DNA from: a virus
Lineage: Duplodnaviria; Heunggongvirae; Uroviricota; Caudoviricetes
Length of the DNA: 64,000 nucleotides
Direction: 5' to 3' (one strand)
IMG/VR virus record: IMGVR_UViG_3300031760_000006
Span: 91,127-155,126 of that record
Shown here: piece after piece, positions 1-64,000 of the stretch
Layout of the letters: each line of letters starts with the position of its first letter
How positions within the stretch are numbered: position 1 is the stretch's first letter
Notes under the pieces: model-generated
The model's database searches: none
Seen by the model: only the letters and a program-made list of their open reading frames with translations
Told to the model about the DNA's origin: nothing
Program-made: the position numbers and the translations under genes

Positions 1-58
1 CAGAATTCGCACATGTCACAACAAGTTGGCATGTTAAGTCCTTTTACAATAAATGCCA

Positions 59-376
59 TTATTCTTCCTCCTGTTCTAAAACCGTTGGTGCGTGTTCAAT
101 ATCGATTATCGGTATAGCAATATCTCCATTTGGCAAATGATAATATTTACTTTTCATTCTATCCGTTAATAACCTATCCGCATCAATCATTCTCCCGTGT
201 GGTGGCAATTCGATGAGTGGACACCAACCATTTATTTTTTTGGGATTTAAAACATCCCTCTTTGTTAGTCCGCAAAAACAATCACCCGGGTCTCCGTTCC
301 ATGTTTTGTAGCAAACATAAGCCATGCATTCTTCACAGCTCTTAGGCATCTCCATGCCTTTAACTATCACACTCAT
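59..376 (-). CDS. small Cys-rich protein, first member of the tandem paralog array. It has an internal RMIDADRLL segment and an acidic EEE tail.
   Basis: ORF of 105 aa. The RMIDADRLL segment and the C-terminal EEE match the neighbouring paralogs. The stop overlaps the next gene. Confidence 0.4.
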   Translation of the reverse strand: MSVIVKGMEMPKSCEECMAYVCYKTWNGDPGDCFCGLTKRDVLNPKKINGWCPLIELPPHGRMIDADRLLTDRMKSKYYHLPNGDIAIPIIDIEHAPTVLEQEEE

Positions 377-557
377 TCTCTATTCTCCTATTCCAAATCT
401 TTACAATCTGTTCCATTTTTGCAGTTGGTGTACTCACACCGCATCCTAGACAAGTTATGTACCACTTAGGAAAATCATAAAGTTTTTTTGAAAATCTCTC
501 GTCCTCATACACATGAGCCGCACATCCACAAAATGGACATGGCTTTAATTTATTCAT
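360..557 (-). CDS. zinc-ribbon protein, possibly Lar-family restriction-alleviation-like
   Basis: 65 aa. An N-terminal KPCPFCG motif plus CLGCG resemble the small Lar-family zinc-ribbon proteins. Recalled from memory, not searched. Confidence 0.35.
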   Translation of the reverse strand: MNKLKPCPFCGCAAHVYEDERFSKKLYDFPKWYITCLGCGVSTPTAKMEQIVKIWNRRIENECDS

Positions 558-880
558 TCCCTATTGCCCCGTTCAGCATCTTCAATAGAACTAATTTCAA
601 TGTAACGAATCTCATCAAGATTATAAAAACCTATCCACTGTTTTTCAAAAATTACTACAAAGTATTTACCATCATACCGATAGTCAGTGTACTCGTCTGG
701 TGCATAGTGACAAACTTCTCCGTTTTTAAAATCAATTGTTATCCATTTTTCTTCGCTCATATCTTTCTCCTTATTTGTTGTAATTGTTGGCTGTCTTTCT
801 ATGAATTCTAGGATGTCATCGCAATAATCCATTGAGCGAATAATGTCCATCCATAAAGCATTAGCATCAATCAATCTCAT
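554..880 (-). CDS. hypothetical protein, MRLIDA-type paralog
   Basis: 108 aa. The N-terminus MRLIDANALWMDI is shared with the ORFs at 1398..1655 and 2716..3030. Confidence 0.4.
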   Translation of the reverse strand: MRLIDANALWMDIIRSMDYCDDILEFIERQPTITTNKEKDMSEEKWITIDFKNGEVCHYAPDEYTDYRYDGKYFVVIFEKQWIGFYNLDEIRYIEISSIEDAERGNRE

Positions 881-950
881 ATTTTTCTCACCTCAACTGC
901 AAATTTATCAAATACTTCTTGTAAGGCATCTGCTCTTCCATCTTCTTTTC

Positions 951-1109
951 CTATTGAATAACCAACATCATAACCTTTTTCCAAATATCTTCGTAATCCT
1001 CAGATGGTAAATTTTTCAAAATGTCTGCGTACCAACTTGGATAATGTGCTTCAGGTGGTTCGCTCATGATTGTATCAATAGTTTTCTTCTTGTTAATTAA
1101 CTTACTCAT
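951..1109 (-). CDS. small hypothetical protein, start trimmed to an internal Met
   Basis: The track ORF 951..1202 overlaps 1106..1420 by 97 nt. The internal start MSKLINKK gives a 4-nt ATGA overlap, as in the rest of the array. Confidence 0.25.
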   Translation of the reverse strand: MSKLINKKKTIDTIMSEPPEAHYPSWYADILKNLPSEDYEDIWKKVMMLVIQ

Positions 1110-1420
1110 AATACACCTTCTCTCATATCTGCTCCGCAGTTCCAACAAAAACTTGCCTTTACTCCTATAGCTGTTGTCATATGCTTGCCACATTCGGAAC
1201 ATATATGCGTTACCGCTCCATCATACTCATCACAATATATCCAATGTCCTTTCTTACGTTCTGGTTCAATTTCTTGCAATGGACAATTAGCATACTGTTC
1301 TTCCCAATCCCATGAAGTATCAATCTCTTGTATTAACACACAATCGTCATCGCCATTACACATGGGGCAATGTAAGCAATGATTCGGCTTTTCCATATCA
1401 ATCTGTATCATTCTGTTCAC
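1106..1420 (-). CDS. zinc-ribbon paralog with EPERKKGHWI and CWNCGADMREG motifs
   Basis: 104 aa. Contains CxxC...CxxC, and the C-terminal GADMREG motif is shared with four neighbours. Confidence 0.45.
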   Translation of the reverse strand: MNRMIQIDMEKPNHCLHCPMCNGDDDCVLIQEIDTSWDWEEQYANCPLQEIEPERKKGHWIYCDEYDGAVTHICSECGKHMTTAIGVKASFCWNCGADMREGVL

Positions 1421-1655
1421 CTCTCATATCCGCACCGCAGTTGGGGCAGAAGTCATACAAGTCAATCGCCTGCTCCATACAGACAGAACAGTAATTCCAT
1501 GCTCCATCTATACCATCACTCTTATCTATCCACTTCCCCTTCTTGCGTTCAGGCTCAATGGTGGGTTGTATTTCCACCCAATGCTGAAACTTTCCATCAC
1601 TCAAATGGTAATGTTCAATATCGTTCATGAGTTTATCCGCATCAATCAATCTCAT
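1398..1655 (-). CDS. zinc-ribbon paralog with MRLIDADKL N-terminus, EPERKKGKWI and CPNCGADMRGE
   Basis: 85 aa. Shares both the N-terminal and C-terminal modules of the family. Confidence 0.45.
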   Translation of the reverse strand: MRLIDADKLMNDIEHYHLSDGKFQHWVEIQPTIEPERKKGKWIDKSDGIDGAWNYCSVCMEQAIDLYDFCPNCGADMRGEQNDTD

Positions 1656-2071
1656 TCCTCTTCACCTTCTTCCTGATATGGTGATGGGAGTGGTTGCCAT
1701 GCGAGGACTTCTCTACTACAGTTTACTCTTTGGTTATCATATGAAAGCAACCATGTTCCATAAAAATAGCATCCTTGCTCTACTATTATTGTTTCACTGC
1801 GATTCGTTTTGCTTTGTTGCTTTACCGTGCATAAAACTTCAACATTATCTTCTTCAGGCAACCTCTCACTACATGGAATCCAACCGCTCGGAGATTCCGA
1901 AGAGTTATCTGTTGCCCTGATATGGTTTACCATAATAGCAACTACGGCATCGAGATCAACAAGCACCATATCGTCACCTTCAAACAGCTTGTATGTCTGT
2001 AATCTTTTAATTTCGTCAATCATGTCTTGGATATCATCAAAATCTGCTTTTACTGGAATTTCAAGTTTCAT
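1652..2071 (-). CDS. hypothetical protein in the paralog array, acidic EEE tail
   Basis: 139 aa. Translationally coupled, with 4-nt overlaps on both sides. Confidence 0.4.
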   Translation of the reverse strand: MKLEIPVKADFDDIQDMIDEIKRLQTYKLFEGDDMVLVDLDAVVAIMVNHIRATDNSSESPSGWIPCSERLPEEDNVEVLCTVKQQSKTNRSETIIVEQGCYFYGTWLLSYDNQRVNCSREVLAWQPLPSPYQEEGEEE

Positions 2072-2337
2072 TCTTCTTCACCTTCTCTCATGTCCGCTCC
2101 GCAATGTGAACAGAAATTTTGACCTTGATAATATCTCCATTCTCCACACTTGTCACATTCAAAATGTTGCCCTCGATTGTCGTTTATAAGAATCCACTTC
2201 CCCTTCTTCCGTTCAGGTTCTATTTGTTCAGAAAGATAGCGATACTCGCACTTTTCATATTTTTCCGTTCTTGTACAGTTGCCATCAAACTGAAAACGAC
2301 AATAATGAAATCCGCATTGTGGCAAGTCAATCCTCAT
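2068..2337 (-). CDS. zinc-ribbon paralog with EPERKKGKWI and CSHCGADMREGEEE
   Basis: 89 aa. Carries the family motifs. Confidence 0.45.
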   Translation of the reverse strand: MRIDLPQCGFHYCRFQFDGNCTRTEKYEKCEYRYLSEQIEPERKKGKWILINDNRGQHFECDKCGEWRYYQGQNFCSHCGADMREGEEE

Positions 2338-2723
2338 TCATCTTCACCTTCTCTCATATCCGCTCCGGTGTATGACACCATCTTTGAATCACAGAAAGGA
2401 CAAGTTTTGAAATCCTCTATAAAATCAATGTTGTCCAAGCCGTAAAAATCATAATACCAAGGAATGAAACCGCCACACTCTGAACAGTACCATCCATCTT
2501 GTCCTGACTTTTCTCCGTATATCCACTTCCCCTTCTTCCGTCCCTCTTTCCTCCCTCTCTCATAAGCTATCTTCCACAGCTTGTCTGAGAAGGTGGAGAG
2601 GTCAGTGGATGCGGATGGCAAATCATTAATCCACACTTCAACGTCTTCCGTATCCCATATCTGTAACTGGCTTTTACTGTGAAGGTCATCAATAGCATAA
2701 TCTCTATCAATCAAATCACTCAT
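2334..2723 (-). CDS. paralog with EGRKKGKWI and GADMREGEDE; start moved to MSDLIDRDYAIDDL
   Basis: The track ORF 2334..2819 overlaps the next gene by 104 nt. The internal Met gives the family-typical N-terminus and an 8-nt overlap. Confidence 0.4.
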   Translation of the reverse strand: MSDLIDRDYAIDDLHSKSQLQIWDTEDVEVWINDLPSASTDLSTFSDKLWKIAYERGRKEGRKKGKWIYGEKSGQDGWYCSECGGFIPWYYDFYGLDNIDFIEDFKTCPFCDSKMVSYTGADMREGEDE

Positions 2724-3030
2724 CTGTTCTCCTTTTTGCCCTACTACAAAAATCATTCGGATATTGATACCTTCCATACCATTCTGCCATGTTGCAATAT
2801 CCATCAATAACACCTGCATATGACCTATAGTGCTTGCAATCCTTGCATCGGATGATTTCAGGTTCTGTGTATGGCAGTTGTTCTAGACCTTCGTATACAT
2901 CATCAACCACGAATACTTCATTCTTCGGAAATGTTTTATCTGTATCACAAAGTGTCAACTCTGTTGAAGTATATCTATCCAATGTATTCAACATTCTGAT
3001 GACCGCATTTATATCAATCAGTCTGCTCAT
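2716..3030 (-). CDS. Cys-rich paralog with MSRLIDINAV N-terminus and LPYTEPEIIRCKDCKHY motif
   Basis: 104 aa. The CKDCKH motif is shared with 3298..3672 and 3703..3972. Confidence 0.4.
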   Translation of the reverse strand: MSRLIDINAVIRMLNTLDRYTSTELTLCDTDKTFPKNEVFVVDDVYEGLEQLPYTEPEIIRCKDCKHYRSYAGVIDGYCNMAEWYGRYQYPNDFCSRAKRRTDE

Positions 3031-3301
3031 CCGCTATCCTTTCCCATTCATGGCAAAAACCCTCTTCGTCTGTTTCACCGTCCCAATTAAGGCAGTGCCA
3101 ATACGTTTCACTTCTGCCGTATTTGTCCAAATTGATATGACATCGACTCCATTTGCATTCTCTACAATAATGTCGCTCTAGCTCTGCGGATGGTACACTA
3201 TATAAAATATCCTCCGCAATTCCATCACCAAGGCTTTCACCTCTTACGATTGTATTTGCAATTGCGTCTATCGCATCCTGTTTATAGATCAATTCACTCA
3301 T
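3014..3301 (-). CDS. Cys/His-rich paralog with MSELIYKQDAIDAI N-terminus
   Basis: 95 aa. The N-terminal module is shared with 3298..3672 and 3703..3972. Confidence 0.4.
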   Translation of the reverse strand: MSELIYKQDAIDAIANTIVRGESLGDGIAEDILYSVPSAELERHYCRECKWSRCHINLDKYGRSETYWHCLNWDGETDEEGFCHEWERIADEQTD

Positions 3302-3672
3302 TCTTCTTTACCTCTCGATTCTACACAATGACAAAATCCTTCATCTGTCGTCCAATCGTGAATGATGTTGTTTGTATCAAAATAACCATCACCTTCATCA
3401 ATCTCTATCCATTCTTCGTAGTACATGGGGCAATCATTACTCTCTCTGTGCTTGCAGTTTTTACAATGGATAATTTTTGGTTCTGCGGATGGCAGAGTAG
3501 ATAATACATAGTGTTCGGGACACATGATTACCTGCTCATCTTGTGGAGCGTTGTAAACGAATTCGCTTTTATCACAATCATTTCCACAAACAGAACATAT
3601 TGCATCTATCGCATTCTGTCTATAAATCAAATCACCCATTCTGTTCACCTCTCTCCGTTTGGGCAAAACCAT
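3298..3672 (-). CDS. Cys-rich paralog with LIYRQNAIDAI and LPSAEPKIIHCKNCKH motifs
   Basis: 124 aa. Carries family motifs. Confidence 0.4.
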   Translation of the reverse strand: MVLPKRREVNRMGDLIYRQNAIDAICSVCGNDCDKSEFVYNAPQDEQVIMCPEHYVLSTLPSAEPKIIHCKNCKHRESNDCPMYYEEWIEIDEGDGYFDTNNIIHDWTTDEGFCHCVESRGKEE

Positions 3673-3702
3673 CCATAGCCGTGATATTCTGGTGGTATAT
3701 TA

Positions 3703-3972
3703 CTATCTACAACATTCAATGTTTCCACTGACCTTCCTTCCCCACTTGCAGTCCTTGCATCTTACAATTTCTGGCTGTGCGGATGGTAGATTCGCTAACG
3801 CAATCCTAATCTCCTTATTGCACTTTAGTATTGCGTCTACTTCAAGAATATCATTGTATACTTCGTCTTCCGTTTCGGGGTCGTAATGACTATCGCAGCC
3901 ACTCATGATTGCATCACATACTTCCTTAACTAAATCAATCGCATCCTGTTTATAAATCAATTCACTCATCAT
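3703..3972 (-). CDS. Cys-rich paralog with MMSELIYKQDAIDLV and LPSAQPEIVRCKDCKWG motifs
   Basis: 89 aa. Carries family motifs. Confidence 0.4.
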   Translation of the reverse strand: MMSELIYKQDAIDLVKEVCDAIMSGCDSHYDPETEDEVYNDILEVDAILKCNKEIRIALANLPSAQPEIVRCKDCKWGRKVSGNIECCR

Positions 3973-4252
3973 TCTTCACCCACGGCATATACTCAGCCAG
4001 CCTTGACACAAACCCCATAAGAGTCTCTCTCTGCTCGTCAGTGCAATCTAGTAAACAGTCAATATAACTTGCCATACGAATAAATTCTCTCTTTAAGCTT
4101 AGACAATTTTCAATAGATGCAGCAGATAAAGCATCCATCACCGTTTCCGCAATTTTATAAGCTTTTGTTAGAGACATATCTTCTATTTCCATGAACAATT
4201 CTTCGCCCATTATTTCTATAGCGGTCTTATCCTTATCAATCAAAATCTTCAT
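3962..4252 (-). CDS. hypothetical protein
   Basis: 96-aa ORF in the operon context. Confidence 0.35.
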   Translation of the reverse strand: MKILIDKDKTAIEIMGEELFMEIEDMSLTKAYKIAETVMDALSAASIENCLSLKREFIRMASYIDCLLDCTDEQRETLMGFVSRLAEYMPWVKNDE

Positions 4253-4262
4253 ATGTACCTCA

Positions 4263-4469
4263 CTATTTATATTCGATTCTGTTATTTATCCAATTCTTAG
4301 AATTATTATTTCTCCAAGTTTTCTTCTTTTTATATCTAATACAATCCCAACCACCAAAAAAAGGATGGGTAATTAAATAGCCGAATTCAGAACAGACATA
4401 TCTGACAAATCCTTCTTTTAATAATTTTGTGTCTGTTGTACAGTTTTGACATGATGAACAGTGTTTCAT
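4263..4469 (-). CDS. small Cys-rich (zinc-ribbon-like) protein
   Basis: 68 aa. Contains CSSCQNC and several further Cys residues. Confidence 0.3.
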   Translation of the reverse strand: MKHCSSCQNCTTDTKLLKEGFVRYVCSEFGYLITHPFFGGWDCIRYKKKKTWRNNNSKNWINNRIEYK

Positions 4470-4966
4470 ATTTTCTCCTCTTTAAAATCGTAATAAACAA
4501 TCGGCTTCCCAATTTTTCGGGCATAATTAACAGTTAACCATGTACCGCCAACTTCTACTCCATCCCATACGGCAAGAAGTAAATCGCAGTTATCTACCAT
4601 GTACTTATCTCTGAACCAGTAAACTCTTTTGCCAGTATATGCTTCTGAGATAAATTTGATGTCTTTTGCTTTGCTAAGTATTTTTTGTTCTTCTTGATGA
4701 AAAAAGTTTTTTCTGTATGGATAACAGCAAATTAAAGGAATGTCTTTTTCAACGGCTACTTGTGCAAAAATTTGGTCAGCACCTTGTGCCATGCCCGAAA
4801 TGGCTTCTGTACATTTGTGCTTGTCGAGTTGTAAAGATAACCACTGTTTGATGTTTTCTTGTTGGTTTTTTAATCGGTTGGGTCTGTGACCTGTCACTGC
4901 TATTTTCATATATTCTCCTCTTTTATTTAACAAGACTATAAAACGTAAGTCTTTTACCATCTCCAA
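4466..4966 (-). CDS. SLOG-superfamily YpsA-like protein (DUF1273-like)
   Basis: The N-terminal region MKIAVTGHRPNRL...GMAQGADQIFAQVA...LLLAVWDG matches the YpsA/DUF1273 pattern (TG.KP, GxxxGAD/E, LLLxYD). Recalled from memory. Confidence 0.45.
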   Translation of the reverse strand: MEMVKDLRFIVLLNKRGEYMKIAVTGHRPNRLKNQQENIKQWLSLQLDKHKCTEAISGMAQGADQIFAQVAVEKDIPLICCYPYRKNFFHQEEQKILSKAKDIKFISEAYTGKRVYWFRDKYMVDNCDLLLAVWDGVEVGGTWLTVNYARKIGKPIVYYDFKEEKI

Positions 4967-5129
4967 TTTTTCTCATTTCACTTTTAATATCATACCCTTT
5001 TTCTCTTAAAACAAAAATTTGTGCAGCTAATCTGGTACAATCAAGATATTTAAATGCTTCAACACTTGAGATAGTATCATGGGTTTTCATGTATTCAAGA
5101 ACTCTTTCAATCTGTGTAGCTTTTTTCAT
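4923..5129 (-). CDS. small winged-helix/HTH DNA-binding protein
   Basis: 68 aa with a helix-turn-helix-like core. It sits directly downstream of a consensus promoter. Confidence 0.35.
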   Translation of the reverse strand: MKKATQIERVLEYMKTHDTISSVEAFKYLDCTRLAAQIFVLREKGYDIKSEMRKIGDGKRLTFYSLVK

Positions 5130-5206
5130 ATTATTTCTCCTTTACATTTTAATTTAATTAATTATAACAAACAAAAAATATTTCCCGGACTCAAACCTCA
5201 TTAGGC

Positions 5207-5235
5207 ATTATACCACATTAAATTAAATTTGTCAA
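5207..5235 (-). promoter_or_regulatory. sigma70-type promoter TTGACA-17-TATAAT with TG-extended -10
   Basis: The minus strand reads TTGACAaatttaatttaatgtggTATAAT, upstream of the gene at 4923..5129. Confidence 0.6.
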
Positions 5236-5243
5236 TACCTTGC

Positions 5244-7523
5244 TTAAAACGATAGAACAGGATGTGCAACCTCATGTAGACATTCGATTAGATGCGTTTG
5301 CTTTTGAGTAACACCTTCTTGAGCGACTGCGTATCTAAAAGCACCAGTTTGTGCAATGACATGACAATATTCTTTTGCTCTTGTGATACCAGTATAAAGC
5401 AGCTCTCTTGTTAACAAAGCATAAGAACCAAAATCGAGAGCAAAAATGACTCTCTTGCATTCAGAACCTTGAAATTTATGAACGGTAATCGCATATCCTA
5501 ATTCAATACTACCCCAATATTTCTTTTCAACATAAACAGTTCCAATTCCTAAGAAATCAATAATCATATATTCTTTATCTTCTATCCATTTATATTGCCT
5601 TAAGATACCAATATTACCATTATAAATAGGTGGAGAAGTCTTATAGTTATTATTAATGTTCATTACTTTGTCGCCTTCTCTAAGAATATAAGAGCCATTA
5701 ATACCTTTTAGCACTTCTTCTCTTTTACCGTTTTTAGCAGGGTTATACAATTCTTGCAAGGCATTATTTAAATCATAACACGATGCTTGATTACCTTTTT
5801 TACGAGGAGATAAAACCTGTACATTCATAATATTAAAATCAGGTTTTTCTAACTCTTTTTTGAATGCTTCAACAACTTTATGATAGGTATTAGAAGCATC
5901 AGAAAAACATGAATATTTTACATCTTTTAATTCTCCTCTAACAACATCTCCTGCCCATCCTTTATTAATTATTTGTTGACCATGACGAATTGCTATAGAA
6001 TCAGTTACAATCGCACTCTTCTTGGCTTGTCTATGAATTTGTGTTAATTTAACCACTGGTATTTCACCCGAATGAATCATATCATAAGCAACATTGCAAG
6101 TGCCTATACTTTCTAACTGACCAATATCTCCTAAACAAATTATTTTACTACCACTAGGAATCGCTCTAAGCAAATTATAAAATAGCTGTCCATCTACCAT
6201 TGAAATCTCATCCAAGATATAAATCTCATATGGTAATTGTCTTTCATCATGATAATAAAACATACCTTTGTCAGGTGTCCCTACAGGATATCTTAATAAC
6301 CTATGAATTGTGTATCCTTCTTGACCTGTAATTTCACTTAGTCGTGAAGCAGCTCTACCAGATAAAGCACACTGAACGAAAGAATATCTTTTTAATACTG
6401 CAATCATTGCTGAAACAACTGTACTTTTACCCACACCAGCAAGTCCATGAATCACTACTACATTGTTATCCAATGTAGATTTGATACCCATTTTTTGTTC
6501 GTCTGTATAATCCCATCCCTGTCTACTTTCTAATCTTTTGATTGTTTCCTTCCAATCACTAGGAGAAAGCACTTCTGACTCGGCATCACGAATACGAATT
6601 AGTTCCTTTGCTATTTTTTCTTCAATAACTCTATAACGCTTTAAGCCAATTCTTTCTGTTTTAGAATCTATCCATAGTCTTTCTTTAATATAATTTAATG
6701 CATTAGTGATATTCTCATCCGGGATTTCTTCTCCCAACGTATCTAAAATTGCTCCTAAGAGTTCATCATTAGTAATCCAAGAACATCCGTTTTCTGCACG
6801 AACTCTTAAGTAATAAAGAATATAAGCAGATACTCTTATTTCTCCATATTTTTCTATTCCACTGGATAAAGCAACTTCATCCGCTCTATTCCAACCAATA
6901 CCATTTATATCATTACATAATACATACGGATTATCTTTTACTTTTTCGACTACAAGCAATGGATTCTTGTATCTCTCCATAAGTCGCTCTACCATTCGAT
7001 TTGTTAAATTAAATTCACTTAATTCAGTAAAGATAACTATCAAATCTTTTTTACTATTAAAACGGTCAATCCAATTTGTTGCGGTTTTTATGCCGCATCC
7101 TTTTATTTGTACTAAACTACCTACGTCACCTTTTTCAAGTAAATCAAATGGATCGGGGTATGCGTCATACATTGTTTCAACTTGTCGAACCGTAAATAGC
7201 GATTCTAAAAATTTTCTTTTGCTGATATCATCATTTAAATTGTAGGCAGGATATGAGGAAATCAAATTGTATTGGTCTCCCCATTTCCTGTCTTCAACAT
7301 GATAAGCTTTAATCTTTATCATATCTCCTACTTTAGGTTCAGGCATTTCTCCCTTAATAACCGCACGATTATTATAATCAGTAATTACTTCTCCTTCAGT
7401 TATGTTGTGAGGAGTTACTACTAAAATTCCCCAACCATCTCTATAAAAACGAACGATATCAATTTCACAAGTCATTTTAATGATGTCTTCATCTATATCG
7501 TTATTTATTCTTGAATCTATCAT
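5244..7523 (-). CDS. SF1 RecD/Pif1-like DNA helicase
   Basis: Walker A motif GLAGVGKST, a DExx-like ILDEISMV, and the C-terminal AITVHKFQGSE motif typical of the RecD/TraA family. Confidence 0.75.
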   Translation of the reverse strand: MIDSRINNDIDEDIIKMTCEIDIVRFYRDGWGILVVTPHNITEGEVITDYNNRAVIKGEMPEPKVGDMIKIKAYHVEDRKWGDQYNLISSYPAYNLNDDISKRKFLESLFTVRQVETMYDAYPDPFDLLEKGDVGSLVQIKGCGIKTATNWIDRFNSKKDLIVIFTELSEFNLTNRMVERLMERYKNPLLVVEKVKDNPYVLCNDINGIGWNRADEVALSSGIEKYGEIRVSAYILYYLRVRAENGCSWITNDELLGAILDTLGEEIPDENITNALNYIKERLWIDSKTERIGLKRYRVIEEKIAKELIRIRDAESEVLSPSDWKETIKRLESRQGWDYTDEQKMGIKSTLDNNVVVIHGLAGVGKSTVVSAMIAVLKRYSFVQCALSGRAASRLSEITGQEGYTIHRLLRYPVGTPDKGMFYYHDERQLPYEIYILDEISMVDGQLFYNLLRAIPSGSKIICLGDIGQLESIGTCNVAYDMIHSGEIPVVKLTQIHRQAKKSAIVTDSIAIRHGQQIINKGWAGDVVRGELKDVKYSCFSDASNTYHKVVEAFKKELEKPDFNIMNVQVLSPRKKGNQASCYDLNNALQELYNPAKNGKREEVLKGINGSYILREGDKVMNINNNYKTSPPIYNGNIGILRQYKWIEDKEYMIIDFLGIGTVYVEKKYWGSIELGYAITVHKFQGSECKRVIFALDFGSYALLTRELLYTGITRAKEYCHVIAQTGAFRYAVAQEGVTQKQTHLIECLHEVAHPVLSF

Positions 7524-10500
7524 CCTTGTGTCCTTTCTTGCTGAATTACTAAATCTCTTCCATTAACTTCTTTGATTAAGTTTACTGTATGTTTGTAAAT
7601 TGTATCTTTATAAACCATTGGAATAAATTGGTCACCTCTACGAATACCTGCAATCATAATTAAATTTCCACGTTTTAACCAACTATCCTCTATTTTTTTC
7701 TTTTTGTCTGTTTCGGGGTCTACAACAGATATAATTTTGTTGTAAAAACTATAATGCCCCTTGTTGAATTTAACATTAACAGGCCCATATTTGGTCAATA
7801 AAGTAACCATAGAATGAAAGTTGTCTGCTTTAAGAACAGTTCCCGCAATACGAGAAATCTTATGTTTAGGAATCTGCTTTCTTTCTCCGTCTATCCAACG
7901 AGTATAATAATCATATGGTTCTGGCTCTTCAGGTAACTCAAAATAATTAACTACACCGTATTTTTCTTCGTTTATATGTTCTAACTCATGTTCTGAATCA
8001 TAATAACAGAGCGATTCCATTGACCAATGAGGAAGAGTTCCACTAGCATATTGATTCCATATTTGTGCATAAAGAGCGTCATTATATTTATCCAATGCCG
8101 TCTCCATCCATTCTTTAAAAGGAAGAAGTTCTTTATCAACAGCTTTTTTGAATTGCTTTTCTGATATGATATAAAAACCATTTTTAGCATCAACTACGCC
8201 AGCTTCTTCTTCATTTGGAAAAAACTTTTGAAAATATGGTTGTGAGGTACTATCTAGAATATAAAACCTGTCATGGTAACCTTTCTTCGGAATCTTTTTA
8301 CGTTTTGAATCAATGTAATTTTTATAAAAACCTTCATCATCTAAGATGTATTCTTTTAAGTTAAGTAAATCTAACAAAACATAATATTTTTCAGGTACGA
8401 TTCCTAACTCTTTCATTTTGTTTAATTGTGCCATTGTCAGCTTCTTACAAGGACGAAAAAGATATTTTCTAAGATACCAATCCATAGTTTCTGTTCTATC
8501 TTTAGAATGCAACTCTGTAAAACAGCCGCCTTTAATTAATTGAATCATTCTTGATGGTGAAACAATTTTTGTATCAATCATCCTTTTTGCAAAATCTTCA
8601 ATAGATTTATAAGGACGATTGGCTATAATTGTTTGCGTTAGTTCTGTGTTAATACCGTTAATACCTTTCAAACCAAAGATGATTCGATTATTCGGTATAT
8701 CAGGTTTAAAACCAAAATCTGCTTCATTAATCAAGGGCATTGTTACATTTACGGATTCTTTTTGAACAGAAGCTATAGCTACTCCCATCTTACCATAATC
8801 TGTAGAATCGTTTGATTCTTCATCAAGAGAACCTGAATCTACTACAAGATTGGCTGTCTGCCAATAAATAGGATTATATTTATAAGAAAGATTAAGTTCT
8901 TGCAAACCTACTATTGAATAAGCAAGTGTATGACTTGAATTAAAACCATATCCACGAGAAGTAGCGATTAATGTATTCCAAACATAATCACATAAATTTT
9001 TACTACATCCGTTTTCTTTTGTGACTTGGAAGAATTCTTTTGTCAATTGGTCATACTCTTTTGGATTCTTTTTAGCAATACTTTTTCTTAATCTGTCTGC
9101 CCAAGAAAGAGAAAAGCCACCACACTCAGGTAACTGAACCAATCTCATAAATTTTTCTTGTGTCTCGCAAATGCCATAAGAAGATTTTAAAATTGGTTCA
9201 AGAATTTTCTGTTCCTCTTTTGTTAATCCTGCGTCATCCATCTCTTGATACCATTCGTTGATATCGTTTTTAAATCTGGCAAATTTATTTAAGGGTGTTT
9301 CAGCACCTTTTTCTTGTGACATCAATCGAATAACAGAGTTAATAGTAGCTAAATCATCTACGGAATGCGGTTTTGCTAAAGCCAAAGCTTGTTTGCCACT
9401 TTCTTTTTCCATCTGAAACAGAGATAAAACTTTATGATTCCAAAGAAGTTTCCACATATCTTCATTATCACGTTCAAGAGTGTAAACCCCTATGTATTTT
9501 TCATATGTGTCTCTCAAACTCCCTTGCCATTTAATTACATTATCTTTTAATAAAAGCATTAAAGTTTCATAAATTTTATCTAAGGCATCAATACATAACA
9601 AATCAATTTTAATTAATGAAACATCTTCACAGCCATGTAAATCAAACTGGGTGATTACGTCACCTGCTTTGGTTCTCATTAAAGCGGTAGATTCAGTAAA
9701 CGGCTCATCAACTATAATTACTCCTCCAGCATGACTTCCCACATTGCTGACCAAACCTTCAATCTTTTGAGCAGCCTCCCATAAATCAGGATGTGCGTCC
9801 ATAGACCGCTTAAATTCGGGGGAAGGAGCATAATCTTCATTTCCGTAATACATTGTGGATAAAGAACGAGCAATTCCTCTGTCCGAAATAACCAAAGAAG
9901 CAATGTAAGAAGCAGTATTGTTATCTATACCAAGACCTCTCGCCGCAGTTAGAATTGCCGCTTTAGGTTTTTCTGTTGATAAAGTCATTACTTTACATAC
10001 CCTATCTTCACCATAAGTATCCTTTAAAGCTTGGATAACCTTATCTCTCATACAAGACATGATGTCTACATCAATATCCAAAACAGACACACGTTCAGGA
10101 TTCATAAATCTCCAAGGAAATGTTTGCGTTTTCTCTCTCATCGGATTAATTTGCGTTATATTAAGCATATTCAATAAACAGAACCCAACACCTGAACCTC
10201 GTCCGGGGTCTACTAAAGTTCCAGTTTTCCAAGCAATATCAACATAATCCGCAACTTGCATTAAATAAGCAGACCATCTTACTTTATTTTTTTCGGACGA
10301 TTGCTTAATATAATCTAAACATTCGTTTATTTTTTCAAAAGCCTGTTCCGTTCTGTAAAACGGGTCTTTATCCATTCTTTTAAGAATGTCACGAATCATA
10401 TGTCTGTCCGAATCATATTCTGAATGAAAGAAAAAATCTAATAACTCAACTTTGTCTTTATATTTCTGAAACAATCTTTTATCAGGTTCTTCTTTATTCA

Positions 10501-11434
10501 AAGGAATATAAGGAATATGTAACGGCTTAGTCAGTTCATAATCTTCAACCATATTATAAATCAATATGGTATTATTGATTCCCTTCTGAACCGCTTCTTC
10601 CCCTAAATACTCATCCATATATGAATGAATCTCTTCTTCAGACATCACATAAGTTGTTGCATAAAATTCATCAACTTCTCTATCTCCGTCTTGAGAATTG
10701 AGATAAGTTCTATGAATATCTCTGTCTTCTTTTTTTAGATAGTGAGCATCAGTAGTAATAATATATGGTGTATTTGTTACTTCTGATAACTCAACGAGTT
10801 TTAAATTAACGTAAATCTGCTCGAGCTGTTCAGATGGTTGCATTTCTAAAAAGAAATATCCTTCTCCAAACCATTCGTTCATAGTATCAATCCAAGTGAT
10901 AATACTGTTCCAAACATCTTCTGTTGCATGGTCTTTGTATTCCAGTAATCTCCTCGGAATAGCCCCACCCAAACAAGCGGTACTTCCTACTATATGCCCT
11001 TTGTATTTTTGAAGCATTTCAGCCAAATCACTATAATAAGTAGGAACTCTATACATCACATGCATAAAAGCATTATCAACCCAAGCTTTAGAACTCAACT
11101 CCCTTATTCCTTTATGTCCTTCAGCATCAAGAGCAATAAGAATGAAATGCGGATAATAATTATTGCCAATATTATCCGCAGTTACATTCTCAGGACATAA
11201 ATAAATTTCATTACCTAAAGCAACTTTAAAACCTTCCCAGCCATTTTTATGTTTAATGGAGTTATAATACTTTAACGCATTAAGATGAGAAGTAATAGAT
11301 TCGTGTTCTGTTATTACTATCCCCTTATGTCCCAATTCATGAGAATATTCTATTAAATCGGGAACTTTATTAATGGAATCTCTTAATCTTAAATTGGAGC
11401 CTTCATCAGTATGATTATGACAACCAAAAAACAT
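7520..11434 (-). CDS. DNA polymerase III alpha-like (DnaE-family, C-family) replicative polymerase with N-terminal PHP domain
   Basis: 1304 aa. The N-terminus FFGCHNHTDEGSNLRLRDS is a PHP HxH motif. The size and architecture fit a polIII alpha catalytic subunit. Confidence 0.65.
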   Translation of the reverse strand: MFFGCHNHTDEGSNLRLRDSINKVPDLIEYSHELGHKGIVITEHESITSHLNALKYYNSIKHKNGWEGFKVALGNEIYLCPENVTADNIGNNYYPHFILIALDAEGHKGIRELSSKAWVDNAFMHVMYRVPTYYSDLAEMLQKYKGHIVGSTACLGGAIPRRLLEYKDHATEDVWNSIITWIDTMNEWFGEGYFFLEMQPSEQLEQIYVNLKLVELSEVTNTPYIITTDAHYLKKEDRDIHRTYLNSQDGDREVDEFYATTYVMSEEEIHSYMDEYLGEEAVQKGINNTILIYNMVEDYELTKPLHIPYIPLNKEEPDKRLFQKYKDKVELLDFFFHSEYDSDRHMIRDILKRMDKDPFYRTEQAFEKINECLDYIKQSSEKNKVRWSAYLMQVADYVDIAWKTGTLVDPGRGSGVGFCLLNMLNITQINPMREKTQTFPWRFMNPERVSVLDIDVDIMSCMRDKVIQALKDTYGEDRVCKVMTLSTEKPKAAILTAARGLGIDNNTASYIASLVISDRGIARSLSTMYYGNEDYAPSPEFKRSMDAHPDLWEAAQKIEGLVSNVGSHAGGVIIVDEPFTESTALMRTKAGDVITQFDLHGCEDVSLIKIDLLCIDALDKIYETLMLLLKDNVIKWQGSLRDTYEKYIGVYTLERDNEDMWKLLWNHKVLSLFQMEKESGKQALALAKPHSVDDLATINSVIRLMSQEKGAETPLNKFARFKNDINEWYQEMDDAGLTKEEQKILEPILKSSYGICETQEKFMRLVQLPECGGFSLSWADRLRKSIAKKNPKEYDQLTKEFFQVTKENGCSKNLCDYVWNTLIATSRGYGFNSSHTLAYSIVGLQELNLSYKYNPIYWQTANLVVDSGSLDEESNDSTDYGKMGVAIASVQKESVNVTMPLINEADFGFKPDIPNNRIIFGLKGINGINTELTQTIIANRPYKSIEDFAKRMIDTKIVSPSRMIQLIKGGCFTELHSKDRTETMDWYLRKYLFRPCKKLTMAQLNKMKELGIVPEKYYVLLDLLNLKEYILDDEGFYKNYIDSKRKKIPKKGYHDRFYILDSTSQPYFQKFFPNEEEAGVVDAKNGFYIISEKQFKKAVDKELLPFKEWMETALDKYNDALYAQIWNQYASGTLPHWSMESLCYYDSEHELEHINEEKYGVVNYFELPEEPEPYDYYTRWIDGERKQIPKHKISRIAGTVLKADNFHSMVTLLTKYGPVNVKFNKGHYSFYNKIISVVDPETDKKKKIEDSWLKRGNLIMIAGIRRGDQFIPMVYKDTIYKHTVNLIKEVNGRDLVIQQERTQG

Positions 11435-11446
11435 TTTTCACCTCGT

Positions 11447-12463
11447 TTAAAAGACCAACTTTCGTTTTGTTTTGTTCGCTTTATCTTTCTTCTTTGTTTC
11501 GACCTCTATTATACCACAATTATTTAATTTAATCAACCTTTTTTCTTTTTCAGCGTCAGCGTTAAATATCTTATTCGTTTTAAAAGTTTTATTTGTCGGT
11601 GTCCAGAGCGAATAATAATCACATTCATGCTTATATGTAGTGGCATTTGGATTAGTAGCACTAAAATTGCACCAGTGACATAAAGGACACGGTTTAGGAT
11701 TCCAAACTCCTTCTTTTTCCATCAAATCAATAGAGTCAAGTATCTTTTCAATTGCTTTTATCAATCGTTTTTCCCAACCTCTGGTTAAAGCATATTGGTG
11801 TTCATCAATCAAAATAAATCGGTACATACTCTCAACAGGTAACGTACCAAACTCATTTAAAATCGCCAAACAATATATTCCAAACTGAAGTGAAGTACTC
11901 AACTTTGATTGGTCATAAACTTTTTTTGATGTTTTGTAATCAATTACTTTAAAGTCGTTTTCTCGTTTATCTACCCGGTCTATAAATCCATGAATAATAC
12001 ACCTGTTGTTCCACACAAATTCAAAACTATGCTCAAATAAAAACGGTGTCCAATTATCTGTCTCCATCTCCGTATGAACAACATCATCAAAAATTTTCAT
12101 TTTTTGGTCATAGTTCATACCTGATGCATTGTCTTTGGCGTACCATTCTTCCCAGTATTTCTTTTTTAGTTCTTTTGTTCCTAATAAACCATCAGCACCG
12201 TAGATTTCTATGTTCTTTAAAAAATCATAATCTACTTCATCTTGTAACATCTTGCCTTTCATTTCCAATACATAATGACATAACGAACCAAGTTCCAGAG
12301 CAATACTTGTATCATTCGTTCTCATTTTCCCATTGTATTTTTTATCATATTGAAAAGGACAAGTCTTAAACACTTCCATCTTACTGTATGAAAATGTAGG
12401 TAATATCTTTTTATCTTCTTTTGTTACTTTTCTAATATATGGTTTTAAAATTTCTTCATTCAT
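11447..12463 (-). CDS. PD-(D/E)XK exonuclease with C-terminal Cys cluster (Cas4/RecB-nuclease-like)
   Basis: 338 aa. A Cys near the N-terminus (TCPFQY) plus CPLCHWCNF...C fit a Cas4-like Fe-S nuclease. Confidence 0.5.
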   Translation of the reverse strand: MNEEILKPYIRKVTKEDKKILPTFSYSKMEVFKTCPFQYDKKYNGKMRTNDTSIALELGSLCHYVLEMKGKMLQDEVDYDFLKNIEIYGADGLLGTKELKKKYWEEWYAKDNASGMNYDQKMKIFDDVVHTEMETDNWTPFLFEHSFEFVWNNRCIIHGFIDRVDKRENDFKVIDYKTSKKVYDQSKLSTSLQFGIYCLAILNEFGTLPVESMYRFILIDEHQYALTRGWEKRLIKAIEKILDSIDLMEKEGVWNPKPCPLCHWCNFSATNPNATTYKHECDYYSLWTPTNKTFKTNKIFNADAEKEKRLIKLNNCGIIEVETKKKDKANKTKRKLVF

Positions 12464-12754
12464 CTAATAAGCCTCCAGTGGGTACATAATAATTGGATAA
12501 CCCGATCCGTATCTAAAAGATGAATTATAAGAAATAAAATCAGCGGCCTCTTCATATGTCATATTTTCGAAATCTACCAAATATTCGACCATTTTTTCAT
12601 AATCATAAACTGCTTCATTATCTATAGTAACGCCAATTAAAGCGGTATCATAAGATGGGTCACTGAAAATTATTACATCTTCAAATCCAGCATCAATAAT
12701 AATATCACTAGCTTTAACAGGCTGATTGATTAAGTTTTTCTTTTCATCGGTCAA
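12464..12754 (-). CDS. hypothetical protein
   Basis: 96-aa ORF, tightly packed between the nuclease and the primase. Confidence 0.35.
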   Translation of the reverse strand: MTDEKKNLINQPVKASDIIIDAGFEDVIIFSDPSYDTALIGVTIDNEAVYDYEKMVEYLVDFENMTYEEAADFISYNSSFRYGSGYPIIMYPLEAY

Positions 12755-13923
12755 CTAGTTTCATCCTCTCTGTAAAATTTCTCTATAATATCATCCATCG
12801 TAATGGTTATCTTATTTTCTAGTAACTCAAGTAACACTTCTTTCCCCTTATCCGTTGGAGAATCTTTATACTCTAACTTATTTTCGGTATCTAAAACCAA
12901 ACTAATTTTAAATTGCAAAACATATGGCTCAATTTTCTTTAAGAGTTTTTGATAATACGCTTCTGCCTCAAACGAATGCGGGTCATGATACTCTTTATCA
13001 AAAGCAATAATTATCTCTCCCACTTCTAATTTTTGTAATATTTTTATTTGTGTTTTTGTAATATTACTTCCGCAACAAGCCACGACAAAAGAATCTTCGC
13101 CAAAATAAGAATAAGCTTGTAAGCAGCTTTTTTCGCCTTCTACAAGCATTACTTTTCTCATTTTTCGTACATTCTCTTGGACTACATTTAATCCATAAAG
13201 ATTATTTCCCAAAGCATGAGATAATGTCTTACCCTGAATTACTGCGGGAACATATTTGCCTATTGTTTCTATGTCTTTCTTATCTAAATATCTTAATCGC
13301 AATCCTATTAACCTATCATTAATATCATAATGGGGAATAGTGATTGCGTCATGTTCGCCCCAATAACCGATTCCAAATCTTCCAAGTGCTTCTCTTGAAA
13401 TATTATCATTCAACCATATTTCGTGAGGACGATAATCAAATATCTCTAATACGTTTGGATTAATTTCACTTAATACTGGAACAGGATATTCTTTTTTATT
13501 TAAATATTTAGAAATATTTTTTATCCAAGTAACATCTGATTCTTCAGTTTCATCAATAATAGTTTTGTCACCTTTAATCAAATGCCCGGTCATTTGGGCT
13601 ATTTGATAAAGAGCTTTATACCAAGTCATTACTTTTCCTTGCACTCTTTTTGCCCTAATGTACAGTTCTATTATTCCAAAACTTTCAGAACAACCTGAAT
13701 AACAATGAAAGGTTCTTCCTTTGTAACCTTTTAATTCGTTTGGTTCGTGATAATAATATAATTTGTAACTATTATTTTCATCAGGAAGATTGTGACAGAT
13801 AGTTTGAAAAATCATATTCCCTTCTCTATCTGTCTTTGGTTCTCCTGACCCCAATGACATCACTATTTTTTTTATGTCCTCTTTTGTTAAAGAATCTAAT
13901 ATTGCTTTTTTATTTAAATACAT
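12751..13923 (-). CDS. DNA primase (DnaG-like: CHC2 zinc finger plus TOPRIM)
   Basis: The ICHNLPDE...FHCYSGC segment is a zinc-finger-like motif. LVEGEKSCLQ...VVACCGSN fits a TOPRIM domain. Confidence 0.55.
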   Translation of the reverse strand: MYLNKKAILDSLTKEDIKKIVMSLGSGEPKTDREGNMIFQTICHNLPDENNSYKLYYYHEPNELKGYKGRTFHCYSGCSESFGIIELYIRAKRVQGKVMTWYKALYQIAQMTGHLIKGDKTIIDETEESDVTWIKNISKYLNKKEYPVPVLSEINPNVLEIFDYRPHEIWLNDNISREALGRFGIGYWGEHDAITIPHYDINDRLIGLRLRYLDKKDIETIGKYVPAVIQGKTLSHALGNNLYGLNVVQENVRKMRKVMLVEGEKSCLQAYSYFGEDSFVVACCGSNITKTQIKILQKLEVGEIIIAFDKEYHDPHSFEAEAYYQKLLKKIEPYVLQFKISLVLDTENKLEYKDSPTDKGKEVLLELLENKITITMDDIIEKFYREDETS

Positions 13924-13936
13924 GATGTCACCGCCT

Positions 13937-15634
13937 CTAGAATATAAATTTACTTGGTTTATTATTTGGTTTTATATTTTCTTCTATATCTATTTCTTCT
14001 TTTATATCTTCGTTTACTTTCTTATCTTCTGTTTCATTCTCTTCTTGAGACGTATCTATTTTTTTATCTGCTGTAGTGATTGGTACTGAATATTCCTGTA
14101 CTAATTTTTTGACAGCGGTTGCCTTAGTAATATCTATGTTAATGACATGAGTTATATCATAGTCAGTAATAAACAATGGCTTCTCAGTCATAGTACCTAA
14201 ATCAACTTTACTCCAAATAATAATTCGAGTATACTTACCTCTTCTTACTTTATAAATCCAGTAAGCCATATTCGGAGTCTCCATTCCAATAAATTTTTGT
14301 CTTATTGGTTGAAGTTTTTTTAATTCGCTTGGGCTAGGTTCTACAGTAATTGCTCCAACATCCAATTTATTAGCTAAAGCTTTGCTACCTTGTAAAAGAT
14401 TTGCATCTTTATGTGTTGAAGCAATTGTTTCTGAATTAACTTGAGAAGCAGTTAAAATAAACACATTTAATTTTTCAGCAATAGCTTTAAGTTCCGTTGC
14501 AAAAACTAAAAGCATCTGGTATTCTTTTAAGCCGCCACCTGACTTATTATTTATTTCAGACATCAATCTTAATGAACTATGAATATAATCAAAGATAAAA
14601 TACTGCACACCATATTGACGATTATATTTCTTTATAATATTAGTAATATCTGTGATACTAAAATCAGGAATGTGTTCTATAAACAAAGGACTATCTTCAA
14701 TATATCCAATAGATTTAACAACTCTTTCTTTTTCTTCTTTTGTAAGAGTACCGTTCAAAATTGATGCTTCATTTACTTTACTTACCGCAGACATAAATAA
14801 AGTCTGAATTTCATCAGGCGGCATTTCTGTTGTGATATATAACGTAGGTTCGGAAAAGCCTGTGTAAATATAATCGTTTTCATCATCTGACCAAACATAT
14901 GGAACAGCCATTGTACAAGCATCACCTGCGGCTAGTCTTGATTTACCATAACCAGATGGAGCAGAACGCATATATAATTTTCCTAATCTCGCACCTCTTA
15001 CAATCGAATTAAAAAATTCGTTATTCAATGGTAATCCAATATCAGGCTCTTCCTCAAAAGAATCAAGCAACTCTAACATACCTTCCCCAGCTTGAATACC
15101 AACACTCAACGTATTTGTGCAATATCTCATATTGGGAGTAATAACCATTTTGCTTTCAACCCGTTCTACAATTTCTTGCAAACTCATTTCATCAAAAGCA
15201 AATTTCTCTTCGGGATGCATTGTTACTTTTTGTGGGTCATAGATACAACGAGTATCAAAACCTTCTTTTTCATAATACCGAAGCAATCCTAACTTACGCA
15301 ACGAACGATAATATGTAGGATAGTTCTCCACCTTTACCGCTTGAGAAAGAGATAATAAGATTCCTAATCCAGTTGCTTTGGTAAAAACTGCATACTGTTC
15401 AGGAAAAGCAGATAAATATCCATCTACTGCTACGGCATCAATATTTTCAGCACCTTGATTCCACAGGTTAAAGATTGCCGCATAGGACATTTTATAAAAA
15501 GAATCTGTTTCAAAATCATCTTCTGAAAGCGGATAATCTACGTTATCTATTAAAGAGTTATCCGCTAATAAACATCCAAGAACTTGTCCCATCAGAGCAG
15601 TGTCTGATAGTCCTTTCAATTCTGCTACGTTCAT
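13937..15634 (-). CDS. DnaB-like replicative DNA helicase
   Basis: The N-terminus (VLGCLLADNSLID) resembles DnaB. Walker A motif SAPSGYGKS. FILTASQVNSE resembles the DnaB C-terminal motif. Confidence 0.6.
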   Translation of the reverse strand: MNVAELKGLSDTALMGQVLGCLLADNSLIDNVDYPLSEDDFETDSFYKMSYAAIFNLWNQGAENIDAVAVDGYLSAFPEQYAVFTKATGLGILLSLSQAVKVENYPTYYRSLRKLGLLRYYEKEGFDTRCIYDPQKVTMHPEEKFAFDEMSLQEIVERVESKMVITPNMRYCTNTLSVGIQAGEGMLELLDSFEEEPDIGLPLNNEFFNSIVRGARLGKLYMRSAPSGYGKSRLAAGDACTMAVPYVWSDDENDYIYTGFSEPTLYITTEMPPDEIQTLFMSAVSKVNEASILNGTLTKEEKERVVKSIGYIEDSPLFIEHIPDFSITDITNIIKKYNRQYGVQYFIFDYIHSSLRLMSEINNKSGGGLKEYQMLLVFATELKAIAEKLNVFILTASQVNSETIASTHKDANLLQGSKALANKLDVGAITVEPSPSELKKLQPIRQKFIGMETPNMAYWIYKVRRGKYTRIIIWSKVDLGTMTEKPLFITDYDITHVINIDITKATAVKKLVQEYSVPITTADKKIDTSQEENETEDKKVNEDIKEEIDIEENIKPNNKPSKFIF

Positions 15635-16242
15635 TCTCCCTCCTTAATAGATGAAATATCAATCTTTTTACATTTTCTTTTTCTTCTTTTGGGGTTTATT
15701 GTAACAGTTCGAGATTGATATAATTGTGAAGTATCTATTGATTCCATTTCTTTTTCGATGCTTTCAATACTATTAAAGTATCTTTCGGTTTCCGAATAAT
15801 AATATGGAATCAAACCTATTACATTATCAGTTAAAACCTTCTGTAAAATTTCATTTAAGTAAATTAATGTGTTATGCATTTTCTTATATGTAAATTCATA
15901 TTTTCTGATATAGTCTTCCGTTAACGCATACATTTTTACAGGTAAGTTATCTTCATTAAGTATTGTTCTAATGTAATTGTAATAGGCTTTTTTCTCTTGA
16001 TATTCTTGTTCTGATAATGCTTTTTTTGGTTCTCGTCTTTCGGGCTTTGGTATCTTTTGTTTTTCTTTTTTCTTTTTTGCTTCTTTTTCTTTTTTCTTTT
16101 CTGAATTCATTTGCTTTGTGACATTAACCGCAATATCAAAACATTTTCTATGATAAGTTCGTCCTTTATATTCTATTGAGGGAGCGTCTCTTTCGATTCG
16201 CTCCCCACAATATGGACATTTCTTTAAAGCACCTCTAGCCAA
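15631..16242 (-). CDS. hypothetical protein with N-terminal zinc ribbon (KKCPYCGERI) and a Lys/Glu-rich basic central region
   Basis: 203 aa. The sequence AT[AAAGAA]n low complexity encodes a KKKEKEAKKKKEKQK segment. Confidence 0.35.
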   Translation of the reverse strand: MARGALKKCPYCGERIERDAPSIEYKGRTYHRKCFDIAVNVTKQMNSEKKKEKEAKKKKEKQKIPKPERREPKKALSEQEYQEKKAYYNYIRTILNEDNLPVKMYALTEDYIRKYEFTYKKMHNTLIYLNEILQKVLTDNVIGLIPYYYSETERYFNSIESIEKEMESIDTSQLYQSRTVTINPKRRKRKCKKIDISSIKEGE

Positions 16243-16272
16243 TTATCTCAGCTCCTATAATGCTCATTATTC

Positions 16273-17271
16273 TTAAAGTCCTAATTCAGCTACCTTATCC
16301 TTAAGATTGTCAAGAATAATAACCATCGCATCTAACTGTCGTTTTGTACACTCGGTTACCTTACGTCCCGGCCCAAGAGTATCTTCAACGATTTCTGTTA
16401 ACTCCTCCATATGGTCTGCTTCAGCCATTTTCTGACCGTAAACCATTAATTCTTCCATAACTTTGTCATAATCATATTTCTCTGTAGTATTCTGTGCTTT
16501 CTGTTCCTGATAAGAGATTGCTTCTACACCAGTTTTATCCACTAAACCCTGAATACCAACATTGATAGCATCTTCTAAAGCAGCGGCTGACCACTCAGGA
16601 AGATAAGTCGGGGTTGTATCAAAACGAGAACGTGCAAAGTATCTGTCGGTTTCTGCTAAATAAGCTGAAGAAGGAATTACCTTGCCATCTTCATCAACAC
16701 CATTAGACTCAACATAAATTACATAATCAACCCAATCAATAATAGGATTAATAGACCTTTTATCTCCCTTGGGGGTAATCTTTCCATCCTTTTCCTGTGC
16801 ATGAGCAATGAATACTACCGTATAATCACAAGAAAGAAGAGTGTTAACAAGCTTAAAAAATTCCTTTTCATAAGCCTGATAAAGATTTACCTTACCGCCT
16901 TCAACGGTATCACCAAGAGTTAACGCACCCTGTCCAATTACATTCTGAATGTACTCCTGACATAAAAGAGCGGTTGCATAAACCTCATCAATAATGATAG
17001 TATCGTACATTTCTCTTGCCTTTTTTACTGTCGCAGGACTAGTAAACTGCTTAACGATTTTCTTAATATCACTCCATGAATTAACACGAATATAGGAAAC
17101 ACCTACAGTCGCATTAAGACCACTCTCTGAAGCAATAACAAAAGGCTTTGACATCTTAACTGCCTGAGATGTCTTGCCCACGGAGTTACCCCCGTAGACA
17201 AGAATTGATTTACCAGTTAAACCGCTTGAAACTTTACTAATCTGTGGATTAAAAATATCTACAATTGCCAT
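16273..17271 (-). CDS. RecA-like/AAA ATPase of the replication-recombination module (Sak4-like)
   Basis: Walker A motif VYGGNSVGKTSQ. Sits between the helicase and the SSB-like gene. Confidence 0.45.
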   Translation of the reverse strand: MAIVDIFNPQISKVSSGLTGKSILVYGGNSVGKTSQAVKMSKPFVIASESGLNATVGVSYIRVNSWSDIKKIVKQFTSPATVKKAREMYDTIIIDEVYATALLCQEYIQNVIGQGALTLGDTVEGGKVNLYQAYEKEFFKLVNTLLSCDYTVVFIAHAQEKDGKITPKGDKRSINPIIDWVDYVIYVESNGVDEDGKVIPSSAYLAETDRYFARSRFDTTPTYLPEWSAAALEDAINVGIQGLVDKTGVEAISYQEQKAQNTTEKYDYDKVMEELMVYGQKMAEADHMEELTEIVEDTLGPGRKVTECTKRQLDAMVIILDNLKDKVAELGL

Positions 17272-17350
17272 AATTACTCCTTTTATATTATTTAATTTGC
17301 TTTGCCTTACTTTAATTTAGTTTGTTATTAATACTGTTTTATACTTTTAT

Positions 17351-18241
17351 TTAAAATCCAGCACTCATTGTGAGCTTTCTACCACGAGAAGCGGCACTAG
17401 GCTTAGAAGAAGCTCCAACATTACCTGAAGCCTTTTCAGCATCGATTTTATTCTGTCTTTCCTGAATAGCGGCATTGATAACTGCGGGGTCGTATGGTGC
17501 TTTTTCGGTAATACCTTCAGCATAAGCTTCGCTTGCACCAGTAATAACCAATTCATTCTTAAAACTAACTGTCTTTTCAATTTTGGGCTTACCAATTGCA
17601 ACCGGGATTTCCTTGGTAACTTCAACACGATTATTAACTACATCTCCATAAAAGCAGACTGTCTGCTGTGGAGCAAATACACTGGATACTGCATCAGCGA
17701 TATTATCATCTTCAGGAGCGACCAATTCAATCGGCTCAATTCCATTAAATGTAGGTAACCAACCTTTAACAATTACCCTTCCTGTCTCCATTCCTTCCTT
17801 GTCTACCTCGGGACGAATTCCAGAAATAAACAATTCAATAGAAAACTCGGCTCTTGGATTTGCGTTCTCACGATTATTAATTCTGTTGAAGAAATTGGAG
17901 CGGTATCCAACAAACTCTCCACCATTTCTACCACGGTAGGGATTAACATCTCCTGTTACTCTAATGTAATCTGCCTCTTCTGCCCCAACATCTGCAATTG
18001 ACTTGTATTCATTCATCACTGTAACCAATCCAGCATAAGCCTTATTTTCAGTTCCACGATTTGTCTTCTCTTTACAGATTACAGAAAAGCGAACAAAATT
18101 ATCTTCGCTTGTTTTTACTGTAAGAGACCCTCTGATAGAATTAATTCCATCATCACCTCTAACGATATTCAAGTCTTTTTCACTTACATATCCTTCTACT
18201 ACTACTTTTGCATCTGCCTGTCTTAAATTTGTATCTGCCAT
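17351..18241 (-). CDS. putative single-stranded DNA-binding protein (OB-fold)
   Basis: 296 aa. Placed next to the ATPase in the replication module. No canonical acidic DDIPF tail, so the call is weak. Confidence 0.25.
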   Translation of the reverse strand: MADTNLRQADAKVVVEGYVSEKDLNIVRGDDGINSIRGSLTVKTSEDNFVRFSVICKEKTNRGTENKAYAGLVTVMNEYKSIADVGAEEADYIRVTGDVNPYRGRNGGEFVGYRSNFFNRINNRENANPRAEFSIELFISGIRPEVDKEGMETGRVIVKGWLPTFNGIEPIELVAPEDDNIADAVSSVFAPQQTVCFYGDVVNNRVEVTKEIPVAIGKPKIEKTVSFKNELVITGASEAYAEGITEKAPYDPAVINAAIQERQNKIDAEKASGNVGASSKPSAASRGRKLTMSAGF

Positions 18242-18258
18242 ATTTGTTCTCCTTTTAA

Positions 18259-18474
18259 TTAATAAGAATAAAACCTTGTATCGTTATTTATATCTAAGCC
18301 TTCATCATAATAATATTGGACGACAACTGGACAATTACATTCTTTACATTTTACTAGCTTCGTGCTATAACCGTATCCTTTTTCATCCCAATAAATATCA
18401 TTATAATTAAAGCTAAATACCTGTTTACATTTCTTGCATTTAATCTTGTAATTCTGCATATCTTCTGTTCCCAT
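18259..18474 (-). CDS. small zinc-ribbon protein
   Basis: 71 aa. Contains CKKCKQ...CKECNC. Confidence 0.35.
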   Translation of the reverse strand: MGTEDMQNYKIKCKKCKQVFSFNYNDIYWDEKGYGYSTKLVKCKECNCPVVVQYYYDEGLDINNDTRFYSY

Positions 18475-18505
18475 GACTTCCTCCTTTTAGGGAAGGCATA
18501 AGAGG

Positions 18506-18868
18506 CTATTTCTGTTCATTTGTTTCTTTTGTCTTTTTAGAATACTTCTGAGCAATTTTCTCAGCAGCTATCTGTTTGTTTACCTTATAACATAATCTGT
18601 TCCAAATTGAATCCCATCTCTGTAAAGGGAGTCGAGAATCCTTTTTATTCTGCTTAATTATTGCTTCAAGCTGTCGATCCTCATCTTTCCAATTTGCATA
18701 AGGACTTTTCTCATAAGAATAATTTTTTCCTTCTTCCCGGCGTTTGGCAAATCGTTCTAACCTTTTCTGATGTCTTTTCTGTTTTTTCTCTTTATTAATT
18801 CCTCTTCTGTTCTCTTGTTTATATCTTTCGTATCTCTTTTTGTTGCTAGGGTTTTTAATCTTTGCCAT
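18506..18868 (-). CDS. highly basic small protein (Lys/Arg-rich)
   Basis: 120 aa. Downstream of a consensus promoter at 18948..18976. Confidence 0.4.
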   Translation of the reverse strand: MAKIKNPSNKKRYERYKQENRRGINKEKKQKRHQKRLERFAKRREEGKNYSYEKSPYANWKDEDRQLEAIIKQNKKDSRLPLQRWDSIWNRLCYKVNKQIAAEKIAQKYSKKTKETNEQK

Positions 18869-18947
18869 AAAATCTCCTTTTATTTATATTTAATTTAATT
18901 AGTTACCACATTCCCACTATCAGGTCGCTCTTGACCTGAACAATGAC

Positions 18948-18976
18948 ATTATATCACATATTTTTAATTTTGTCAA
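18948..18976 (-). promoter_or_regulatory. sigma70-type promoter TTGACA-17-TATAAT (TG-extended)
   Basis: The minus strand reads TTGACAaaattaaaaatatgtgaTATAAT. Confidence 0.55.
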
Positions 18977-19005
18977 GTACTCAATTTTTGTTTCACTTAA
19001 GCGAT

Positions 19006-19365
19006 TCAAACAGGTGTATTCACATATGGTTTTTCAATTCTCTTCCAAGCAATTACTTTATACTTATCACTAAACGGGAGCGATCCGCATACTAAAGACC
19101 ACCATGTTCCGTTCCAATATAAATCCTCAATAGATTTATCTCCATTTTTTCTATTTAAAACTGTAGTCTTATATCTTCCCGACTTCTTTGGAACAGAGCC
19201 ATCAGTCATCCAATCTATATCAACTACTTCTTCTACTTCATCAAGAAGTCTTGCAACTTCCTTTTTCCATTCTTTTAAAAAAGCATTTAATTTCTGCTCT
19301 TCAAGCATTTTATAAACTGTTTCTGTTGTTAAGATATCAAGATTTTTTCTTAGTTCGTTTACCAT
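19006..19365 (-). CDS. hypothetical protein
   Basis: 119-aa ORF. Confidence 0.4.
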   Translation of the reverse strand: MVNELRKNLDILTTETVYKMLEEQKLNAFLKEWKKEVARLLDEVEEVVDIDWMTDGSVPKKSGRYKTTVLNRKNGDKSIEDLYWNGTWWSLVCGSLPFSDKYKVIAWKRIEKPYVNTPV

Positions 19366-19383
19366 GTGTAATCTCCTTTTGAT

Positions 19384-19917
19384 TTATTTATAATAAATTA
19401 ATTGGTTGTTTTGTTTTGCTAAAAATAATTTCTTCAACACTCTTGGCTGATATTTCTGAACTCGTTCAACATTAACCATTTCATTTTTTATTTTTCTTCT
19501 TTCAGCTAAAATATCTTTTCTCATCTTAATAATCATATAACCTTCTGAAGCTGAAAAGGTATTAAATTCTATAAAATGGTCAATATCTGTTAGCTCTTTA
19601 TCTAACTGGGATAATTTATCCTTTAATTTATCTTTTCTTACAATCATGCTTTGCTTTGAATTAATCTCCTCAATTGAAATTACATTGTCATGATTGTTAT
19701 TTTTAATTGCGGGTCTTTTCTCTTTCTTTTTTTCTTCTTTTTCAATTACTCGCAATCCTTTATTACGATAATTTTTAGGAAGATTCATCAATACATTATC
19801 TGCTTTAGTCTTAGTTATAAAACGTGTGGCTAAATTGCCATCTCTAGTAATATGAAAAGTATTTGTTTCTTTTCCCGCTAGATAATCTTCATTCTCGCTT
19901 TTTATAATGTAACACAT
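19384..19917 (-). CDS. hypothetical protein
   Basis: 177-aa ORF. Confidence 0.4.
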   Translation of the reverse strand: MCYIIKSENEDYLAGKETNTFHITRDGNLATRFITKTKADNVLMNLPKNYRNKGLRVIEKEEKKKEKRPAIKNNNHDNVISIEEINSKQSMIVRKDKLKDKLSQLDKELTDIDHFIEFNTFSASEGYMIIKMRKDILAERRKIKNEMVNVERVQKYQPRVLKKLFLAKQNNQLIYYK

Positions 19918-19942
19918 GATATACCTCCTTTAGCATTTTTAA

Positions 19943-21916
19943 TTACCTCACCATTTCTAAAAACTCATTCTCAGAAATAATCTGAACACCAAGTTCCTTT
20001 GCCTTCTTATTTTTTCCTGAAGTGGAATTTACATCGTTATTAATAAGATATGAAGTTTTTTTAGTGACTGAACCAGTTACCTTCCCACCTAAAGATTCAA
20101 TCAATTCTTTGACCTCTTCTCGATTCTTAAAACGATTTACTTTTCCAGTTACTACAAAAATCTTTCCTGAAAGATTAATAGAGTTATTCTCTTTTGCTTT
20201 ATCAACCTCTTTAAATTTCATATATCTAGCAAGATTGCTAATTTCTGCCTTTCTCTCTGTGGTAAAGTACTTCTTAATACTGTTATTCATTTCACTTCCA
20301 AAATTAGGAAGTACAAGCCAGTTATACCCATTAATAACTGCGTCCCAAAATGCACAAAATTCATATTTAAAATGCTTTGCAATTTCCTTACTAGCAGTTC
20401 TTCCAATCAACGGAATACTAAGTGAATAAATAAAACGGTCTAACGAACATTCTTTTGAAGATTCAATTGCCTTGAAAATATTTCTAGCACTCTGCGTTCC
20501 AAAACCGGGCATATTAATGATGTCTCTTTTATGCTGTGATAAATTATAAATATCTTCAAAACTGTTTAACCATTTTTTATCCATAAATTTCTTAATGGTT
20601 TCTTCAGACATACCTTTAATATCCATAGCATTTTTACTACAGAAGTGAACTAACTTTCCAAGTAATTTTCCTTGACAATCAGGTGAACAACAAATCAAAA
20701 CATCTGTTCCATTGTCATTAATTGTTGTAGTCCTCCCACCACAGATAGGGCATTTTCTAGGTACTTCAAATGCATTTTCTGGGTTCTCTTTCTTTACACT
20801 GTTTCTAATTTGAGGAATGATTTGATTTGCCTTGTAAACAGTTATCTTCTGTCCTTCATAAGGAGTTCCAAGTAAAGAGTTCATAACAGAGATATTATGT
20901 AAACTGGCTCTAGATACTTCCGTACCTTCAAGTTCAACGGTTTCGAAAACAGCAGTGGGACACAAGCTACCTGTTTTACCCATTGTCCATTCAATATTTA
21001 ATAAGGAAGTTTCTGCGTCTTCATCTTTTGGTTTCCATGCAATCCCGTTATTAAAATGATGTCCTGTTTTGCCTAATGATTTACCATAAGCAATATTATC
21101 ATACTTCCATACTACACCATCACAAGGCGTCTCACAAATTTCTGCGGCTTTGATAACTGCTTCATTCTCATTATTAATTTCTGTTTCTGACAAATCTTTT
21201 TTCTTAAGACTAACAAAATAAACCGTATTAAAACCAAGTTCTAAAGCTTCATTTAAATTATCTGTCATTGAATTACTTCTGCCACCTTCAATAACATCCC
21301 AAACTAAAAATGACAATTTGCGTTCCTTTACAATTTTTGTATCTAAAGAAGCAAGAGTACCAGCCGCAAGATTTCTCGGATTTTTAAATTCTCCTGTTTT
21401 ATTTATTGCTTCAAAATCATGATAATGTATTATTGCTTCTCCATCCACAATATAAGTTCCCTTCTTATTAATATGAAGGGGTACATTTTTAAACTGCTTT
21501 ATATGCTCAGTAATATCATTACCTTTTTCACCATTACCTCTAGTCTCCGCAGATACAAGTTCCCCATTTTTATACATAATAGAAACAGTTAATCCATCTG
21601 CCTTTACACTAATACACATATCTTTACCTTTAATAAAATTAATCAATTCTCTTGCGGAATGACATTTATCCAAGCTTAGCATCAGATGGTTATGAGTAAC
21701 TTCAGGTAAATAATTTAATGTTGTAGTTCCCACGTTAATAGTAGGAGAGTTACTAAGGGTTATTCCTGTTTCTTTTTCTAATCTCTGAAGTGCCTCAAAC
21801 CGTTTATCATATTCTGCATCAGACATAATAGGAACGCCAGTATTGTAATAATAATAATTTGCGTTATTTAAAGAATTAATTAATTTTCTCATTTGTTTGT
21901 TATTTAAATCCATCAT
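19943..21916 (-). CDS. ligA: NAD-dependent DNA ligase
   Basis: Adenylation site VKADGLTVSIMY (KxDG). Also MLSLDK, GTEVSRASLHN, the Cys4 zinc motif CPICGG...C..C, and a C-terminal BRCT-like region. 657 aa. Confidence 0.85.
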   Translation of the reverse strand: MMDLNNKQMRKLINSLNNANYYYYNTGVPIMSDAEYDKRFEALQRLEKETGITLSNSPTINVGTTTLNYLPEVTHNHLMLSLDKCHSARELINFIKGKDMCISVKADGLTVSIMYKNGELVSAETRGNGEKGNDITEHIKQFKNVPLHINKKGTYIVDGEAIIHYHDFEAINKTGEFKNPRNLAAGTLASLDTKIVKERKLSFLVWDVIEGGRSNSMTDNLNEALELGFNTVYFVSLKKKDLSETEINNENEAVIKAAEICETPCDGVVWKYDNIAYGKSLGKTGHHFNNGIAWKPKDEDAETSLLNIEWTMGKTGSLCPTAVFETVELEGTEVSRASLHNISVMNSLLGTPYEGQKITVYKANQIIPQIRNSVKKENPENAFEVPRKCPICGGRTTTINDNGTDVLICCSPDCQGKLLGKLVHFCSKNAMDIKGMSEETIKKFMDKKWLNSFEDIYNLSQHKRDIINMPGFGTQSARNIFKAIESSKECSLDRFIYSLSIPLIGRTASKEIAKHFKYEFCAFWDAVINGYNWLVLPNFGSEMNNSIKKYFTTERKAEISNLARYMKFKEVDKAKENNSINLSGKIFVVTGKVNRFKNREEVKELIESLGGKVTGSVTKKTSYLINNDVNSTSGKNKKAKELGVQIISENEFLEMVR

Positions 21917-21943
21917 TCTTATCTCCTTTATATTTTGTTTTGT

Positions 21944-22240
21944 TTATACACAATCAAAAGTAATAAAATCTTTATTTGAAAAATGTATTACTATTGCTTC
22001 TGTTTCTTTATATACCGTATCTTCATTATTGATACAAACACTAAGTTCTCCATCCGAATTCCAAAAAAGAAAATGGTCTCCTTTGGAATCACTTGCACAA
22101 GAAAAGTCCCAAGAATTAATTGTCAATCTAAAATTTCGATTCTTTTCATAATCGAAAACCTGAACAACAATCTTCTTATCATCAGCTGTAGCTAAAAAAT
22201 CAATTAATTCTTTTATCTTTTCGTTATTAGGCATAATCAT
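21944..22240 (-). CDS. hypothetical protein
   Basis: 98-aa ORF preceded by a TATAAT-like element and a hairpin. Confidence 0.35.
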   Translation of the reverse strand: MIMPNNEKIKELIDFLATADDKKIVVQVFDYEKNRNFRLTINSWDFSCASDSKGDHFLFWNSDGELSVCINNEDTVYKETEAIVIHFSNKDFITFDCV

Positions 22241-22315
22241 TCTCCTTTACTTATTATGTTATTATATTTTAGTTTTTAATTTAATTTACTAGTATCTAAA
22301 GAGGATTACTCCTCT

Positions 22316-23236
22316 TTATTTTATTAAGTAATCTTGATATTTTCTTTTAAAAATAGATGGGATAATATTACATCCATATTGATGTTCAACTTCAAATAAG
22401 TACCGATTGATATATTCTTCTCCTGTAATGCCACGTTCTTTTGCCTTGATATTAACCATATGAATTTTTCCTGATTCAATAATGGTATTAATCGTATGCC
22501 ATTTACCAATTCCAATATAATCCAGCACTCTTACCATCAAATGATAAATTTTTCTTCCTTTAGAAAACTCACTAAATTGTCTAGCAGGTGGTACAAATCT
22601 AACAACTGTATCACTAGGTATATAAGGCAGTATCCTGTTTGAGCCAAATTTCAAAGGAATATACTGGTCTTCAACTATACTCTCTTCCGCTAAATTTATT
22701 AGTTCCCTTGAAACAAAAACTGTTCGGTCAGAAAGAGTCACAGTTTGATTTTCAATATCAAAATCTTCCATTCTAAGATTGGTTAAATCAGAATAATCTT
22801 TGTTCCTTCCAACCTCAAAGAAATACAAGATTACAAATTTATCCCTAGCATTTGGCAAAATACGAGATAAACTAATTAATTCTTCTCTTGAAATAATACT
22901 GTTATCCATTGCCATTTTGTTAAGACAACTATAAATCGCATCCATAGATACTTCAAGATAATGGTTTTGTCCATCCGGGACTAAATTCTGTTCTAAGCAC
23001 CATTGAGTATATAAAGAATAAGCAGAGTTCCGTACATTCAAAGCATCAAAGGAACGTAAATTAAACAACTTGTAACATTCCATTATCTCAAAAGCAGTAA
23101 ACTGAGACAAATCTTTTTGTTTCTCTTCTTCATATTTTTCCATGTAATTAAACAATCTCTTTAAATAATTATTAGCGACTATTGTCGTTTCTTCTTTTGC
23201 GTTGATATATCTTTCCTTTTGCTCTTGATTAAACAT
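22316..23236 (-). CDS. hypothetical protein, possibly a degenerate tyrosine-recombinase-like protein
   Basis: 306 aa. Weak resemblance to an integrase SAM-like N-terminus and an HxxxR...Y pattern near the C-terminus. Not secure. Confidence 0.2.
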   Translation of the reverse strand: MFNQEQKERYINAKEETTIVANNYLKRLFNYMEKYEEEKQKDLSQFTAFEIMECYKLFNLRSFDALNVRNSAYSLYTQWCLEQNLVPDGQNHYLEVSMDAIYSCLNKMAMDNSIISREELISLSRILPNARDKFVILYFFEVGRNKDYSDLTNLRMEDFDIENQTVTLSDRTVFVSRELINLAEESIVEDQYIPLKFGSNRILPYIPSDTVVRFVPPARQFSEFSKGRKIYHLMVRVLDYIGIGKWHTINTIIESGKIHMVNIKAKERGITGEEYINRYLFEVEHQYGCNIIPSIFKRKYQDYLIK

Positions 23237-23237
23237 T

Positions 23238-24518
23238 TTAAATCACCTCCTCAATCAATTTACAAAAATCTTCTTTTAAAGATTTAGTTACTTGTTTTCT
23301 TTTTACCTTTCTATTATCAATTCTAGATAAATTATTTAAAACGTGTTCTACTGTCTCTCCTAGTTTTTTTGATTCCGTTTTATCAGAATTTAAGAAGTAA
23401 TTAAAAGTACATAATACTCCAAGCAATTCTGCATAAGAATATTTCTTGGTAAAATATTTCTCATCATATTCAGTTAATAAGTTAAAGCATTCCGTTAAAT
23501 GTTTTTCAATTCGAACAACTTCTTTCATTTTATTTTTATTTGTAACATCAGTAAAGTAAAGAGATTTTATTATCATTGCCATTTCAGCAAAAGGAATGTT
23601 CCCTTCATTCCTACTAATAGTTCCCTTAATATTACATCTTGAATCTTCATTTAATCTGGTGACGGTCATAACAGCGGTATCATCGACATTAAAAGAATCA
23701 GAATTAATCTTAGACATCTTTGTCTTTTGGTCTTTTTGGAAGATATATCTCTGAGCTTTCTCTTGATTATAATTAGTAATTCTCAATTCCATTTCATAAT
23801 TAAAATCAGGATTCAAATCCATAATCTGAGATAAAGCTATGTACCGATGATACCCATCAATAATATCAAAAGTTTTTAAAGATTTGATAATCAATCGACA
23901 GGTATCATCATCATAATAGAAATCTGCTTCGCTTTCAAAAGGTATGTTTAATGTTAAATCATCAGAAATATAAGTTCCGTTCTTAAAAGCATTAGATATC
24001 TCTTTTATTGCTTTTCTATTTAACTTTATTTTGAAAAACTCTTTATCACCACGAATTATCTTTTGCATTGTTCGTTGAGTATTTTCGTTATAAGCTATGA
24101 GTTGATTCTTTCTTAATTCCATTAATGTCTTAGCATCAATTCTGCCAATCCACTGGTCATTATTAATATTACTAACTCGAATCATTTTAAAGACCAATGG
24201 GAATTTAATGGAAGAGGTTTTATATTTTGCCTTTGAATATGTTTCAATTTCTATTTCGGAAAAATATGATTTAGTTATATTTTTAGCTTCGAGCGTTTTA
24301 ACGCATCCTTGGAATAAAATGAAGAGAATAAATTCAGAAGCTTCTGATAACGATTGTCTTTTGCCTATGTAATCTGCGGTCAAAGACCGGGGGATGTTGT
24401 AGTTGGTAAAGCAATAGTTACAGATAGCTTCTGTTTTCTCTTTGTCTAAGTTAATATTTGTTAAATGGGTTTGTATATTGTTTTCAAGTGACGCCCTGTC
24501 TTTTAACATTGGACTCAT
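23238..24518 (-). CDS. ParB/Srx-fold (DGQHR/DndB-like) domain protein
   Basis: The motif FDIIDGYHRYIAL matches the DGxHR signature of ParB-nuclease/DGQHR domains. 426 aa. Confidence 0.4.
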   Translation of the reverse strand: MSPMLKDRASLENNIQTHLTNINLDKEKTEAICNYCFTNYNIPRSLTADYIGKRQSLSEASEFILFILFQGCVKTLEAKNITKSYFSEIEIETYSKAKYKTSSIKFPLVFKMIRVSNINNDQWIGRIDAKTLMELRKNQLIAYNENTQRTMQKIIRGDKEFFKIKLNRKAIKEISNAFKNGTYISDDLTLNIPFESEADFYYDDDTCRLIIKSLKTFDIIDGYHRYIALSQIMDLNPDFNYEMELRITNYNQEKAQRYIFQKDQKTKMSKINSDSFNVDDTAVMTVTRLNEDSRCNIKGTISRNEGNIPFAEMAMIIKSLYFTDVTNKNKMKEVVRIEKHLTECFNLLTEYDEKYFTKKYSYAELLGVLCTFNYFLNSDKTESKKLGETVEHVLNNLSRIDNRKVKRKQVTKSLKEDFCKLIEEVI

Positions 24519-24567
24519 CTCCTTTCTATTTAAATTTTATTATAATTTAATCTGTTAAAAAAGTCAA

Positions 24568-25554
24568 TTAAATATTAATTAATGCACCCATAATTGCGGA
24601 TGCTTCTTCCGTTTTATTTTTCTGACCTCTAATATACCTTTCTGTTGTTGTAGGACTTGCATGACTCATACATTCCTGTACGAAATAAATATCTTTTGTA
24701 GCATTGTATAACTGTGTTCCATACGTTGCTCTAAGTTTATGAGGAGTAATATTTTTTCCTTCAATATTTTCACCATATTTTTTAACGAGTTTATAAATTG
24801 CGGCCTGACTCATACGCTTTTTATTATTCGAAATAAACAATGCAGTTTCTTCTACATTTTCTAATAATTCTTTTCTTTTTACTGCCCATTCTTTAATCAA
24901 ATAAATAGTTTTTGAATTTAATTTATGCTCTTTTATTTTTCCACCTTTCTCTATAATTGTTAATACTTCTTTTTGAAAGTCAATATTAGACACATCTAAT
25001 TTAAATAAAGCCGCACATCTAATACCAGTGTTTAAAAAAATCGCCATTATAGCTTTATCTCTTTCTTTCCAATTTTTTTGTCTATTTTTAGCTCGGTTTG
25101 TTCCAACACCTGTTTCAATATTAGTTAAGAATTTTAATATTTCATCTTCTTCTAAAAAAGCTTTTTCTCTTTTTTGCATTGTTTCAATATTTTCTTTAAA
25201 TTTAGGTCTTTCAATATACTGCATATAATCTCGCTCACAAAATTCATTTGCCTTCAAATATTTTGAAAACTTTTTTAAAGCAGAATAACATAAAATTTGA
25301 TAAGATGAAGTAGTATCACATAATCCACTTAAAAAATAAGTATAATCATCGAACTCTATATTTCGATAATCTTTGTTAATTTTCTTTAAGAAGTTAGCGG
25401 TTACTTGAACATAATCATAGATTGTTGTTGGAGCAAGAGACGAACTTAAATAATATTTAAAGCTTTTTAAAATCTTTTCATTTTCATTATTATTATCAAT
25501 TAATAAATCTGCTTTTTTTCTATAAATATCTTTATAATAATTAATTCCATTCAT
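24568..25554 (-). CDS. tyrosine recombinase / phage integrase
   Basis: The C-terminal HKLRATYGTQL...SHASPTTTERYIRG carries the R..HxxR..Y catalytic pattern. Confidence 0.75.
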   Translation of the reverse strand: MNGINYYKDIYRKKADLLIDNNNENEKILKSFKYYLSSSLAPTTIYDYVQVTANFLKKINKDYRNIEFDDYTYFLSGLCDTTSSYQILCYSALKKFSKYLKANEFCERDYMQYIERPKFKENIETMQKREKAFLEEDEILKFLTNIETGVGTNRAKNRQKNWKERDKAIMAIFLNTGIRCAALFKLDVSNIDFQKEVLTIIEKGGKIKEHKLNSKTIYLIKEWAVKRKELLENVEETALFISNNKKRMSQAAIYKLVKKYGENIEGKNITPHKLRATYGTQLYNATKDIYFVQECMSHASPTTTERYIRGQKNKTEEASAIMGALINI

Positions 25555-25569
25555 AATAATGAAACCTCC

Positions 25570-25797
25570 TTATATTATTCCTTCAAGATTATCTATAATA
25601 TCTTGCATTGTATCACAACTTTCATTTAAGGTTTCTATTGCTTCTTCAGATTGCTCCCCAATTATTGAAGATTGTAAATTTTCTGGAATTGACTCAAACG
25701 CCTCTTCTTCTTCATCTCTTACTTCTTCTATTTGACTAACAATAATATTTAAGTTGGTAATAATATGATTTATTTTTTTTCTTCTAACATTATTCAT
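25570..25797 (-). CDS. small acidic protein
   Basis: 75-aa ORF. Confidence 0.35.
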   Translation of the reverse strand: MNNVRRKKINHIITNLNIIVSQIEEVRDEEEEAFESIPENLQSSIIGEQSEEAIETLNESCDTMQDIIDNLEGII

Positions 25798-26374
25798 TTA
25801 TCATTCCTCCATATAATAAATATTCTTTCTTAGTAATTTGCTCCATTTTTTCAGGTTCTGTTTGAATTTGGCTATCAAAAAAACCTAACCAATAATAAAT
25901 TCCATTGTCTATAATATTACTATTTTGAATATGTTTTGAAGCAGGAATATGTCTTGTAGCTTCTAATTGATAAAACCGACCAGTATCAATTTCTATCCCT
26001 ATATAAACTAAACATAAATACCAATCTCCTACTTGTTTTTGATTTATTGTTGTAATTATTTTTCCTTTTTTCTCTTTATTTTTTATTTTTTGCCATTCTA
26101 TTTTTCTTTTTTCGTGGGATATATTTAAAAATATTTCTGAAATATTATCTGCACTTACAATTAATAAATCCCCATTTTTATCATGTAACATCGCACAAGG
26201 CTTATCATTGTTAACATAATAAGATTTTCCTTTAGAATCATAATAAATAAATCCATTATTGCTCATTGCTTTCTTTTTACTTTTTTTTGCAATTTTACGA
26301 TTATTATTATTATCAGCAGTTTGCCAAAATATTATAAAAATTATAGCTACAATAAAAAGAATTATTTGTATCAC
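25790..26374 (-). CDS. membrane-anchored hypothetical protein (N-terminal TM helix)
   Basis: The N-terminus MIQIILFIVAIIFIIFW is hydrophobic. 194 aa. Confidence 0.4.
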   Translation of the reverse strand: MIQIILFIVAIIFIIFWQTADNNNNRKIAKKSKKKAMSNNGFIYYDSKGKSYYVNNDKPCAMLHDKNGDLLIVSADNISEIFLNISHEKRKIEWQKIKNKEKKGKIITTINQKQVGDWYLCLVYIGIEIDTGRFYQLEATRHIPASKHIQNSNIIDNGIYYWLGFFDSQIQTEPEKMEQITKKEYLLYGGMINE

Positions 26375-26390
26375 CCCCGTATTTTTATTT

Positions 26391-26612
26391 TTATATTATA
26401 ATTTTTCCTTCAATAAACTTCCTAGTACAACAACACCTCGGACACCACAAATCTTTAATATGTCCTCTCTTTCTCTGTTTACCTTTCGGTCTTGGCAATG
26501 GCATAATCATTCCACATTCAGGACAAACAAAATTTGATATTAAATAAGCTTTCCTCTTGTGCAAACTACATTCCTCCTCTAACATATTACCACAAATTTG
26601 CTTTTTTGTCAA
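26391..26612 (-). CDS. small zinc-ribbon protein
   Basis: Contains CPECG...CPRCCC. Confidence 0.35.
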   Translation of the reverse strand: MTKKQICGNMLEEECSLHKRKAYLISNFVCPECGMIMPLPRPKGKQRKRGHIKDLWCPRCCCTRKFIEGKIII

Positions 26613-26693
26613 TTGTTTTTTTAATTTAGTGAACTATAATTTGTTTTGATTCGTGTCCTTAGAATCCTACCACCAAGGACACGAACCTATTCC

Positions 26694-26942
26694 TCAATAC
26701 ACAGCATTAATCAAAAATAACTCATCAATATTTTCTCCTCCGTTAATGACAGCATATTTTTTTTCACCATCAATAAAAGAAGAACGATTATCATTTAAAT
26801 GTTCTAATAATTTTTTACGGTAAATATAAGCCAGCTTTTCTTTCGCCTCGTTTTCTTCTTCGTCTGTAAAAACATAAGCTTTTGGCTCGGTAATGTTGTT
26901 ATAATGCATCACAATTTTCATTTCACTATTACCTCCAAACAC
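26694..26942 (-). CDS. hypothetical protein
   Basis: 82-aa ORF. Confidence 0.35.
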   Translation of the reverse strand: MFGGNSEMKIVMHYNNITEPKAYVFTDEEENEAKEKLAYIYRKKLLEHLNDNRSSFIDGEKKYAVINGGENIDELFLINAVY

Positions 26943-27026
26943 ATGTTCTTGTAGTTATCTACAAGTGTTATACCATATGTTGTAGGTAATTTCAAGCAGA
27001 AAATACAAACATTTGTTTGGCTTTTA

Positions 27027-27461
27027 TCAAGCTCCCTTAACCCAGTAATTACCAACGCATCCACCATATTTAACACAATCCCAAATATCATAATTCTTTC
27101 CATCTTTTACAACAGATAAATGATTTGCCATATTAATGATATAAGTACCTTTCTTATGCGTTTTTACAAAATCAGCGACCGTATATTTAGTTCCGTCTGA
27201 ATGCTTTAACTGTGGTTTTTTAACCCAGCCTTTCTTTTCAAGAAATCTTTCAATTCCTTTTTTATCATTTAATGCGTAACCAGTTTCACACATTAATTTT
27301 GCTGTATCCATCACTACCTCGTTATAAGGCATATCCAAAGCTAAACTAAAAGCCCTGAATACACAGTCGGTTGTGATCCTGTTTCTCGGATTTGCGTTAT
27401 AAAGAACAAATGTATCTGTATCTGGGTATTTCTCTCTACGAGTTCTTCTTTTTCTTGGCAT
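27027..27461 (-). CDS. hypothetical protein with a Cys...His pattern reminiscent of a papain-fold (CHAP/NlpC-like) peptidase
   Basis: Start trimmed to MPRKRR, which has an AAGGAGA RBS. DCVFRAF and NHLSVV are the candidate catalytic Cys and His. Weak. Confidence 0.3.
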   Translation of the reverse strand: MPRKRRTRREKYPDTDTFVLYNANPRNRITTDCVFRAFSLALDMPYNEVVMDTAKLMCETGYALNDKKGIERFLEKKGWVKKPQLKHSDGTKYTVADFVKTHKKGTYIINMANHLSVVKDGKNYDIWDCVKYGGCVGNYWVKGA

Positions 27462-27471
27462 ATACTTCTCC

Positions 27472-27846
27472 TTAAAATCCGAAACTGGTTTTTGTTTTGA
27501 TAATTGCTTCCTTTGCATCATCGGTTAAAACAACCGTAAACGCTTTGCTTTCTCTTTTTACATCATCCCTTTCTACTGAACGTAAATCCCAACCAGAAGA
27601 TTTACGTTCAATCATATACTGGGTACTCATTGGCCTTCCTTTGTATGCATTGGGGAAATTCTCAGCATGATGGTCAATAAAAGCCTTGATTCCAACCATA
27701 TGCATTTTAGGGATGTCTAATTCACGTTCCAAACATTTAATGTCTTTTACGATTGTTTTATAATCAATAGTACGAACTCTTGCTCTGCCTTCTGCCTTAG
27801 TAATAAATTCTTCAATCTTCTCTTTATTGGACTCTCTAATAATCAT
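27472..27846 (-). CDS. hypothetical protein
   Basis: 124-aa ORF. Confidence 0.4.
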   Translation of the reverse strand: MIIRESNKEKIEEFITKAEGRARVRTIDYKTIVKDIKCLERELDIPKMHMVGIKAFIDHHAENFPNAYKGRPMSTQYMIERKSSGWDLRSVERDDVKRESKAFTVVLTDDAKEAIIKTKTSFGF

Positions 27847-27862
27847 TTGCGTTCCTCCTTTA

Positions 27863-28372
27863 TTATTTGTTATTCTTTAATTTAAACACTTCATCTCGTG
27901 CATCTTCAAGTTTCTGCTCGTTTTCTTCAATATATTTATTGTAACGGTCTAAATCCTCTTTAAGTTTATCAATCTTTTTCTGAACTTCGGCAATGTCATC
28001 GTTGTACCATTTAATGCTTCGCTTACTATAAAATATTGTTCTTCTTAAATCTCCATAGTGACTATTAGGTACACATCTATCAAGGTAATTTCTTTTACAT
28101 TTTAAGAAATTCACAAAATCTACTTTCTTAAAATCGTATGTCTTAATAGGAGAACCCCAGTTAAACAGCATCTTTTTATTAGTGCTGTATCCCTTGCTGA
28201 AACAAACCATTTTTCCTGTTTCATTATTTTTTACTGACCAGCAATCATAATCACTATAATCAGAATTAAATACAGTATATCCAAGCTGCTCTAAAATTTC
28301 CTTATATTTAGGTTCCCTTTTGAGTTTAGTGCTGATTGTCTTGTAAATCATTTCATTAATTGTTAATGCCAT
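27863..28372 (-). CDS. hypothetical protein
   Basis: 169-aa ORF. Confidence 0.4.
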   Translation of the reverse strand: MALTINEMIYKTISTKLKREPKYKEILEQLGYTVFNSDYSDYDCWSVKNNETGKMVCFSKGYSTNKKMLFNWGSPIKTYDFKKVDFVNFLKCKRNYLDRCVPNSHYGDLRRTIFYSKRSIKWYNDDIAEVQKKIDKLKEDLDRYNKYIEENEQKLEDARDEVFKLKNNK

Positions 28373-28453
28373 AGTATTATCTCCTTTTCATTTAATATTA
28401 TTTCTTATTACTATCCCACCTTTGGGAGCAATTTTTGGTTCACATCTTTTCAA

Positions 28454-28744
28454 TTAATTTCGCTTATAAAGATACGCCTTTTGAAGTTCATCCCAAGCTT
28501 TGGACATCAATTTTGCATATTCATAAACCATCATACAATGCTCGTAATCATTTCTCTCTGGAATTTTCCTAGTTCTACTTTCAATAGAATCAAGTATCTT
28601 TTTCATCGACTCGCATGAATTAACAATATGGATTTTGCTATTTCTTGTAAGTCTTTCATACCGGGGCAGGTCAGCTTCTTCCTGTAAAGATAAATTCCTA
28701 ATTCCATAATATTCAGATATGTTTTTTATTTCTCTTTTTAACAT
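28454..28744 (-). CDS. hypothetical protein
   Basis: 96-aa ORF. Confidence 0.35.
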   Translation of the reverse strand: MLKREIKNISEYYGIRNLSLQEEADLPRYERLTRNSKIHIVNSCESMKKILDSIESRTRKIPERNDYEHCMMVYEYAKLMSKAWDELQKAYLYKRN

Positions 28745-28814
28745 TGTTTCACACCCCCTTTAATTAAATTATACCCGTTCCATCGGTATACTTTATATGC
28801 CTTCGTTACTGCCA

Positions 28815-29228
28815 TTACTCTTCACCTTCCTTTTCATAAGGACAATATCCATGACAATCACAACAAGTACAATCATCATTTTCATTATCCCCTAAGTACT
28901 TTTCTACATCGTCATAATCCATATAATTTTCAATATATAATAAAATATCATCTGATAAATTCGCCTCTGCTATTTCTAAAAGTTCTGCATAATCAGCAAC
29001 ACTACCAGCTAAGATACCAAACAGATATTCCTTAATACCATAATCTTTATGGTATAAATATACATCATAAATTTTTCCATGCGTATTAATGTAAGTAAAG
29101 ATTTCCATGAAGAATCCTTCAAGGCTTAATTCATAAGTATCAACTGAAGTAAACACTTTGTCTTTGATTACAACATTCATATTCATCATAATTATTACCT
29201 CTCTTTTTATGATTATTATTAATAACAA
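28815..29228 (-). CDS. hypothetical protein with C-terminal Cys cluster (CTCCDCHGYC)
   Basis: 137-aa ORF. Confidence 0.35.
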   Translation of the reverse strand: MLLIIIIKREVIIMMNMNVVIKDKVFTSVDTYELSLEGFFMEIFTYINTHGKIYDVYLYHKDYGIKEYLFGILAGSVADYAELLEIAEANLSDDILLYIENYMDYDDVEKYLGDNENDDCTCCDCHGYCPYEKEGEE

Positions 29229-29428
29229 GCTTTGTAACTATTAATTCCATTCTTATACAGGTAACTCTCACATCCGCTTAAAGTTCCTTGATACATAATT
29301 TCGCTTTTACCAAATCTCTTAGTATCGGCAATTACAAAGAATGACTGCTTATACCTGATTCCACACCATAAGTTTGTAATCTTGCAATTGGTCATTCCAT
29401 AACAATTAATTCTTTTTGTTGCTTTCAT
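29219..29428 (-). CDS. small Cys-containing protein
   Basis: 69 aa. A promoter and a good RBS lie upstream. Confidence 0.35.
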   Translation of the reverse strand: MKATKRINCYGMTNCKITNLWCGIRYKQSFFVIADTKRFGKSEIMYQGTLSGCESYLYKNGINSYKACY

Positions 29429-29446
29429 AACATTACTCTCCTTTCT

Positions 29447-29475
29447 ATCATATATTATTTAATTTAGTTTGTCAA
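29447..29475 (-). promoter_or_regulatory. sigma70-type promoter TTGACA-17-TATGAT
   Basis: The minus strand reads TTGACAaactaaattaaataataTATGAT, followed by AGAAAGGAG and an ATG. Confidence 0.5.
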
Positions 29476-29969
29476 GATACAAAAGGCACATAAGCCATAA
29501 TCATATTATTCTTAATCAACACATCATATCCCATTTCTCTTATAAAATCTTCGTACCATTTTCTTTTACAGTTTCTCTGATATTGGTCTTTACCTGTTGC
29601 CCGACCAATGCCAGTTCTATCTCCCTCATACACTGTAAAGATTGCGGCAGAACCGGGACGAACACAATCATCAATTACTTCTTTTAATATCTCATCTTCT
29701 TTAATTACATTTAATACGTTTGAGCAGATAACATAATCTGCATCATTAAGCTGCTCTAAAGCTATTTCATTATTAGTTTCTGTTTGATTATATTTATCAT
29801 AACCAAACCACTGGATGTTATGTTCCTTTGCCCAGTTTTGAATATGGTCAGTATAACGACCGCATCCATAATCAATTACTTTGCAATCATTAAACGGGAA
29901 GACATTATAAACTCTTGGTAATTTTTTTGAGTTGATTGAAGTGTTCTTTGAAGTAAAAGTTTGATTCAT
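29472..29969 (-). CDS. small class-I SAM-dependent methyltransferase
   Basis: VIDYGCGRYTD is a motif I GxGxG analogue. CSNVLNVI follows downstream. 165 aa. Confidence 0.5.
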   Translation of the reverse strand: MNQTFTSKNTSINSKKLPRVYNVFPFNDCKVIDYGCGRYTDHIQNWAKEHNIQWFGYDKYNQTETNNEIALEQLNDADYVICSNVLNVIKEDEILKEVIDDCVRPGSAAIFTVYEGDRTGIGRATGKDQYQRNCKRKWYEDFIREMGYDVLIKNNMIMAYVPFVS

Positions 29970-30002
29970 ATTTCTCTTCCTTTCTTTTTTTGTTATGTTT
30001 AC

Positions 30003-30458
30003 TTACTCTTCTTCTTCAACTTCTTTAGCATACATTTCTTTTGCATATTCAATCTCTGCTTCATGGTCATTAATAAAATCTTCCAGCATGTAGTTTTCTA
30101 CATACCATTTCACGAAATCCTCTTCGTTTTCCATCTCTTCAACAATTTCCTGCTCATAATAAGAATAAATTGTTCCACCTCTTATTCCAAAATAATCAGC
30201 GGTTGTTTCAAAATATTCATCTATCATTTCTACTAATTCCATTGGTTCGTAATGTTTGAACATCTCGTTAAACTCGTAATCACCAAGTTCAACATATGTC
30301 TCCTGCCCTTCATTAGCAAGCCATTCGTTATACTCGTCTATCATATCTGCATCGGCCACAAATTCATTTTCCTTAATATAATCAATAATTGCATCCTCAT
30401 CTAATTCAAATCCACATGCAAAGCTCATTAATTCTGTAGCCATAATTGTATTCATCAT
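30003..30458 (-). CDS. highly acidic protein, paralog A (DEDAIIDYI motif)
   Basis: 151 aa with about 30% Asp and Glu. Shares the DDAIIEY motif with the next two ORFs. Confidence 0.45.
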   Translation of the reverse strand: MMNTIMATELMSFACGFELDEDAIIDYIKENEFVADADMIDEYNEWLANEGQETYVELGDYEFNEMFKHYEPMELVEMIDEYFETTADYFGIRGGTIYSYYEQEIVEEMENEEDFVKWYVENYMLEDFINDHEAEIEYAKEMYAKEVEEEE

Positions 30459-30560
30459 AATTTAATCTCCTTTTCTTTTTTGATAAGTAAAAGGCTACCG
30501 ATTAATTATCAGTAGCCTTTTGTTTTTGTTTATTTAATTTATTTAATCAATTGTAAGTTA

Positions 30561-31052
30561 TTAATATGCCCAGTCCTCATCCTCTTCATCTTCCCTTTCG
30601 AGAATTTCATTTGCCGTTTCAATTTCTTCATGATAAGTAGTATTAAACTCCTCAAGAAGACAACATTCACAAATGAAATCGGCAAGAAAATCTCTATCTC
30701 CTTCCATTTCTTCAAGAATGTAATCGCTATCGCAAGAACAGATTGCATTATACATATCAATATAATAATACTCGTCATTAATATCAAAATCACGGTCTAA
30801 AGCATTGATGATTTCACTTGGAGTATAATTACTAAATTCATAATCCAGCTGTTCCATTTCACAATAAGTGTTCTGACCACACCGTTTTAAATATTCATTA
30901 TAATCATCAATATAATCTTCGTTAAGCGAATACATCTGGTAATCAATCATATACTCAATAATTGAATCCTCAGTAATTTCTCCACAATCTGCGTAATCAT
31001 TAACCAATACTCTTACCATTTCCATATCTACATTATCATTCTTATAAGTCAT
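30561..31052 (-). CDS. highly acidic protein, paralog B (TEDSIIEYMIDY motif)
   Basis: 163 aa. Acidic, with several Cys residues. Confidence 0.45.
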   Translation of the reverse strand: MTYKNDNVDMEMVRVLVNDYADCGEITEDSIIEYMIDYQMYSLNEDYIDDYNEYLKRCGQNTYCEMEQLDYEFSNYTPSEIINALDRDFDINDEYYYIDMYNAICSCDSDYILEEMEGDRDFLADFICECCLLEEFNTTYHEEIETANEILEREDEEDEDWAY

Positions 31053-31323
31053 AAGTAAGCTCCTTTTCTTTATTTAAAAAAGTATTTGCAAGTTCGATTT
31101 CTATCGAATGAACGTCTTTAAATAAACCAAGATAATTATCACGCACATAATCATATATAAAATGCCTAAAGCATTTATGTATACCTGTTAAATCCAAATC
31201 TTTTTTAATAAGGTATTCAATAATTGCATCATCATCAAGTTCAGGAACAATCCCTGTAAAAGGGCGTTTATATTCATTAACAAATATTATTAAATCAAAT
31301 ATTAATCTCAAATCAAAATGCAT
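31042..31323 (-). CDS. paralog C (LDDDAIIEYLI motif)
   Basis: 93-aa ORF. Confidence 0.4.
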   Translation of the reverse strand: MHFDLRLIFDLIIFVNEYKRPFTGIVPELDDDAIIEYLIKKDLDLTGIHKCFRHFIYDYVRDNYLGLFKDVHSIEIELANTFLNKEKELTYDL

Positions 31324-31338
31324 GGTTACTTTATCACC

Positions 31339-31551
31339 TCATTCCTGATTCTCAATTGTCTGTTCAATAACATCGAGAAGTTCTTCCGTTGTGTAGTTTT
31401 CAAAAAAGGCTCGTATTGTGTCATTATCACATCTCTTAACATGACTTCTAATTCCGTGTTCCGTTACAAACAATGCAACCGCCATATCACCAGTTAAAAC
31501 CTCAACCATCATTTTCTGCAAAAAGTTCAACTTGTATGTTACATCTCTCAT
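31339..31551 (-). CDS. hypothetical protein
   Basis: 70-aa ORF. Confidence 0.35.
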   Translation of the reverse strand: MRDVTYKLNFLQKMMVEVLTGDMAVALFVTEHGIRSHVKRCDNDTIRAFFENYTTEELLDVIEQTIENQE

Positions 31552-31746
31552 TTAAATCACCCCTCTTTCAATATCCCTTAACGCCTGTTTCCAAATCTTT
31601 CTTTCTTTTGCCTTGCTTAAGTTGCCTACATTTTTAACCTCCAGTTTCCATAAACTCTTTGTATACTGACGTTTCAAGGTTTCCCGGGCATTTTCATATG
31701 CGAGTCTTAATGCTTCTTCTTCTTTTCTTCTCTTGTTATGTCTCAT
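31552..31746 (-). CDS. small basic protein
   Basis: 64-aa ORF. Confidence 0.3.
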   Translation of the reverse strand: MRHNKRRKEEEALRLAYENARETLKRQYTKSLWKLEVKNVGNLSKAKERKIWKQALRDIERGVI

Positions 31747-31768
31747 TTTTTATCTCCTTTCTTTTAAT

Positions 31769-33046
31769 TTAAACTACTTTACATCTTGTCAATACAGTCT
31801 GTTTTACATCCTTAAATTCGGAATGCTGTTTAACAGTTCCTTTTAAAGTCTTTACAATGATTTCATCTTCATCATTGCCAATCCATTTACTTGCCTTCCA
31901 GATAAAGACATTGCCTTCTTTATCTTTAAACTTATACATATAAGTGTAACCCCATTGAGTTTCCCAAGAGGTTAACAATCTAGCATCTGCTACATCAACA
32001 GAGATTCTTTCACCAATCTCTCCAATGTAATCAGATTTCTGTTCCAGTTCCATTTCTCTTTTTCTGCGTTCTGCTCTGATTCTTAACTCTGCCTGATAAG
32101 CAAGTTCTTTATCATAAGCGGTCATCAGAGAACAAGCAAGACCTAAATGCTTTGCGTTGACATAATCACTAGAACAAACTACTTTTAAGTTATTCATGTA
32201 GTTGTTGTCTTTCTCTTGTGTTCTTACCCACGCAAGAGCATCATCAACGAACTGTTCATTTTTTTTGTAGTTGTAGTTCATGTCAGTTAATTTTTTACGC
32301 CAAGCATAAACCTCTTTATCCGACCACATATATGGTTTTCTGTTCTCTTCAATCATCATGGAAAGCCATGCCATATCATAAGTCGCATCAGGCTCTTGCG
32401 ATTTTCTGTAACCAAATTTGTTACACCATTCTTTACAGTGCATCAAATATCTTTTTAAGTTGTAATAAGTTTCATGGCGAGAACCCTCATAAGGAGCTTC
32501 ACCTTCAATTAATTCATTGAACATGCTCATGTATGCCGCAACTCCAGCCGCATCAAATCCGTGAGTGAAATCTTTTAAGCAAGACCTGCCTACCTGTTTA
32601 AATTCGTTTGTGTTTATGTTGCGGATAATATAAGTATCTTTCCTTCTTCTGTTTGTTTTGCAATGTTCGCAAACAGGCTCTGCATCATAGTACCTCTCAG
32701 GTACTTCAACACCCTCTGCATAACCATTAATGATGTTACCATCTGAGGTATGCTCAAGAGTTGCAACAAACTCCCAATCATTCACGATTGCCTTGCCATT
32801 CACATGGATAACAATCTGTTTAATGACTTCCTTTTCACCAAGTTTGTTTTCAATCGTTGTATACTCTTCACCAATTTTCTTGTAGGTAAAGTCACAACCA
32901 TATTTGTTACACTTGTTGCGGATACGAGTAAGTTTCTTCTCGAGGCGATTCATGTTGCCTTCGTAAATGCGGAAGATGTTGTCTTTCTTTTTCTCTGTTG
33001 TTGCGTTTGTTACTTCGTTTGTCTTATTTGTTACTTCCATAACCAT
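31769..33046 (-). CDS. hypothetical protein
   Basis: 425-aa ORF with no recognised motifs. Confidence 0.45.
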   Translation of the reverse strand: MVMEVTNKTNEVTNATTEKKKDNIFRIYEGNMNRLEKKLTRIRNKCNKYGCDFTYKKIGEEYTTIENKLGEKEVIKQIVIHVNGKAIVNDWEFVATLEHTSDGNIINGYAEGVEVPERYYDAEPVCEHCKTNRRRKDTYIIRNINTNEFKQVGRSCLKDFTHGFDAAGVAAYMSMFNELIEGEAPYEGSRHETYYNLKRYLMHCKEWCNKFGYRKSQEPDATYDMAWLSMMIEENRKPYMWSDKEVYAWRKKLTDMNYNYKKNEQFVDDALAWVRTQEKDNNYMNNLKVVCSSDYVNAKHLGLACSLMTAYDKELAYQAELRIRAERRKREMELEQKSDYIGEIGERISVDVADARLLTSWETQWGYTYMYKFKDKEGNVFIWKASKWIGNDEDEIIVKTLKGTVKQHSEFKDVKQTVLTRCKVV

Positions 33047-33082
33047 TCTCCCTTCTACTAATTTAATTTATTCATTTACCAA

Positions 33083-33274
33083 TTAGCAATATACAGTATA
33101 AATTTCTACATACAACTCTCCCATGTCATAAGGGTTGGCAAAGATAACTTCGCAGTTCAGAAATTTATCTTCGATTTCACTTGCTTCAAAAATACCAATC
33201 TGTTCCTGTTCTTCGTTCCAAAGGTTAACTTCTACATCACTTCTAAACACATCTAATAAATCTGCTAATAACAT
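33083..33274 (-). CDS. small hypothetical protein
   Basis: 63 aa. A promoter lies upstream. Confidence 0.3.
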   Translation of the reverse strand: MLLADLLDVFRSDVEVNLWNEEQEQIGIFEASEIEDKFLNCEVIFANPYDMGELYVEIYTVYC

Positions 33275-33305
33275 AAATATCTCCTTTGCTTTGTAGTGCT
33301 TATTT

Positions 33306-33334
33306 AGTATAAATCAATTCTAATAATTTGTCAA
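33306..33334 (-). promoter_or_regulatory. sigma70-type promoter TTGACA-17-TATACT
   Basis: The minus strand reads TTGACAaattattagaattgattTATACT. Confidence 0.5.
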
Positions 33335-33365
33335 CATTATTTATAATATTTAATTTAATTTGTTA

Positions 33366-34184
33366 TTAATGATAAGACAAAACAACACTCTGAACATCCT
33401 CATCACAATTTGCTTGCTTAAAGGATGAACATCCTTTATTTTCAGCTTTGCACTCGGAACAATTACCGCTACAGAAGTAAGCGTGTTTCAATCTCGTTTC
33501 ACTTGCAGTGGTAGTTCCATCTGCGTATAAGATATGACTCTCTGGTAAATGATGTGGATTATCCAAAGTCATTCCTTCAAACCCGCTAAGTAACGGATGA
33601 ATACCGTCCTCAAATTTATCTGAACCAGTTTCTCTTTCTTTTTCATCAAGGTAAGCGTTGCACCCACTATGATTTTTAGTGAAGAAGATAATATCTGTAT
33701 TCGGAAGTTTCTTTTTTAACTGGTCAACGAAGAAGAAATCCGTATCTGCAAGGTCACCACCTACATTGATTCGAAGTTCTTCAACTCCTAATCGGATACA
33801 CTCTTCGTATACCTGTTGCCAAAAGATTTCAGGAAAGAGAAGATGCAAAGCTGAATTCCTTGCACGGTCATTCTGTACCGCTGGCTGAAAACATACATTA
33901 TGAATATCGTAGCAATCAAGCCTACACCCTTCACAATTAGGACAATCAGCCACAGGAATCAAACTAACTGTGTAAACAGTTTTACCTGTTTTTGAATTCC
34001 CTTTCTGAAGAACAATTCTGTACATCTCTCCGTTTCGAAGTCGTATTATATATCCTTCACGAAGTTTAAGCATCTGCCCTACTCGCTTCTGAACGGTTTT
34101 CATAGACCGCTTTTTCTTTTTCTTCGGCATGATGCTTAAAGCGAATTCCTTAATGTTCATTTTGATTAAACTAAGTTTTAACAT
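33366..34184 (-). CDS. hypothetical protein with CPNCEGCRLDC cysteine cluster (possible Fe-S or zinc binding)
   Basis: 272 aa. Has a Cx2Cx2Cx3C cluster plus a C-terminal CSGNCSEC. Confidence 0.4.
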   Translation of the reverse strand: MLKLSLIKMNIKEFALSIMPKKKKKRSMKTVQKRVGQMLKLREGYIIRLRNGEMYRIVLQKGNSKTGKTVYTVSLIPVADCPNCEGCRLDCYDIHNVCFQPAVQNDRARNSALHLLFPEIFWQQVYEECIRLGVEELRINVGGDLADTDFFFVDQLKKKLPNTDIIFFTKNHSGCNAYLDEKERETGSDKFEDGIHPLLSGFEGMTLDNPHHLPESHILYADGTTTASETRLKHAYFCSGNCSECKAENKGCSSFKQANCDEDVQSVVLSYH

Positions 34185-34223
34185 AATTTATTCTCCTTTT
34201 CTTTTAAATTTGTTTTTTATTTT

Positions 34224-34265
34224 CCACCAAAAAGGAGACCCGAATCTTGTATTCGAGTCTCCTTT
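34224..34265 (-). terminator. Rho-independent terminator downstream of 34302..35342
   Basis: A 14-bp stem (aaaggagacccgaat/attcgagtctccttt) is followed on the minus strand by a TTTTT run. Confidence 0.5.
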
Positions 34266-34301
34266 CTTACCCCACTCTCGCTTACTAATCGAGAGAATAT
34301 C

Positions 34302-35342
34302 TTACCATCTTCCCTTCTTACTACCATAGATGACGTCCATCTTGGCATAGAAGTCAAAGCGATTCTCTTCGATTACTTCCTTCATTAAGCCAAGGAATTT
34401 GTAACCACCGAATCCACAGCAATGTGCGAAGTCAGTAAAGTAATCTTCCCTTCCGCAATACTGCTGTCTTGCAAGTTCAAGATTTCTCTTGCTCCCCTGA
34501 CCACCCTGACGAAGAACACATCCATGATTCAGAATCATGTTCTCTAAGGTGTAGTAAGCACCACTTGCCTTGAAAGCCTCAACCCAAGCTACGGACTTCT
34601 TAGTATCTCTTGGCAAGTTGATAGTGCAATCACGGAAGGACTTAAATGCAATATACATCTTCTTATAATCATCCTTCGTTCTAGCTGTGGCAAAATTATA
34701 CATTGCCATGTTCATATTAGGTACTAACTCATTTCTAATAAATTCCCTAATATGGATACCTCTACTACATCTTCCGTAAGTTACATTATCTCCCTTTCTA
34801 ACTGCGGGGTAAACCCAACCATAATTGCCATAATAACCCCTACTAATCTTCTTCTCAAGATATGCTACTGTCTCTGCCTGAATATCACGCATAATTGCGG
34901 TTACAACCAACGGATTAAAGAATCCCTTCCTGATTTCAAACTCATCAGGGTCTCTCTTCTGCATCTTAACGAGTGTTCTCAACTCATCTTCCGTTGTCTT
35001 AAGGACATACTTGATGTCCTTATCCTTGAGATATCCATTGTATCCTCCTTCATGATTCAAGGCACGGAACATCTGTGCCATTACCCAACGGCGATACTTA
35101 CCGGGGTAATTAATAGTTCCCTGATTAAGAATACTCTGCTTGAGTTCTTCAAGATTAATTCCGTTGATATAAACAATGGAATCCTTAATCTCTACGTTTG
35201 CTCCTGTCTCAACGAGCATCTTAAGTGTATTCTCTCTGTCTGTGCTGGGTTTATTTGCCTTTCTCATAGCGGTATCCTCCTTTGTGTTGTTTGTATTTGC
35301 GGTGGTGTTAATTGTTACATTAATATTCATTTCTTTTCTCAT
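34302..35342 (-). CDS. hypothetical protein
   Basis: 346-aa ORF. Confidence 0.45.
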   Translation of the reverse strand: MRKEMNINVTINTTANTNNTKEDTAMRKANKPSTDRENTLKMLVETGANVEIKDSIVYINGINLEELKQSILNQGTINYPGKYRRWVMAQMFRALNHEGGYNGYLKDKDIKYVLKTTEDELRTLVKMQKRDPDEFEIRKGFFNPLVVTAIMRDIQAETVAYLEKKISRGYYGNYGWVYPAVRKGDNVTYGRCSRGIHIREFIRNELVPNMNMAMYNFATARTKDDYKKMYIAFKSFRDCTINLPRDTKKSVAWVEAFKASGAYYTLENMILNHGCVLRQGGQGSKRNLELARQQYCGREDYFTDFAHCCGFGGYKFLGLMKEVIEENRFDFYAKMDVIYGSKKGRW

Positions 35343-35379
35343 AATATTTATCTCCTTTTTAATTTAATTTTGCTTTTTG

Positions 35380-35928
35380 TTAATAACCTAAAATCCATTC
35401 TCTCAAGAGAATTAAATCTTTATCCCTTGGACTTACCCAATACCAATGTTTGGGATTCTTCCAATACATTTTATCTGTTACAATTGCACAAACAATGTAT
35501 CCTTCAAGAATAGCCTGTGCAAGTGAACGTGATTCACCAACAACGAATTCCTTATCTGTCAGTTCATCATTCGTTTTAGCTTTGAAATAACTTCTCTTGC
35601 AATTCTTATCAGGGCGAGAAGTTTTAAATATCTCATAGTTGCTTTCAATGATTTCATAAGGGTCTCTATTAGATAAGTTTATGGTGTATCCATTCTGTAT
35701 CACCCCTTCCTTAATTAAGTATTTTTTATTCACTTTAATAGTTCTTTTTTTTATGTTGATATAAAACGGTTTCTCTTGCGATACTTCATCAAATAAAGTA
35801 TCCATAACATCTTTTACTTCTCTTGCTTCTTTCATTTTGTTCCCTTCTTTCTTAGTACTAAAGACATTGATTTTTTCTTTATTTGTTTGATGAAAGTACC
35901 TGCGGCTCACGAATTGAACAGCTTCCAT
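35380..35928 (-). CDS. hypothetical protein immediately downstream of the hairpin-cassette array
   Basis: 182-aa ORF. The true start may be the internal MKEAREV. Confidence 0.4.
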   Translation of the reverse strand: MEAVQFVSRRYFHQTNKEKINVFSTKKEGNKMKEAREVKDVMDTLFDEVSQEKPFYINIKKRTIKVNKKYLIKEGVIQNGYTINLSNRDPYEIIESNYEIFKTSRPDKNCKRSYFKAKTNDELTDKEFVVGESRSLAQAILEGYIVCAIVTDKMYWKNPKHWYWVSPRDKDLILLREWILGY

Positions 35929-36019
35929 GTAAGTGGCTGGAATGTCTGACCAAGATATTCCAGCGACAAGTGGAAGCCAAGTCGTGGGCAGCAGGTATGT
36001 CTAAATTATTTGTCTTCTC

Positions 36020-36600
36020 GTACTTTTCACATACTAAAAGCTTGATGTTATTTCTTTATGCGGTTGATACCTTACTCCAGACGGCCCTGACGTACCGGGC
36101 GTCTGAAAGTAACCATCTCCATCAGACGCCAGGTACGTCAGGGCCGTCTGGAGTTGGTTGAATTGTTTGCTTTCTCGTATGTGTTTTTTGCCTTTTGCCT
36201 TTCACTTTTATTTCTTTTTTGGCTCGACTTCTCTTAATTTAAGTATACTAAAAGCTTGATTTTTTCTTTATAGGATTGATATCGTTCCCGGATCCCGCCT
36301 ACGGGCTGGTTCAGGAAAGAGACATCGCATCCTGAACCAGCCCGTAGGCGGGATCCGGGATGAGATGCTAATTCTTTGCTTTCTCGTACACTTCGACCAA
36401 ATACTAAAAGCTTGATGTTTTCTTTATTTGCTTGATACATATACAGCAGCTCGTGAGGCGACCCTCCTAAATCGGGTGTCCCCGACTGCTGCGGATTTAG
36501 AGTGTCAACGATGAATGGCAGCAGTCGGGTTCCCCGATTGGAGGGACGCCTCACGAGCTGCTGTAGAGGTTGAAACTCTTTGCTTTCTCGTATTTAGTCT
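36020..36600. repeat. three tandem cassettes with conserved flanks (ATACTAAAAGCTTGATG...TTGATAC at 5' on the plus strand, TTGCTTTCTCGTA at 3'), each holding a different GC-rich long hairpin
   Basis: Hairpin stems run 36075..36153 (about 32 bp, one mismatch), 36286..36360 (31 bp, perfect) and 36443..36564 (about 47 bp, imperfect). The flanking repeats recur at about 36031, 36246 and 36411. Confidence 0.8.
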
Positions 36601-36620
36601 TTCTTTCTTTTTTCTTTTTT

Positions 36621-38033
36621 TTAAGCGGCGATTCCTGCATTCACCTCCATTTCTCTTACAATCGCCTTATATAACTCTGGATGAGTTTTTAAGTTCTTTT
36701 GCATACATAATGGAGAGTAGTAATTCTCAATATGCTTTACTTTTTTCTTGTTATAATGGCTGTTACCATATCTGTTATAAATTTTTGTTCCGTCTTTTAA
36801 TTCAAAGGGTTTGTTACTATTAGGTCTGTAAATCACAACTCCTTCGTCATAAGGTTCGTAACCAATTCCTGCAATATCTTTATGATTTGTCTTGCAAGAT
36901 TTGATACAATCCATGATGAATTCGTTTATTCTTTTTAAATCTTCTTCACAGTTGACAATTGGAAGAATACTTGTTGCCCAAGAATATTCTCCGTTTCCAA
37001 TATAAAGGATTCGATTGACTGCGTTGACTGCCCCCTTCATTGAGATTTTTTTCTTAAGAGTAGCTTCTTTTATCTGTTCTCTTAATTTCTCTAATCTCTT
37101 TCTTGAAATTGTTATTTTACTTCCTTTTATTGAGAATCCTAAGAACGTAATCCATCCGTTTTCATAAACAGATTCAACCTTCTTCGGATTCAATGTTAAT
37201 CCAAAACTCATAAGTCTTGCCTTGAGATAGCCCAAAGCATACTCATGATTCTTACAAACAAAGAGAATGTCATCTGAATAACGAACATACTGTCCGTTGC
37301 AGATTTTGTTCATTTCTTCATCCATGTCATAAAGAAGCACATCAGCTAACCAAGAAGCTACTGCACAGCCTTGCTTTAAAGACTGATAACGATGAACTAA
37401 TTCACCATCAATATAACAAGTATCTTGATGATAATATTTCCTTAAGATTGTGATGATACAAGACTTTCCAAATTCCCTTTCGAATCTGTCAAAGATTGCA
37501 TCAATAAACTCAATAGGTACTGAGTCAAAGTATTTAGAAAGGTCTGCTTTCGCTCCAATCTTTCTTCCTTTTTTAATTTGTCTTCTCTGTTTTCTATTGA
37601 GTTCTTCAAATCTTTTTCTTCTGAATATTTTTTTACTGCCGTGAATAATCCATTTAGATACTTTCACGACAATTTTACCAGTTCCAATTCCCTTCTGATA
37701 AGACAAGCAATGAGGACTTATCCAACCTCCTGCCTTAAGTGTTATAGTGAACAAAGCATTCGTTATAACACTGAGGAATATTCTGTCTTGTCCAGAATTA
37801 ATAAACACTTTCCTGAATTCTCCGGGCTTGTCTTTTGGTATCTGTTGTACATCTGGAATACCAATTGTATACTGTTCCAAGACAGCTTTTTCAAAAATCT
37901 CTTCCGCTCTGTATTCAGGGTTGGAGATTTTATTTAAGATTCCTTGGGGAATCTCTTTTATAATTGCTCCTGTGCGTAAGGCTTCTTCCCAATAAGAATA
38001 TTTTTTGCATTCCTCAAGAAGAATATCTGCCAT
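36621..38033 (-). CDS. reverse transcriptase (retron / DGR / group II-like RT domain; subclass undetermined)
   Basis: RT motifs RKVFINSGQDRIF (1), SYQKGIGTGK (2), KADLSKYFDSVP (3), LKQGCAVASWLADVLL (4), YVRYSDDILFV (5, YxDD), GLTLNPKKV (6) and TFLGFSI (7). Confidence 0.85.
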   Translation of the reverse strand: MADILLEECKKYSYWEEALRTGAIIKEIPQGILNKISNPEYRAEEIFEKAVLEQYTIGIPDVQQIPKDKPGEFRKVFINSGQDRIFLSVITNALFTITLKAGGWISPHCLSYQKGIGTGKIVVKVSKWIIHGSKKIFRRKRFEELNRKQRRQIKKGRKIGAKADLSKYFDSVPIEFIDAIFDRFEREFGKSCIITILRKYYHQDTCYIDGELVHRYQSLKQGCAVASWLADVLLYDMDEEMNKICNGQYVRYSDDILFVCKNHEYALGYLKARLMSFGLTLNPKKVESVYENGWITFLGFSIKGSKITISRKRLEKLREQIKEATLKKKISMKGAVNAVNRILYIGNGEYSWATSILPIVNCEEDLKRINEFIMDCIKSCKTNHKDIAGIGYEPYDEGVVIYRPNSNKPFELKDGTKIYNRYGNSHYNKKKVKHIENYYSPLCMQKNLKTHPELYKAIVREMEVNAGIAA

Positions 38034-38085
38034 GCTTTCTCACTCCTTTCTTTTGTTTTTTGCTTTGGTTAATTAACTCCACAGA

Positions 38086-38121
38086 GTACCCAACTTTGTA
38101 TTTATTTCAGTTGGGTACTCA
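38086..38121. repeat. perfect 12-bp inverted repeat GAGTACCCAACT / AGTTGGGTACTC (copy 1 of a GTACCCAAC...GTTGGGTAC family)
   Basis: Intergenic, between the RT start and the upstream gene, flanked by TTAATTAA. Confidence 0.6.
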
Positions 38122-38142
38122 AGCAATTAATTAAATTGTTTT

Positions 38143-38421
38143 TTATTCGTCTTCGTCTTCAACCATCGCTTTCAATACATTATACAGTTCTTCCAGTTCC
38201 TCTCCTGTGAATCCAATACACTTCACAGGAATCTCTCCCTCTCCGTTGGGGTTTTTCTTCCATGTCTGGAAGTAGTACTTTTCAGCGTTTTCGTTGTACT
38301 TTCCGTAAGTCAGGCGAACATCTCCCTTCTTACCGAATCTTGCACATTCTTCTTCCATGTGGTAGACGATATTTCTCTTGTTGTTTTTCTTTTCGGTTGT
38401 GTTTGATTTTTTAATAGCCAT
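38143..38421 (-). CDS. hypothetical protein
   Basis: 92-aa ORF. Confidence 0.4.
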   Translation of the reverse strand: MAIKKSNTTEKKNNKRNIVYHMEEECARFGKKGDVRLTYGKYNENAEKYYFQTWKKNPNGEGEIPVKCIGFTGEELEELYNVLKAMVEDEDE

Positions 38422-38439
38422 AGTTTGTTCTCCTTTGCT

Positions 38440-38766
38440 TTAATTTATTTTTATTATTTTGTAATTTACTTCTGAACCGTTTCCATCAGTAATAAAATCT
38501 AATACATTAGGAATGGTTTCAGTCAAATTATTAAATTTCTCTTGAATCAGGTAGTCGAACAATATCTGCCCACCATCTTCTTCATCTACTTTACCTTCGA
38601 CTATATCTTCAATGAGAGTCGTTTCATTATAGATATAATACATAAGGTAATCAACCATTCCTCTTTCCATGTCTTCCATTAACAAATTACTTCCGTTACC
38701 TTCTGCGATGTAGATGAAAATATGTTCGTTTGGAAGATGAATTAATACATCATCAAGAAAAGTCAT
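38440..38766 (-). CDS. hypothetical acidic protein
   Basis: 108-aa ORF. Confidence 0.4.
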   Translation of the reverse strand: MTFLDDVLIHLPNEHIFIYIAEGNGSNLLMEDMERGMVDYLMYYIYNETTLIEDIVEGKVDEEDGGQILFDYLIQEKFNNLTETIPNVLDFITDGNGSEVNYKIIKIN

Positions 38767-39136
38767 ACTGCATCTCCTTCCAGTTTAAATCTTTGTCTGC
38801 TTTGTATTTCAATTCTAACTGCATTACATAAAATCTATAATGCTCATCACTGTTCATTGCCTCGTTTAATTTATCAATAATCACCTTCTCTCTTCTTTCG
38901 AACTCGGCAAGGCAATCTTTCTTTTTATTATGCCATGAGGTAACAGCCATGCCAGAAGCAATATCTGTTACTTTATAATGATTATCTACTTTGGCAATTC
39001 CGAATCGCCAAGTAGCATCGTTTTCGTCATCTACTTTAAAAACAGTTCCGCTTACCTTGGTGAAATGGTAATTAGAACCAAGGTTTTTGTAAAAACAAGT
39101 GATGTAGAAATCACCTTTCTTTTTGTCGTAAATCAT
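38753..39136 (-). CDS. hypothetical protein
   Basis: 127-aa ORF. Confidence 0.4.
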   Translation of the reverse strand: MIYDKKKGDFYITCFYKNLGSNYHFTKVSGTVFKVDDENDATWRFGIAKVDNHYKVTDIASGMAVTSWHNKKKDCLAEFERREKVIIDKLNEAMNSDEHYRFYVMQLELKYKADKDLNWKEMQYDFS

Positions 39137-39151
39137 ATTTTTACTTCCCTT

Positions 39152-39478
39152 CTACGAAATTCTGTTACCGTTGATTTCGATGCCGCCATACCATGATAAA
39201 ATATCATCAAATACATCATCGCAACCTTTTGCGTCTTCTGTTTTTATATCTCGAATGATGTTTCCATCTTCGCTGATAATCATCAAAGAGTGGCGAATGT
39301 TTTCTATTTCCTTCGTCATCACCGTAAACCTGCTTATTTCTGCCCACCCCCAATAAGCGAAAGAATACTTTCTATCATATAATGTAATTGTAGATATGAA
39401 TTCGGGGGTTGGCATTGTCCAGTCTAATTCTTTGAAATCTTCAGGTGTTAATACTAACCCGATTATTCCATAGTACAT
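39152..39478 (-). CDS. hypothetical protein
   Basis: 108-aa ORF. Confidence 0.4.
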   Translation of the reverse strand: MYYGIIGLVLTPEDFKELDWTMPTPEFISTITLYDRKYSFAYWGWAEISRFTVMTKEIENIRHSLMIISEDGNIIRDIKTEDAKGCDDVFDDILSWYGGIEINGNRIS

Positions 39479-39506
39479 AATTTACCTCCCTTTCAGGAGA
39501 CCGTCA

Positions 39507-40445
39507 TTAGACGGCCTCCTTCATCATTGCGTATGCCTTGTCAATCAATGCGTTACCGTCAATCGTTTTCATAAAACGATTCTCGGCGAAGTTCTTTGTC
39601 TTTCTGAATGGAATGGTATGCGTTGCAAAGTCGCTTACAGCGTTCACGAACCTGTAAGCAGATTTTTCAATGTCTACCAAATCCGGGGCTTCATGATAAC
39701 GAATCCGTAATTCGTTTCTCATGTCCTCGATTCTGCGAATCTTGGTCTGAGAAGTTTCGGTTTCGCTTAAAGGAATGAGCATGTTAATATACTCATCTAC
39801 CTTGTCATCAGTTAAAGTCATCAACTTTAACTCGCCGAATTCTTCATGGAGTTCTTCCATATAAGCATCAGCATTAATCAGTGTTCGTTTCGCTTCTTCA
39901 AGTTTGCCTTTGATGTCACCGACATGAACACAAGACCATTTACGGTCAGCAGACTTTAAAGCAAGATTAAGTGTATTCTGACATACCACTCTGATAGGAG
40001 TGATTGCCACGTTAATAGCTCCCTTACCGTCATGAGAGTTTGTGAATACAAGATATGGTGACACTCTCTCACCTGTAATCAATCTGTCTTCCATCTTAGC
40101 AAGCATCCAAATTCGTTTGCCTGAAGCAAGTGAGCCAGCCGTTTCATACTTGACCCCTTCACCAAGAAGAGCATCAGTGAATTCGAATGCTTCGATGTTC
40201 TGTACAATTCTGTATCTGTCAGTTACCATTCCAAGTACCTGTCTATCAATGTCTCTGATGTTTGCCTTGAATCCCGGGATTAAAGTTTCGTTGTCAGTAT
40301 AAACATCTGACTGGATTACCTTCCAGTCAAGACCTGCATAAATGATTGCGTCTTTAGAAGTGGGTGCGTATTCAATACTAGTTCCAAGTCCATGCCATGG
40401 TGTTTCTCTTCCTACAAAAAACATACTTTCTACATTAGCTGCCAT
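39507..40445 (-). CDS. phage/plasmid-like protein of unknown function (DUF932-like)
   Basis: The N-terminal FFVGRETPWHGLG...AGLDWKV resembles the DUF932 family N-terminus. Recalled from memory. Confidence 0.4.
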   Translation of the reverse strand: MAANVESMFFVGRETPWHGLGTSIEYAPTSKDAIIYAGLDWKVIQSDVYTDNETLIPGFKANIRDIDRQVLGMVTDRYRIVQNIEAFEFTDALLGEGVKYETAGSLASGKRIWMLAKMEDRLITGERVSPYLVFTNSHDGKGAINVAITPIRVVCQNTLNLALKSADRKWSCVHVGDIKGKLEEAKRTLINADAYMEELHEEFGELKLMTLTDDKVDEYINMLIPLSETETSQTKIRRIEDMRNELRIRYHEAPDLVDIEKSAYRFVNAVSDFATHTIPFRKTKNFAENRFMKTIDGNALIDKAYAMMKEAV

Positions 40446-40513
40446 AATTTTTTTTCTCCTTTACTTTTTTATTTGCTTTTATTTTGCTTGTTTGTTTTGT
40501 TGTTGCTATTTAA

Positions 40514-40975
40514 TTAAAACAGATATAAATCAACAGGGAGTGTAATATCTCCTTTTTCGTTCTGAATATAAGCATTAACAATATCAAGAAAAGTATCTCT
40601 AATGCCTTCAAAAATATCATTGTCTTTTGCATCTTCCCTTATTTCATCTTCTGGTTCTTCATCAGGCAAGCCTTCAGATAACCACCAGAAAAAGTAATCT
40701 GCGTGTTTAAGGTCACGAACAAATTTGTCCATTCCCTTGAGAGATTTGATTCTCTCTTCTACTTTGTCCCAGACTTTAGTTCCCTTGACCGTGTTCCAAT
40801 TCTTGTGAGTGACTCTCACAGAATCGTAATTACCTGTGAAAAATAATGCTTTTGCTACTTCCTCGGCTTTTGTCTTGGAAGGATATGAACCAAACACTCT
40901 TTCTTCAAATGAGTGCTTTGGTTCGTGGGTATAAGTTCTGTTGTTTCCTGCTATCACGTTATATTCTCTTGCCAT
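40514..40975 (-). CDS. hypothetical protein
   Basis: 153-aa ORF. Confidence 0.4.
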   Translation of the reverse strand: MAREYNVIAGNNRTYTHEPKHSFEERVFGSYPSKTKAEEVAKALFFTGNYDSVRVTHKNWNTVKGTKVWDKVEERIKSLKGMDKFVRDLKHADYFFWWLSEGLPDEEPEDEIREDAKDNDIFEGIRDTFLDIVNAYIQNEKGDITLPVDLYLF

Positions 40976-40989
40976 AATTATTCTCCCTT

Positions 40990-41709
40990 CTAGGCAGCTT
41001 TTGCCTTGATAACTTCAATTAACTCGTGACATTGTTCAAGCCATGTCTTAAATCCAATCTCATCTTTAATGGCTTGAAGCATTTCCTCGTCAGTTTCAAT
41101 ATAATCGCAAACAGTGAACTGCTCGTTGTCTTCTTCTCTGCTTACTGTGATGTAGTCTTCAAATATATTGGTATCACAGTAATAATGTTTTCCTTGCAGT
41201 TCTACAAGGTTTGTCTTTGTCAGATAAATGCACTCGTAAAACTCATCCATACTATTAAAGAAATACCATAAATGGTCAGTGTAATTACCTCTGACATCTC
41301 CATAGCGATGCACCATCAAAGCAATGATGACACCACCTGAAGTGTTCCATGCCTTAAAATCAAAATGGTTTGATACAGGTGAAGACCAGTTATAGGAGTT
41401 ATCTCCCTTGTAACAATTCGGAGATTCAATATAACCCTGTTCAACTAAACGATCCAATACTACATCAAACTCCGTTGTTTCCCAATTTGTTTCACTGGGG
41501 TCTACTTTAGTGATAGACTCTTTGAACTCGTATTCTTTGAGTTCTGTGAGAAGGTTAATAATATCAATTGTGTAGTTGTCTACATCGCTTGGTAAGGTGG
41601 TTGGTTGACCAAAAATCCTTACATTTGCTCCTCTTAAATCTTGGATTTCTTTAATTACTTCCTTTGTTGTAGCCATAATTATTCTCCTTCCTTTGTGACG
41701 AGAAGCCAA
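40990..41709 (-). CDS. hypothetical protein
   Basis: 239-aa ORF. Confidence 0.45.
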   Translation of the reverse strand: MASRHKGRRIIMATTKEVIKEIQDLRGANVRIFGQPTTLPSDVDNYTIDIINLLTELKEYEFKESITKVDPSETNWETTEFDVVLDRLVEQGYIESPNCYKGDNSYNWSSPVSNHFDFKAWNTSGGVIIALMVHRYGDVRGNYTDHLWYFFNSMDEFYECIYLTKTNLVELQGKHYYCDTNIFEDYITVSREEDNEQFTVCDYIETDEEMLQAIKDEIGFKTWLEQCHELIEVIKAKAA

Positions 41710-41846
41710 AGCCCCTCGTCTTTATAGATTCTTTCACGGTATTCATTTGCCTCTTTAAAAGTGGCAAAGTGTAACTCTTCCATGTAGTTACCCAAGTGAA
41801 CGACATACATTGCTTTATCACTTCCTTTCTTCGCCTTTGATTTTAT

Positions 41847-42275
41847 TTAATTTGCGTTGTACTTTTTCTTTATAGCCTTGAGTTCTGCATTGCTAATTAT
41901 CTTTGCTCTGTATAACATCTCCGCATAAGGAATAGCCTGACAATTATCTGTATCCAAAAGACTTTGTAAATAATTGATTTCATGCTTTCTCTTTTGTTCT
42001 GCTACTTGCTTTTTCTTTTCTCTCGTTCTCTTTTTCCCTGTATCGTAATCAAGGGAAGCCGCAAAGTACATTGCAGAATGTGGCGATGGATTTAATTCCT
42101 CGCTTAGTTCAAGCTTTCCCTTGACTTCGTAGATGGAGACATCAGATAACCTGTCTCCTGAACAATCGCAAGCCCACCGAAAAGCCTTGAATTTGGCTTC
42201 CGTGTAGTTTGCGGCTTCGATTTCGGTATTTGCGGAATAAGGAAAAGAATTCATTATTAATAAATATTTTTTCAT
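41847..42275 (-). CDS. hypothetical protein
   Basis: 142-aa ORF. Confidence 0.4.
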   Translation of the reverse strand: MKKYLLIMNSFPYSANTEIEAANYTEAKFKAFRWACDCSGDRLSDVSIYEVKGKLELSEELNPSPHSAMYFAASLDYDTGKKRTREKKKQVAEQKRKHEINYLQSLLDTDNCQAIPYAEMLYRAKIISNAELKAIKKKYNAN

Positions 42276-42307
42276 GATGTATCATCCTTTCTCTTGTTTT
42301 TATTTGC

Positions 42308-42370
42308 TTAATTAACAGTTACTGATGTACCCAACATTTAATTGTTGGGTACACGGATAACGGTTAATTA
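42308..42370. repeat. copy 2 of the imperfect inverted repeat TTAATTAACAGTTACTGATGTACCCAAC(loop)GTTGGGTACACGGATAACGGTTAATTAG
   Basis: Intergenic at an operon junction. Shares about 26-bp arms with the copy at 44951..45029. Confidence 0.6.
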
Positions 42371-42396
42371 GTTTCTGTTGTTTCTGTGTTTGTTAC

Positions 42397-43053
42397 TCAT
42401 CCGATGTTCATTAACTCACCTACTTTCTTTACCTCGTTTGCCTCGTTTGCCTCGACTTTCGCTTTCTGTTCTCTTTTCCAGTTTGCAAATTCCCTTGCAG
42501 GAAGTACACATACTTCTTCGGGATATCCTTTTTTCTTTCTGTTATAATATGTAGATGACCCTTTTGCAGGAGCGGATTTTCCATAACCACCTGAACGAAC
42601 AGGTGTAGTCAGTGCGTCTTTAAGATTCCATTTGAGTATGTGTATTCTACCCTTAAATGTTGTTACCTTAATTCCGTACCAATCACACATATCTGTGATA
42701 GTAGCAAACCAATTCCCTTCATGGTCTTGGATTGCTTTTGCGTTAGAGTAACTTAAGATGTTTCTAACCCCGGTTCCGTTGGGGTCGGCGATTATCTTAC
42801 CGTTAGTGGCGATTGCCATAGCTGACAGGAAGTTATGCACCTCAATATGTCTCTTGAAATCGTTATCTTCCTTCTCTGCGGTTTCCTGTAAATCATCGTT
42901 TACCTCATGCAGTTCCCTTGTAAGGGTTGCAATCTGCTGTTCAATTTCAAACTTCCTTGTTCTCAGCCGTGGTGCTTTCTCTCCCTTTCTGCGTGGGAAT
43001 GTATCCATAGTTGCGGGTGTGAAGTTCATGTTCATAGCTGTTGTGTTCATCAT
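42397..43053 (-). CDS. hypothetical protein
   Basis: 218-aa ORF. Confidence 0.4.
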   Translation of the reverse strand: MMNTTAMNMNFTPATMDTFPRRKGEKAPRLRTRKFEIEQQIATLTRELHEVNDDLQETAEKEDNDFKRHIEVHNFLSAMAIATNGKIIADPNGTGVRNILSYSNAKAIQDHEGNWFATITDMCDWYGIKVTTFKGRIHILKWNLKDALTTPVRSGGYGKSAPAKGSSTYYNRKKKGYPEEVCVLPAREFANWKREQKAKVEANEANEVKKVGELMNIG

Positions 43054-43113
43054 AATTTTTATTCCTCTCTTTCTTTTATATGGGTTATTTATTTTTTAAT
43101 TTAGTTTTATATT

Positions 43114-43320
43114 TTACCTTTGGCTTGCAAGATAAATAGCTTTGTTTGGCATTATGCTAATTCTTTCTAGCTCTTTTATAAGAGCGTGAAATTCTTTTGT
43201 GTTGTGTTTATTTTCTTTTAACAAAAGACTTAGAGAATTGAGATAATCATTTCTCAATTCTCTAAGCGATTTCGATGTCATATTATTTACCTCCTTTTTG
43301 TTCGTGTATAGGAACTGCAC
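43114..43320 (-). CDS. small hypothetical protein
   Basis: 68-aa ORF. Confidence 0.3.
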   Translation of the reverse strand: MQFLYTNKKEVNNMTSKSLRELRNDYLNSLSLLLKENKHNTKEFHALIKELERISIMPNKAIYLASQR

Positions 43321-43543
43321 TTCCTAACTCAACATGTACTTCTTTTTGAATCGTACTAAGAGTTTCTAGCATTTCGCAAGTTTCTTCACTACTTATGTTA
43401 TTGTCTGCACCATACTGATCTATTAAGTTCCCTAAAAACATTAAAAAACCATCTTTAGAAAAAAATTTAATTTCTGTATAAAAATCAGAAAACATTAAAT
43501 TTTCTGCTTTTATTATTTCAGACATCATTTTAAAATCTAACAT
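43283..43543 (-). CDS. small hypothetical protein
   Basis: 86-aa ORF. Confidence 0.3.
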   Translation of the reverse strand: MLDFKMMSEIIKAENLMFSDFYTEIKFFSKDGFLMFLGNLIDQYGADNNISSEETCEMLETLSTIQKEVHVELGSAVPIHEQKGGK

Positions 43544-43731
43544 ATTTTATCTTCCTTTCTATTTTTCTATAGTGTTAAGAACAGCCCAAGCTGTAGCAAC
43601 CAATACCACAGCGATTCCCAAAGGAATTCCCTTACTTCCATAGCAGAGAGGGATAAGCATCCCTCCTACTATTGAAAGGCAGATTGACAGTGTTTCTAGA
43701 ATCTGTGCTGGCTTACTCTGTTTTTTCATTT

Positions 43732-44646
43732 TTATTTCCTTTCTTGTTCTATTTCTTTAATACCTTCTTCGAACATTTCTTGGTCTTTGTCAGACCATTT
43801 ACGAATACCTTTTGCGTATTCTTCTGCTCGAATTTCTTTATATTCCAATTCAGGTTCAAGAGGATAAGCAATCACACCTTTAGCAAAATAGTAATCTCTT
43901 TTCTCTTGGAAAGACGAATTAGCATTAATAGAAGTTGAAGATACAAGTTTATAAGCTACTTCTTTACGTTTCTCTTTTAATTTTTTATCCTGAGATTCAG
44001 GGAATTGTGTAAAAGAACGAAGTAAAGAAGTATCTAAATCTATTATATTTTCTTTATTTTTTATTTCTTTCTCTTCTTCACCCCCTTGCGAAGCACCAAA
44101 GGACATATTATACTTGTTAGACAATTTTGGTAGTGACGGACAATTCTGTCGGACGAAATTGTCTACCCTAGACAATTCTGTCGGACAGTTTTGTCTACCC
44201 CCGACAATATTGTCGGACGAAATTGTCGGACGAAATTGTCTACCCCCGACAATATTGTCTACCCCCCTAGACAATTCTGTCGGACGAAATTGTCTACCCC
44301 CGACAATATTGTCTACCCCCTCATTTAGCTTGGAGAGGTTAGGACGTATAATTCTGTCTTTCGTGTCTGCACCTTCACGGCGATAACTCATTTTTAACAG
44401 TTCCTTTGTTTCAAGGTCTGTTAAATAACGAGTTATATTACGTTCGCTTACACAAAGGATTCGTGCCAAGTATCCGTTGCTAGGACAGCAGAATCCTTTC
44501 CTTTCTGACATGGCAAGGAGTTTTGCGAAAAGCATTATTTCCTTGCCATTTGTTATTTTGATTTCATTTAATGCATGGATTAATTCTGTGTCGATTAAAA
44601 TGAAATCAGTGTTTTCATTTGCGTTTGCATTTGTATTATTATCCAT
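43732..44646 (-). CDS. putative replication initiator / replisome-organizer-like protein with origin iterons inside its coding sequence
   Basis: The N-terminal winged-helix-like region (LARILCVSERNITRYL) resembles DnaD/replisome organizers. The central peptide repeats NIVGGRQFRPT are encoded by DNA iterons. Confidence 0.45.
   Translation of the reverse strand: MDNNTNANANENTDFILIDTELIHALNEIKITNGKEIMLFAKLLAMSERKGFCCPSNGYLARILCVSERNITRYLTDLETKELLKMSYRREGADTKDRIIRPNLSKLNEGVDNIVGGRQFRPTELSRGVDNIVGGRQFRPTISSDNIVGGRQNCPTELSRVDNFVRQNCPSLPKLSNKYNMSFGASQGGEEEKEIKNKENIIDLDTSLLRSFTQFPESQDKKLKEKRKEVAYKLVSSTSINANSSFQEKRDYYFAKGVIAYPLEPELEYKEIRAEEYAKGIRKWSDKDQEMFEEGIKEIEQERK
44120..44330. repeat. iteron array: 6–7 copies of ...GACAATTCTGTCGGACGAAATTGTCTACCC... 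containing the palindrome GACAATATTGTC
   Basis: TTGTCTACCC occurs six times. There are nested 12–30 bp direct and dyad-symmetric repeats. Confidence 0.75.
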
Positions 44647-44692
44647 AATTATCCCCCTAGTATTTTGCTTGATTTAATTTAATTAGTTACGG

Positions 44693-44721
44693 ATTTTACC
44701 ACAACTATTTAATTTTGTCAA
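44693..44721 (-). promoter_or_regulatory. sigma70-type promoter TTGACA-17-TAAAAT (TG-extended)
   Basis: The minus strand reads TTGACAaaattaaatagttgtggTAAAAT, upstream of the initiator gene. Confidence 0.5.
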
Positions 44722-44740
44722 GTAAAGCTAGGGATAAGAA

Positions 44741-44974
44741 TCATCTCCCTTCTTCTCTTGCTTTGGCTCTTTCTCTGAGCCAGTTGTTGAACATTTCCTT
44801 TGCCTGCTCGTCATTACAAGCGGGCAATTGTTTTTCAAAGTAACCATCAATGAGGATATAGTATCCCCATTTATCTGTAGCTAAAGAGGCGAAACATTTT
44901 CTTGCCAGTTCTTTCATGTTCTCATCTCCTTTTCTTTCCTTGTTTGCCTTGTTAACAGTTATTGATACACCCAA
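44741..44974 (-). CDS. small hypothetical protein
   Basis: 77-aa ORF. Confidence 0.3.
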   Translation of the reverse strand: MGVSITVNKANKERKGDENMKELARKCFASLATDKWGYYILIDGYFEKQLPACNDEQAKEMFNNWLRERAKAREEGR

Positions 44975-45029
44975 CCATCGAATATTAATTCCGTTGGTTT
45001 CGGGGTTGGGTGTACGGATAACTATTAAC
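44951..45029. repeat. copy 3 of the inverted-repeat family (GTTAACAGTTATTGATACACCCAACC ... GGTTGGGTGTACGGATAACTATTAAC)
   Basis: Arms are near-identical to copy 2, with a longer loop. Confidence 0.55.
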
Positions 45030-46065
45030 GATATTCATCGAGTTTAATGAGAAATTCTGTATCAAGTTCTCTTAAGAGAGAGCCTAAATAACGATTCGAA
45101 GACAGATTTCTAGTTACCTCGAACAAAGGAATTATTTCGTTTCTCTTTGTTTCGGTATAGAAGATATACATTTCCTCATGATGTAAAGAATCGTATTCTT
45201 CTCTTACAAAGATTCCACCTTTCATTTCTGTAATATCAAACCAAGCAGGAATCCTTTCTGTAGCTACATTTACTTCATAACCATATTCTTCAGAAATAAC
45301 CTTGACTACTTCAAACAAAGGTTTTACTTTGTCTTCCTTCTTTTTCATGGCATAAATAAGACTATGAAGAGAAACATATTCGGAATCATAGTCGTCTTCG
45401 CTAAAAGGGTCATAGTCATCATCATCGGTTATTGTCATTAAATCTAATAACTGATTTCTGTTGGTGCAAAATTTAAAACGGTCTTTGTAAACTGAATATC
45501 CTTTAGCTTTAAGTTGTAGATATTCGTCTACGAGTTCTTCAAGAGAGACATCGTTGATGTCTTCATAATATTCTTCAAGGAATTCTTTTTCTCTTGCTTC
45601 ATCTTCTACAAGGGAATCGAAATACTTTTTCAGTTCCCTTGCAGAAACTTTGTTCTGTTCCATTCCCTTGTTAGTGTCAGGATACCATTCCTTATGGAAT
45701 GTTTTGTTATGTTCACTCCATCTACTGGAAAGAACACAACGAGTTCCTGCGTTCTCGGGTCTCTTGGCAAGATATAAAGAAGACTTGCCTTTGGTTTTAT
45801 TGAGTTTTTTATTTCTCTTCTTTGCGTTCTGTTTTCCGTGATGCCTGTTTCTGCTATCACTTCTATCTTTCACAGTAAAAGTGTTTGCCTCAATCCAAGC
45901 GTTTTCACGTTCAAGTTTAGCAAAAGCTTTTTTCACGATGTCGTTTTCTGTCAGTTTTACTTCTCTTTCGGGAAGTCCTAAATCTTTTCTTAATTTAGAC
46001 TCTCCGAATTTAGAGAACTGAGAATCAATCTTTTCCATAAAAACTTCTTTTGCAAAATCACTCAT
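45025..46065 (-). CDS. hypothetical protein
   Basis: 346-aa ORF. Confidence 0.45.
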   Translation of the reverse strand: MSDFAKEVFMEKIDSQFSKFGESKLRKDLGLPEREVKLTENDIVKKAFAKLERENAWIEANTFTVKDRSDSRNRHHGKQNAKKRNKKLNKTKGKSSLYLAKRPENAGTRCVLSSRWSEHNKTFHKEWYPDTNKGMEQNKVSARELKKYFDSLVEDEAREKEFLEEYYEDINDVSLEELVDEYLQLKAKGYSVYKDRFKFCTNRNQLLDLMTITDDDDYDPFSEDDYDSEYVSLHSLIYAMKKKEDKVKPLFEVVKVISEEYGYEVNVATERIPAWFDITEMKGGIFVREEYDSLHHEEMYIFYTETKRNEIIPLFEVTRNLSSNRYLGSLLRELDTEFLIKLDEYR

Positions 46066-46333
46066 TTTTATCTCCCTTCTGTTTTTGCTTTTTATTTTTA
46101 TTTGCCTTGGTGGGCAGAGGTCGCCTGTTACCTTAAAGGCATATTAAGCTCACATCTCAGCAAACAAGACAAACGATTTAACCAACCATTTTCATTTGCC
46201 TTGTTTGCTGAGGATGGGTTTAATGGGAACAAGGATTTAAGGGGGTGGACTATTCAGAAAATCATTTTTTTTAAAAATTTTGAGAATGAATTTCGGCCAG
46301 TCTATTTAATAAGCAAGAATAGATAAAGAAGCT

Positions 46334-46648
46334 TTAATAATAAAAATTTATTGTTAAATCTTCTTTTTTAGTTTCTTTATAATATTTGATTTTTTCAATG
46401 ATTTCTTTTATATTCATCATCTCATAGTTTCCATCACAGAAATCACAATGACCTTTTTCGTTTAATTCTCCGAAGCCCCCACAGCAAGGGCAGAAGGAAA
46501 AATCCGCAGAGGTATCGTATGATACTCTATATTTACCGCCTTTACATCTCTTAAAGATGGTGTAATCAATGTAATGACCTCCATTATTATGAAGACCGTT
46601 AATGTAATCTGTCCTGTCTTCCACTATAATTTTTACTGGCTGTTTCAT
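46334..46648 (-). CDS. Cys-rich hypothetical protein (FCPCCGGFG...CDFCDG)
   Basis: 104-aa ORF. Confidence 0.4.
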   Translation of the reverse strand: MKQPVKIIVEDRTDYINGLHNNGGHYIDYTIFKRCKGGKYRVSYDTSADFSFCPCCGGFGELNEKGHCDFCDGNYEMMNIKEIIEKIKYYKETKKEDLTINFYY

Positions 46649-46655
46649 AATATAT

Positions 46656-46725
46656 CCTCCTTCTTAATAAAATGAAAAGAGGAACAATGTTTGATTGTTT
46701 TAAATCGAATCAAATCATTGTTCCT
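46656..46725 (-). terminator. Rho-independent terminator downstream of 46733..47023
   Basis: A 10-bp stem (aggaacaatg/cattgttcct) with an internal sub-hairpin is followed on the minus strand by CTTTTCATTTT. Confidence 0.45.
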
Positions 46726-46732
46726 TAGGTTA

Positions 46733-47023
46733 CTAATCACTTATCCAGTCAGGGACATCCCAATCATCCATTCCTGCATAAGTAATATCAGTGCTTTTAA
46801 GCATTTTGTCTAATGTCTTATAGGCAAAAGTGTTTTGATGATTCCAGTAGGATTTATGCACGGTAAACGCATCTACTACGCATACTACTTTATCACCTTG
46901 CCTCTCATATCCTCCACTTTCGAGGATACGCATAAAGATGTATGCTTGTCGTTGTTTTTTGGGTGTAAGATACCAATCTTTCGCCCAAATATCGACAAAC
47001 ACACTCTTACCATCTGAAGTCAT
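46733..47023 (-). CDS. hypothetical protein
   Basis: 96-aa ORF. Confidence 0.4.
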   Translation of the reverse strand: MTSDGKSVFVDIWAKDWYLTPKKQRQAYIFMRILESGGYERQGDKVVCVVDAFTVHKSYWNHQNTFAYKTLDKMLKSTDITYAGMDDWDVPDWISD

Positions 47024-47054
47024 GACTTATCACCTCCTTCATAATGGTTAAAAC

Positions 47055-47130
47055 GAATGTCAGGTTTCGAACCTGATGCCTAACCTTAAGGATTAGTTGG
47101 GGTCACCAAACATAATACAAAATACCACAT
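47055..47130 (-). ncRNA. tRNA-like element (good T-arm TCAGG-TTCGAAA-CCTGA, possible anticodon arm). No clean acceptor stem found by eye.
   Basis: The minus strand reads ggtgaccccaactaatccttaaggttaggcatcaggttcgaaacctgacattcgtt. Confidence 0.2.
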
Positions 47131-48266
47131 ATTGGCAGAAAATGCTATCAATATGCGGTATTAACATATTATGTGCTTGCCGTGGATAGTATCTTTACTG
47201 TGTACTATCCCATTCGTTAACTGATAAGTTGATATTATCCCCTAAGATATTTATAGACTTGTGGTGCTGATATTTTAAGCGTCCAAGTCTTTGTAACACA
47301 TGACAGCCCTCTCAATACTACAGTCATTAAACAGACGTCATGCATGGACTTTCACCATAGGATTCAGAGTAATAGATAATTATATCATTATACTCCACTT
47401 TTCCCGTCATAAGCGTTACCTCATGATATACCGCATCCACCATTGCAGTACGTTCTTTTCACCTGAGTAGCTTCCTCACCCTGACGTTTTGATTCCGCTC
47501 TAATCGACTCTGACCCACCTCACCACAAGGTAGTCTCCTCCGAAAAACGGGTGGTTGGGATTGTACTTAGGTCATAGCTAGAATATAATCCTAGTCATAA
47601 CAGTACATTCCTCGGATAATCCCCTGCGACTTAACGCAAACATTCCTCATCGACCATACGCAAGGTCATTCGGAGCTTTCAAAACATAATGCTCGTATAC
47701 TAAGAGTTTTCAAGGCTCATGCGGTATACAACATCGCAGATTTACTCACAACCTACTAGTCCTGTTTCAGCCTCAGAATATTCCTGATGTTTTTCACCAG
47801 TGTTATCTAGGGACTTCTCCACAGTATCTACGAATTTCACGTAGACCCTCAGGAATCCTATTTGTTCCAAGATACGTGTTTCTGGCGGTAAAATATACCT
47901 ATAGTTCTGCAAAGCAGTCCTATGGCGTTTTATATTGATGCATCGTTGCGATTGTCCACTATGGCTTAACAGAGTATTCCACGTTGCGGATTTTCACGGT
48001 ACAATACACCCCTACAAGACGCTATGTCTAGCCAAAGCCAGTCATGCCCGCTTGGTGTACACAATATCTCCCCATACGTCTCCCCATGCTTCACGGAGTC
48101 CAGTGTTAATGGGCTACCAGTGCCGTCTACCGTAGACGGTGAGTCTCTCACATGCGTATGGTATTGTCAAGGTACGAACTTAGCCTAGTATCTCAAGATA
48201 AACTTCTACCCAGTTTGGTAGGGAGTCCTAGATTCCACAATCCTATATGAGTGCGTTAACACGGTG

Positions 48267-48354
48267 GTCGTAACCAGAATCACTCACTTGGTGCCACAGT
48301 TCGTACCATATATTAGTCGTAACCAGAATCACTCACTTGGTGCCACAGTTCGTA
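48267..48354. repeat. 40-bp direct repeat GTCGTAACCAGAATCACTCACTTGGTGCCACAGTTCGTAC, two copies with a 48-bp period
   Basis: Identical copies lie at 48267..48306 and 48315..48354. Confidence 0.8.
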
Positions 48355-48542
48355 CTAATCTTACACTCGGAGATGTATCCCCAAGGACATAGTATATCCC
48401 ATGATATTCAGCTAAAACTCAACTGTGGTCAGTTGATACGAGCCGTTGGGAGTCGAACCCATATAGCCACCTATTGGCACGGTCGCAGACTAGGGATTGT
48501 GGGTCTATGGTATTGTTATAGTTGTGGGTCTGGTGTATAGTC

Positions 48543-49220
48543 CTACTTCGCCTTCTTCTCCCACTTCTTCACCTTAAAGGTGAACTTACGTGGTGTGATA
48601 GCCTTGGCTTCAATCATGAAGTCAATGGCATCACGGAGTAAGCCGTCTCTCCATGTAGCATAAGTCTGAGCTGTCCGCAGGATACCTCTCTGATACCTCT
48701 GCTTGCGTGTAGAGTTCTTCTTGCCCATGAAAGCTACAAGTGCCTGCACGGTCTCGATGTGTGCTTCTACACCGTTCTGCTCAAGCCAGTTTGCCAGTGC
48801 GACTACCAGTTTGGTGCTGTCCAAGCTATCAATGTACTCCACGTAGGCGTTATACATCTCACGGTTCACCAGTGCCTGTCCGTCTTTCAAGCGGTCATTC
48901 TTCACCTTTTGAGCGGCCTGTTTAGCGGTCTTGTACTCCTCGATGTCCGCATAGAGCTTGGTATTTTCTTTCCGCAAGTCCAGTATGGTCGCATTCCTCA
49001 CGATAGTCTTCTTCTCCTCGAGTTTGGCGATGTCGGCGTTATTCTGCTCAATCATGCCCTTGCGGTTCGCAATGGAGTTGTTGATTTCATTCAGGGTATC
49101 ATCCAGCTCCAGAATGGCATTGGCATATTTGCCGAGGGTTACACAGAACCCCTTTGCATCCTTACGGTTGAAGTCACACTTGCCAGTCTTGATTTCGCTA
49201 ATTGTTGTGTATGTTGTCAT
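48543..49220 (-). CDS. coiled-coil hypothetical protein. GC content is visibly higher than in the rest of the window.
   Basis: Start moved to MTTYTT, which has an AGGAGG RBS. 225 aa. Confidence 0.45.
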   Translation of the reverse strand: MTTYTTISEIKTGKCDFNRKDAKGFCVTLGKYANAILELDDTLNEINNSIANRKGMIEQNNADIAKLEEKKTIVRNATILDLRKENTKLYADIEEYKTAKQAAQKVKNDRLKDGQALVNREMYNAYVEYIDSLDSTKLVVALANWLEQNGVEAHIETVQALVAFMGKKNSTRKQRYQRGILRTAQTYATWRDGLLRDAIDFMIEAKAITPRKFTFKVKKWEKKAK

Positions 49221-49325
49221 AATAATCCTCCTATTCTGGGGGCATCCCCCTATGCATATTGTGTGTTTTATTATGACCCACAATCCCTCAATGGTCGTTT
49301 GAGTACCCGACAGTAGAAACTTTAG

Positions 49326-49499
49326 TTAAAGTTAAAAATCTTATCAGCTTCCTTTAATTCATTGATATACTCATCAACAATTTTTTCACTCGCAATTGCC
49401 AAAAGACGGTTTTTAAGTTTAACGTAATCCGTTGGCTCTCCCTCGTGTTCGCAAGCGTGTTCTAATATGATAGCATCCATTTCCCATGTAGTCATTTCA
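49326..49499 (-). CDS. small hypothetical protein (57 aa, below the track cutoff)
   Basis: Translated by hand as MTTWEMDAIILEHACEHEGEPTDYVKLKNRLLAIASEKIVDEYINELKEADKIFNFN. Confidence 0.25.
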
Positions 49500-49896
49500 A
49501 TCCCCCCCTAAAAAATCGGTCGGGTGCTCAAATGACCATTGAGTCCTAGCCCGTATGAAATTACCAAGGTACAAGGCGACCGTTTCGGTCTTGGTTTTCA
49601 GTTTCGGTCGAAAGGCTGTTGTCTTTCGACTTGACCCTCTTATACACGATATAAATGAAAAGGCAAATCTTTTTTGAAAGCCTCAAAACCCGCATAAACA
49701 GTGGCTCTTTAAGGTAAAACAAACTATAATTTGTTTGACTTTAGAGGGGGCTGCTTTCAACCCCGAAAGACCCTTTAAACAAGCCACTCTTGGGATGCGG
49801 TCTGCTTCTACACTGACTAAAAAATCAATTCGCAATATTAATCGTTTTTTAACCAATCTCATCTTAAAATTCTTAATCTTTACCCTCATCCATAAC

Positions 49897-49983
49897 TTAT
49901 CCACAATTTATCCACAATTCCACCAACTCCCCATCTCCCCACCGCACTTGACAAAAATCGATTTTTGTGGTATACTATCCACA
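49897..49983. promoter_or_regulatory. cluster of three DnaA boxes: TTATCCACA at 49897..49905 and 49908..49916, cTATCCACA at 49975..49983
   Basis: All three are exact matches to the DnaA box consensus TTATNCACA. The third overlaps the promoter -10 region. Confidence 0.6.
49948..49976 (+). promoter_or_regulatory. sigma70-type promoter TTGACA-17-TATACT (TG-extended) for the rightward arm
   Basis: TTGACAaaaatcgatttttgtggTATACT. A CCACACCAA x3 repeat lies in the 5' UTR. Confidence 0.6.
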
Positions 49984-50079
49984 ACGTCAAACTACGACTA
50001 TTTAATTTCGTTCGTTTGCTACGTTCCCAAACCACACCAACCCACACCAACCACACCACGAAAGGAAGGTGACATTCCA

Positions 50080-50496
50080 ATGTCCAACGCAACCCTTAGA
50101 CTTATAACCCAGCCATCGGATACCCTTCATTTAATGGATATCCCCTATGACACAACCTATGTAGCCATTAGACCCCGTTATGAAGACCCAGTAGAAGACT
50201 CTGAAACAGATTCCACCACAGATTCCACACCAACCCTTACCCACTACGAAATCCAAGTCGGGCCACCAACTGACTTTACTAAAATCTGGGTTATGGCTAC
50301 TTACTCCTCTCTTGAAATAGCTACTTATGCTTTTGACTTAATGTTACAAACCGCTTTTAATAATGAAGAAATGTTTTTTCAGTTTCCGACTGAAGACGCT
50401 ATTTTAGAATTTATTGAAGCAGAACAGGAACTAGAACAGGAATCAGAACAGGAACAGAAGCTGGAACAAAAGCAAGCTAACAAATACCTTAATTAA
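50080..50496 (+). CDS. hypothetical protein with acidic EQELEQESEQEQKLEQKQ C-terminal repeat
   Basis: Start at MSNATLRL with a GGAAGGTGA RBS. The track ORF begins further upstream. Confidence 0.45.
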   Translation: MSNATLRLITQPSDTLHLMDIPYDTTYVAIRPRYEDPVEDSETDSTTDSTPTLTHYEIQVGPPTDFTKIWVMATYSSLEIATYAFDLMLQTAFNNEEMFFQFPTEDAILEFIEAEQELEQESEQEQKLEQKQANKYLN

Positions 50497-50578
50497 ATAA
50501 CAGCCGGGGGGGTTATTAAAAACTTCATCGAGAATTACTTTGTTAATTGCATCTTTACCTTATATAAAAGGAGAAAAA

Positions 50579-50941
50579 ATGTCTCAAACTCAAACAAAAA
50601 CTCAAACAAAAACTCAAACAAAAACTCAGACCCAAACAACAGAACAACTAACAGAACAATTAACCACACCACTACTAACCAAAAACCAAACCCTTTACTT
50701 CGCACGAATCCTACCACCATCATTCAACCTCTACGAACTTAAAATTCGCACCGTAGCAGATACTTATTTCGTAGGAACAGACAAACGAACCAAACACGCT
50801 TTCTTATTCTCTTATCATGATATAGGTAAATCCGTATTTCTAAATCGTTCTGATGCTTTGGAATTGGTTAAGAAAGCCGAAGCTAGATATAAGGAAGAAC
50901 ATAAGGACGATGTCGTTAATGATGAAGAAGAATGGCTTTGA
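50579..50941 (+). CDS. hypothetical protein with N-terminal QTKT tandem repeat
   Basis: AAAGGAGA RBS. A 12-nt tandem DNA repeat (aaactcaaacaa, about 3.5 copies) encodes the repeat. Confidence 0.45.
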   Translation: MSQTQTKTQTKTQTKTQTQTTEQLTEQLTTPLLTKNQTLYFARILPPSFNLYELKIRTVADTYFVGTDKRTKHAFLFSYHDIGKSVFLNRSDALELVKKAEARYKEEHKDDVVNDEEEWL

Positions 50942-51049
50942 ACGGCTTTAATTCTTTTCTTGTTAATTTATAACTAATTAAATTAAATATCAATCAATTA
51001 TTTACATTATTTACATTATTTATATTATTTATTAAAAGGAGAAATTCAC

Positions 51050-51319
51050 ATGATTATTGAGAACAAAAAAATTTACAAATCCGATGACGGAAAAGAATTC
51101 AACACAGAAGAAGCTTGCTTATATTATGAAAAGACACTTGCCGAAAAACGTAAAGCAGAACGTGAACGTAAACTCAAGGCAGAGAAAAAACAGAAAGACT
51201 ACGAGGCTATTGTAGACTCTATCAAGAAATTCAACAAAGAATACAACACAAATCATCGCCTTTGGATTGATGATACAGCTGCTACTGCTACAGAACTGTT
51301 TGATTTGTTATTTAAATAA
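51050..51319 (+). CDS. small protein, member of the YxxDGKEFxxxEEC paralog family
   Basis: The N-terminus KIYKSDDGKEFNTEEAC is shared with 55407..55775 and 58218..58589. Confidence 0.45.
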   Translation: MIIENKKIYKSDDGKEFNTEEACLYYEKTLAEKRKAERERKLKAEKKQKDYEAIVDSIKKFNKEYNTNHRLWIDDTAATATELFDLLFK

Positions 51320-51344
51320 AGAAATAAGAAAAAGGAGAATTCAC

Positions 51345-51815
51345 ATGATTAACATACTTAAAATGCCAAAACCCGACTATCGACATAAAACTGATACGAC
51401 ATACACAAAACCAATTAACCGAGAAGTGACCTGTGATGAGTGTGAAGCCATTCTCTCCTACGAATCCATCGCTGACACTCATGTCGGAGAATTCGGAGCG
51501 AGATATATCACCTGTCCTTACTGTGACAACGAAATCTTAACAGAAGAAGAAGGCATTACTGTCACCGTAGACAATTTGGAAGAAGAATATTTCACTGACT
51601 TTACCAAAGGTGTAGAGATTGACTTTGACAAGGTAAAAAAGTGGATTGAAATTGCGGTAAAATACCTTGAACAAAACCATGATGAAAGCTATTACTTCTC
51701 TTCTTCTGGAAACACTTTTGTTTGCGTATTTCGTGGCGATGGAGATGAATGCGATTATTTCGTGCTTTGGTGTCCTTATGGTTACAAAGAAGTCGAGTTA
51801 AAACAGAGATTTTAG
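51345..51815 (+). CDS. zinc-ribbon hypothetical protein (CDECEA...CPYCDN)
   Basis: Start at MINILK with an AAAAGGAGAA RBS. Confidence 0.45.
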   Translation: MINILKMPKPDYRHKTDTTYTKPINREVTCDECEAILSYESIADTHVGEFGARYITCPYCDNEILTEEEGITVTVDNLEEEYFTDFTKGVEIDFDKVKKWIEIAVKYLEQNHDESYYFSSSGNTFVCVFRGDGDECDYFVLWCPYGYKEVELKQRF

Positions 51816-52047
51816 TAGGTAAATTATGAACATTGTATTTTATTTTATTGTAATTTTAATTGCTATCTTGTTGTGGGCATTGCTAGGTTTTGTATTCATT
51901 CCATTGGGCAAGTTCCTTTATAAACTAATCAAAGACCCAGTGGACATCATGATGCAAAATAGTGAAGACAACAAGGATAACGAAAATAAATAAATAAAAA
52001 CAAATAAAAACAAACAAAATAATAAAAAAAAATAAGGAGAATAATAA

Positions 52048-52908
52048 ATGAAAAAAGGATTAATCGGTGGAATTAGTTTAGCGGTCATCATTCTTTTTAC
52101 TCTCATCAGCTTAATCATTTGCACAGAGAGAATCCCAGTAGGATACGTTGGCGTTGTTTACAGCATGTCAGGCGGTGTCAAAGATGAAACCTTATCTCAG
52201 GGATGGCATATCATTAGCCCAACTAAGAAGATTAAGTTATTCACTATCAGCAACGAACAGTTACTCTTAACCAAAGACAAGAGAGAAGGCAGTGATTCAG
52301 ACGAATCATTTAGAGTATCTACTTCTGATGACGCATCACTTGCCATCTCTTTTCAGATGTCCTACAGATTTAATCCAGCTAAAGTCGTAAATACTTATAA
52401 GCGATTCAAAGGAATGGACGGCGAAGACATTGTCAATCAGCGTGTAAGAACTGTTCTTAAATCTAAGATTTCTGAAATCACTACTAACTATTCTCTTATG
52501 GACATTTACTCAGGCAATCGAGCCGAAATTAACGATAAAATTACGGAATACTTAGACAAGGAATTTGACGAGGAATTTGGAATCGAAGTGATTGATGCTT
52601 CTATTATTGATGCTCATCCCGACAAACAGCTCAAGAAAGCAATTAACAACAGAATTGAAGCACTTCAGAAGAAACAGCAAGCACAGGCAGAGCAGGAAAC
52701 TGCAAAGGTTGAAGCAGGAACTAAATTGATTCAGGCACAGAATGAGGCAGATATTAAAATTACAAAAGCAAAAGCCGAAGCTGAAGCAAATACTATTATC
52801 TCCGCTTCTATTACTAATGAATTAATTAAGATGACTGAGGCAGAAGCTAGAAAGAAGCATGGATGGGTTACCACACAGGGTGTCAGTGCTGTTGTGACAG
52901 ATAAATAG
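52048..52908 (+). CDS. SPFH/band-7 (stomatin/prohibitin/HflKC-like) membrane protein
   Basis: Has an N-terminal TM helix, a PVGYVGVV...SQGWHII SPFH core, and a C-terminal Ala/Glu/Lys/Gln-rich coiled coil. Confidence 0.7.
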   Translation: MKKGLIGGISLAVIILFTLISLIICTERIPVGYVGVVYSMSGGVKDETLSQGWHIISPTKKIKLFTISNEQLLLTKDKREGSDSDESFRVSTSDDASLAISFQMSYRFNPAKVVNTYKRFKGMDGEDIVNQRVRTVLKSKISEITTNYSLMDIYSGNRAEINDKITEYLDKEFDEEFGIEVIDASIIDAHPDKQLKKAINNRIEALQKKQQAQAEQETAKVEAGTKLIQAQNEADIKITKAKAEAEANTIISASITNELIKMTEAEARKKHGWVTTQGVSAVVTDK

Positions 52909-52927
52909 GAGGAAATAAGGAGAGTAA

Positions 52928-53245
52928 ATGAGTTGGTTTTATAAGGTAGAACCAAAATATAAAAAATGCACAAAAGAGGAACTGATAGAATATTTAAGAA
53001 AATATCCTAGAACATTTCATAGTGATGTTTTTATGGGTTGTGTTTCTTATTATGATTTTTCAACAGCTCCCTATTGGCCTGAAGCCTTAATGATTGCACA
53101 GTACAGCATAGAATATGGAGAATCTGATTGGAGAATATGTACAAATGCAGAAGAGGTATTTGATTCACGCATCGCCAATCGATGGGAAAAGTATGAAAAT
53201 GGAAAATGGATTAAAACTATTGATGGAAAGGAAATAAAGGAATAA
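52928..53245 (+). CDS. hypothetical protein
   Basis: 105-aa ORF with a GGAGG RBS. Confidence 0.4.
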   Translation: MSWFYKVEPKYKKCTKEELIEYLRKYPRTFHSDVFMGCVSYYDFSTAPYWPEALMIAQYSIEYGESDWRICTNAEEVFDSRIANRWEKYENGKWIKTIDGKEIKE

Positions 53246-53249
53246 ATAA

Positions 53250-54563
53250 ATGAGTTATTGTGCTTACATCACGACAATAAATAGCATCAGTAAGCACCCT
53301 AATGCCGACCGTCTTCAGATAGTAGAAGTATTTGGTCTTCATGTTATTGTTGATAATTCTTACTACAAAGGACAAAGAGTTGTTTACTTCCCTGTTGATG
53401 GTCAGCTAGATTTAGGTTTTGCTGATGAAAATAATTTGATTAGAAAAAAAGATGAAAATGGTAATAATATTGGCGGTTACATGGATGCTAATAAAAGAAA
53501 TATTACTGCCATTAAATTACGAGGAGAAAAGTCAGAAGGATTATTACTTCCTATTGAATCTCTGTCTAAATATACTGATATCACTAAATTAAATGATGGT
53601 GATACAATTACCATCTTGGGTGACGTTGAAATATGTAAGAAATATATCCCAAGAACGAATAGAAGAATAAGAAATGGTAACAACAATCGCAAAAATAAGA
53701 AACACCATGTAGATGTAGCTCCATTATTTGAGCGTCATGTTGAAACAGAACAGCTTGCATATCATTTGAGTGATTTTTATGTTGGTGACCAAATTCAGAT
53801 TACGCTTAAAATGCATGGTACATCACAAAGGACTGGCTATCTTCCTGTGCTACAGGGGTATAAAAGAACTATTCTTGATAAGCTGTTCCGTAGAGAAGGT
53901 AAGCCAATTTATGAATATGGGTATGTTCATGGAACAAGACGTACTGTATTAGACAATTTTGATAACGGGTATTATGGTAATGATTCGTTCCGCAAGCCTT
54001 CGGCAGAATTCTTCGAAGGAAAGCTTCATAAAGGTGAAACTGTTTATTATGAAGTAGTTGGTTATGTTAATGAAACTACGCCAATTATGCCGTCTGGAAA
54101 CAATAAGAAAGTTGGAAAAGATTTTGTCAAACAATATGGTGATACCACTACATTTAATTATAGTTGTGGTAAAGGACAATCTGATTTTTATGTGTATAGG
54201 ATGACAATGACTAACGAAGATGGAGATGTTTTTGAATACTCTCCTCACCAAATTAAATACCGTTGCGAACAAATGGGTTGTAAATATGTCCCAGTCTTTA
54301 TGGAATCTTTTATTCCAAATGGTACAATTGTTAGTGCTGGTGAATGGGTAAAACGATGTGCTGAAGAGTATTATGACGGAGCAGACCCAATAGGTAAAAA
54401 TCACATTAGAGAAGGTGTTGTCATAAGAATTGTTAACTGCCCCAAGTTTACGGCATATAAACACAAGAATTTCAATTTTAAATTATTGGCTGGAATTATT
54501 ACGGACAACTTGAAGGATTCGCAGATTGAGAAAATGTCAGAAGATTTGTTAAGTGAAATTTAA
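53250..54563 (+). CDS. Rnl2-like ATP-dependent RNA ligase fused to an N-terminal tRNA-binding (EMAP/Myf-like OB) domain
   Basis: SKHPNADRLQIVEVFG resembles the tRNA_bind signature. Motif I is KMHGTS (Rnl2 type KxHGxN). Motif IV is EGVVIR. Motif V is YKHKNFNF. Confidence 0.6.
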   Translation: MSYCAYITTINSISKHPNADRLQIVEVFGLHVIVDNSYYKGQRVVYFPVDGQLDLGFADENNLIRKKDENGNNIGGYMDANKRNITAIKLRGEKSEGLLLPIESLSKYTDITKLNDGDTITILGDVEICKKYIPRTNRRIRNGNNNRKNKKHHVDVAPLFERHVETEQLAYHLSDFYVGDQIQITLKMHGTSQRTGYLPVLQGYKRTILDKLFRREGKPIYEYGYVHGTRRTVLDNFDNGYYGNDSFRKPSAEFFEGKLHKGETVYYEVVGYVNETTPIMPSGNNKKVGKDFVKQYGDTTTFNYSCGKGQSDFYVYRMTMTNEDGDVFEYSPHQIKYRCEQMGCKYVPVFMESFIPNGTIVSAGEWVKRCAEEYYDGADPIGKNHIREGVVIRIVNCPKFTAYKHKNFNFKLLAGIITDNLKDSQIEKMSEDLLSEI

Positions 54564-54594
54564 AATAAAATTTAATAAAGAAAAGAGATTTAAA

Positions 54595-54756
54595 ATGATT
54601 AAATTAATTATTGTATTTATTATTGGTTCGTTTTGTGGAGTATTTTTAATCGCCCTTTGTTACAACAGTAAAGTAAGCGAAGAAATCTACGCTGATGTAA
54701 TAAGTAAATTGGAATCAGAAAATAATGATTTAAATAAGGAGAATTCTAATGAATAA
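54595..54756 (+). CDS. small membrane protein
   Basis: The MIKLIIVFIIGSFCGVFLIALCY region is hydrophobic. ATG start with an RBS. The track ORF began at a GTG codon. Confidence 0.3.
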   Translation: MIKLIIVFIIGSFCGVFLIALCYNSKVSEEIYADVISKLESENNDLNKENSNE

Positions 54757-55348
54757 AAAAAGACAGAAATTATTTAATGTTCACATCGTAACTCCCAGTC
54801 ACCCCGCTTTTGAAAAAGCCGAAAAACATCTTGTTGATTATCACACTCATGGCTTGGAAAAATTAGGTTTAAAAAATGTATGTATGTTTTATGATTGTGG
54901 AAACGATGATTTAAAAGTCTCTTCTTATGGAACAACAAGAAATACTGTTTCACGCAAAAGTGTTGAATTATTTTATGATGTCATTGACATGATGATAGAT
55001 GGAGAAAAATTTGAACCGTACCATGTTCATTTTTTAGACGACCCTATAGATGGCACTTACAAGAGGTTTTGGCTCATTGAAAACGAAGATAGTGACAGCA
55101 ACGAGATACGATTAAGAATTATGCCTTTATCTGATGATGTTAATGATTTTGTACCTTATGAAATTACAGAAATTGAAAAAGTAATTACTATTTATGAATC
55201 TTGGATTGATGGTGTAGGTATAATCCCCGAAGGTTTAACTAAACAGGATATTGTTGAAAGAATTGAAGAATTAACTAATAGAACACCTGATGCCTTACTT
55301 GAATACATTAGCTTTCTTAAGTTTATTGAAATGGGAAACGCAATTTAA
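54749..55348 (+). CDS. hypothetical protein
   Basis: 199-aa ORF. Confidence 0.45.
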   Translation: MNKKRQKLFNVHIVTPSHPAFEKAEKHLVDYHTHGLEKLGLKNVCMFYDCGNDDLKVSSYGTTRNTVSRKSVELFYDVIDMMIDGEKFEPYHVHFLDDPIDGTYKRFWLIENEDSDSNEIRLRIMPLSDDVNDFVPYEITEIEKVITIYESWIDGVGIIPEGLTKQDIVERIEELTNRTPDALLEYISFLKFIEMGNAI

Positions 55349-55406
55349 ATTTGATTATTAAAAACTAAAAACTAAAAAAACTGAATAAGTTAAACGAGGT
55401 AAACAA

Positions 55407-55775
55407 ATGAAAATAAGAACAATCTACATCGCCAATGACGGCGAAGAATTCGACTCAAAAGAGGAATGTAAAGCTCATGAGGAACTCATTGCTCCACCAA
55501 GCAGTGAGTCTCTCTTCATGGCAGATAAAGACCTTAATGTAGTTAAAAACACCGGGAATAATGTAGAATCTAAAGCTTATTATATCCAAATAAAAGACCA
55601 AAAAGCTATTGATTGGTTGGCTTGGGTAAGTGAAGAATGGGGCTGCTCTGTTCCTAATAAAATCGGTTGTTTTTATTATGTCGATGGATGGTCTGAGGAC
55701 GGCTGGAATGACATTCAAGAAAAATTCGATGCTGTAAATAAAATCAAAGAAATATTTAAACTGAAGAACAAATGA
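55407..55775 (+). CDS. paralog family member (YIANDGEEFDSKEEC ... WGCSVPNKIGCF)
   Basis: Shares N-terminal and C-terminal motifs with 58218..58589. Confidence 0.45.
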   Translation: MKIRTIYIANDGEEFDSKEECKAHEELIAPPSSESLFMADKDLNVVKNTGNNVESKAYYIQIKDQKAIDWLAWVSEEWGCSVPNKIGCFYYVDGWSEDGWNDIQEKFDAVNKIKEIFKLKNK

Positions 55776-55788
55776 AAGGTTATAACAA

Positions 55789-56301
55789 ATGAAAGGTTAT
55801 AAAGTATTTAACTCCGACTGGACTTGTCGAGGATTTCAATACGAAGTTGGAAAAACATATGAAATGTATGAAACACCAATAATATGTGAAAAAGGTTTTC
55901 ATTTTTGTACAGAATTAAAGAACTGTTTTAATTATTATCCATTTCGTTTTCTTAAAATAAAGATTGCAGAAGTAGAAGCACTTGGCGATTGTTATAATAA
56001 AGATGGTGAAAAATACTGTACAAATAAAATCAAAATTATTCGAGAGATTCCTATTAATAATTTAGAACTAGTTGTTGAACATAAAGTTTTGAGAATGTTT
56101 AGTCTAATAGAATATAATGTCGGAGAAATTGTTGATAGTTCTTGTAAAAATATTGTCTATTCTGATTTTCCAATGCTTGAAGAAAGGGTAACAGTATTGT
56201 CTAAATTGCGTTACCCTAATTACCATTGGATGTATAAAGTACAAGCTTATGTAATTACAGATGTAAAAATTAAAGAGGAGAACGAGGATGAAGGGATATA
56301 A
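55789..56301 (+). CDS. hypothetical protein, tandem paralog 1 (MKGYKVFNSDWTCRGFQYEVGKTYEM)
   Basis: The first 26 aa are identical to the next ORF. Confidence 0.5.
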   Translation: MKGYKVFNSDWTCRGFQYEVGKTYEMYETPIICEKGFHFCTELKNCFNYYPFRFLKIKIAEVEALGDCYNKDGEKYCTNKIKIIREIPINNLELVVEHKVLRMFSLIEYNVGEIVDSSCKNIVYSDFPMLEERVTVLSKLRYPNYHWMYKVQAYVITDVKIKEENEDEGI

Positions 56302-56746
56302 GGTATTCAATTCTGATTGGACTTGTCGAGGTTTTCAGTATGAAGTTGGCAAGACATATGAAATGAATAAAATGCCAGTAATCTGCGAATGCGGCTTTCA
56401 TTTTTGCACAGACCCAAAAGACTGCTTCAGATATTATCAATTTTGGGACGATGTTAAAATTGCCGAGATTGAAGCACTAGGCGACATCGACAGAGAACAC
56501 ATGAGCGGTAAATATTGCACGAACAAAATAAAAATAATAAGGGAATTATCTTTAAAAGATGCAAAAATAGAGACTGAAACTATAAGAGTAAATCCAATAC
56601 TTTTTTTAGTCAATTATAATATAATTTTACATCCACCATTGGCTTGTCCAGCAAAACTAGAAGAACATACTTTTATAAATCCAAAAGATGTCAGTTATGT
56701 AAAACTAGAAGTAATCAAATCTATTACTTTTTCGGAGGAAGAATAA
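56288..56746 (+). CDS. hypothetical protein, tandem paralog 2
   Basis: Same N-terminal 26 aa. The conserved KYCTNKIKIIRE block is present. Confidence 0.5.
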   Translation: MKGYKVFNSDWTCRGFQYEVGKTYEMNKMPVICECGFHFCTDPKDCFRYYQFWDDVKIAEIEALGDIDREHMSGKYCTNKIKIIRELSLKDAKIETETIRVNPILFLVNYNIILHPPLACPAKLEEHTFINPKDVSYVKLEVIKSITFSEEE

Positions 56747-57538
56747 ATGGCATTTAATGACGAACTTGGCAACAGAATGAAACAAAATTATGAAACAATT
56801 TCTAAAACAAGATTAATTCGTAGAACACCAGTAGCCATTCGCATTGATGGTAAAGCTTTTCACACTTTTACTAGAGGTTTTAAAAAGCCATTTGATGATA
56901 TTCTTATCAAATCAATGCAAGAGACCATGAAATATCTTTGTGAGAATATTCAAGGCTGTGTACTTGGTTATACACAGTCAGATGAGATTACATTAATTCT
57001 ACAGGACTACAAAACTTTTGAGACTCAAGCTTGGTTTGATTATGAAGTCCAGAAGATGTGCAGCGTTTCGGCATCAATGGCAACGATGGTTTTTAACAAA
57101 AAGTTTAAAGAGATGGCTTATTGTTTTGTTGATGAAAATGAAGATAATGATAGTATTTGTAATTACTGTGACACTTTAATGAAAGCCGTAGAAAAAGGAG
57201 CAATGTTTGACTCTCGCTGTTTCAACATTCCTAAAGAAGAGGTAACCAATCTACTATTTTGGCGACAGCTTGACGCATCCCGAAATTCCGTTCAGATGGT
57301 TGGTCGTGCTAATTTTTCTCATAAAGAATTACATGGTAAAAACTCCTCTCAGATTGATGAGATGTTATTAGCAAAAGGAATTGATTTTCATACATACCCT
57401 ACACATCAAAAACGTGGTTCTTGTTGTATTAAAGATAAAGATGGACATTGGTTTGTTGATAATGAGATTCCTATGTTTAAAGGCGAAGGTAGAGAATATA
57501 TTGAGAAATTGATTAATTGTGAGGAGGTAACAGCATGA
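56747..57538 (+). CDS. Thg1-like protein (tRNA-His guanylyltransferase family, 3'-5' nucleotidyltransferase)
   Basis: AIRIDGKAFHTFTRGFKKPFDD and GYTQSDEITLIL match the Thg1/TLP palm motifs. Confidence 0.75.
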   Translation: MAFNDELGNRMKQNYETISKTRLIRRTPVAIRIDGKAFHTFTRGFKKPFDDILIKSMQETMKYLCENIQGCVLGYTQSDEITLILQDYKTFETQAWFDYEVQKMCSVSASMATMVFNKKFKEMAYCFVDENEDNDSICNYCDTLMKAVEKGAMFDSRCFNIPKEEVTNLLFWRQLDASRNSVQMVGRANFSHKELHGKNSSQIDEMLLAKGIDFHTYPTHQKRGSCCIKDKDGHWFVDNEIPMFKGEGREYIEKLINCEEVTA

Positions 57539-58038
57539 AAACCCTGTTAAATGAGAACACGCCAGAATTTCAGAAGATTTACAAAGAGTGGCAAGAATAT
57601 GTTACACATATAAAAACTATTGAAGAATTTAATGATTTCTTTAATGATTTAATGAATAATTATTATTTTGATTACGGAACGCAATGTAGAGCAATAGGAT
57701 TATTAGCTGCAGCTGCCGCTTGGCTTGGTGCTAATACTGAACTTATCACTGGGTTTCAAGCAAGTTGTGCAATGTGGGAATTCATTCGGAATTGGATTTA
57801 TATAGATAACAAAACAGGATTAAAAATGGTGGATTATGACAATATGCTTTACCCTCAATACGAATATAAATTTGACAAAACAATATCCCCTGAAACTTGG
57901 AGTGCCTTACAGAACGAAGCCAGCAGAAAACTTCAAGAATCAAGTGGGTTTGTTCATCCAGATGTTGAGGAGCATTGGAAAAGCATTGTTGATGGAAAAG
58001 TGCCTTTTGGTTACAAAGTAAAAAATGAGGAGAATTGA
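57535..58038 (+). CDS. hypothetical protein
   Basis: 167-aa ORF with a 4-nt overlap to the Thg1-like gene. Confidence 0.45.
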   Translation: MKTLLNENTPEFQKIYKEWQEYVTHIKTIEEFNDFFNDLMNNYYFDYGTQCRAIGLLAAAAAWLGANTELITGFQASCAMWEFIRNWIYIDNKTGLKMVDYDNMLYPQYEYKFDKTISPETWSALQNEASRKLQESSGFVHPDVEEHWKSIVDGKVPFGYKVKNEEN

Positions 58039-58039
58039 T

Positions 58040-58234
58040 ATGGCTAAATTCAGAGAAACACCTTGTATCTATTACATTTGCAAAGGCGAATGCGAAAAGA
58101 ACCGTGACGCATCTTACAAAGGTTACTGTCAGAAGTGCGACAAGTATACTCCCAGAGCTAAGATGAAACATAAAAACCGTAAGAAAGAATATAACGAGAA
58201 ACAGCGAGGTAATATTAATGGAAAGGATTATTAA
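58040..58234 (+). CDS. small basic Cys-rich protein
   Basis: Start at MAKFRETP, 7 nt after a GAGGAG RBS. Confidence 0.35.
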   Translation: MAKFRETPCIYYICKGECEKNRDASYKGYCQKCDKYTPRAKMKHKNRKKEYNEKQRGNINGKDY

Positions 58235-58589
58235 GTATATTGCTTCTGATGGTAAAGAATTTAGTGACGCAAATGAATGTATGAATTATGACATTAATCT
58301 TTTTAAACCAAATGAAGATGAGTTGGTTTTATTAGATGTATCTGCAAATGTTCTTCCTATATCTTTCCAAAACGTCTGTGACTGTGAGTATATGTCGATT
58401 AAAAGCCACAAGGCTTTGAAATATGTAGAAATGATTGGCGAAGAGTATGGTTTTGCCGTGCCAGATAAATGCGGTAACTTTTTTTGTGATGACACATCGC
58501 CTAGCTGGTGGTCTGATGTTAAAAAAATATTTGACGATGCTTTAAAAATTGCAAAGGCTTTTGGGGTAAAGATTAATGAAGAAAAGTAG
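58218..58589 (+). CDS. paralog family member (KYIASDGKEFSDANEC ... YGFAVPDKCGNF)
   Basis: Shared motifs with 55407..55775 and 51050..51319. Confidence 0.45.
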   Translation: MERIIKYIASDGKEFSDANECMNYDINLFKPNEDELVLLDVSANVLPISFQNVCDCEYMSIKSHKALKYVEMIGEEYGFAVPDKCGNFFCDDTSPSWWSDVKKIFDDALKIAKAFGVKINEEK

Positions 58590-58767
58590 AAAATCAAGGT
58601 ACGCTACGAAAGAAGAAGTTAGAGAAGTTATCAAGAAATGGGAAAAATCTGATAAGAAGATGAGTGATAAAGATATATCCATACTTGTTTACTGTGCCAA
58701 GGGTTGGTATGCAGACAGAGAATATTCATCTTGGGATTCTGGAGATGATGGAGCTTTCACAGGTTAG
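58576..58767 (+). CDS. small hypothetical protein
   Basis: 63-aa ORF. Confidence 0.3.
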   Translation: MKKSRKSRYATKEEVREVIKKWEKSDKKMSDKDISILVYCAKGWYADREYSSWDSGDDGAFTG

Positions 58768-58775
58768 GGGGATAT

Positions 58776-59717
58776 ATGAATATAAAACCAAAATTAATCA
58801 TGCTATGCGGATTAAGCGGTAGTGGCAAATCAACCTATGCTAGAGATTTAATAAAACGTAAAAAACCCAACGATGATTCGGATGATGCAAATAACACTTT
58901 CCTCTTCTCTTCTGATGATTTGAGACAGGAATTATTTGGTGATGTCAATGACCAATCACATAATCAGGAATTGTTTCAAGAGCTTCGTCGCAGAATTAAA
59001 GATTGTCTCAGAAAAGGCAACAATGCAATATATGACGCAACCAATATTAAGTCAAAACTAAGAATTGCTTTCTTGAATGAGTTAAAAAACATTGATTGCT
59101 TCAAGTCTTGTCACATCATTTACCGTCCTTATAATGAGTGTTTACTAATGAATCGTGGTCGAACAAGAAGTGTGCCAGACTATGTAATCACAAGACAGTA
59201 TATGAATTGGTACACGCCTTGGTATTTCGAAGGCTGGGATGAAATCAAATGGATAGGTGATGATACGTTTTCTTGTTACTTTGCAAATGAGATAGCAAAA
59301 TATAATAATTTTTTACAGCATAATCATCATCATGAATTGACACTTGGACAGCATTGTTTTGAAGCCAAAGAAATAGTTGCGATGAATGTAGAAGATAATT
59401 TAAACTTGACAATTGCTGCTTGGTTACATGATATTGGCAAACCTTTTACGAAAACTTTCAAAGATTCTAAAGGCAATCCAACTAAGGATGCCCATTATTA
59501 CCAGCATCATTGTGTAGGTGCTTATGATGCACTTGGATTGTATTATGGAAGAAATCCAGAAGTTAACAAAATAAAGATATCTGCTTATATCACATACCAC
59601 ATGCATCCTTATTTTTGGAAAAATCCAAAGACAGAAGCAAGATATAGAAAACGATGGGGTAATGAATTTTTTAATGACATCATGTTGTTGCACGAAGCAG
59701 ATAAATTGGCACATTAG
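58776..59717 (+). CDS. P-loop polynucleotide-kinase-like domain fused to HD-superfamily phosphohydrolase
   Basis: Walker A motif LCGLSGSGKST. The C-terminal HD motif is LHDIGK, with His residues upstream. Confidence 0.55.
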   Translation: MNIKPKLIMLCGLSGSGKSTYARDLIKRKKPNDDSDDANNTFLFSSDDLRQELFGDVNDQSHNQELFQELRRRIKDCLRKGNNAIYDATNIKSKLRIAFLNELKNIDCFKSCHIIYRPYNECLLMNRGRTRSVPDYVITRQYMNWYTPWYFEGWDEIKWIGDDTFSCYFANEIAKYNNFLQHNHHHELTLGQHCFEAKEIVAMNVEDNLNLTIAAWLHDIGKPFTKTFKDSKGNPTKDAHYYQHHCVGAYDALGLYYGRNPEVNKIKISAYITYHMHPYFWKNPKTEARYRKRWGNEFFNDIMLLHEADKLAH

Positions 59718-59725
59718 GAGGAGTT

Positions 59726-60169
59726 ATGAGTAATTTTGTTACTGTCTACAAGTGTCCTTTTAAAGAAGAATGCACAGAGGTGTATACACTTAGGTATTTT
59801 GGTGATAATTGTGTTAGAAATAGATGTTGTTGCATATTGGAGGTTGACTTAGACCATGAAAACCGTCCAAAAACGGCAGAAAATTTTTTAAAAAGTGTAC
59901 TAGAGTATTATGGCGACAATTTGACCAAAGACGAGAAAAACTACATAGAATACTGCGTACATAAATTCTATAAAAATCTAAAAGGAGAAAACATGAATAA
60001 TAAAAAGAAAATCACCTTTACAATAGAAGCTGACGATTTTGATTCGGTTGATAGCATCGAGGTTAATTTCAAAGACAAAAACAGCTATGACCATTTAACT
60101 ACAAAAACAACTTACGATGAGAATGGCAGACCTGTTCGCATGGTAAGTGAATACGCAAACGAGGAGTAA
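59726..60169 (+). CDS. hypothetical protein
   Basis: 147-aa ORF. Confidence 0.4.
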   Translation: MSNFVTVYKCPFKEECTEVYTLRYFGDNCVRNRCCCILEVDLDHENRPKTAENFLKSVLEYYGDNLTKDEKNYIEYCVHKFYKNLKGENMNNKKKITFTIEADDFDSVDSIEVNFKDKNSYDHLTTKTTYDENGRPVRMVSEYANEE

Positions 60170-60171
60170 AT

Positions 60172-60405
60172 ATGAGCAACAAAATTATTAAAGATAGAAT
60201 CTTAGAAACAGATAAAGTCGATGCCGACAATTTAAACAACGAACTACTCAGAATCACTGTCGGTAATCGTACTATGGACTTTAACGAATCAACTTTCCCA
60301 TACGCTATCAAAATCATTGTAAACCACTGGCTTGATAGAAAGCGGTTTAAAGCTGGTTATTGGAAGAAATGGGAACGAGCAAGAAAGAATAACGGAGGAA
60401 ATTAA
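60172..60405 (+). CDS. small hypothetical protein
   Basis: 77-aa ORF. Confidence 0.35.
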   Translation: MSNKIIKDRILETDKVDADNLNNELLRITVGNRTMDFNESTFPYAIKIIVNHWLDRKRFKAGYWKKWERARKNNGGN

Positions 60406-60406
60406 A

Positions 60407-60604
60407 ATGAGAAATCCGAATAGATTAGACGCCTTTTACGATGAATTTAGAGAGTTACATAAAGAATGTTTTCCAGATTGGCGATTTGGTCAGTTAATTA
60501 TTAATTTTTTTAGTTCCTTTAATAGTGACCCTTGGTTTTATGAAGAAGATAAAATGTTGAAATTATTTAAAGATTATTGCAATAAATATGGGAGATTACA
60601 ATGA
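60407..60604 (+). CDS. small hypothetical protein
   Basis: Start at MRNPNRLD with a GGAGG RBS. Confidence 0.35.
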   Translation: MRNPNRLDAFYDEFRELHKECFPDWRFGQLIINFFSSFNSDPWFYEEDKMLKLFKDYCNKYGRLQ

Positions 60605-60798
60605 GGTTGTGGACTAAGTGCGACAGATGCGGAAAATACATTGCTGTAAATTTAGACCGTGGAGCAAAGAACGATGTTTATAAAGTTTCTTGCAATGACG
60701 TAGAACTTGCTACTCTTTGTGTTACTTGTCATCAGTATTTAAATAACTGGCTTAAAGGTCGTGGAGACTACGGAGTTATAAGAGTTGAAGATAATTAA
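60601..60798 (+). CDS. small zinc-ribbon protein (CDRCGKY...CVTCHQY)
   Basis: 65-aa ORF. Confidence 0.35.
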   Translation: MRLWTKCDRCGKYIAVNLDRGAKNDVYKVSCNDVELATLCVTCHQYLNNWLKGRGDYGVIRVEDN

Positions 60799-60985
60799 AA
60801 GGAGAAATACGGTAACATGAAATCTGATTTTATAATAAACGAATATGAATTTAAAGCGGTGATTACTGGTAAAATCATCGGCGAAAGCTACATAGATGCA
60901 TTAGAAAATATGTTTATCCCCGGCATGATGACTGAGGTAAATAAAGTAAAGCTTAAAGAGATTGATAAAGTTGGAGAAAATATAA

Positions 60986-61291
60986 ATGATTAATTATAAA
61001 TTTAGTTTCAAAGATACTTTAGAACGAGAAAAGCATATGGTGTTTACAAGTGATATGTCAGAACGAACAATGAAAGCATTGGCTCACCATGATAATGTCA
61101 TTAAAGCGTTAGAAAAACAAATACCTAAGAGACCTATTTGGGAAGGTGACGGATATTCTGACGGAGAGATGGTTTATGACACATGGTATTGTCCTAATTG
61201 CGATTATGGTTTTGATGAAGATGAGCCTCACTGGTTTTGTCCAGTGTGCGGACAGGCAATTGATTGGAGCGAAGAAGGAGGCGACAAATGA
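60986..61291 (+). CDS. zinc-ribbon protein (WYCPNCDY...WFCPVCGQ)
   Basis: 101-aa ORF. Confidence 0.4.
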   Translation: MINYKFSFKDTLEREKHMVFTSDMSERTMKALAHHDNVIKALEKQIPKRPIWEGDGYSDGEMVYDTWYCPNCDYGFDEDEPHWFCPVCGQAIDWSEEGGDK

Positions 61292-61506
61292 GAAAAGAAG
61301 ATGTTGTTTTTCATGAAGACGATGAATATGTTGTAATGGAAGAAGACGGATGGAAGATTTTACTATGTGTAAATCATTTTAAATGCATGTTTGGATACGA
61401 TGTAGAAAATCCCAATGGTGGTAGCTACGGTTTGTATACATGGGATATCTATGAAGCAATTGAAAAATTAAATGAATTAAAAAAGGAATATAAGAATGAA
61501 AGATAA
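61264..61506 (+). CDS. small hypothetical protein
   Basis: 80-aa ORF. Confidence 0.3.
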   Translation: MERRRRRQMRKEDVVFHEDDEYVVMEEDGWKILLCVNHFKCMFGYDVENPNGGSYGLYTWDIYEAIEKLNELKKEYKNER

Positions 61507-62617
61507 TAATCATAATAATGGTAAAAAAATAATATACCTAGATTCGGCGGCAACAACTAAACCAACTCCTCAAGTGATAAACGATTTTGTTTGGGCATCT
61601 AAAAACTGTTGGTATAATCCATCTGCTATTTATCAAGGCGGTGTTGAAGCGAGAACACTAATAGAAAATGCTCGTAAAATTTGTGCCGAAAGCATTAATT
61701 GCTCCCCAGAAGAGATTTATTTTACATCTGGCGGTACTGAAAGTAATAATTGGGCATTAGCAGACATTAAAACGTACTGCTCATGGATAGAACATCCAAG
61801 TGTTTATGACAACTGCTATTATTCGTTATTTAAAGTTGATGAACATGGTTTTATTTACAAAGGTGGTTTATATAGCACTGAAGAAGATGATGTTGTAAGT
61901 ATCCAATTGGCAAACAATGAGATAGGCACTATACAGGACATCGAATCAATATCTAAAATAGTTCATGATGCAAATGCTATTCTTCATGTTGATGCTGTAC
62001 AGGCTTATATGCATATTCCAATTGACGTAAAAGAATTGGGCATTGATATGATGAGTGTATCTGGACATAAATTCGGAGCATTAAAAGGGACTGGTTTTTT
62101 ATATGTAAATAAACATATTAATTTTGAACCAATGTTACTTGGTGGCCATCAAGAGATGAATATGAGAGCTGGCACAGAGAATGTTGCAGGAATTTACGCA
62201 ATGGGTAACAGAGTAAAGTACATCATGGAACATGGTTACAATGTAGTTCATGTGGCAAATATCACTCGTAAACTTAGCAAAGCTATTTACGAAAAATGCG
62301 GTGACTTATGTGAGATAATTGCTAACGGTGCTGAAGATACTAAATGGCGGTTGCCTAACAATCTAAGTCTCACCTTCCGAGGAATCAATGCAGAAGCTCT
62401 TTTGATTATGTTATCCGAACAAGGTATCTATTGTAGTGCTGGTTCTGCTTGCAGTGCCGGGTTGCCCGAGCCGAGCCGTGTGCTTAAAGCGATTGGATTA
62501 AGTGATGAAGATGCTAAGAGTACTTTAAGATTTACAGTTACTGAAGATTTGACTGATGAAGATATTGATTATGTTGCTGATACATTGAAACGATTGATTC
62601 CAATGGCTAAAAAATAA
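61496..62617 (+). CDS. cysteine desulfurase (class V PLP aminotransferase, NifS/IscS-like)
   Basis: The N-terminus YLDSAATTKP matches. FTSGGTESNNWAL matches. The PLP-lysine motif is SVSGHKFGALKGTGFLYV. Confidence 0.8.
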   Translation: MKDNNHNNGKKIIYLDSAATTKPTPQVINDFVWASKNCWYNPSAIYQGGVEARTLIENARKICAESINCSPEEIYFTSGGTESNNWALADIKTYCSWIEHPSVYDNCYYSLFKVDEHGFIYKGGLYSTEEDDVVSIQLANNEIGTIQDIESISKIVHDANAILHVDAVQAYMHIPIDVKELGIDMMSVSGHKFGALKGTGFLYVNKHINFEPMLLGGHQEMNMRAGTENVAGIYAMGNRVKYIMEHGYNVVHVANITRKLSKAIYEKCGDLCEIIANGAEDTKWRLPNNLSLTFRGINAEALLIMLSEQGIYCSAGSACSAGLPEPSRVLKAIGLSDEDAKSTLRFTVTEDLTDEDIDYVADTLKRLIPMAKK

Positions 62618-62678
62618 TATTATTATCACACTAAATTAAATTTATCACTAGAATTTATTACTTATCAAGGGGTGGACA

Positions 62679-64000
62679 ATGGGAAAATATGGTTACAAAA
62701 TACACAACTATGCCGCAGGTTCTATTTACGAGAAAATGACAGGTGTTCGTGAAATTTACGATTGCAAAGACGCTATGCTCACAAACAGTCTATTTTTAGA
62801 CTACATAAAAACATTACCAGATTTTGAAGCAATTAACGATGAGTCCACTCGTGATATTATCTGTATTGAGTTTAATTACGGTTCTAGAACTTACGAACAA
62901 GAAAAGAAGCATTTAGAAAAATTAATTAAAGAAACTGAATTAGATACTAAACGTACTGAAGATAAAAAGGCGGCACGATTAGAACGGCTACATGAATTGT
63001 TAGATTCGTGTGAAACCAATAAGGATAAATACGACAAAAAATCTGCCGCCGAAATTCGTAAAATCTTCTACAACGAAGGCGTGACCATCGAGTATAAGCA
63101 CGTTAATAAGTTTAAGAAAGAGACATTTACTTATATTAATTATAAGATGCTCTATCGTACTCCCGGCAAGGCGAAAAAAGGTAGCTGTATGTTTATCAAG
63201 GATTCCCTGTATGAGAAGGCTAGAAATTTTTTATACATGGGAATCCAGTTGCCTGAGAAGAATGCTCCCATTGTCGAAATTGGTGCTTACTCTTCCCTCG
63301 CAACTTCTACTATTATTGATAAGATACAGATAAAACCAGAAGAGATTCTCATTGTTGAAGATGTAGATTCAGTTTTTAAAACAAAGGTAGTATCTGTAGA
63401 ATTGGATGAAGATAAATGGTGTCAGGCGGTAACAAGAAACGATTACACGGTTAAGAATACTCTTTTTGATGGTCAGGCATTAATTGATTCTTCTATCTTT
63501 CCTGATTGGGGCAATGGGTACGTTTTATTAAGACAGCACTTTTTTAAAGCCGCTGCTTTTTGCTCCCATATTCAGAAGTTTTTTAAAGACTATTATGGTG
63601 ATGATTACGAAACTGCCACTGTTAAAGATATGTGGGGTCGAGAAATACCTGTTAAAAATATTAAGTTTATAACTACTGACAATGCTATCAAATGGCTTAA
63701 GTTTGACATTAGCTTTAACTATTGGAGTGAATGGGTAAGATTAAACGGTAGCTATTTCGGTATTGTTAAAACAGCTCATCCAAGTAAATTAGGCGATGTC
63801 CAGCGTATGAGTTATCAAATGATAAATGCGTTAGATATTGACACAATGGATAAAGTTGTTGAAACATCTGTTGATTATATTCACAGTCTTAAAAAAGATA
63901 ATGATGTCTTCTTAGACTATTTAGATAAAAATAAGAACTTTTCTAATGATTATGAAGCATTGGTCGCTTTAGTTCATCAAGATAGGGATTTTCTTAGAAG
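62679..64000 (+). CDS. large hypothetical protein, 5' partial view. The ORF continues past the window end.
   Basis: The frame is open from ATG 62679 to 64000 (more than 440 codons, no stop when read by hand). RBS AAGGGG. Absent from the track because it is incomplete. Confidence 0.45.
   Translation, partial: MGKYGYKIHNYAAGSIYEKMTGVREIYDCKDAMLTNSLFLDYIKTLPDFEAINDESTRDIICIEFNYGSRTYEQEKKHLEKLIKETELDTKRTEDKKAARLERLHELLDSCETNKDKYDKKSAAEIRKIFYNEGVTIEYKHVNKFKKETFTYINYKMLYRTPGKAKKGSCMFIKDSLYEKARNFLYMGIQLPEKNAPIVEIGAYSSLATSTIIDKIQIKPEEILIVEDVDSVFKTKVVSVELDEDKWCQAVTRNDYTVKNTLFDGQALIDSSIFPDWGNGYVLLRQHFFKAAAFCSHIQKFFKDYYGDDYETATVKDMWGREIPVKNIKFITTDNAIKWLKFDISFNYWSEWVRLNGSYFGIVKTAHPSKLGDVQRMSYQMINALDIDTMDKVVETSVDYIHSLKKDNDVFLDYLDKNKNFSNDYEALVALVHQDRDFLR

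What the first reader, a model, noticed from the sequence alone, without database searches (positions are those of the whole stretch)
59..3972. Tandem array of about 13 translationally coupled small Cys-rich paralog genes with shuffled modules
Neighbouring ORFs share discrete peptide modules in different combinations. These are the N-terminal MRLIDA(D/N)xL and MSELIYKQDAIDAI types, the central IEPERKKGKWI, LPSAEPxI(I/V)RCKDCKH, and the C-terminal CxNCGADMREGEEE. Stop and start codons overlap by 4 to 8 nt. Nucleotide repeats of 20–30 bp recur, for example ATCCACTTCCCCTTCTTCCGTTCAGG at about 1515, 2194 and 2520, and CATATCCGCxCCGCA at about 1118, 1420, 2090 and 2352. These repeats would promote recombination between members. 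This looks like a fast-evolving accessory cassette. In phages, such arrays are candidates for anti-defence or host-takeover genes. No function is known for this family.
Basis: seen in the sequence. Interest (0 to 1): 0.55.

Follow-up and report, generated by a model that had tools for sequence, protein, structure and literature searches.

The report
Shuffled small zinc-protein gene array in phage
A gut or rumen phage carries an operon of at least 15 tiny, acidic, mostly zinc-binding proteins assembled from a few interchangeable parts that related phages recombine at short conserved DNA joints; what the proteins do is still unknown.

Summary
On the minus strand, window 59-4252 holds 14 tightly packed small genes. 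The array continues off the left edge and is preceded by a conserved strong promoter. Only two genes belong to named families: Lar (360-557) and DUF551 (1652-2071). The others combine modules that are absent from Pfam, PHROGs, NCBIfam and the PDB:
- an N-terminal helical module (xLIDAxxL or xLIxRQxAIDA) that ends in a proline linker (LPSAEP);
- one of three heads: a KGKW four-Cys zinc ribbon ending in CGADMR, an RCKDCK Cys domain, or DUF551;
- an optional MEMPxxC Cys domain.

Three related phages keep the flanks at 87-90% nucleotide identity but have different interiors. The shared patches are 96-97% identical, with dS 0.03-0.08 against 0.3-0.5 in the flanks. They end exactly at the linker or at gene junctions. 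The acidic "EGEEE" tails are the Shine-Dalgarno sites of the next gene. The linker is conserved at codon level across Clostridia genomes. Flank genes are under purifying selection (dN/dS 0.06-0.15).

So the "recombining, fast-turnover accessory cassette" reading is supported. Turnover happens by shuffling, not by point mutation. The anti-defence reading remains an inference: it rests on early position, one Lar homologue and acidic small proteins. I rate this a new variant of a known kind, of moderate interest.

The parts
5207..5235 (-). Sigma-70/SigA-type promoter TTGACA-17-TATAAT with TG extension (12/12). It lies upstream of the small-gene operon.
   Evidence: The sequence was read. The same promoter lies upstream of the array's first gene in L002 2629-2657.
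4923..5129 (-). First gene after the promoter: a winged-helix HTH_39 protein of 68 aa. It is context and is absent from L002.
   Evidence: Pfam PF14090, 6.3e-16. L002 gene map.
4466..4966 (-). SLOG/YpsA-DprA-like protein. It is context. It is present in L005 and absent from L002.
   Evidence: Sub-threshold Pfam hits to PF02481, PF06908 and PF10686. phrog_289, 2.3e-17. 95% aa identity to L005.
4263..4469 (-). Small Cys-rich gene of 68 aa (MKHCSSCQNC...). It is the conserved left-flank anchor of the variable array.
   Evidence: Conserved in L002 (83% nt) and L005 (92% nt; dN/dS 0.08). No family hit.
3962..4252 (-). Array gene of 96 aa with the N-cap MKILIDKDKTAIEI. It is acidic and helical, and belongs to the conserved flank.
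   Evidence: Orthologue in L005 7187-7453, dN/dS 0.15.
3703..3969 (-). Array gene of 88 aa: N-cap MSELIYKQDAIDLV, linker LPSAQP, then an RCKDCK head. The head is truncated by a 2-nt deletion relative to L005.
   Evidence: The same truncated 89-aa product is called in an independent assembly, L088.
3645..3710 (-). Out-of-frame remnant of the RCKDC head (VDSNIPPEYHGYGWFCPNGER*). It explains the apparent 63-nt intergenic gap.
   Evidence: Translation. Alignment to L005 7753-7995.
3298..3639 (-). Array gene of 113 aa: N-cap MGDLIYRQNAIDAI, a Cys-containing helical module, linker LPSAEP, then an HCKNCKH head.
   Evidence: The N-module is 100% identical to L005 8001-8375 up to the linker, and unrelated after it.
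3014..3301 (-). Array gene of 95 aa: N-cap MSELIYKQDAIDAI, linker VPSAEL, then a YCRECK head.
2716..3030 (-). Array gene of 104 aa: MSRLIDINAVI N-module, linker LPYTEP, then an RCKDCKH head.
   Evidence: The N-module block 3043-2836 is 95.7% identical to L005 and ends at the linker.
2334..2723 (-). Array gene of 129 aa: MSDLIDRDYAIDDL N-module, LPSAST, KGKWI, a Cys head, and a GADMREGEDE tail.
2068..2337 (-). Array gene of 89 aa: Cys-rich N-part, IEPERKKGKWI, a zinc ribbon, and a CGADMREGEEE tail.
1652..2071 (-). Array gene of 139 aa: helical N-part plus a DUF551 head (WIPCSERLP...WQPLPSPYQEEGEEE).
   Evidence: Pfam PF04448, 4.6e-09, 37.4 bits against a cut-off of 22. phrog_924.
1398..1655 (-). 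Archetypal array gene of 85 aa: MRLIDADKL N-module, QPTIEP linker, and a KGKWI four-Cys zinc ribbon ending in CGADMR.
   Evidence: AF2 model with pLDDT 81: two helices plus a zinc ribbon. Invariant residues are W42, C56, C59, C70 and C73.
1106..1411 (-). Array gene of 101 aa: a MEKPNHCxxC Cys domain joined directly to IEPERKKGHWI and a zinc ribbon ending in CGADMREG.
951..1109 (-). Probable remnant gene of 52 aa: the N-module MSKLINKKKTIDTI only. A 70-nt gap follows it.
   Evidence: The L005 counterpart is 42 aa and is followed by a 101-nt gap.
554..880 (-). Array gene of 108 aa: MRLIDANAL N-cap plus an unrelated C-terminal domain. Together with Lar it forms a mobile two-gene cassette.
   Evidence: dN/dS 0.06 against L005. 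The 549-bp g554+Lar block is 90.5% identical in L087, a phage with an otherwise unrelated backbone.
360..557 (-). Lar-family zinc-ribbon protein of 65 aa.
   Evidence: PF14354, 8.5e-12, 45.6 bits against 28.6. TIGR03655, 45.6 bits against 39.6. phrog_599.
59..376 (-). Array gene of 105 aa: a MEMPKSCxxC...CPLIELP Cys domain plus the GRMIDADRLL...APTV helical module. It has no head domain.
   Evidence: In L005 the Cys domain is swapped while the C-terminal half is retained.
1..59 (-). Start of the next MEMPxxC paralogue (MAFIVKGLNMPTCCDMCEF...). It runs off the window.
   Evidence: Translation. The full gene is L001 2542-2898. L002 carries a single chimera of this gene and 59-376.
3478..3495 (-). 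Linker DNA CTGCCATCCGCAGAACC(A) (LPSAEP). It marks the recombination breakpoint of the 97% block shared with L005. Other copies are at 3772-3789, 3179-3196, 2860-2877, 2604-2621 and 1551-1568.
   Evidence: (families D1, D9).
2192..2223 (-). KGKWI-coding repeat (IEPERKKGKWI). Other copies are at 1528-1559, 2521-2552 and 1239-1270.
   Evidence: (family D4).
2054..2101 (-). Gene-junction repeat: CGADMREGEEE tail, Shine-Dalgarno site, ATGA, and the start of the next gene. Other copies are at 2320-2367, 1415-1455 and 1114-1154.
   Evidence: (families D2, D7, D8).
3935..3980 (-). Gene-junction repeat: upstream tail, Shine-Dalgarno site, ATG, and N-cap MSELIYKQDAID. Other copies are at 3267-3312 (89% identical), 3605-3650 and 2689-2734.
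   Evidence: family D3.

Best explanation
**What it is (shown).** This is the variable core of an early-type operon in a large phage of gut or rumen Clostridia. A conserved strong promoter at 5235-5207 precedes it. It lies downstream of the replication and recombination genes and upstream of the nucleotide-metabolism genes.

It encodes at least 15 small proteins. All but Lar are acidic. They are built from a limited set of interchangeable modules:
- an optional MEMPxxC Cys domain;
- a helical module that begins with the LIDAxxL or LIxRQxAIDA cap and ends in a proline linker (LPSAEP, QPTIEP);
- a small head, which is one of three kinds: a KGKW four-Cys zinc ribbon ending in CGADMR, an RCKDCK Cys domain, or DUF551.

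One Lar-family gene sits among them. Translation is coupled. In most junctions the acidic tail codons of one gene (GAAGGTGAAGAAGAATGA) are the Shine-Dalgarno site and start overlap of the next.

**How it diversifies (shown by comparison, mechanism inferred).** The array diversifies by recombination, not by point mutation. Exchanges occur at three kinds of short conserved DNA joint:
- the gene junction (tail, SD, ATG, N-cap; 40-50 nt);
- the in-frame linker (CCATCCGCA[C/G]A);
- the KGKW motif.

These exchanges yield new N/C combinations, duplications, deletions, chimeras and truncated remnants. They also move cassettes between unrelated phage backbones. The phage's own Sak4-like annealase and exonuclease are plausible catalysts.

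**What it does (inferred, low confidence).** The products probably act early as stoichiometric binders or inhibitors of host proteins, for host takeover or counter-defence. Reassorting the helical module and the head would then generate new specificities.

**Confidence.** The single figure of 0.6 averages two parts. I put the anatomy and the recombinational shuffling at about 0.85-0.9. I put the host-directed binder function at about 0.3-0.4.
For: **Gene map, overlaps and SD inside tails.**

**Promoter.** It scores 12/12 and is conserved in L002.

**Genomic context.** Upstream lie Pol III alpha, DnaB, primase, a Sak4-like annealase, an exonuclease and NAD ligase. Downstream lie NrdD/G, guanylate kinase and dUTPase.

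**Module grammar and combinatorics.**. One N-module is joined to 18 or 55 C-clusters, and one C-module to 41 or 25 N-clusters.

**Conserved flanks, mosaic interior.**

**Breakpoints at joints.** The 97% block runs from linker to linker. The 95.7% block runs from a gene junction to a linker.

**Recent exchange.** Shared interior patches have dS 0.03-0.08. Flank genes have dS 0.28-0.54.

**Specific rearrangements.**
- A chimera or deletion between tandem MEMPxxC paralogues.
- The same N-module fused to DUF551 in L002 but to a zinc ribbon in L005.
- The g554+Lar cassette present in an unrelated backbone.

**Codon-level conservation of the linker.** Ser is encoded by TCC in 22 of 36 copies, against a 16% background. 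Ala is encoded by GCA in 27 of 36 copies, against 30%.

**Foreign composition.** GC3 is 0.354 in the array and 0.232 in its neighbours.

**Purifying selection.** dN/dS is 0.06-0.15.

**Zinc ribbon.** The invariant residues are CxxC...CxxC and W42, and the AF2 model has pLDDT 81.

**Lar membership.**

**Acidity.** pI is 4.3-5.6.

**Precedents in the literature.**
- Annealases recombine short, diverged sequences (PMC2327257, PMC5499656, PMC5928155).
- A 52-aa zinc-ribbon protein acts as an anti-defence protein (bioRxiv 10.1101/2024.06.14.598830).
Against: **Function.**
- It is not demonstrated. Apart from Lar, no module matches any known anti-defence or host-takeover family.
- Structure searches return only generic zinc ribbons.
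- The RCKDC-type protein could not be modelled (pLDDT 54).

**Expression.** Early expression is inferred from a consensus promoter and gene position only.

**Selection.** Sequence conservation is high and dN/dS is low, which is not the classical arms-race signature.

**Limits of the methods.**
- The combinatorics counts are inflated, because homologues were retrieved by matching either half of the query.
- The motif counts are regex-based.
- No experiment links Sak4 to these exchanges.

**Decay.** Two members are truncated (3703-3969, 951-1109), so some copies are decaying.
Confidence: 0.6

Rival explanations
1. The proteins are dispensable-to-helpful factors for the phage's own DNA transactions or gene regulation. 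Examples would be Ogr/Delta-like zinc-finger activators, replication or recombination modulators, or nin- or exo-xis-type functions. They would not be directed against host defences.
For: - The array sits between the replication/recombination genes and the nucleotide-metabolism genes.
- An equivalent small-ORF region follows the replication genes in Butyrivibrio virus Ceridwen.
- The Lar-like gene also gives a weak Ogr_Delta hit (E 0.0012, below cut-off).
- DUF551 occurs in the pro-lysogenic lambda-like Ea22 variants and in YfdS (PMC10834534).
- Strong purifying selection fits conserved internal partners.
Against: - Gene content differs between phages whose replication genes are 75-90% identical.
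- The g554+Lar cassette moves between unrelated backbones that have different replication modules. This argues against tight co-adaptation with the phage's own machinery.
- No DNA-binding or regulator family is detected.
Confidence: 0.2
2. The array is specifically an anti-defence arsenal. Each member would inhibit a restriction or abortive-infection system, with Lar as the recognisable example.
For: - One member is in the Lar family.
- The products are small and acidic.
- The position behind a strong host-type promoter is early-type.
- Presence and absence vary among close relatives and cassettes transfer horizontally.
- The relative L005 carries two DNA methylase genes a few kb upstream.
- There is a precedent for a 52-aa zinc-ribbon anti-defence protein.
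Against: - Only 1 of at least 15 genes has any homology to an anti-restriction family. Even for that family, activity is known to me only for Rac Lar.
- No other member matches a characterised anti-defence protein.
- All of the supporting features are also typical of host-takeover genes and of morons in general.
Confidence: 0.3
3. The cassettes are essentially selfish or neutral passengers. They would persist because their conserved joints make them recombinogenic, and they would contribute little to phage fitness.
For: - Truncated and remnant copies exist (3703-3969, 951-1109).
- Copy number varies widely: the typical count is 1-3 per prophage locus, against at least 12 here.
- The linker is conserved at the DNA level beyond what the protein requires.
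Against: - dN/dS is 0.06-0.15.
- Cys, Trp and Gly positions are invariant across thousands of homologues.
- SD sites and start codons are intact at nearly every junction.
Confidence: 0.07
4. Diversification is driven by a dedicated enzymatic system rather than by general homologous recombination. Candidates are the window's reverse transcriptase (DGR-like mutagenesis) or its tyrosine recombinases (integron-like cassette capture).
For: The window carries a reverse transcriptase (36621-38033) and tyrosine recombinases (24568-25554, 22316-23236).
Against: - The reverse transcriptase is 33 kb away and has no TR/VR-type repeat near it.
- Variation consists of block exchange, not adenine-targeted substitution.
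- No attC-like inverted repeats are found at the junctions.
- L002, L005 and L087 show the same shuffling. No recombinase gene lies within the parts of L005 and L087 that were read.
Confidence: 0.03

Closest known systems
Lambda exo-xis region proteins Ea22 and Ea8.5 (PMC10834534)
   Same: - Small early genes in a variable region of the phage genome.
- Ea22 variants share the N-terminal and coiled-coil parts but carry unrelated, swapped C-terminal domains. One of those domains is DUF551, which the paper calls a portable domain.
- From my own knowledge, Ea8.5 is a helical domain fused to a zinc finger.
   Different: - No sequence or fold match to either protein.
- Here there are many tandem members per genome, a conserved proline linker that acts as the joint, translational coupling, and hosts in the Clostridia.
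Lar restriction-alleviation family (PF14354 / TIGR03655)
   Same: Gene 360-557 scores above both curated cut-offs. It is a small CxxC zinc-ribbon protein in a phage accessory region.
   Different: - Only one of the array genes is a member.
- The KGKW zinc-ribbon proteins do not match the Lar models.
- Activity against type I restriction is untested here.
Post-replication small-ORF regions of temperate phages: the lambdoid nin region and the equivalent region of Firmicutes siphophages such as Butyrivibrio virus Ceridwen
   Same: A run of overlapping small ORFs directly downstream of the replication genes. It is highly mosaic between relatives. One Ceridwen ORF shares the KGKW zinc ribbon.
   Different: - Mosaicism here reaches inside genes, at an in-frame linker. 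Classical descriptions place the joints at gene boundaries (PMC3029335, PMC3974807).
- The array is expanded to 12 or more module-bearing genes, against a typical 1-3.
Domain-shuffled multigene families of large DNA viruses (Bro-N/KilA-N families; Iyer, Koonin and Aravind 2002, cited from my own knowledge)
   Same: Several paralogues per genome, with N- and C-terminal domains reassorted among members and among viruses.
   Different: The domains are unrelated: there are no Pfam hits to Bro-N, KilA-N or ANT. The proteins here are much smaller and zinc-binding.
Cassette recombination in polymorphic toxin and polyvalent-protein loci (PMC5512222)
   Same: Combinatorial assembly of conflict-related proteins from a shared pool of domain cassettes by recombination.
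   Different: Every cassette here is an independently translated gene with its own SD site and ATG. There is no toxin, immunity or virion-injection domain, and there are no large polyproteins.

Membership tests
Lar restriction-alleviation family (gene 360-557) | Sequence score above the curated thresholds of PF14354 and TIGR03655 | tested here: met
   45.6 bits against 28.6, and 45.6 bits against 39.6. phrog_599, 1.8e-12.
Lar restriction-alleviation family (gene 360-557) | Alleviates type I restriction in vivo | not testable with these tools
   This needs a plating assay on a restricting host.
DUF551 (gene 1652-2071) | Score above the PF04448 gathering threshold | tested here: met
   37.4 bits against 22, over residues 63-131.
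Four-Cys zinc ribbon (genes 1106-1411, 1398-1655, 2068-2337, 2334-2723) | Two CxxC knuckles conserved across homologues, on a beta-hairpin fold | tested here: met
   C56, C59, C70 and C73 are invariant in 68 sequences. The AF2 model has short strands at these positions, pLDDT 81. The closest PDB sequence matches are zinc ribbons.
Four-Cys zinc ribbon (genes 1106-1411, 1398-1655, 2068-2337, 2334-2723) | Membership of a curated Pfam zinc-ribbon family (PF13240, PF13248, PF12773) | tested here: not met
   The best scores are 17-21 bits, against cut-offs of 25-27. The KGKW...CGADMR family is not covered by a curated model.
Phage anti-defence gene | Homology to a characterised anti-defence protein | tested here: not met
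   Only Lar matches. All other members have no hit in Pfam, PHROGs or NCBIfam. No dedicated anti-defence library was available.
Phage anti-defence gene | Accessory: variable among close relatives, horizontally mobile, early-type position | tested here: met
Phage anti-defence gene | Inhibits a defence system | not testable with these tools
   This needs expression against panels of defence systems.
Mosaic module exchange at conserved boundary sequences | Conserved flanks, a variable interior, breakpoints at short conserved sequences, and younger exchanged blocks | tested here: met
   Flanks are 87-90% identical and interior patches 96-97%. The patches end at a linker or a gene junction. dS is 0.03-0.08 in the patches against 0.28-0.54 in the flanks.
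Diversity-generating retroelement target | A nearby reverse transcriptase with a TR/VR repeat pair and adenine-specific differences | tested here: not met
   The reverse transcriptase is 33 kb away and has no TR/VR-like repeat near it. The variation seen is block replacement.
Integron-like cassette array | attC-type imperfect inverted repeats at cassette ends, plus an adjacent integrase | tested here: not met
   No junction-associated inverted repeats. The nearest tyrosine recombinase is about 20 kb away.

The most novel reading that the evidence does not exclude
The conserved in-frame DNA joints are maintained because they work as designated crossover points. These are the linker CCATCCGCA[C/G]A, the KGKW motif and the tail/SD/N-cap junction. 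On this reading the array, together with thousands of homologues in Clostridia phages, is a pan-phage combinatorial library. Helical adaptor modules and zinc-binding heads would be continually reassorted, in a prokaryotic-virus version of exon shuffling, to produce new inhibitors of host proteins. That would be a counter-defence diversification strategy distinct from point-mutational arms races and from DGRs.
Probability: 0.15. Interest if true: 0.8.

Novelty: new variant of a known kind. Interest (0 to 1): 0.45.

Why it matters
Small early genes are the largest block of unknown function in phage genomes. This locus shows that in phages of gut and rumen Clostridia a sizeable part of that unknown material is not random. 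The KGKW zinc-ribbon profile alone finds 4,518 clusters (at 50% identity) at E <= 1e-10. The proteins follow a simple grammar: cap, helical module, proline linker, small zinc or DUF551 head.

The locus also shows a concrete route by which the grammar is reshuffled: recombination at joints conserved even at synonymous sites. Three practical consequences follow:
- It defines module families that Pfam, PHROGs and NCBIfam currently miss.
- It explains a recurrent "acidic tail" as dual coding with the next gene's ribosome-binding site.
- It supplies a natural set of chimeras (the same head on many adaptors, and the reverse) for asking which part determines the target.

If the targets prove to be host defence or core host proteins, the array would be a compact source of new inhibitors for a group of bacteria that is hard to manipulate.

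Tried and rejected
**Searches that found nothing useful.**
1. Isolated phage genomes. blastn of 1-5200 gave no match. tblastn with four different members gave only one weak hit, to Butyrivibrio virus Ceridwen.
3. Common ancestry of the two N-module classes. hhalign of A1 against A3 gave probability 3.6%. Homology of the LIDAD and LIxRQ modules is therefore not supported beyond the short motifs.
4. Literature. Full-text search for the motif strings found nothing relevant. A "Lar" search mostly matched "large".

**Hypotheses rejected.**
5. The N-cap as an N-terminal targeting tag, like the T4 capsid-targeting sequence. Rejected because the same cap recurs internally at the start of each helical module in multi-module homologues (P0146, P0173, P0189).
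6. A Chi-like hot-spot heptamer. TGCGGAT is over-represented: 19 copies against 3.7 expected, with 8 in the array. It underlies three different motifs here. In 80 other loci, however, the Ala codons of GADM and IDAD follow background usage. Only the linker is conserved at DNA level, so I dropped the idea.
7. DGR or integron mechanisms. Rejected.
8. RNA elements. There is no Rfam match in the window.

Full report
**1. What is in the sequence**

The minus strand of window 59-4252 carries 14 consecutive small ORFs of 52-139 aa. I refined several starts using Shine-Dalgarno positions, homologue lengths and an independent gene call on the overlapping contig L001. The refined genes are 3703-3969, 3298-3639, 2334-2723, 1106-1411 and 951-1109.

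Eleven of the 13 junctions overlap by 4-17 nt. The two apparent gaps have explanations.
- The 63-nt gap at 3640-3702 is the out-of-frame remainder of a Cys domain. A 2-nt deletion relative to the relative L005 truncated it. The same truncated product is called in an independent assembly.
- The 70-nt gap follows a 52-aa remnant gene, 951-1109. This gene is also a stub in L005.

The array runs beyond the finding on both sides.
- Window 1-59 is the start of a further paralogue.
- Upstream lie another small Cys-rich gene (4263-4469), a SLOG-like gene, an HTH_39 gene and a perfect extended -10 promoter at 5235-5207.

They are far beyond chance: 0 and 0.01 matches are expected. The diagnostic peptide motifs are confined to the array. 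They appear in 0 of 113 other ORFs in the window.

**2. What the genes are**

Only two genes belong to named families:
- 360-557 is a Lar-family zinc-ribbon protein, above the Pfam and TIGRFAM cut-offs.
- 1652-2071 carries DUF551.

The rest have no significant hit in Pfam, PHROGs or NCBIfam, and none in isolated phage genomes apart from one weak hit.

They do follow a clear grammar.
- A helical module begins with a cap (MRLIDAxxL or MxxLIxRQxAIDA) and ends in a proline linker (LPSAEP, LPSAQP, QPTIEP).
- The linker is followed by one of three small heads:
  - (a) RKKGKWI plus a CxxC...CxxC zinc ribbon ending in CGADMR;
  - (b) IIRCKDCKH plus a Cys domain ending in FCxxAER;
  - (c) DUF551 (WIPxSERLP...AWMPLPEPY).
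- A MEMPxxC...CPLIELP Cys domain can precede the helical module (59-376) or be joined straight to the KGKW head (1106-1411).

Homologue alignments show invariant W42, C56, C59, C70 and C73 for head (a). They show three invariant Cys for head (b).

AF2 models 1398-1655 as two helices plus a zinc ribbon (pLDDT 81). The RCKDC-type protein could not be modelled (pLDDT 54). Structure and PDB sequence searches return only generic zinc ribbons.

All members except Lar are acidic, with pI 4.3-5.6.

**3. The acidic tail is dual coding**

In most junctions the last codons of a gene read ...AGA GAA GGT GAA GAA GAA TGA, with the next ATG overlapping the stop. The "REGEEE" tail is therefore the GGTGA/GAGG Shine-Dalgarno site and spacer of the downstream gene.

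In the homologue alignment CGADM(R) is nearly invariant, while the tail beyond it varies. It also makes each junction a 40-50-nt conserved block spanning two genes (families D2, D3, D7, D8).

**4. Comparison with relatives**

Four other contigs share parts of the locus:
- L001, the same phage, which extends the left edge;
- L002, whose helicase is 77% identical at protein level;
- L005, a 70.5-kb contig;
- L087, which has an unrelated backbone.

The flanks are conserved. Against L005, window 4919-3955 is 90% identical and window 1141-1 is 87.5% identical. The interior is not conserved. Only two patches are shared: 3786-3474 at 96.8% and 3043-2836 at 95.7%. Otherwise only 23-50-nt matches to the junction and KGKW sequences remain.

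The first patch begins at the linker DNA of one gene (CCATCCGCACAG) and ends at the linker DNA of the next (CCATCCGCAGA). The exchanged unit is therefore head, junction and next N-module. The second patch runs from a gene junction to a linker.

Synonymous divergence is 0.03-0.08 in these patches and 0.28-0.54 in the flank genes. The patches were therefore exchanged long after the backbones diverged.

Other events seen:
- L002 has a single chimera of the two tandem MEMPxxC genes of the window phage.
- One N-module (MRLIDADEIRIKPEYMHDICGSV...) is fused to DUF551 in L002 but to a KGKW zinc ribbon in L005.
- In L005 the Cys domain of the 59-376 orthologue is replaced while its helical half is retained.
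- The g554+Lar pair occurs at 90.5% identity in L087, a phage with a quite different replication module.

Like types are clustered. RCKDC genes lie upstream and KGKW genes downstream in the window and in L005 (in L002 a single RCKDC gene is followed by the KGKW genes). This fits tandem duplication and unequal crossing-over.

**5. Family-wide picture**

- The big-database search with 1398-1655 gave 2,494 clusters at 90% identity.
- An exhaustive profile search gave 4,518 representatives at 50% identity with E <= 1e-10.
- Hits to each query fall into full-length relatives plus many proteins that match only one half at 80-95% identity and carry a different other half.
- When proteins are split at the linker, one N-module is found with 18 or 55 different C-clusters. 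One C-module is found with 41 or 25 N-clusters. These counts are biased upward by how the sets were retrieved.
- Multi-module homologues repeat the unit "xISRQxAIDxL ... LPSAQP" internally. The cap is therefore the first helix of a repeatable domain, not an N-terminal tag.
- Genome hits are almost all gut or rumen Clostridia MAGs: Lachnospiraceae, Oscillospiraceae, Acutalibacteraceae and Ruminococcus.
- Such loci usually hold 1-3 module genes. The 12 or more found here are at the high end (regex-based).

**6. Conservation at the DNA level**

The Pro-Ser-Ala of the linker is encoded CCA-TCC-GCA in 7 of 8 copies in the window, L002 and L005. In 80 diverse genome loci Ser is TCC in 22 of 36 copies and Ala is GCA in 27 of 36. 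The background frequencies in those loci are 16% and 30%. TCC makes up only 7% of Ser codons in the window's neighbouring genes. The GADM and IDAD motifs do not show this bias.

The array also differs in composition from its surroundings:
- GC is 39.1% against 31.6%.
- GC3 is 0.354 against 0.232.
- AAG makes up 55% of Lys codons against 26%.

This is what one expects for sequence drawn from a pool shared with higher-GC phages.

**7. Mechanism**

*Shown.* Conserved flanks with a mosaic interior. Breakpoints at the three kinds of joint. Younger exchanged blocks. Chimeras, deletions and remnants. Purifying selection on the products (dN/dS 0.06-0.15).

*Inferred.* The exchanges are homologous or homeologous recombination at 12-50-nt joints. 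The phage encodes a Sak4-like annealase (16273-17271) and an exonuclease (11447-12463). Phage annealases are known to recombine short, diverged sequences and to create mosaicism (PMC2327257, PMC5499656, PMC5928155, PMC2896510).

*Inferred, with low confidence.* The proteins act early as stoichiometric binders of host proteins. The supports are indirect:
- the strong host-type promoter, conserved in L002;
- one Lar homologue;
- small acidic products;
- accessory behaviour;
- precedents for tiny zinc-ribbon anti-defence proteins.

**8. Comparison with known systems**

The locus resembles post-replication or nin-like small-ORF regions. It especially resembles the lambda exo-xis proteins, where Ea22 variants keep the N-terminal part and swap C-terminal domains, DUF551 among them.

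It differs in four ways:
- the number of tandem members;
- the conserved in-frame linker used as a crossover point;
- the dual-coding junctions;
- module families that no curated library covers.

It is not a DGR target, an integron or a polymorphic-toxin locus.

**9. Verdict**

The "recombining accessory cassette" interpretation is supported, with one refinement: turnover is by shuffling, not by sequence divergence. The anti-defence function is unproven. I rate the finding a new variant of a known kind, with moderate interest.

Noticed in passing
window 36621-38033 (-): A 470-aa ORF with a reverse-transcriptase domain (RVT_1, 4.3e-18; phrog_1423) inside the phage genome. No TR/VR-like repeat lies within 33-42 kb and there is no group II intron match in Rfam, so its type (defence-related, retron-like or other) is open.
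   Followed up: partly
window 22316-25554 (-): A three-gene block: a tyrosine integrase (24568-25554), a DndB-like protein (23238-24518, phrog_5732) and an MrpR-like recombinase N-domain protein (22316-23236). It sits in the middle of the replication-gene region and may be an inserted mobile or DNA-modification module.
   Followed up: no
window 5207-5235 (-) and L002 2629-2657: A perfect TTGACA-17-TGnTATAAT promoter lies between the RecD-like helicase and the small-gene operon, and it is conserved in a relative. In the window, two extra genes (HTH_39 and SLOG-like) sit between the promoter and the first conserved array gene. L002 lacks them.
   Followed up: partly
window 3640-3710 (-); L088: Gene 3703-3969 is truncated by a 2-nt deletion relative to L005. 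The same truncated product is called in an independent Logan assembly, so the truncation is probably real and not an assembly error.
   Followed up: yes
window 48001-50000: A local GC peak (44.7% against about 35%) with overlapping ORFs on both strands (48543-49283 on the minus strand, 48759-49316 on the plus strand). None has a Pfam hit. It lies just before the strand switch and GC-skew reversal at about 50-52 kb, so it may be a non-coding or origin-like region.
   Followed up: partly
L001 4970-5653 and 5904-11200 (beyond the window's left edge): Downstream of the array the same phage encodes guanylate kinase, anaerobic ribonucleotide reductase NrdD with its activase NrdG, a possible dUTPase (faint hit) and a conserved 227-aa protein (phrog_6721, unknown function). 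More small zinc-ribbon genes lie between the array and these genes (L001 4019-4598).
   Followed up: no
window-wide; array positions 176, 1428, 1635, 2310 (-) and 2610, 3185, 3484, 3778 (+): The heptamer TGCGGAT occurs 19 times against 3.7 expected, and 8 copies are in the 4-kb array. There it underlies three different conserved peptide motifs (IDAD, GADM, and PSA on the antisense strand). Codon analysis in 80 other loci did not support a general DNA-level signal, except at the linker.
   Followed up: yes
proteins P0370, P0377, P0378 and others: Some database homologues of 138-190 aa contain two matches to the 85-aa profile. They look like fusions of two adjacent array-type genes, as would arise from loss of a stop codon at an ATGA junction.
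   Followed up: no

Follow-up and report, generated by a model that had tools for sequence, protein, structure and literature searches.

A reverse transcriptase (RT) gene on the minus strand of a 64-kb stretch of phage DNA (64,000 nt, referred to as the window) is followed by tandem repeats that enclose long hairpins. The preliminary description of this locus held that its geometry fits nothing known and proposed a new RT-associated element, which raises the question whether the arrangement is new or belongs to a described RT system. The phage context is apparent from PHROG matches in the same window to Dda-like helicase/exonuclease V, primase, DnaB, Sak4, NAD ligase and integrase. The features of the locus are collected in Table 1.

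Table 1. Coordinates of genes, ncRNA units, unit elements and predicted cDNAs at the locus (positions refer to the window).
Feature	Position	Strand	Description
UG27-group RT	36621..38033	minus	470 aa; YSDD active site (YVRYSDDILF)
Upstream neighbour	38143..38421	minus	92 aa; adjoins or near RT, conserved in window clade only
ncRNA unit A	36401..36592	minus	192 nt; motif match, CM R1 match, fold
Unit A basal stem			UAC/GAAAGC : GCUUUU/GUA
Unit A UUCA	36574-36571	minus	
Unit A central hairpin	36437-36570		~45 bp
Unit A 3' motif	36436-36422	minus	AUCAAGCAAAUAAAG
ncRNA unit B	36245..36388	minus	144 nt; motif match, fold
Unit B hairpin	36286-36360		perfect, 31 bp; 31-nt arms 100% complementary
Unit B 3' motif	36280-36266	minus	AUCAAUCCUAUAAAG
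ncRNA unit C	36031..36179	minus	149 nt; motif match, fold
Unit C hairpin	36074-36154		33 bp, one mismatch; 33-nt arms 97% complementary
Unit C UUCA	36162-36159	minus	
Unit C 3' motif	36068-36054	minus	AUCAACCGCAUAAAG
ncRNA unit D	35855..36022	minus	168 nt; motif match, CM R1 match, fold
Unit D hairpin	~35897-35995		imperfect, 52.5% GC
Unit D UUUA	36005-36002	minus	
Unit D 3' motif	35891-35877	minus	AUCAAACAAAUAAAG
Small accessory protein (sORF)	35380..35835	minus	151 aa; tblastn homology
Large accessory protein (bORF)	34302..35342	minus	346 aa; tblastn homology
Predicted cDNA A	36434-36574	plus-strand coordinates	141 nt
Predicted cDNA B	36278-36371	plus-strand coordinates	94 nt
Predicted cDNA C	36066-36162	plus-strand coordinates	97 nt
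Predicted cDNA D	35889-36005	plus-strand coordinates	117 nt

Assignment of the Reverse Transcriptase to the UG27 Group

The RT gene with its YVRYSDDILF motif was confirmed at the position given in the preliminary description. Classification by profile search with PADLOC revealed RT_UG27 as the top profile with 435.6 bits (E 4.7e-131), followed by UG26 in second place with 112 bits. Profiles of other RT types matched far more weakly, namely CRISPR-associated RT (E 7.6e-17), DRT2, DRT9 and DRT3 (E 1e-14 to 1e-15) and retron RTs (E ~1e-10 to 1e-11). RVT_1 was the sole Pfam domain found in the protein and Rfam gave no intron match, and a group II intron, the remnants of which had been considered as an origin of the units, was rejected. 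By its profile matches the RT is classified as UG27, a class 2 UG/DRT-type enzyme.

The residues Y-V-R-Y-S-D-D, including the catalytic YSDD, were invariant in nine aligned UG27 RTs. Identity to the RTs of 70 UG27 loci from gut bacterial genomes was 38-46%, and on this measure (at most 46% to mainstream UG27) the locus is placed in a rare, divergent clade. Unlike mainstream UG27 RTs, the protein carries a basic insertion of 22 aa (KKIFRRKRFEELNRKQRRQIKK), present otherwise only in its 97% relative P0001, as well as a second, C-terminal insertion of 16 aa.

Four Structured Units Follow the RT Gene

The interval from the RT stop to the sORF start contains four units of 192, 144, 149 and 168 nt on the RT strand. 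The tandem units had correctly been placed directly after the RT stop in the preliminary description, but only three of them were counted; unit D, covered by an over-long ORF call (35380..35928), was overlooked. The sORF most likely starts at the ATG of position 35835, after AAGAAGGGA, and not at the ATG of position 35928, and its counterpart in the relative L002 is called as 151 aa. Both quoted flank strings were present. The long flank occurs four times (starts 35856, 36031, 36245 and 36401) and the short flank TACGAGAARRYAAA occurs four times exactly on the minus strand (36009, 36166, 36375 and 36579). These sequences had been read on the plus strand, whereas the functional strand of the array is the minus strand, as for the RT.

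In published UG27 arrays, an internal loop carries UUYA (5') and AUCNNNNNNNUANAG (3') on either side of a variable central hairpin (10.64898/2026.09.22.753630). Each window unit is built from a basal stem, an asymmetric internal loop that carries UUYA 5' and AUCN7UANAG 3', and a long central hairpin that differs between units. All four units contain AUCN7UANAG at the expected place; these four copies are on the RT strand and span no more than 560 nt. Ten further matches are dispersed over the 64-kb window on both strands, and from these counts the chance of four matches in the array was estimated at P ~5e-7. UUYA is exact in units A, C and D; the 5' loop of unit B is AAUUAGCA, in which UUYA is inexact (UUA-G).

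The long GC-rich hairpins reported earlier were recovered with arms that are 90-100% complementary and with 31 bp, 33 bp and ~45 pairs, the last in unit A, where 31-nt outer arms (90% complementary) are combined with an inner 12-bp stem. The cores are indeed rich in GC (57.5, 64, 60.5 and 52.5%) compared with the window (34.3%) and with the array minus the cores (30%). Six 80-nt windows (10-nt step, 64 kb) reached at least 58% GC, all of them inside cores A-C. When the units were folded as RNA, units A, B, C and D gave -104.3, -78.9, -76 and -58 kcal/mol (z -13.8, -11.0, -11.8 and -6.4 against dinucleotide shuffles, respectively), and for none of the four did any shuffle equal the real fold.

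The basal stem was paired in 92.5% of cells, compared with 30-45% when the partners were slid, and double-sided change was seen in 7 of its 14 pairs. The basal stem of unit D (GAAGACA:UGUCUUU) covaries with the stems of the other units, and unit D has an ortholog in L002. In the central stems, two compensatory changes were found in unit A relative to L001 and L002 and three in unit C relative to L002, while eight pairs of unit B are altered on both sides relative to the L003 counterpart. Orthologous cores keep their order in the relatives and change by compensatory pairs, which argues for selection for pairing and not for captured sequence. A pseudoknot and a start-site mini-hairpin in the window units were considered and not established, the independent sequences being too few. 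A scan of the array for promoters and terminators gave nothing above shuffled expectation, and a tRNA scan found none.

Accessory and Neighbouring Genes

In tblastn searches the sORF matched the post-array ORF in 57 of the 70 UG27 genome loci, including those of Alistipes putredinis DSM 17216 (E 8e-15) and Phocaeicola coprophilus DSM 18228 (E 2e-16), and the bORF matched the syntenic ORF in 55 of the 70. These matches identify both proteins as homologues of the accessory genes of canonical UG27 loci. The sORF gave no family in Pfam or PHROG, and its predicted structure, based on a 6-sequence alignment, had a pLDDT of 33.

The 92-aa neighbour upstream of the RT is 46-50% identical to the RT-upstream ORFs of L001-L006, several of which bear precomputed PF02229 (PC4) matches. 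The window protein itself had no Pfam match even at E 10, so that the label "PC4-like" stands on its homologues only; it is possibly a PC4-like ssDNA-binding protein.

Comparison With Relatives and UG27 Loci

The gene order RT, non-coding gap, sORF and bORF is common to L002, L003 and most of the 70 UG27 loci. At most of these bacterial loci an array follows the RT in the same orientation, and the motif AU[C/G]N7UANAG is regularly spaced after the RT (2-8 per locus, ~130-240 nt apart), starting in many loci ~100-140 nt past the RT stop. The A. putredinis and P. coprophilus strains of the UG27 preprint cited above are among the loci with regularly spaced motifs. Unit number differs among relatives, with four units in the window and L002 and three in L003.

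A covariance model built from window-clade units only was run on arrays outside its input. It matched same-clade arrays (L006, E 7e-12; L005, E 2e-9) as well as seven canonical loci at E <0.01 (L117, E 1e-6; L133, 9e-5; L097, 3e-4; L082, L078, L115 and L106), and 31 of its 33 matches were on the RT strand.

Close relatives were found only in ENA and Logan assemblies. A search of IMG/VR with the RT protein returned no relative, and the specific 3' flank pattern gave nothing in IMG/VR and the JGI metagenomes. The 64 single IMG/VR matches to the 5' flank pattern all seem to be due to chance (unit-model E never better than 0.08).

Proposed Function of the Locus

Mestre et al. (2022, NAR, PMC9226505) had found that the region separating the UG27 RT from its accessory gene holds a structured ncRNA with three long stem-loops, and the variable ncRNA array of UG27 together with its cDNA products was described in the 'Minerva' preprint (bioRxiv, Sept 2026; 10.64898/2026.09.22.753630). 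According to the latter, each central hairpin is copied into a 50–100-nt ssDNA, for which RT, sORF and bORF are all needed; hairpin-derived ssDNA was demonstrated in five other UG27 systems, and mutation of YSDD to YSAA served to inactivate the RT. The claim of novelty therefore falls, and so does the statement that the geometry fits nothing known, since the RT is of the UG27 type and a same-strand downstream array is present at most of the 70 UG27 loci. What stands is the recognition of an RT-associated multi-ncRNA array that is neither a retron nor a DGR nor a group II intron. The suggestion of multiple cDNA templates was right, as the locus matches the published UG27 array and this use of the units has been shown experimentally in homologous systems (10.64898/2026.09.22.753630).

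The locus is very probably a complete phage-carried UG27 system composed of RT, a four-unit ncRNA array, sORF and bORF, all on the minus strand. By analogy with the systems of the preprint (10.64898/2026.09.22.753630), the array would be transcribed with or after the RT gene, and a complex of RT, sORF and bORF would recognise the conserved loop of each unit. Synthesis of cDNA would begin at AUC, proceed through the central hairpin and end just beyond UUYA, so that one short ssDNA hairpin would be released per unit. The products predicted for units A and D are longer than the 50-100 nt reported for UG27. It may be speculated that the cDNAs work by virtue of their structure and not by sequence complementarity, for instance as ligands or decoys of host proteins in infection.

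A more specific version of the UG27 assignment, which taken as a whole is unlikely, would regard the window clade as a distinct subtype with long hairpins acting by shape. This subtype would be marked by the lack of a pseudoknot domain, the basic RT insertion and the conserved putative PC4-like ssDNA-binding neighbour. Its near-perfect, GC-rich DNA hairpins of 94-141 nt would serve as decoys or ligands of host nucleic-acid sensors or nucleases, and the recognised feature would be a loosely conserved apical-loop motif (GAUGNCUCU / GUUGACACU).

Alternative Explanations

The array could instead work mainly as RNA, as dsRNA-like RNase III substrates or protein sponges, with reverse transcription secondary or lost. 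Near-perfect RNA helices of 31-45 bp, such as those of the window, would be substrates of RNase III, and the units are without the canonical pseudoknot domain. However, all catalytic motifs including YSDD are kept in the RT, the start motif AUCN7UANAG and the stop motif UUYA are kept at the correct positions, and sORF and bORF are retained. A pseudoknot-less unit class has also been reported within UG27 (10.64898/2026.09.22.753630). This explanation is considered very unlikely.

It is highly improbable that each unit is a retron-like msr/msd giving branched msDNA primed from the 2'-OH of a conserved guanosine. The retron RT profiles matched this RT far less well than the UG27 profile, the units form a tandem repeat on the downstream side of the RT gene, and the homologues need two unrelated accessory proteins (10.64898/2026.09.22.753630). 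Rfam contained no retron msr match at gathering or permissive thresholds; on the window nothing at all was found at gathering thresholds, and the permissive mode gave only far-sub-threshold miRNA-precursor models, reflecting generic long hairpins. The likeness to retrons consists in a YxDD RT that makes short hairpin ssDNA from a structured ncRNA, and a match of the UG27 RT to the retron-type domain cd01646 has been noted (10.64898/2026.09.22.753630).

The presence of variable cores between conserved repeats beside an RT, with a composition unlike that of the genome, would also suit a DGR-type or spacer-acquisition-type system, with cores that either serve to rewrite a target gene as its templates or were captured from host or foreign DNA. 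This explanation is just as hard to uphold, and the idea of captured host sequences is not supported. No second copy of any core was found in the rest of the 64-kb window or in 1.5 Mb of related loci, hence there is no VR-like target in them. The whole array was without match in 50,697 phage records, and exact scans with a 24-mer of core B (IMG/VR and JGI metagenomes) and a 20-mer of core C (IMG/VR) were null. A 15-nt match between core A and L131 (E 0.15) was judged to be chance. Cas1 and DGR accessory genes are absent, the profile of CRISPR-associated RTs matched only weakly, and the compensatory evolution of the ordered orthologous cores speaks against captured sequence. For the UG27 cDNA hairpins no complementarity was found (10.64898/2026.09.22.753630).

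Although the hairpins are GC-rich, intergenic stem-loops between co-oriented genes, their interpretation as ordinary terminators, attenuators or REP-like palindromes without functional link to the RT is largely refuted and scarcely credible, as none of the hairpins has a T-run behind it on either strand, the terminator scan of the array was empty, every hairpin lies within conserved flanks forming a covarying basal stem, dozens of unrelated genomes have the same kind of motif-bracketed unit after a UG27 RT, and homologous units served as RT templates in experiments (10.64898/2026.09.22.753630).

Relation to Known RT Systems

The UG27 locus of the window shares with DRT2 (UG2), DRT9 (UG28) and DRT3 (UG3+UG8) an RT of the UG/Abi superfamily and an adjacent structured ncRNA as template. 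Those systems have a single ncRNA, which is located upstream of the RT in UG2 and UG28, and their cDNA is long and concatemeric or homopolymeric. These class 2 and class 1 UG RTs serve host defence and are not phage genes. UG27 is so far the sole UG-type RT system that is mainly phage-borne. With retrons the locus would share the abundant production of short ssDNA hairpins templated by a structured ncRNA, as judged for UG27 from its homologues. Retrons differ in RT clade, in a single upstream msr/msd, in their 2'-5' branched product and in their accessory effectors. Retrons are not known to form multi-unit arrays in nature; engineered retron arrays are called 'multitrons' (PMC10370050).

The locus resembles the UG27 systems in RT clade, YSDD, sORF, bORF and phage context, in tandem units of ~135-190 nt that follow the RT in its own orientation, and in a central hairpin of variable sequence with UUYA on one side and AUCN7UANAG on the other. 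The modal lengths of UG27 units are 149, 167 and ~135 nt, and the main UG27 covariance model includes an extra basal hairpin and a pseudoknot (10.64898/2026.09.22.753630). Unlike canonical units, the window units are without the 5' domain (AUGAGAAC...GCAC...GUUC-RAGG), which we infer to form the pseudoknot, and close by a simple nested, covarying stem, UAC/GAAAGC:GCUUUU/GUA. They probably correspond to the pseudoknot-less class of ~135 nt that exists within UG27 (10.64898/2026.09.22.753630). Further differences from mainstream UG27 are the divergence and insertions of the RT, the near-perfect hairpins with 58-64% GC in three of the four units, and the putative PC4-like gene upstream of the RT, which is confined to the window clade.

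The locus is a compact, divergent variant: its units are simple and nested, its hairpins are very clean, and it has only four templates. It could serve as a minimal model for RNA recognition by RT, sORF and bORF, for the priming and stopping of synthesis, and for the question which property of the product matters, sequence or structure; the compensatory evolution of the stems argues for structure. The locus adds a divergent member to UG27, already described in 2022 and 2026, and does not constitute a new category.

Classification of the RT and Composition of the Array

The reverse transcriptase (RT) was assigned by PADLOC to UG27 (435.6 bits, E 4.7e-131), far above the runner-up UG26 (112 bits) and the likewise far weaker UG17, retron, Cas and DRT profiles. 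RVT_1 was its sole Pfam match. Close relatives of this RT are few in the database (97, 74, 59, 58, 57, and 57% identity) and are followed by a large mass at about 42-46%. A 16-aa C-terminal insertion is common to four relatives, and a 22-aa basic insertion (KKIFRRKRFEELNRKQRRQIKK) only to the 97% relative. The latter lies at a break in nucleotide identity to the related locus L002 (37550..37650, RT codons about 130-160), which reaches 92% over 37550→34250 (mid-RT, array, and both accessory genes, sORF and bORF) versus 69% over the 5' third of the RT gene. The locus is mosaic relative to L002, with its junction at the insertion, and this suggests recombination within the RT gene.

The repeated flanks and long inverted repeats after the RT stop are present as the preliminary description had them, but four units were found instead of three. 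A repeat finder returned four copies of the long flank (starts 35856, 36031, 36245, and 36401), and a search of the entire window gave four exact matches of the short flank TACGAGAARRYAAA, each on the minus strand (36009, 36166, 36375, and 36579). Unit D had been overlooked because a called 182-aa ORF overlaps it. The contrast in GC content was confirmed: the cores (the unique central part of each unit) have 52.5-64% compared with 34.3% in the window and 30% in flanks and spacers, and all 80-nt windows (10-nt steps) with at least 58% GC fall within cores A-C. Units B and C are separated by a 65-nt A-rich spacer (ACUUAAAUUAAGAGAAGUCGAGCCAAAAAAGAAAUAAAAGUGAAAGGCAAAAGGCAAAAAACACA) that is kept in L002, whereas the remaining gaps measure 8-12 nt; this spacer may be what is left of a lost unit, or may serve as an internal promoter.

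Features of the UG27 locus and its neighbours
Feature	Position	Strand	Remarks
RT gene	36621..38033	minus	470 aa, contains YVRYSDDILF
Unit A	36592→36401	minus, RNA sense	192 nt
Unit B	36388→36245	minus, RNA sense	144 nt
Unit C	36179→36031	minus, RNA sense	149 nt
Unit D	36022→35855	minus, RNA sense	168 nt
B-C spacer	36180..36244	minus	65 nt
Predicted product A	36434-36574	plus coordinates	141 nt, DNA fold -56.6 kcal/mol
Predicted product B	36278-36371	plus coordinates	94 nt, DNA fold -44.4 kcal/mol
Predicted product C	36066-36162	plus coordinates	97 nt, DNA fold -44.5 kcal/mol
Predicted product D	35889-36005	plus coordinates	117 nt, DNA fold -33.7 kcal/mol
182-aa ORF	35380..35928	minus	ORF-calling artefact
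92-aa ORF	35883..36161	plus	ORF-calling artefact
106-aa ORF	36234..36554	minus	ORF-calling artefact
sORF	35380..35835	minus	small accessory protein
bORF	34302..35342	minus	large accessory protein
Putative PC4-like gene	38143..38421	minus	92 aa; homologues match PC4 (PF02229, ssDNA-binding fold)
Homologues of the putative PC4-like gene, relatives	L001:5172-5903, L002:707-1438, L003:1882-2589, L005:4666-4914, L006:4224-4469
Hairpin upstream of RT	38084..38120		12 bp, 13-nt loop
DUF932 gene	39507..40445	minus	upstream
GP88-like gene	33366..34184	minus	downstream, weak match
phrog_2319 gene	31769..33046	minus	downstream

Structure and Covariation of the Units

All four units are predicted to fold into RNAs far more stable than shuffled controls (z -13.8, -11.0, -11.8, and -6.4 for A-D). 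From 5' to 3' each consists of UAC-GA-GAARRY, AAA..UUYA, the central hairpin, AUC-N7-UANAG, 10-13 nt, the complement of GAARRY and A-GUA. The motif AUCN7UANAG occurs in 4/4 units on the RT strand inside 560 nt, whereas ten matches elsewhere are dispersed on both strands across 64 kb; the chance probability of four matches in the array, estimated from the match counts of the window, is about 5e-7. Covariation supports the basal stem: in 12 units of the window clade, several of which are close orthologues, 92.5% of the cells are paired versus 30-45% for slid partners, and 7 of the 14 pairs are altered on both sides. Four stem types occur among these units (GAAAGC:GCUUUU, GAAGACA:UGUCUUU, GAAGAU:AUCUUU, and GAAAAC:GUUUUU), and a further one (GAAAGU:ACUUUU) is found in the related loci L005 and L006.

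The related loci L001 and L002 retain the central hairpins in the same position and order, with two compensatory pair changes in unit A and three in unit C relative to the window. Unit B and its counterpart in the related locus L003 are set apart by double-sided changes at eight central-stem pairs, and each still forms a near-perfect helix. These changes indicate that central-hairpin pairing is under selection.

By eye, a loose apical-loop motif (GAUGNCUCU / GUUGACACU(C)U / GUUGUCACUU) was seen in 6/7 loops compared, four from the window (A ~36495-36515, B ~36317-36329, C ~36107-36121) and three from L003 (4108-4128, 4306-4322, and 4527-4541). The stems beneath these loops differ completely; unit D is without the motif.

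Accessory Genes and Phage Context

In contigs of the closer relatives the RT is followed by a non-coding gap of 0.6-0.8 kb, a gene of about 150 aa and a gene of about 350 aa. The sORF homologue in L002 was called with 151 aa, which corresponds to the ATG at 35835 in the window, preceded by the Shine-Dalgarno sequence AAGAAGGGA (35836..35850, minus). The true start should be this ATG, replacing the 182-aa call; this call is an ORF-calling artefact, like the 92-aa and 106-aa ORFs, which are wholly inside array hairpins. Homology links the 151-aa protein (sORF) and the 346-aa protein (bORF) to the pair of ORFs behind the gap in distant canonical UG27 loci: sORF was matched in 57 and bORF in 55 of 70 UG27 loci taken from bacterial genomes, including Alistipes putredinis DSM 17216 and Phocaeicola coprophilus DSM 18228. 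Neither had a family match in Pfam or PHROG. For bORF the structure model is confident (pLDDT 79), and its resemblances are to generic helical bundles only.

The window represents a phage genome and encodes a Dda-like helicase/exonuclease V, primase, DnaB-like helicase, Sak4, NAD ligase, integrase and RNA ligase. The system is flanked by DUF932 upstream and by GP88-like and phrog_2319 proteins downstream. The same neighbours occur in the distant UG27 loci L003, L007, and L008, so the UG27 system occupies a constant position within a module of early or replication type. The putative PC4-like gene is upstream of the RT in every clade member, adjoining it in most, and has no counterpart in the 70 mainstream loci; the window protein itself gave no direct Pfam match. 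This neighbour might have a functional connection with the ssDNA product. In a Blautia intestinalis prophage (L007:4050-4991), a weak match to Phage_ProQ_C, an RNA chaperone-type domain, was found for the gene directly upstream of the UG27 RT, making it a second example of a neighbour of nucleic-acid-binding type. Between the RT start and this putative PC4-like gene of the window, a 109-nt gap contains a hairpin (GAGTACCCAACT / AGTTGGGTACTC), flanked by TTAATTAA-like sequence and with no T-run after it on the coding (minus) strand, that may be a regulatory element or weak terminator.

The RT is preceded by a strong Shine-Dalgarno sequence (AAAGGAG; 38034..38060, minus). Such sequences and the GC content of 34% suggest a host from Bacillota rather than Bacteroidota. 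Among genome-borne RTs, that of Ruminococcus sp. AM36-2AA is nearest (45% identity); of the close protein matches, the only named one comes from Blautia intestinalis.

Expected cDNA Products and Alternative Explanations

Mestre et al. 2022 (PMC9226505) defined UG27 as a class 2 UG/Abi RT found mostly on gut phages, linked it to two functionally uncharacterized proteins, and predicted an ncRNA of three long stem-loops in the stretch that separates the RT from the accessory gene. According to a recent preprint (bioRxiv 10.64898/2026.09.22.753630, 24 Sept 2026), the units in this region form a variable array (modal lengths 149 and 167 nt, plus a pseudoknot-less class of about 135 nt), and short motifs are conserved in an asymmetric internal loop of every unit. 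Production of 50-100-nt ssDNA needs RT, sORF and bORF, and each central hairpin is covered by such ssDNA, which begins at the AUC of AUCNNNNNNNUANAG and ends past UUYA (bioRxiv 10.64898/2026.09.22.753630). Both motifs are at the expected places in the window units, and units C and D agree with the modal lengths. By homology with the tested systems, ssDNA copies of all four central hairpins would be expected. The preliminary suggestion of multiple cDNA templates was thus a good one; the system, however, was already described.

That the array works as RNA only in the window clade is disfavoured, since the RT keeps its catalytic motifs, the units their start and stop motifs, and the locus both accessory genes. 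Terminators or REP elements were rejected as an explanation of the hairpins: no T-runs accompany these, their flanks show conservation and covariation, and array and RT stay linked across the UG27 family. Retrons (RT of the wrong clade with retron profiles far below UG27, no Rfam msr match, wrong geometry), DGR or spacer capture (no VR or target, no Cas or DGR accessory genes) and group II introns (neither intron RNA nor maturase domain) were dismissed.

As to the function of the hairpin cDNAs, no core recurred within the window or across 1.5 Mb of related loci, and no match was found for the whole array in 50,697 phage records or, in exact scans, for a core B 24-mer (IMG/VR and JGI metagenomes) or a core C 20-mer (IMG/VR). 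This lack of complementarity and the compensatory evolution favour a structure-based role over sequence-targeting. They also argue against captured host sequence, as had been proposed, with the proviso that exact-match scans could miss diverged sources.

Comparison with Canonical UG27 Systems

The geometry had been thought to fit no known RT system. A motif scan revealed that most of the 70 loci carry, on the downstream side of the RT, arrays of 2-8 regularly spaced AU[C/G]N7UANAG, which in many loci start soon after the RT stop; therefore, this geometry is the rule of the family and no oddity. As an independent RNA-level test, a covariance model built from window-clade units only found the four units in the window (matches by construction) and nothing else (next best E 0.25). 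Similar units were detected outside its training in L006 (E 7e-12), L005 (E 2e-9) and array units of seven canonical UG27 loci (E <0.01), 31/33 matches being on the RT strand.

Canonical units carry an extra 5' domain (AUGAGAAC…GCAC…GUUC-RAGG) ahead of UUYA and a 3' strand AUGUGC directly past UAAAG. The crossing complementarity suggests that the 5' domain makes up the published pseudoknot. The window clade has no such domain; its units share the 5' element UA(C/U)GAGAA with canonical AUGAGAAC and close by a simple nested stem, so the clade probably belongs to the pseudoknot-less class. The remaining value of the locus lies in its being a compact variant and in its bearing on the question of which role the UG27 cDNA hairpins play. 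It is a divergent member of the UG27 family, differing from canonical systems also in the near-perfect hairpins (58-64% GC) of three of its four units.

Follow-up and report, generated by a model that had tools for sequence, protein, structure and literature searches.

According to a 2021 review (PMC8270828), how SPbeta-type phages replicate has "not yet been investigated". The gene at 43732-44646 raises the question of whether a phage of this type carries its replication origin inside the gene of its own initiator. The window (the whole stretch of viral DNA analyzed, 64,000 nt) belongs to a large low-GC temperate phage with related contigs of 123 and 156 kb. Its Pol III alpha shares 39% identity with SPbeta YorL along 99% of the length, and its phage replication genes include a DnaB-type helicase (13937-15634, with a 203-aa gene upstream of it at 15631-16242), a Toprim primase, an NAD-dependent ligase and RecD2; integrases and a Sak4-like annealing protein are also encoded. 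With a YorL-type Pol III alpha, a DnaB-type helicase, a primase and related contigs of more than 120 kb, the phage was assigned to the SPbeta-like group. No homologue of the initiator was detected in SPbeta itself (tblastn, E ≤ 1e-3). Synteny to SPbeta through a DUF932 gene was considered and dropped; it led to an unrelated human-gut element (MT835627).

The original prediction placed iterons inside a replisome-organizer-like gene, in an arrangement like that of lambda O. On the basis of the sequence comparisons described here, we consider it likely that a large SPbeta-like temperate phage has an initiator-dependent origin at this locus, inside the gene of the initiator itself. A concrete, testable origin and initiator are now proposed for a rumen/gut branch of SPbeta-type phages. 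The locus contains the following features:

44721-44693, minus strand: sigma-A-type promoter of the initiator operon, TTGACA-17-TAAAAT, extended -10 TG
44652-44657, minus strand: ribosome-binding site GGGGGA of the initiator gene
43732-44646, minus strand: initiator gene, 304 aa, ATG start (ORF list)
44332-44607, minus strand: coding region of the winged-helix DNA-binding domain (AlphaFold2 model and HTH_36 match)
44118-44315, no strand assigned: iteron array, eleven 12-bp dyads GACRnnnnTGTC plus one degenerate site (motif scan)
44073-44121, no strand assigned: constant block leading from the iterons to the AT-rich tract, with an invariant GGTGCTTCGCA at 44087-44097
44031-44079, no strand assigned: AT-rich tract, candidate DNA-unwinding element (GC scan)
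43559-43729, minus strand: small hydrophobic ORF, 56 aa, beginning 3 nt past the initiator stop codon

Iteron array and candidate initiator protein

Eleven 12-bp sites fitted GACANNNNTGTC with at most one mismatch within 44139-44313 (starts at 44139, 44152, 44171, 44184, 44203, 44216, 44229, 44248, 44270, 44283 and 44302), and a degenerate twelfth site was found at 44120-44131. Start-to-start spacings of the eleven sites were 13, 19, 13, 19, 13, 13, 19, 22, 13 and 19, with the paired spacings of 13 and 19 totaling 32 bp. Tandem Repeats Finder described the array as 5.2 copies of a 32-bp period, plus 13-bp and 19-bp sub-periods. Seven of the nine exact matches to GACANNNNTGTC in the window were inside the array; 0.7 exact matches per window were expected from shuffled sequences, and none of 100 shuffles reached nine. 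When one mismatch was allowed, 11 of the 25 matches in the 64 kb fell within these 175 bp, where 0.04 sites were expected from the background rate outside the array (Poisson P for at least 11 sites, approximately 6e-24).

The six to seven repeats of the original prediction are real, but they are better counted as 11 to 12 short dyads or as approximately five copies of a 32-bp unit. A 30-mer that had been given as the repeat, GACAATTCTGTCGGACGAAATTGTCTACCC, was found exactly at 44139 and 44270 and as a variant at 44171, but the true unit is the 12-bp dyad. The palindrome GACAATATTGTC, reported as perfect, was present in three copies (44203, 44248 and 44302), and the peptide repeats expected in the translation of the initiator were found as DNIVGGRQFRPT (twice) and DNIVGGRQNCPT (once).

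The array spans codons 112-170 of 304, in the middle of the gene. Identical 12-mers started at codon positions 0, 1 and 2 in the orientation of the gene (GACAATTTCGTC in frames 1, 1, 2 and 0; GACAGAATTGTC in frames 2, 2 and 1), and none of the spacings of 13, 19 and 22 is a multiple of three. Because all three frames are used, the spacings are not multiples of three and the encoded linker is of low confidence, the repeats have been kept as DNA and not as peptide. Constraint at the protein level on the repeat segment is minimal, given the very low confidence with which the linker was modeled.

The AlphaFold2 model of the initiator, built from a 14-sequence alignment, consisted of a winged helix (residues 14-105), a low-confidence linker (residues 109-202) and a helical C-terminal domain (residues 207-303). 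Block-mean pLDDT was 80-93 in the winged helix, in which residues 68-80 formed the predicted recognition helix and residues 84-102 the wing hairpin. It was approximately 22-31 in linker residues 131-200, and pLDDT was approximately 80 in the C-terminal domain, which had four to five helices. The linker (109-202) is exactly the portion encoded by the iteron array and the AT-rich tract.

Pfam HTH_36 (PF13730) matched residues 33-84 with 31.4 bits (gathering cut-off, 25), and the precomputed annotation of the orthologues likewise contained the HTH_36 domain. Among the 14 PHROG matches at E ≤ 0.1, 11, including the seven best, were annotated as replication initiator, O-like or DnaD-like (E 2e-7 to 1e-2), and all 11 ran through the N-terminus. 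The "replication initiation" and "O-like" families matched weakly (E 2e-7 to 1e-5), as did individual O-like families (phrog_391, 1.1e-5; phrog_678, 3.3e-4; phrog_345, 2.9e-3), and PHROG 186, "DnaD-like helicase loader", matched via the winged helix only (E 1.7e-4). The earlier impression of a winged-helix initiator at the N-terminus was borne out by the HTH_36 score above cut-off, the pLDDT of 80-93 and the PHROG initiation families. A comparison with the Phage_rep_org_N and DnaD profiles turned out negative: Pfam gave no match at E ≤ 1 to Phage_rep_O, Phage_rep_org_N, DnaB_2/DnaD or RepA_N. Because the Phage_rep_org_N and DnaD/DnaB_2 profiles were unmatched, the term replisome-organizer-like is valid by architecture only.

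Other searches led to the same domain. By tblastn, the N-termini of replication proteins of lactococcal P335-type and staphylococcal phages were 30-35% identical to the initiator. In Foldseek searches of the PDB, the N-terminal domains of RepA_N proteins (4pql and 4pt7) ranked first and MarR-type winged helices followed; all of these top matches were weak (E approximately 0.03), and 4pql and 4pt7 (TM 0.5) matched no better than the MarR regulators did. Fold matches among the predicted viral structures of BFVD included phage O proteins, replication proteins and a replisome organizer. A search of PDB sequences with the family profile returned ZitR alone (E = 0.42). Every homology of the initiator to known initiators runs via the generic winged helix. 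A profile search of 1.84 billion representatives recovered 6074 proteins via the N-terminal domain and only approximately five full-length matches, which indicates that the C-terminal domain is specific to a small group; no match of this domain to anything known was found in the Pfam, PDB sequence and 1.84-billion-representative profile searches. Several distant relatives have peptide repeats directly after the winged helix, which hints that intragenic arrays are general across this winged-helix superfamily.

Orthologous arrays, site classes and the AT-rich tract

A homologue search over 5.8 billion proteins yielded 15 homologues, every one of them metagenomic and several from rumen samples; DNA was recovered for 12 of the 15. 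No nucleotide matches were found in cultured phages and plasmids, no relatives were found in reference bacterial genomes, and IMG/VR contained one distant N-terminal match only. The repeats, whose absence from orthologous genes had been named as an argument against an origin, were present as dyad arrays in 12/12 orthologous genes with recovered DNA. All 12 arrays occupied the equivalent position in the gene, with 3-12 copies and four site types:

Class A, GACAnnnnTGTC, spacing 13/19/22: window (11 copies), L001 (11), L008 (8), L009 (5), L012 (8) and L006 (12)
Class A-like array: L015
Class B, GAAGnnnnCTTC, spacing 14/18, sum again 32: L002 (8 copies), L010 (8) and L011 (3)
Class C, GACATCCATGTC, spacing 12/19/23: L003 (8 copies) and L013 (5)
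Class D, ACTTCnnGAAGT, spacing 14: L014 (5 copies)

One orthologous initiator gene, on a 5.5-kb metagenome contig, was broken inside the array into two ORFs (P0012 and P0013), by either a repeat-slippage frameshift or an assembly error.

Comparison of proteins from different site classes placed the differences in a narrow segment. P0004, from a gene with class B (GAAGnnnnCTTC) sites, shared residues 14-67 completely with the window protein (100% identity) and was 93% identical to it in the C-terminal domain, yet identity was 69% for the recognition helix and only 35% for the wing (residues 81-104). P0007 and P0008, from genes with class A (GACAnnnnTGTC) sites, showed 67-70% identity to the window protein over residues 14-67 and 28-29% over the C-terminal domain; the recognition helix was 85-92% and the wing approximately 60% identical, and the EGADTK-R motif was kept. 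In these alignments, iteron class followed residues ~73-104 (the last part of the recognition helix plus the wing) and nothing else in the protein, a co-variation that may partly reflect linkage in one recombination cassette because the wing-coding DNA directly abuts the iterons. It is the one indirect indication that the initiator binds the iterons. Together with the iterons, this protein segment behaves as a single specificity cassette that can be exchanged, with at least four origin specificities among close phages. That this cassette is mobile, swapped whole between near-identical phages and bounded downstream by the GGTGCTTCGCA block, we regard as possible rather than probable. If it were so, pressure against cross-talk or origin titration among phages or satellites residing together would have produced the four or more specificities, and the family would offer winged helices naturally matched to their 12-bp targets. 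The orthologue series, near-identical save for the wing and with differing dyads, is useful for the study of winged-helix specificity and for orthogonal replicons.

The sequence after the last iteron was less variable than the sites. The GGTGCTTCGCA block followed the last iteron in 12 of 13 genes (the window and 12 orthologues), of which 11 represent three iteron classes and one is the class D locus L014; the exception was L015, in which the exact GGTGCTTCGCA motif was absent. In most genes the constant block reads ...TCTAACAAGTATAATATGTCCTTCGGTGCTTCGCAGGGGG..., and its codons GGT-GCT-TCG were identical across five divergent lineages. None of 19 other invariant residues with codons of at least three-fold degeneracy kept a single codon (Fisher, p = 6.5e-4), and TCG was little used at other conserved serines of the gene family (2 of 15 serine codons). 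This codon conservation points to either a DNA-level element or a homogenized recombination joint; GGTGCTTCGCA may act as a recombination joint, bind a host factor or form a small hairpin.

Beyond this block, the lowest-GC 40-nt window (44031-44070) had a GC content of 10%. The AT-rich tract lies 69 nt beyond the array in the window and has 82% pyrimidines on the plus strand, i.e., a purine-rich coding strand. By GC content it ranks among the lowest 0.37% of the 40-nt windows of the 64 kb, a stretch with 27 comparably AT-rich tracts in all (26 besides the candidate unwinding tract). In 11 of the 11 loci analyzed, the 40-mer with the highest AT content in the gene (GC 10-17%) was located 50-71 nt past the last iteron, and in 9 of the 11 this 40-mer was at least 70% purine on the coding strand. 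The lambda O-like arrangement that had been proposed, with mid-gene iterons followed by an AT-rich tract as in ori-lambda, was upheld, and both elements were conserved in the 11 loci analyzed.

Alternative readings of the locus and its surroundings

A second candidate origin, possibly host-dependent, is located approximately 5.6 kb from the iteron array, in a region with DnaA boxes and a promoter:

49897 and 49908: two perfect DnaA boxes, TTATCCACA (motif scan)
49975: near-perfect DnaA box, CTATCCACA (motif scan)
49948-49976, plus strand: promoter TTGACA-17-TATACT, with the third DnaA box (CTATCCACA) overlapping its -10 element

It is unlikely, in our estimate, that the main origin is this DnaA-box promoter region at approximately 49.9 kb, with the array as a secondary origin or fork-pausing site, or that the initiator is merely an auxiliary organizer. 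The DnaA boxes are located where transcription diverges and skew changes sign, the DnaA-box/promoter block is conserved in relatives, and SPP1 provides a precedent with two gp38-bound origins (PMC6316719). The GC/AT-skew sign change and the transcription divergence at approximately 50 kb also count against an origin at 44.2 kb. However, skew does not discriminate as an origin marker because it follows gene orientation in phages, and GC skew was discarded as a marker here for tracking gene orientation. The DnaA boxes flank and overlap a consensus promoter and are equally possibly operators, one of them is degenerate in L001 and L002, and no 40-nt window with GC ≤ 10% was found beside them. No second GACAnnnnTGTC cluster was found elsewhere in the 64 kb. 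Downstream of the box and promoter region (49897-49983), relatives differ in the length of a CCA/CCAC-rich 5′ leader.

Plasmid and phage centromeres are typically arrays of approximately 10 short repeats to which small proteins of the winged-helix or ribbon-helix-helix type bind, and large temperate phages are able to persist as plasmids. The array resembles such centromeres in its repeat number and putative winged-helix binder, and plasmid persistence is possible for a large temperate phage; the array might be a centromere-like site for partition or filament assembly with a winged-helix adaptor, in the style of TubR-tubC or ParR-parC, and not an origin. We consider this very unlikely. No partition NTPase gene (ParA, ParM or TubZ-like) was recognized near the initiator gene, and the gene upstream differs between relatives (346 aa in the window and L008, 186 aa in L001). 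Moreover, the array lies inside a gene with an AT-rich tract behind it, and the annotated PHROG matches are overwhelmingly to replication initiation.

The sigma-A-type promoter of the initiator gene, described earlier as a consensus promoter, has 11/12 matches and is the joint best in 43-50 kb. It was kept in 10/10 orthologous loci with enough upstream sequence, irrespective of iteron class; the promoters of L006 and L012 differed in sequence yet read TTGACA-17-TATAAT. An autoregulatory half-site, GACAAAATT, was considered in the -35 region and rejected; the identical promoter was found in class B and class C phages. Because the promoter is identical across iteron classes, it lacks a class-specific operator. 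This bears on a further reading, in which the initiator is a transcription regulator and its intragenic sites are only operators or an autoregulatory roadblock. Its fold is as near to MarR-type repressors as to RepA_N, HTH_36 is generic, and dyad 12-mers are typical operators. Nevertheless, it would be unusual for operators to number 11 or 12 inside a coding region while the promoter itself has none, and the conserved AT-rich tract and the constant block are left unaccounted for, so that we judge a purely regulatory role highly improbable.

That the repeats are a recently expanded peptide-repeat linker or a product of replication slippage with no DNA function is scarcely credible: copy number does vary from 3 to 12, peptide repeats are visible and the P0012/P0013 orthologue is split inside the array, but one and the same 12-mer occurs in all three frames, all units are dyads, the four dyad types share a 12-bp format and position, and the segment is modeled as disordered.

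Several further features surround the candidate origin. A gene of 56-61 aa follows the initiator gene in nine relatives (L001, L002, L003, L006, L008, L009, L011, L012 and L014), and the 56-aa ORF of the window belongs to the initiator operon. By appearance it has two transmembrane helices, and it might be a membrane tether for replication. No helicase-loader gene was recognizable adjoining the initiator gene, in contrast to the O-P and 38-39-40 gene groups of lambda and SPP1; this counts against the origin reading, as do the generic nature of the homology to initiators and the other comparably AT-rich tracts of the window.

A gene-free block of approximately 1.5 kb (47030-48540 in the window; 3104-4624 in L008) had a GC content of approximately 45%, vs. 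33-37% around it, and contained a tandem 52-nt repeat (48262-48365) and hairpins resembling tRNA T-arms (47060-47076 and 48444-48470). The 47.0-48.5-kb block had no Rfam match even at E ≤ 1 and no ARAGORN match, and an Rfam scan of the whole window gave nothing at the gathering threshold. The block may encode a large structured RNA; it lies upstream of the initiator operon and is represented by two near-identical copies only. At the same relative place, four relatives had a different conserved gene-free block of approximately 1.3 kb, which opens with a Pistol self-cleaving ribozyme (RF02679) on the initiator strand (53-55 bits; gathering threshold, 34.5):

L001, 5982-6046: Pistol ribozyme, RF02679
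L002, 2708-2774: Pistol ribozyme, RF02679
L003, 1416-1480: Pistol ribozyme, RF02679
L012, 316-384: Pistol ribozyme, RF02679

The ribozyme is followed by at least six hairpins with differing 5-bp stems and a common GCTTCA loop, and it was absent from the window and L008.

Farther away, a reverse transcriptase of 470 aa (RVT_1, E 4e-18; 36621-38033, minus strand) was conserved in relatives. It lies downstream of DUF932 genes and, in part of the relatives, of a PC4-like gene as well. A cluster on the plus strand of the rightward arm contained RNA ligase, tRNA-His guanylyltransferase-like and polynucleotide-kinase-like genes (53250-54563, 56747-57538 and 58776-59717) and looks like a tRNA or RNA repair module.

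Proposed mechanism and comparison with known systems

If the locus is an initiator-dependent origin, host RNA polymerase would transcribe the initiator gene early from the consensus promoter. The protein, with its predicted N-terminal winged helix, flexible linker and helical C-terminal domain, would bind as winged-helix dimers to the 11 to 12 GACRnnnnTGTC dyads packed in approximately 200 bp in the middle of the gene. Because alternate sites in the 13+19 pairs are 32 bp apart, i.e., approximately three helical turns, a bent or wrapped complex like the lambda O-some could form. This nucleoprotein complex would destabilize the AT-rich, purine-skewed tract approximately 70 bp further on, and the C-terminal domain would recruit the phage DnaB-type helicase, primase and Pol III alpha, which are encoded 28-36 kb away. 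Binding, unwinding and helicase recruitment are all steps that we infer.

In ori-lambda, the iterons and then an AT-rich tract are located inside the initiator gene, and iteron number is four in lambda vs. six in Stx phages, in which the additional iterons add residues to the O protein (PMC7466680). The locus resembles this system in its mid-gene position, in having dyad iterons (the targets of the N-terminal domain in lambda) with an AT-rich tract after them, and in the variation of iteron copy number between relatives. The proteins are similar in size (304 aa here vs. approximately 299 aa for lambda O), and PHROG "O-like" families match the initiator weakly. In contrast, the initiator has no Pfam Phage_rep_O match, the sites are 12 bp vs. 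19 bp long and number 11-12 vs. 4-6, and no P-like loader gene is present downstream; the phage is of a low-GC Gram-positive type and has its own Pol III alpha and DnaB.

SPP1 gp38 recruits a DnaB-family helicase and binds direct repeats that its own gene contains, adjacent to an AT-rich unwinding element; two gp38-bound origins, oriL and oriR, are present, and oriL is within gene 38 (PMC6316719). Repeats inside the initiator gene beside an AT-rich tract are common to oriL and the present locus, whereas gp38 itself showed no sequence match to the initiator (Pfam, PHROG and tblastn). In SPP1, genes 39 (loader) and 40 (helicase) directly follow gene 38, whereas the helicase gene is approximately 28 kb away here, and no second, oriR-like array was seen in the 64-kb window.

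RepA_N initiators (pSK41, pTZ2162 and PLE RepA) bind semi-palindromic iterons as N-terminal winged-helix dimers and have a variable, host-specific or replisome-specific C-terminal domain (PMC7145576). The initiator also has a predicted winged-helix N-terminus, for which 4pql and 4pt7 were the best Foldseek matches in the PDB (weak, E approximately 0.03), but it has no Pfam match to RepA_N (PF06970), its fold match is no better than that to MarR regulators, and its iterons have no central poly-A tract where the arms converge. As Weaver reportedly described in 2009, many RepA_N plasmids have their origin inside repA.

The closest sequence relatives in cultured phages were Orf269 of phi31.1, ORF235 of ul36.1 and ORF016 of phage 77, which are annotated as replication initiation proteins and were 30-35% identical over residues 36-150. 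Their alignment with the initiator is limited to the N-terminal quarter to third, and no relationship exists between the C-terminal domains. Lactococcal phages have origins within the initiator gene. With the present locus, the known class of initiator genes carrying their own origin gains a candidate member, and the general view of phage origins is unchanged.
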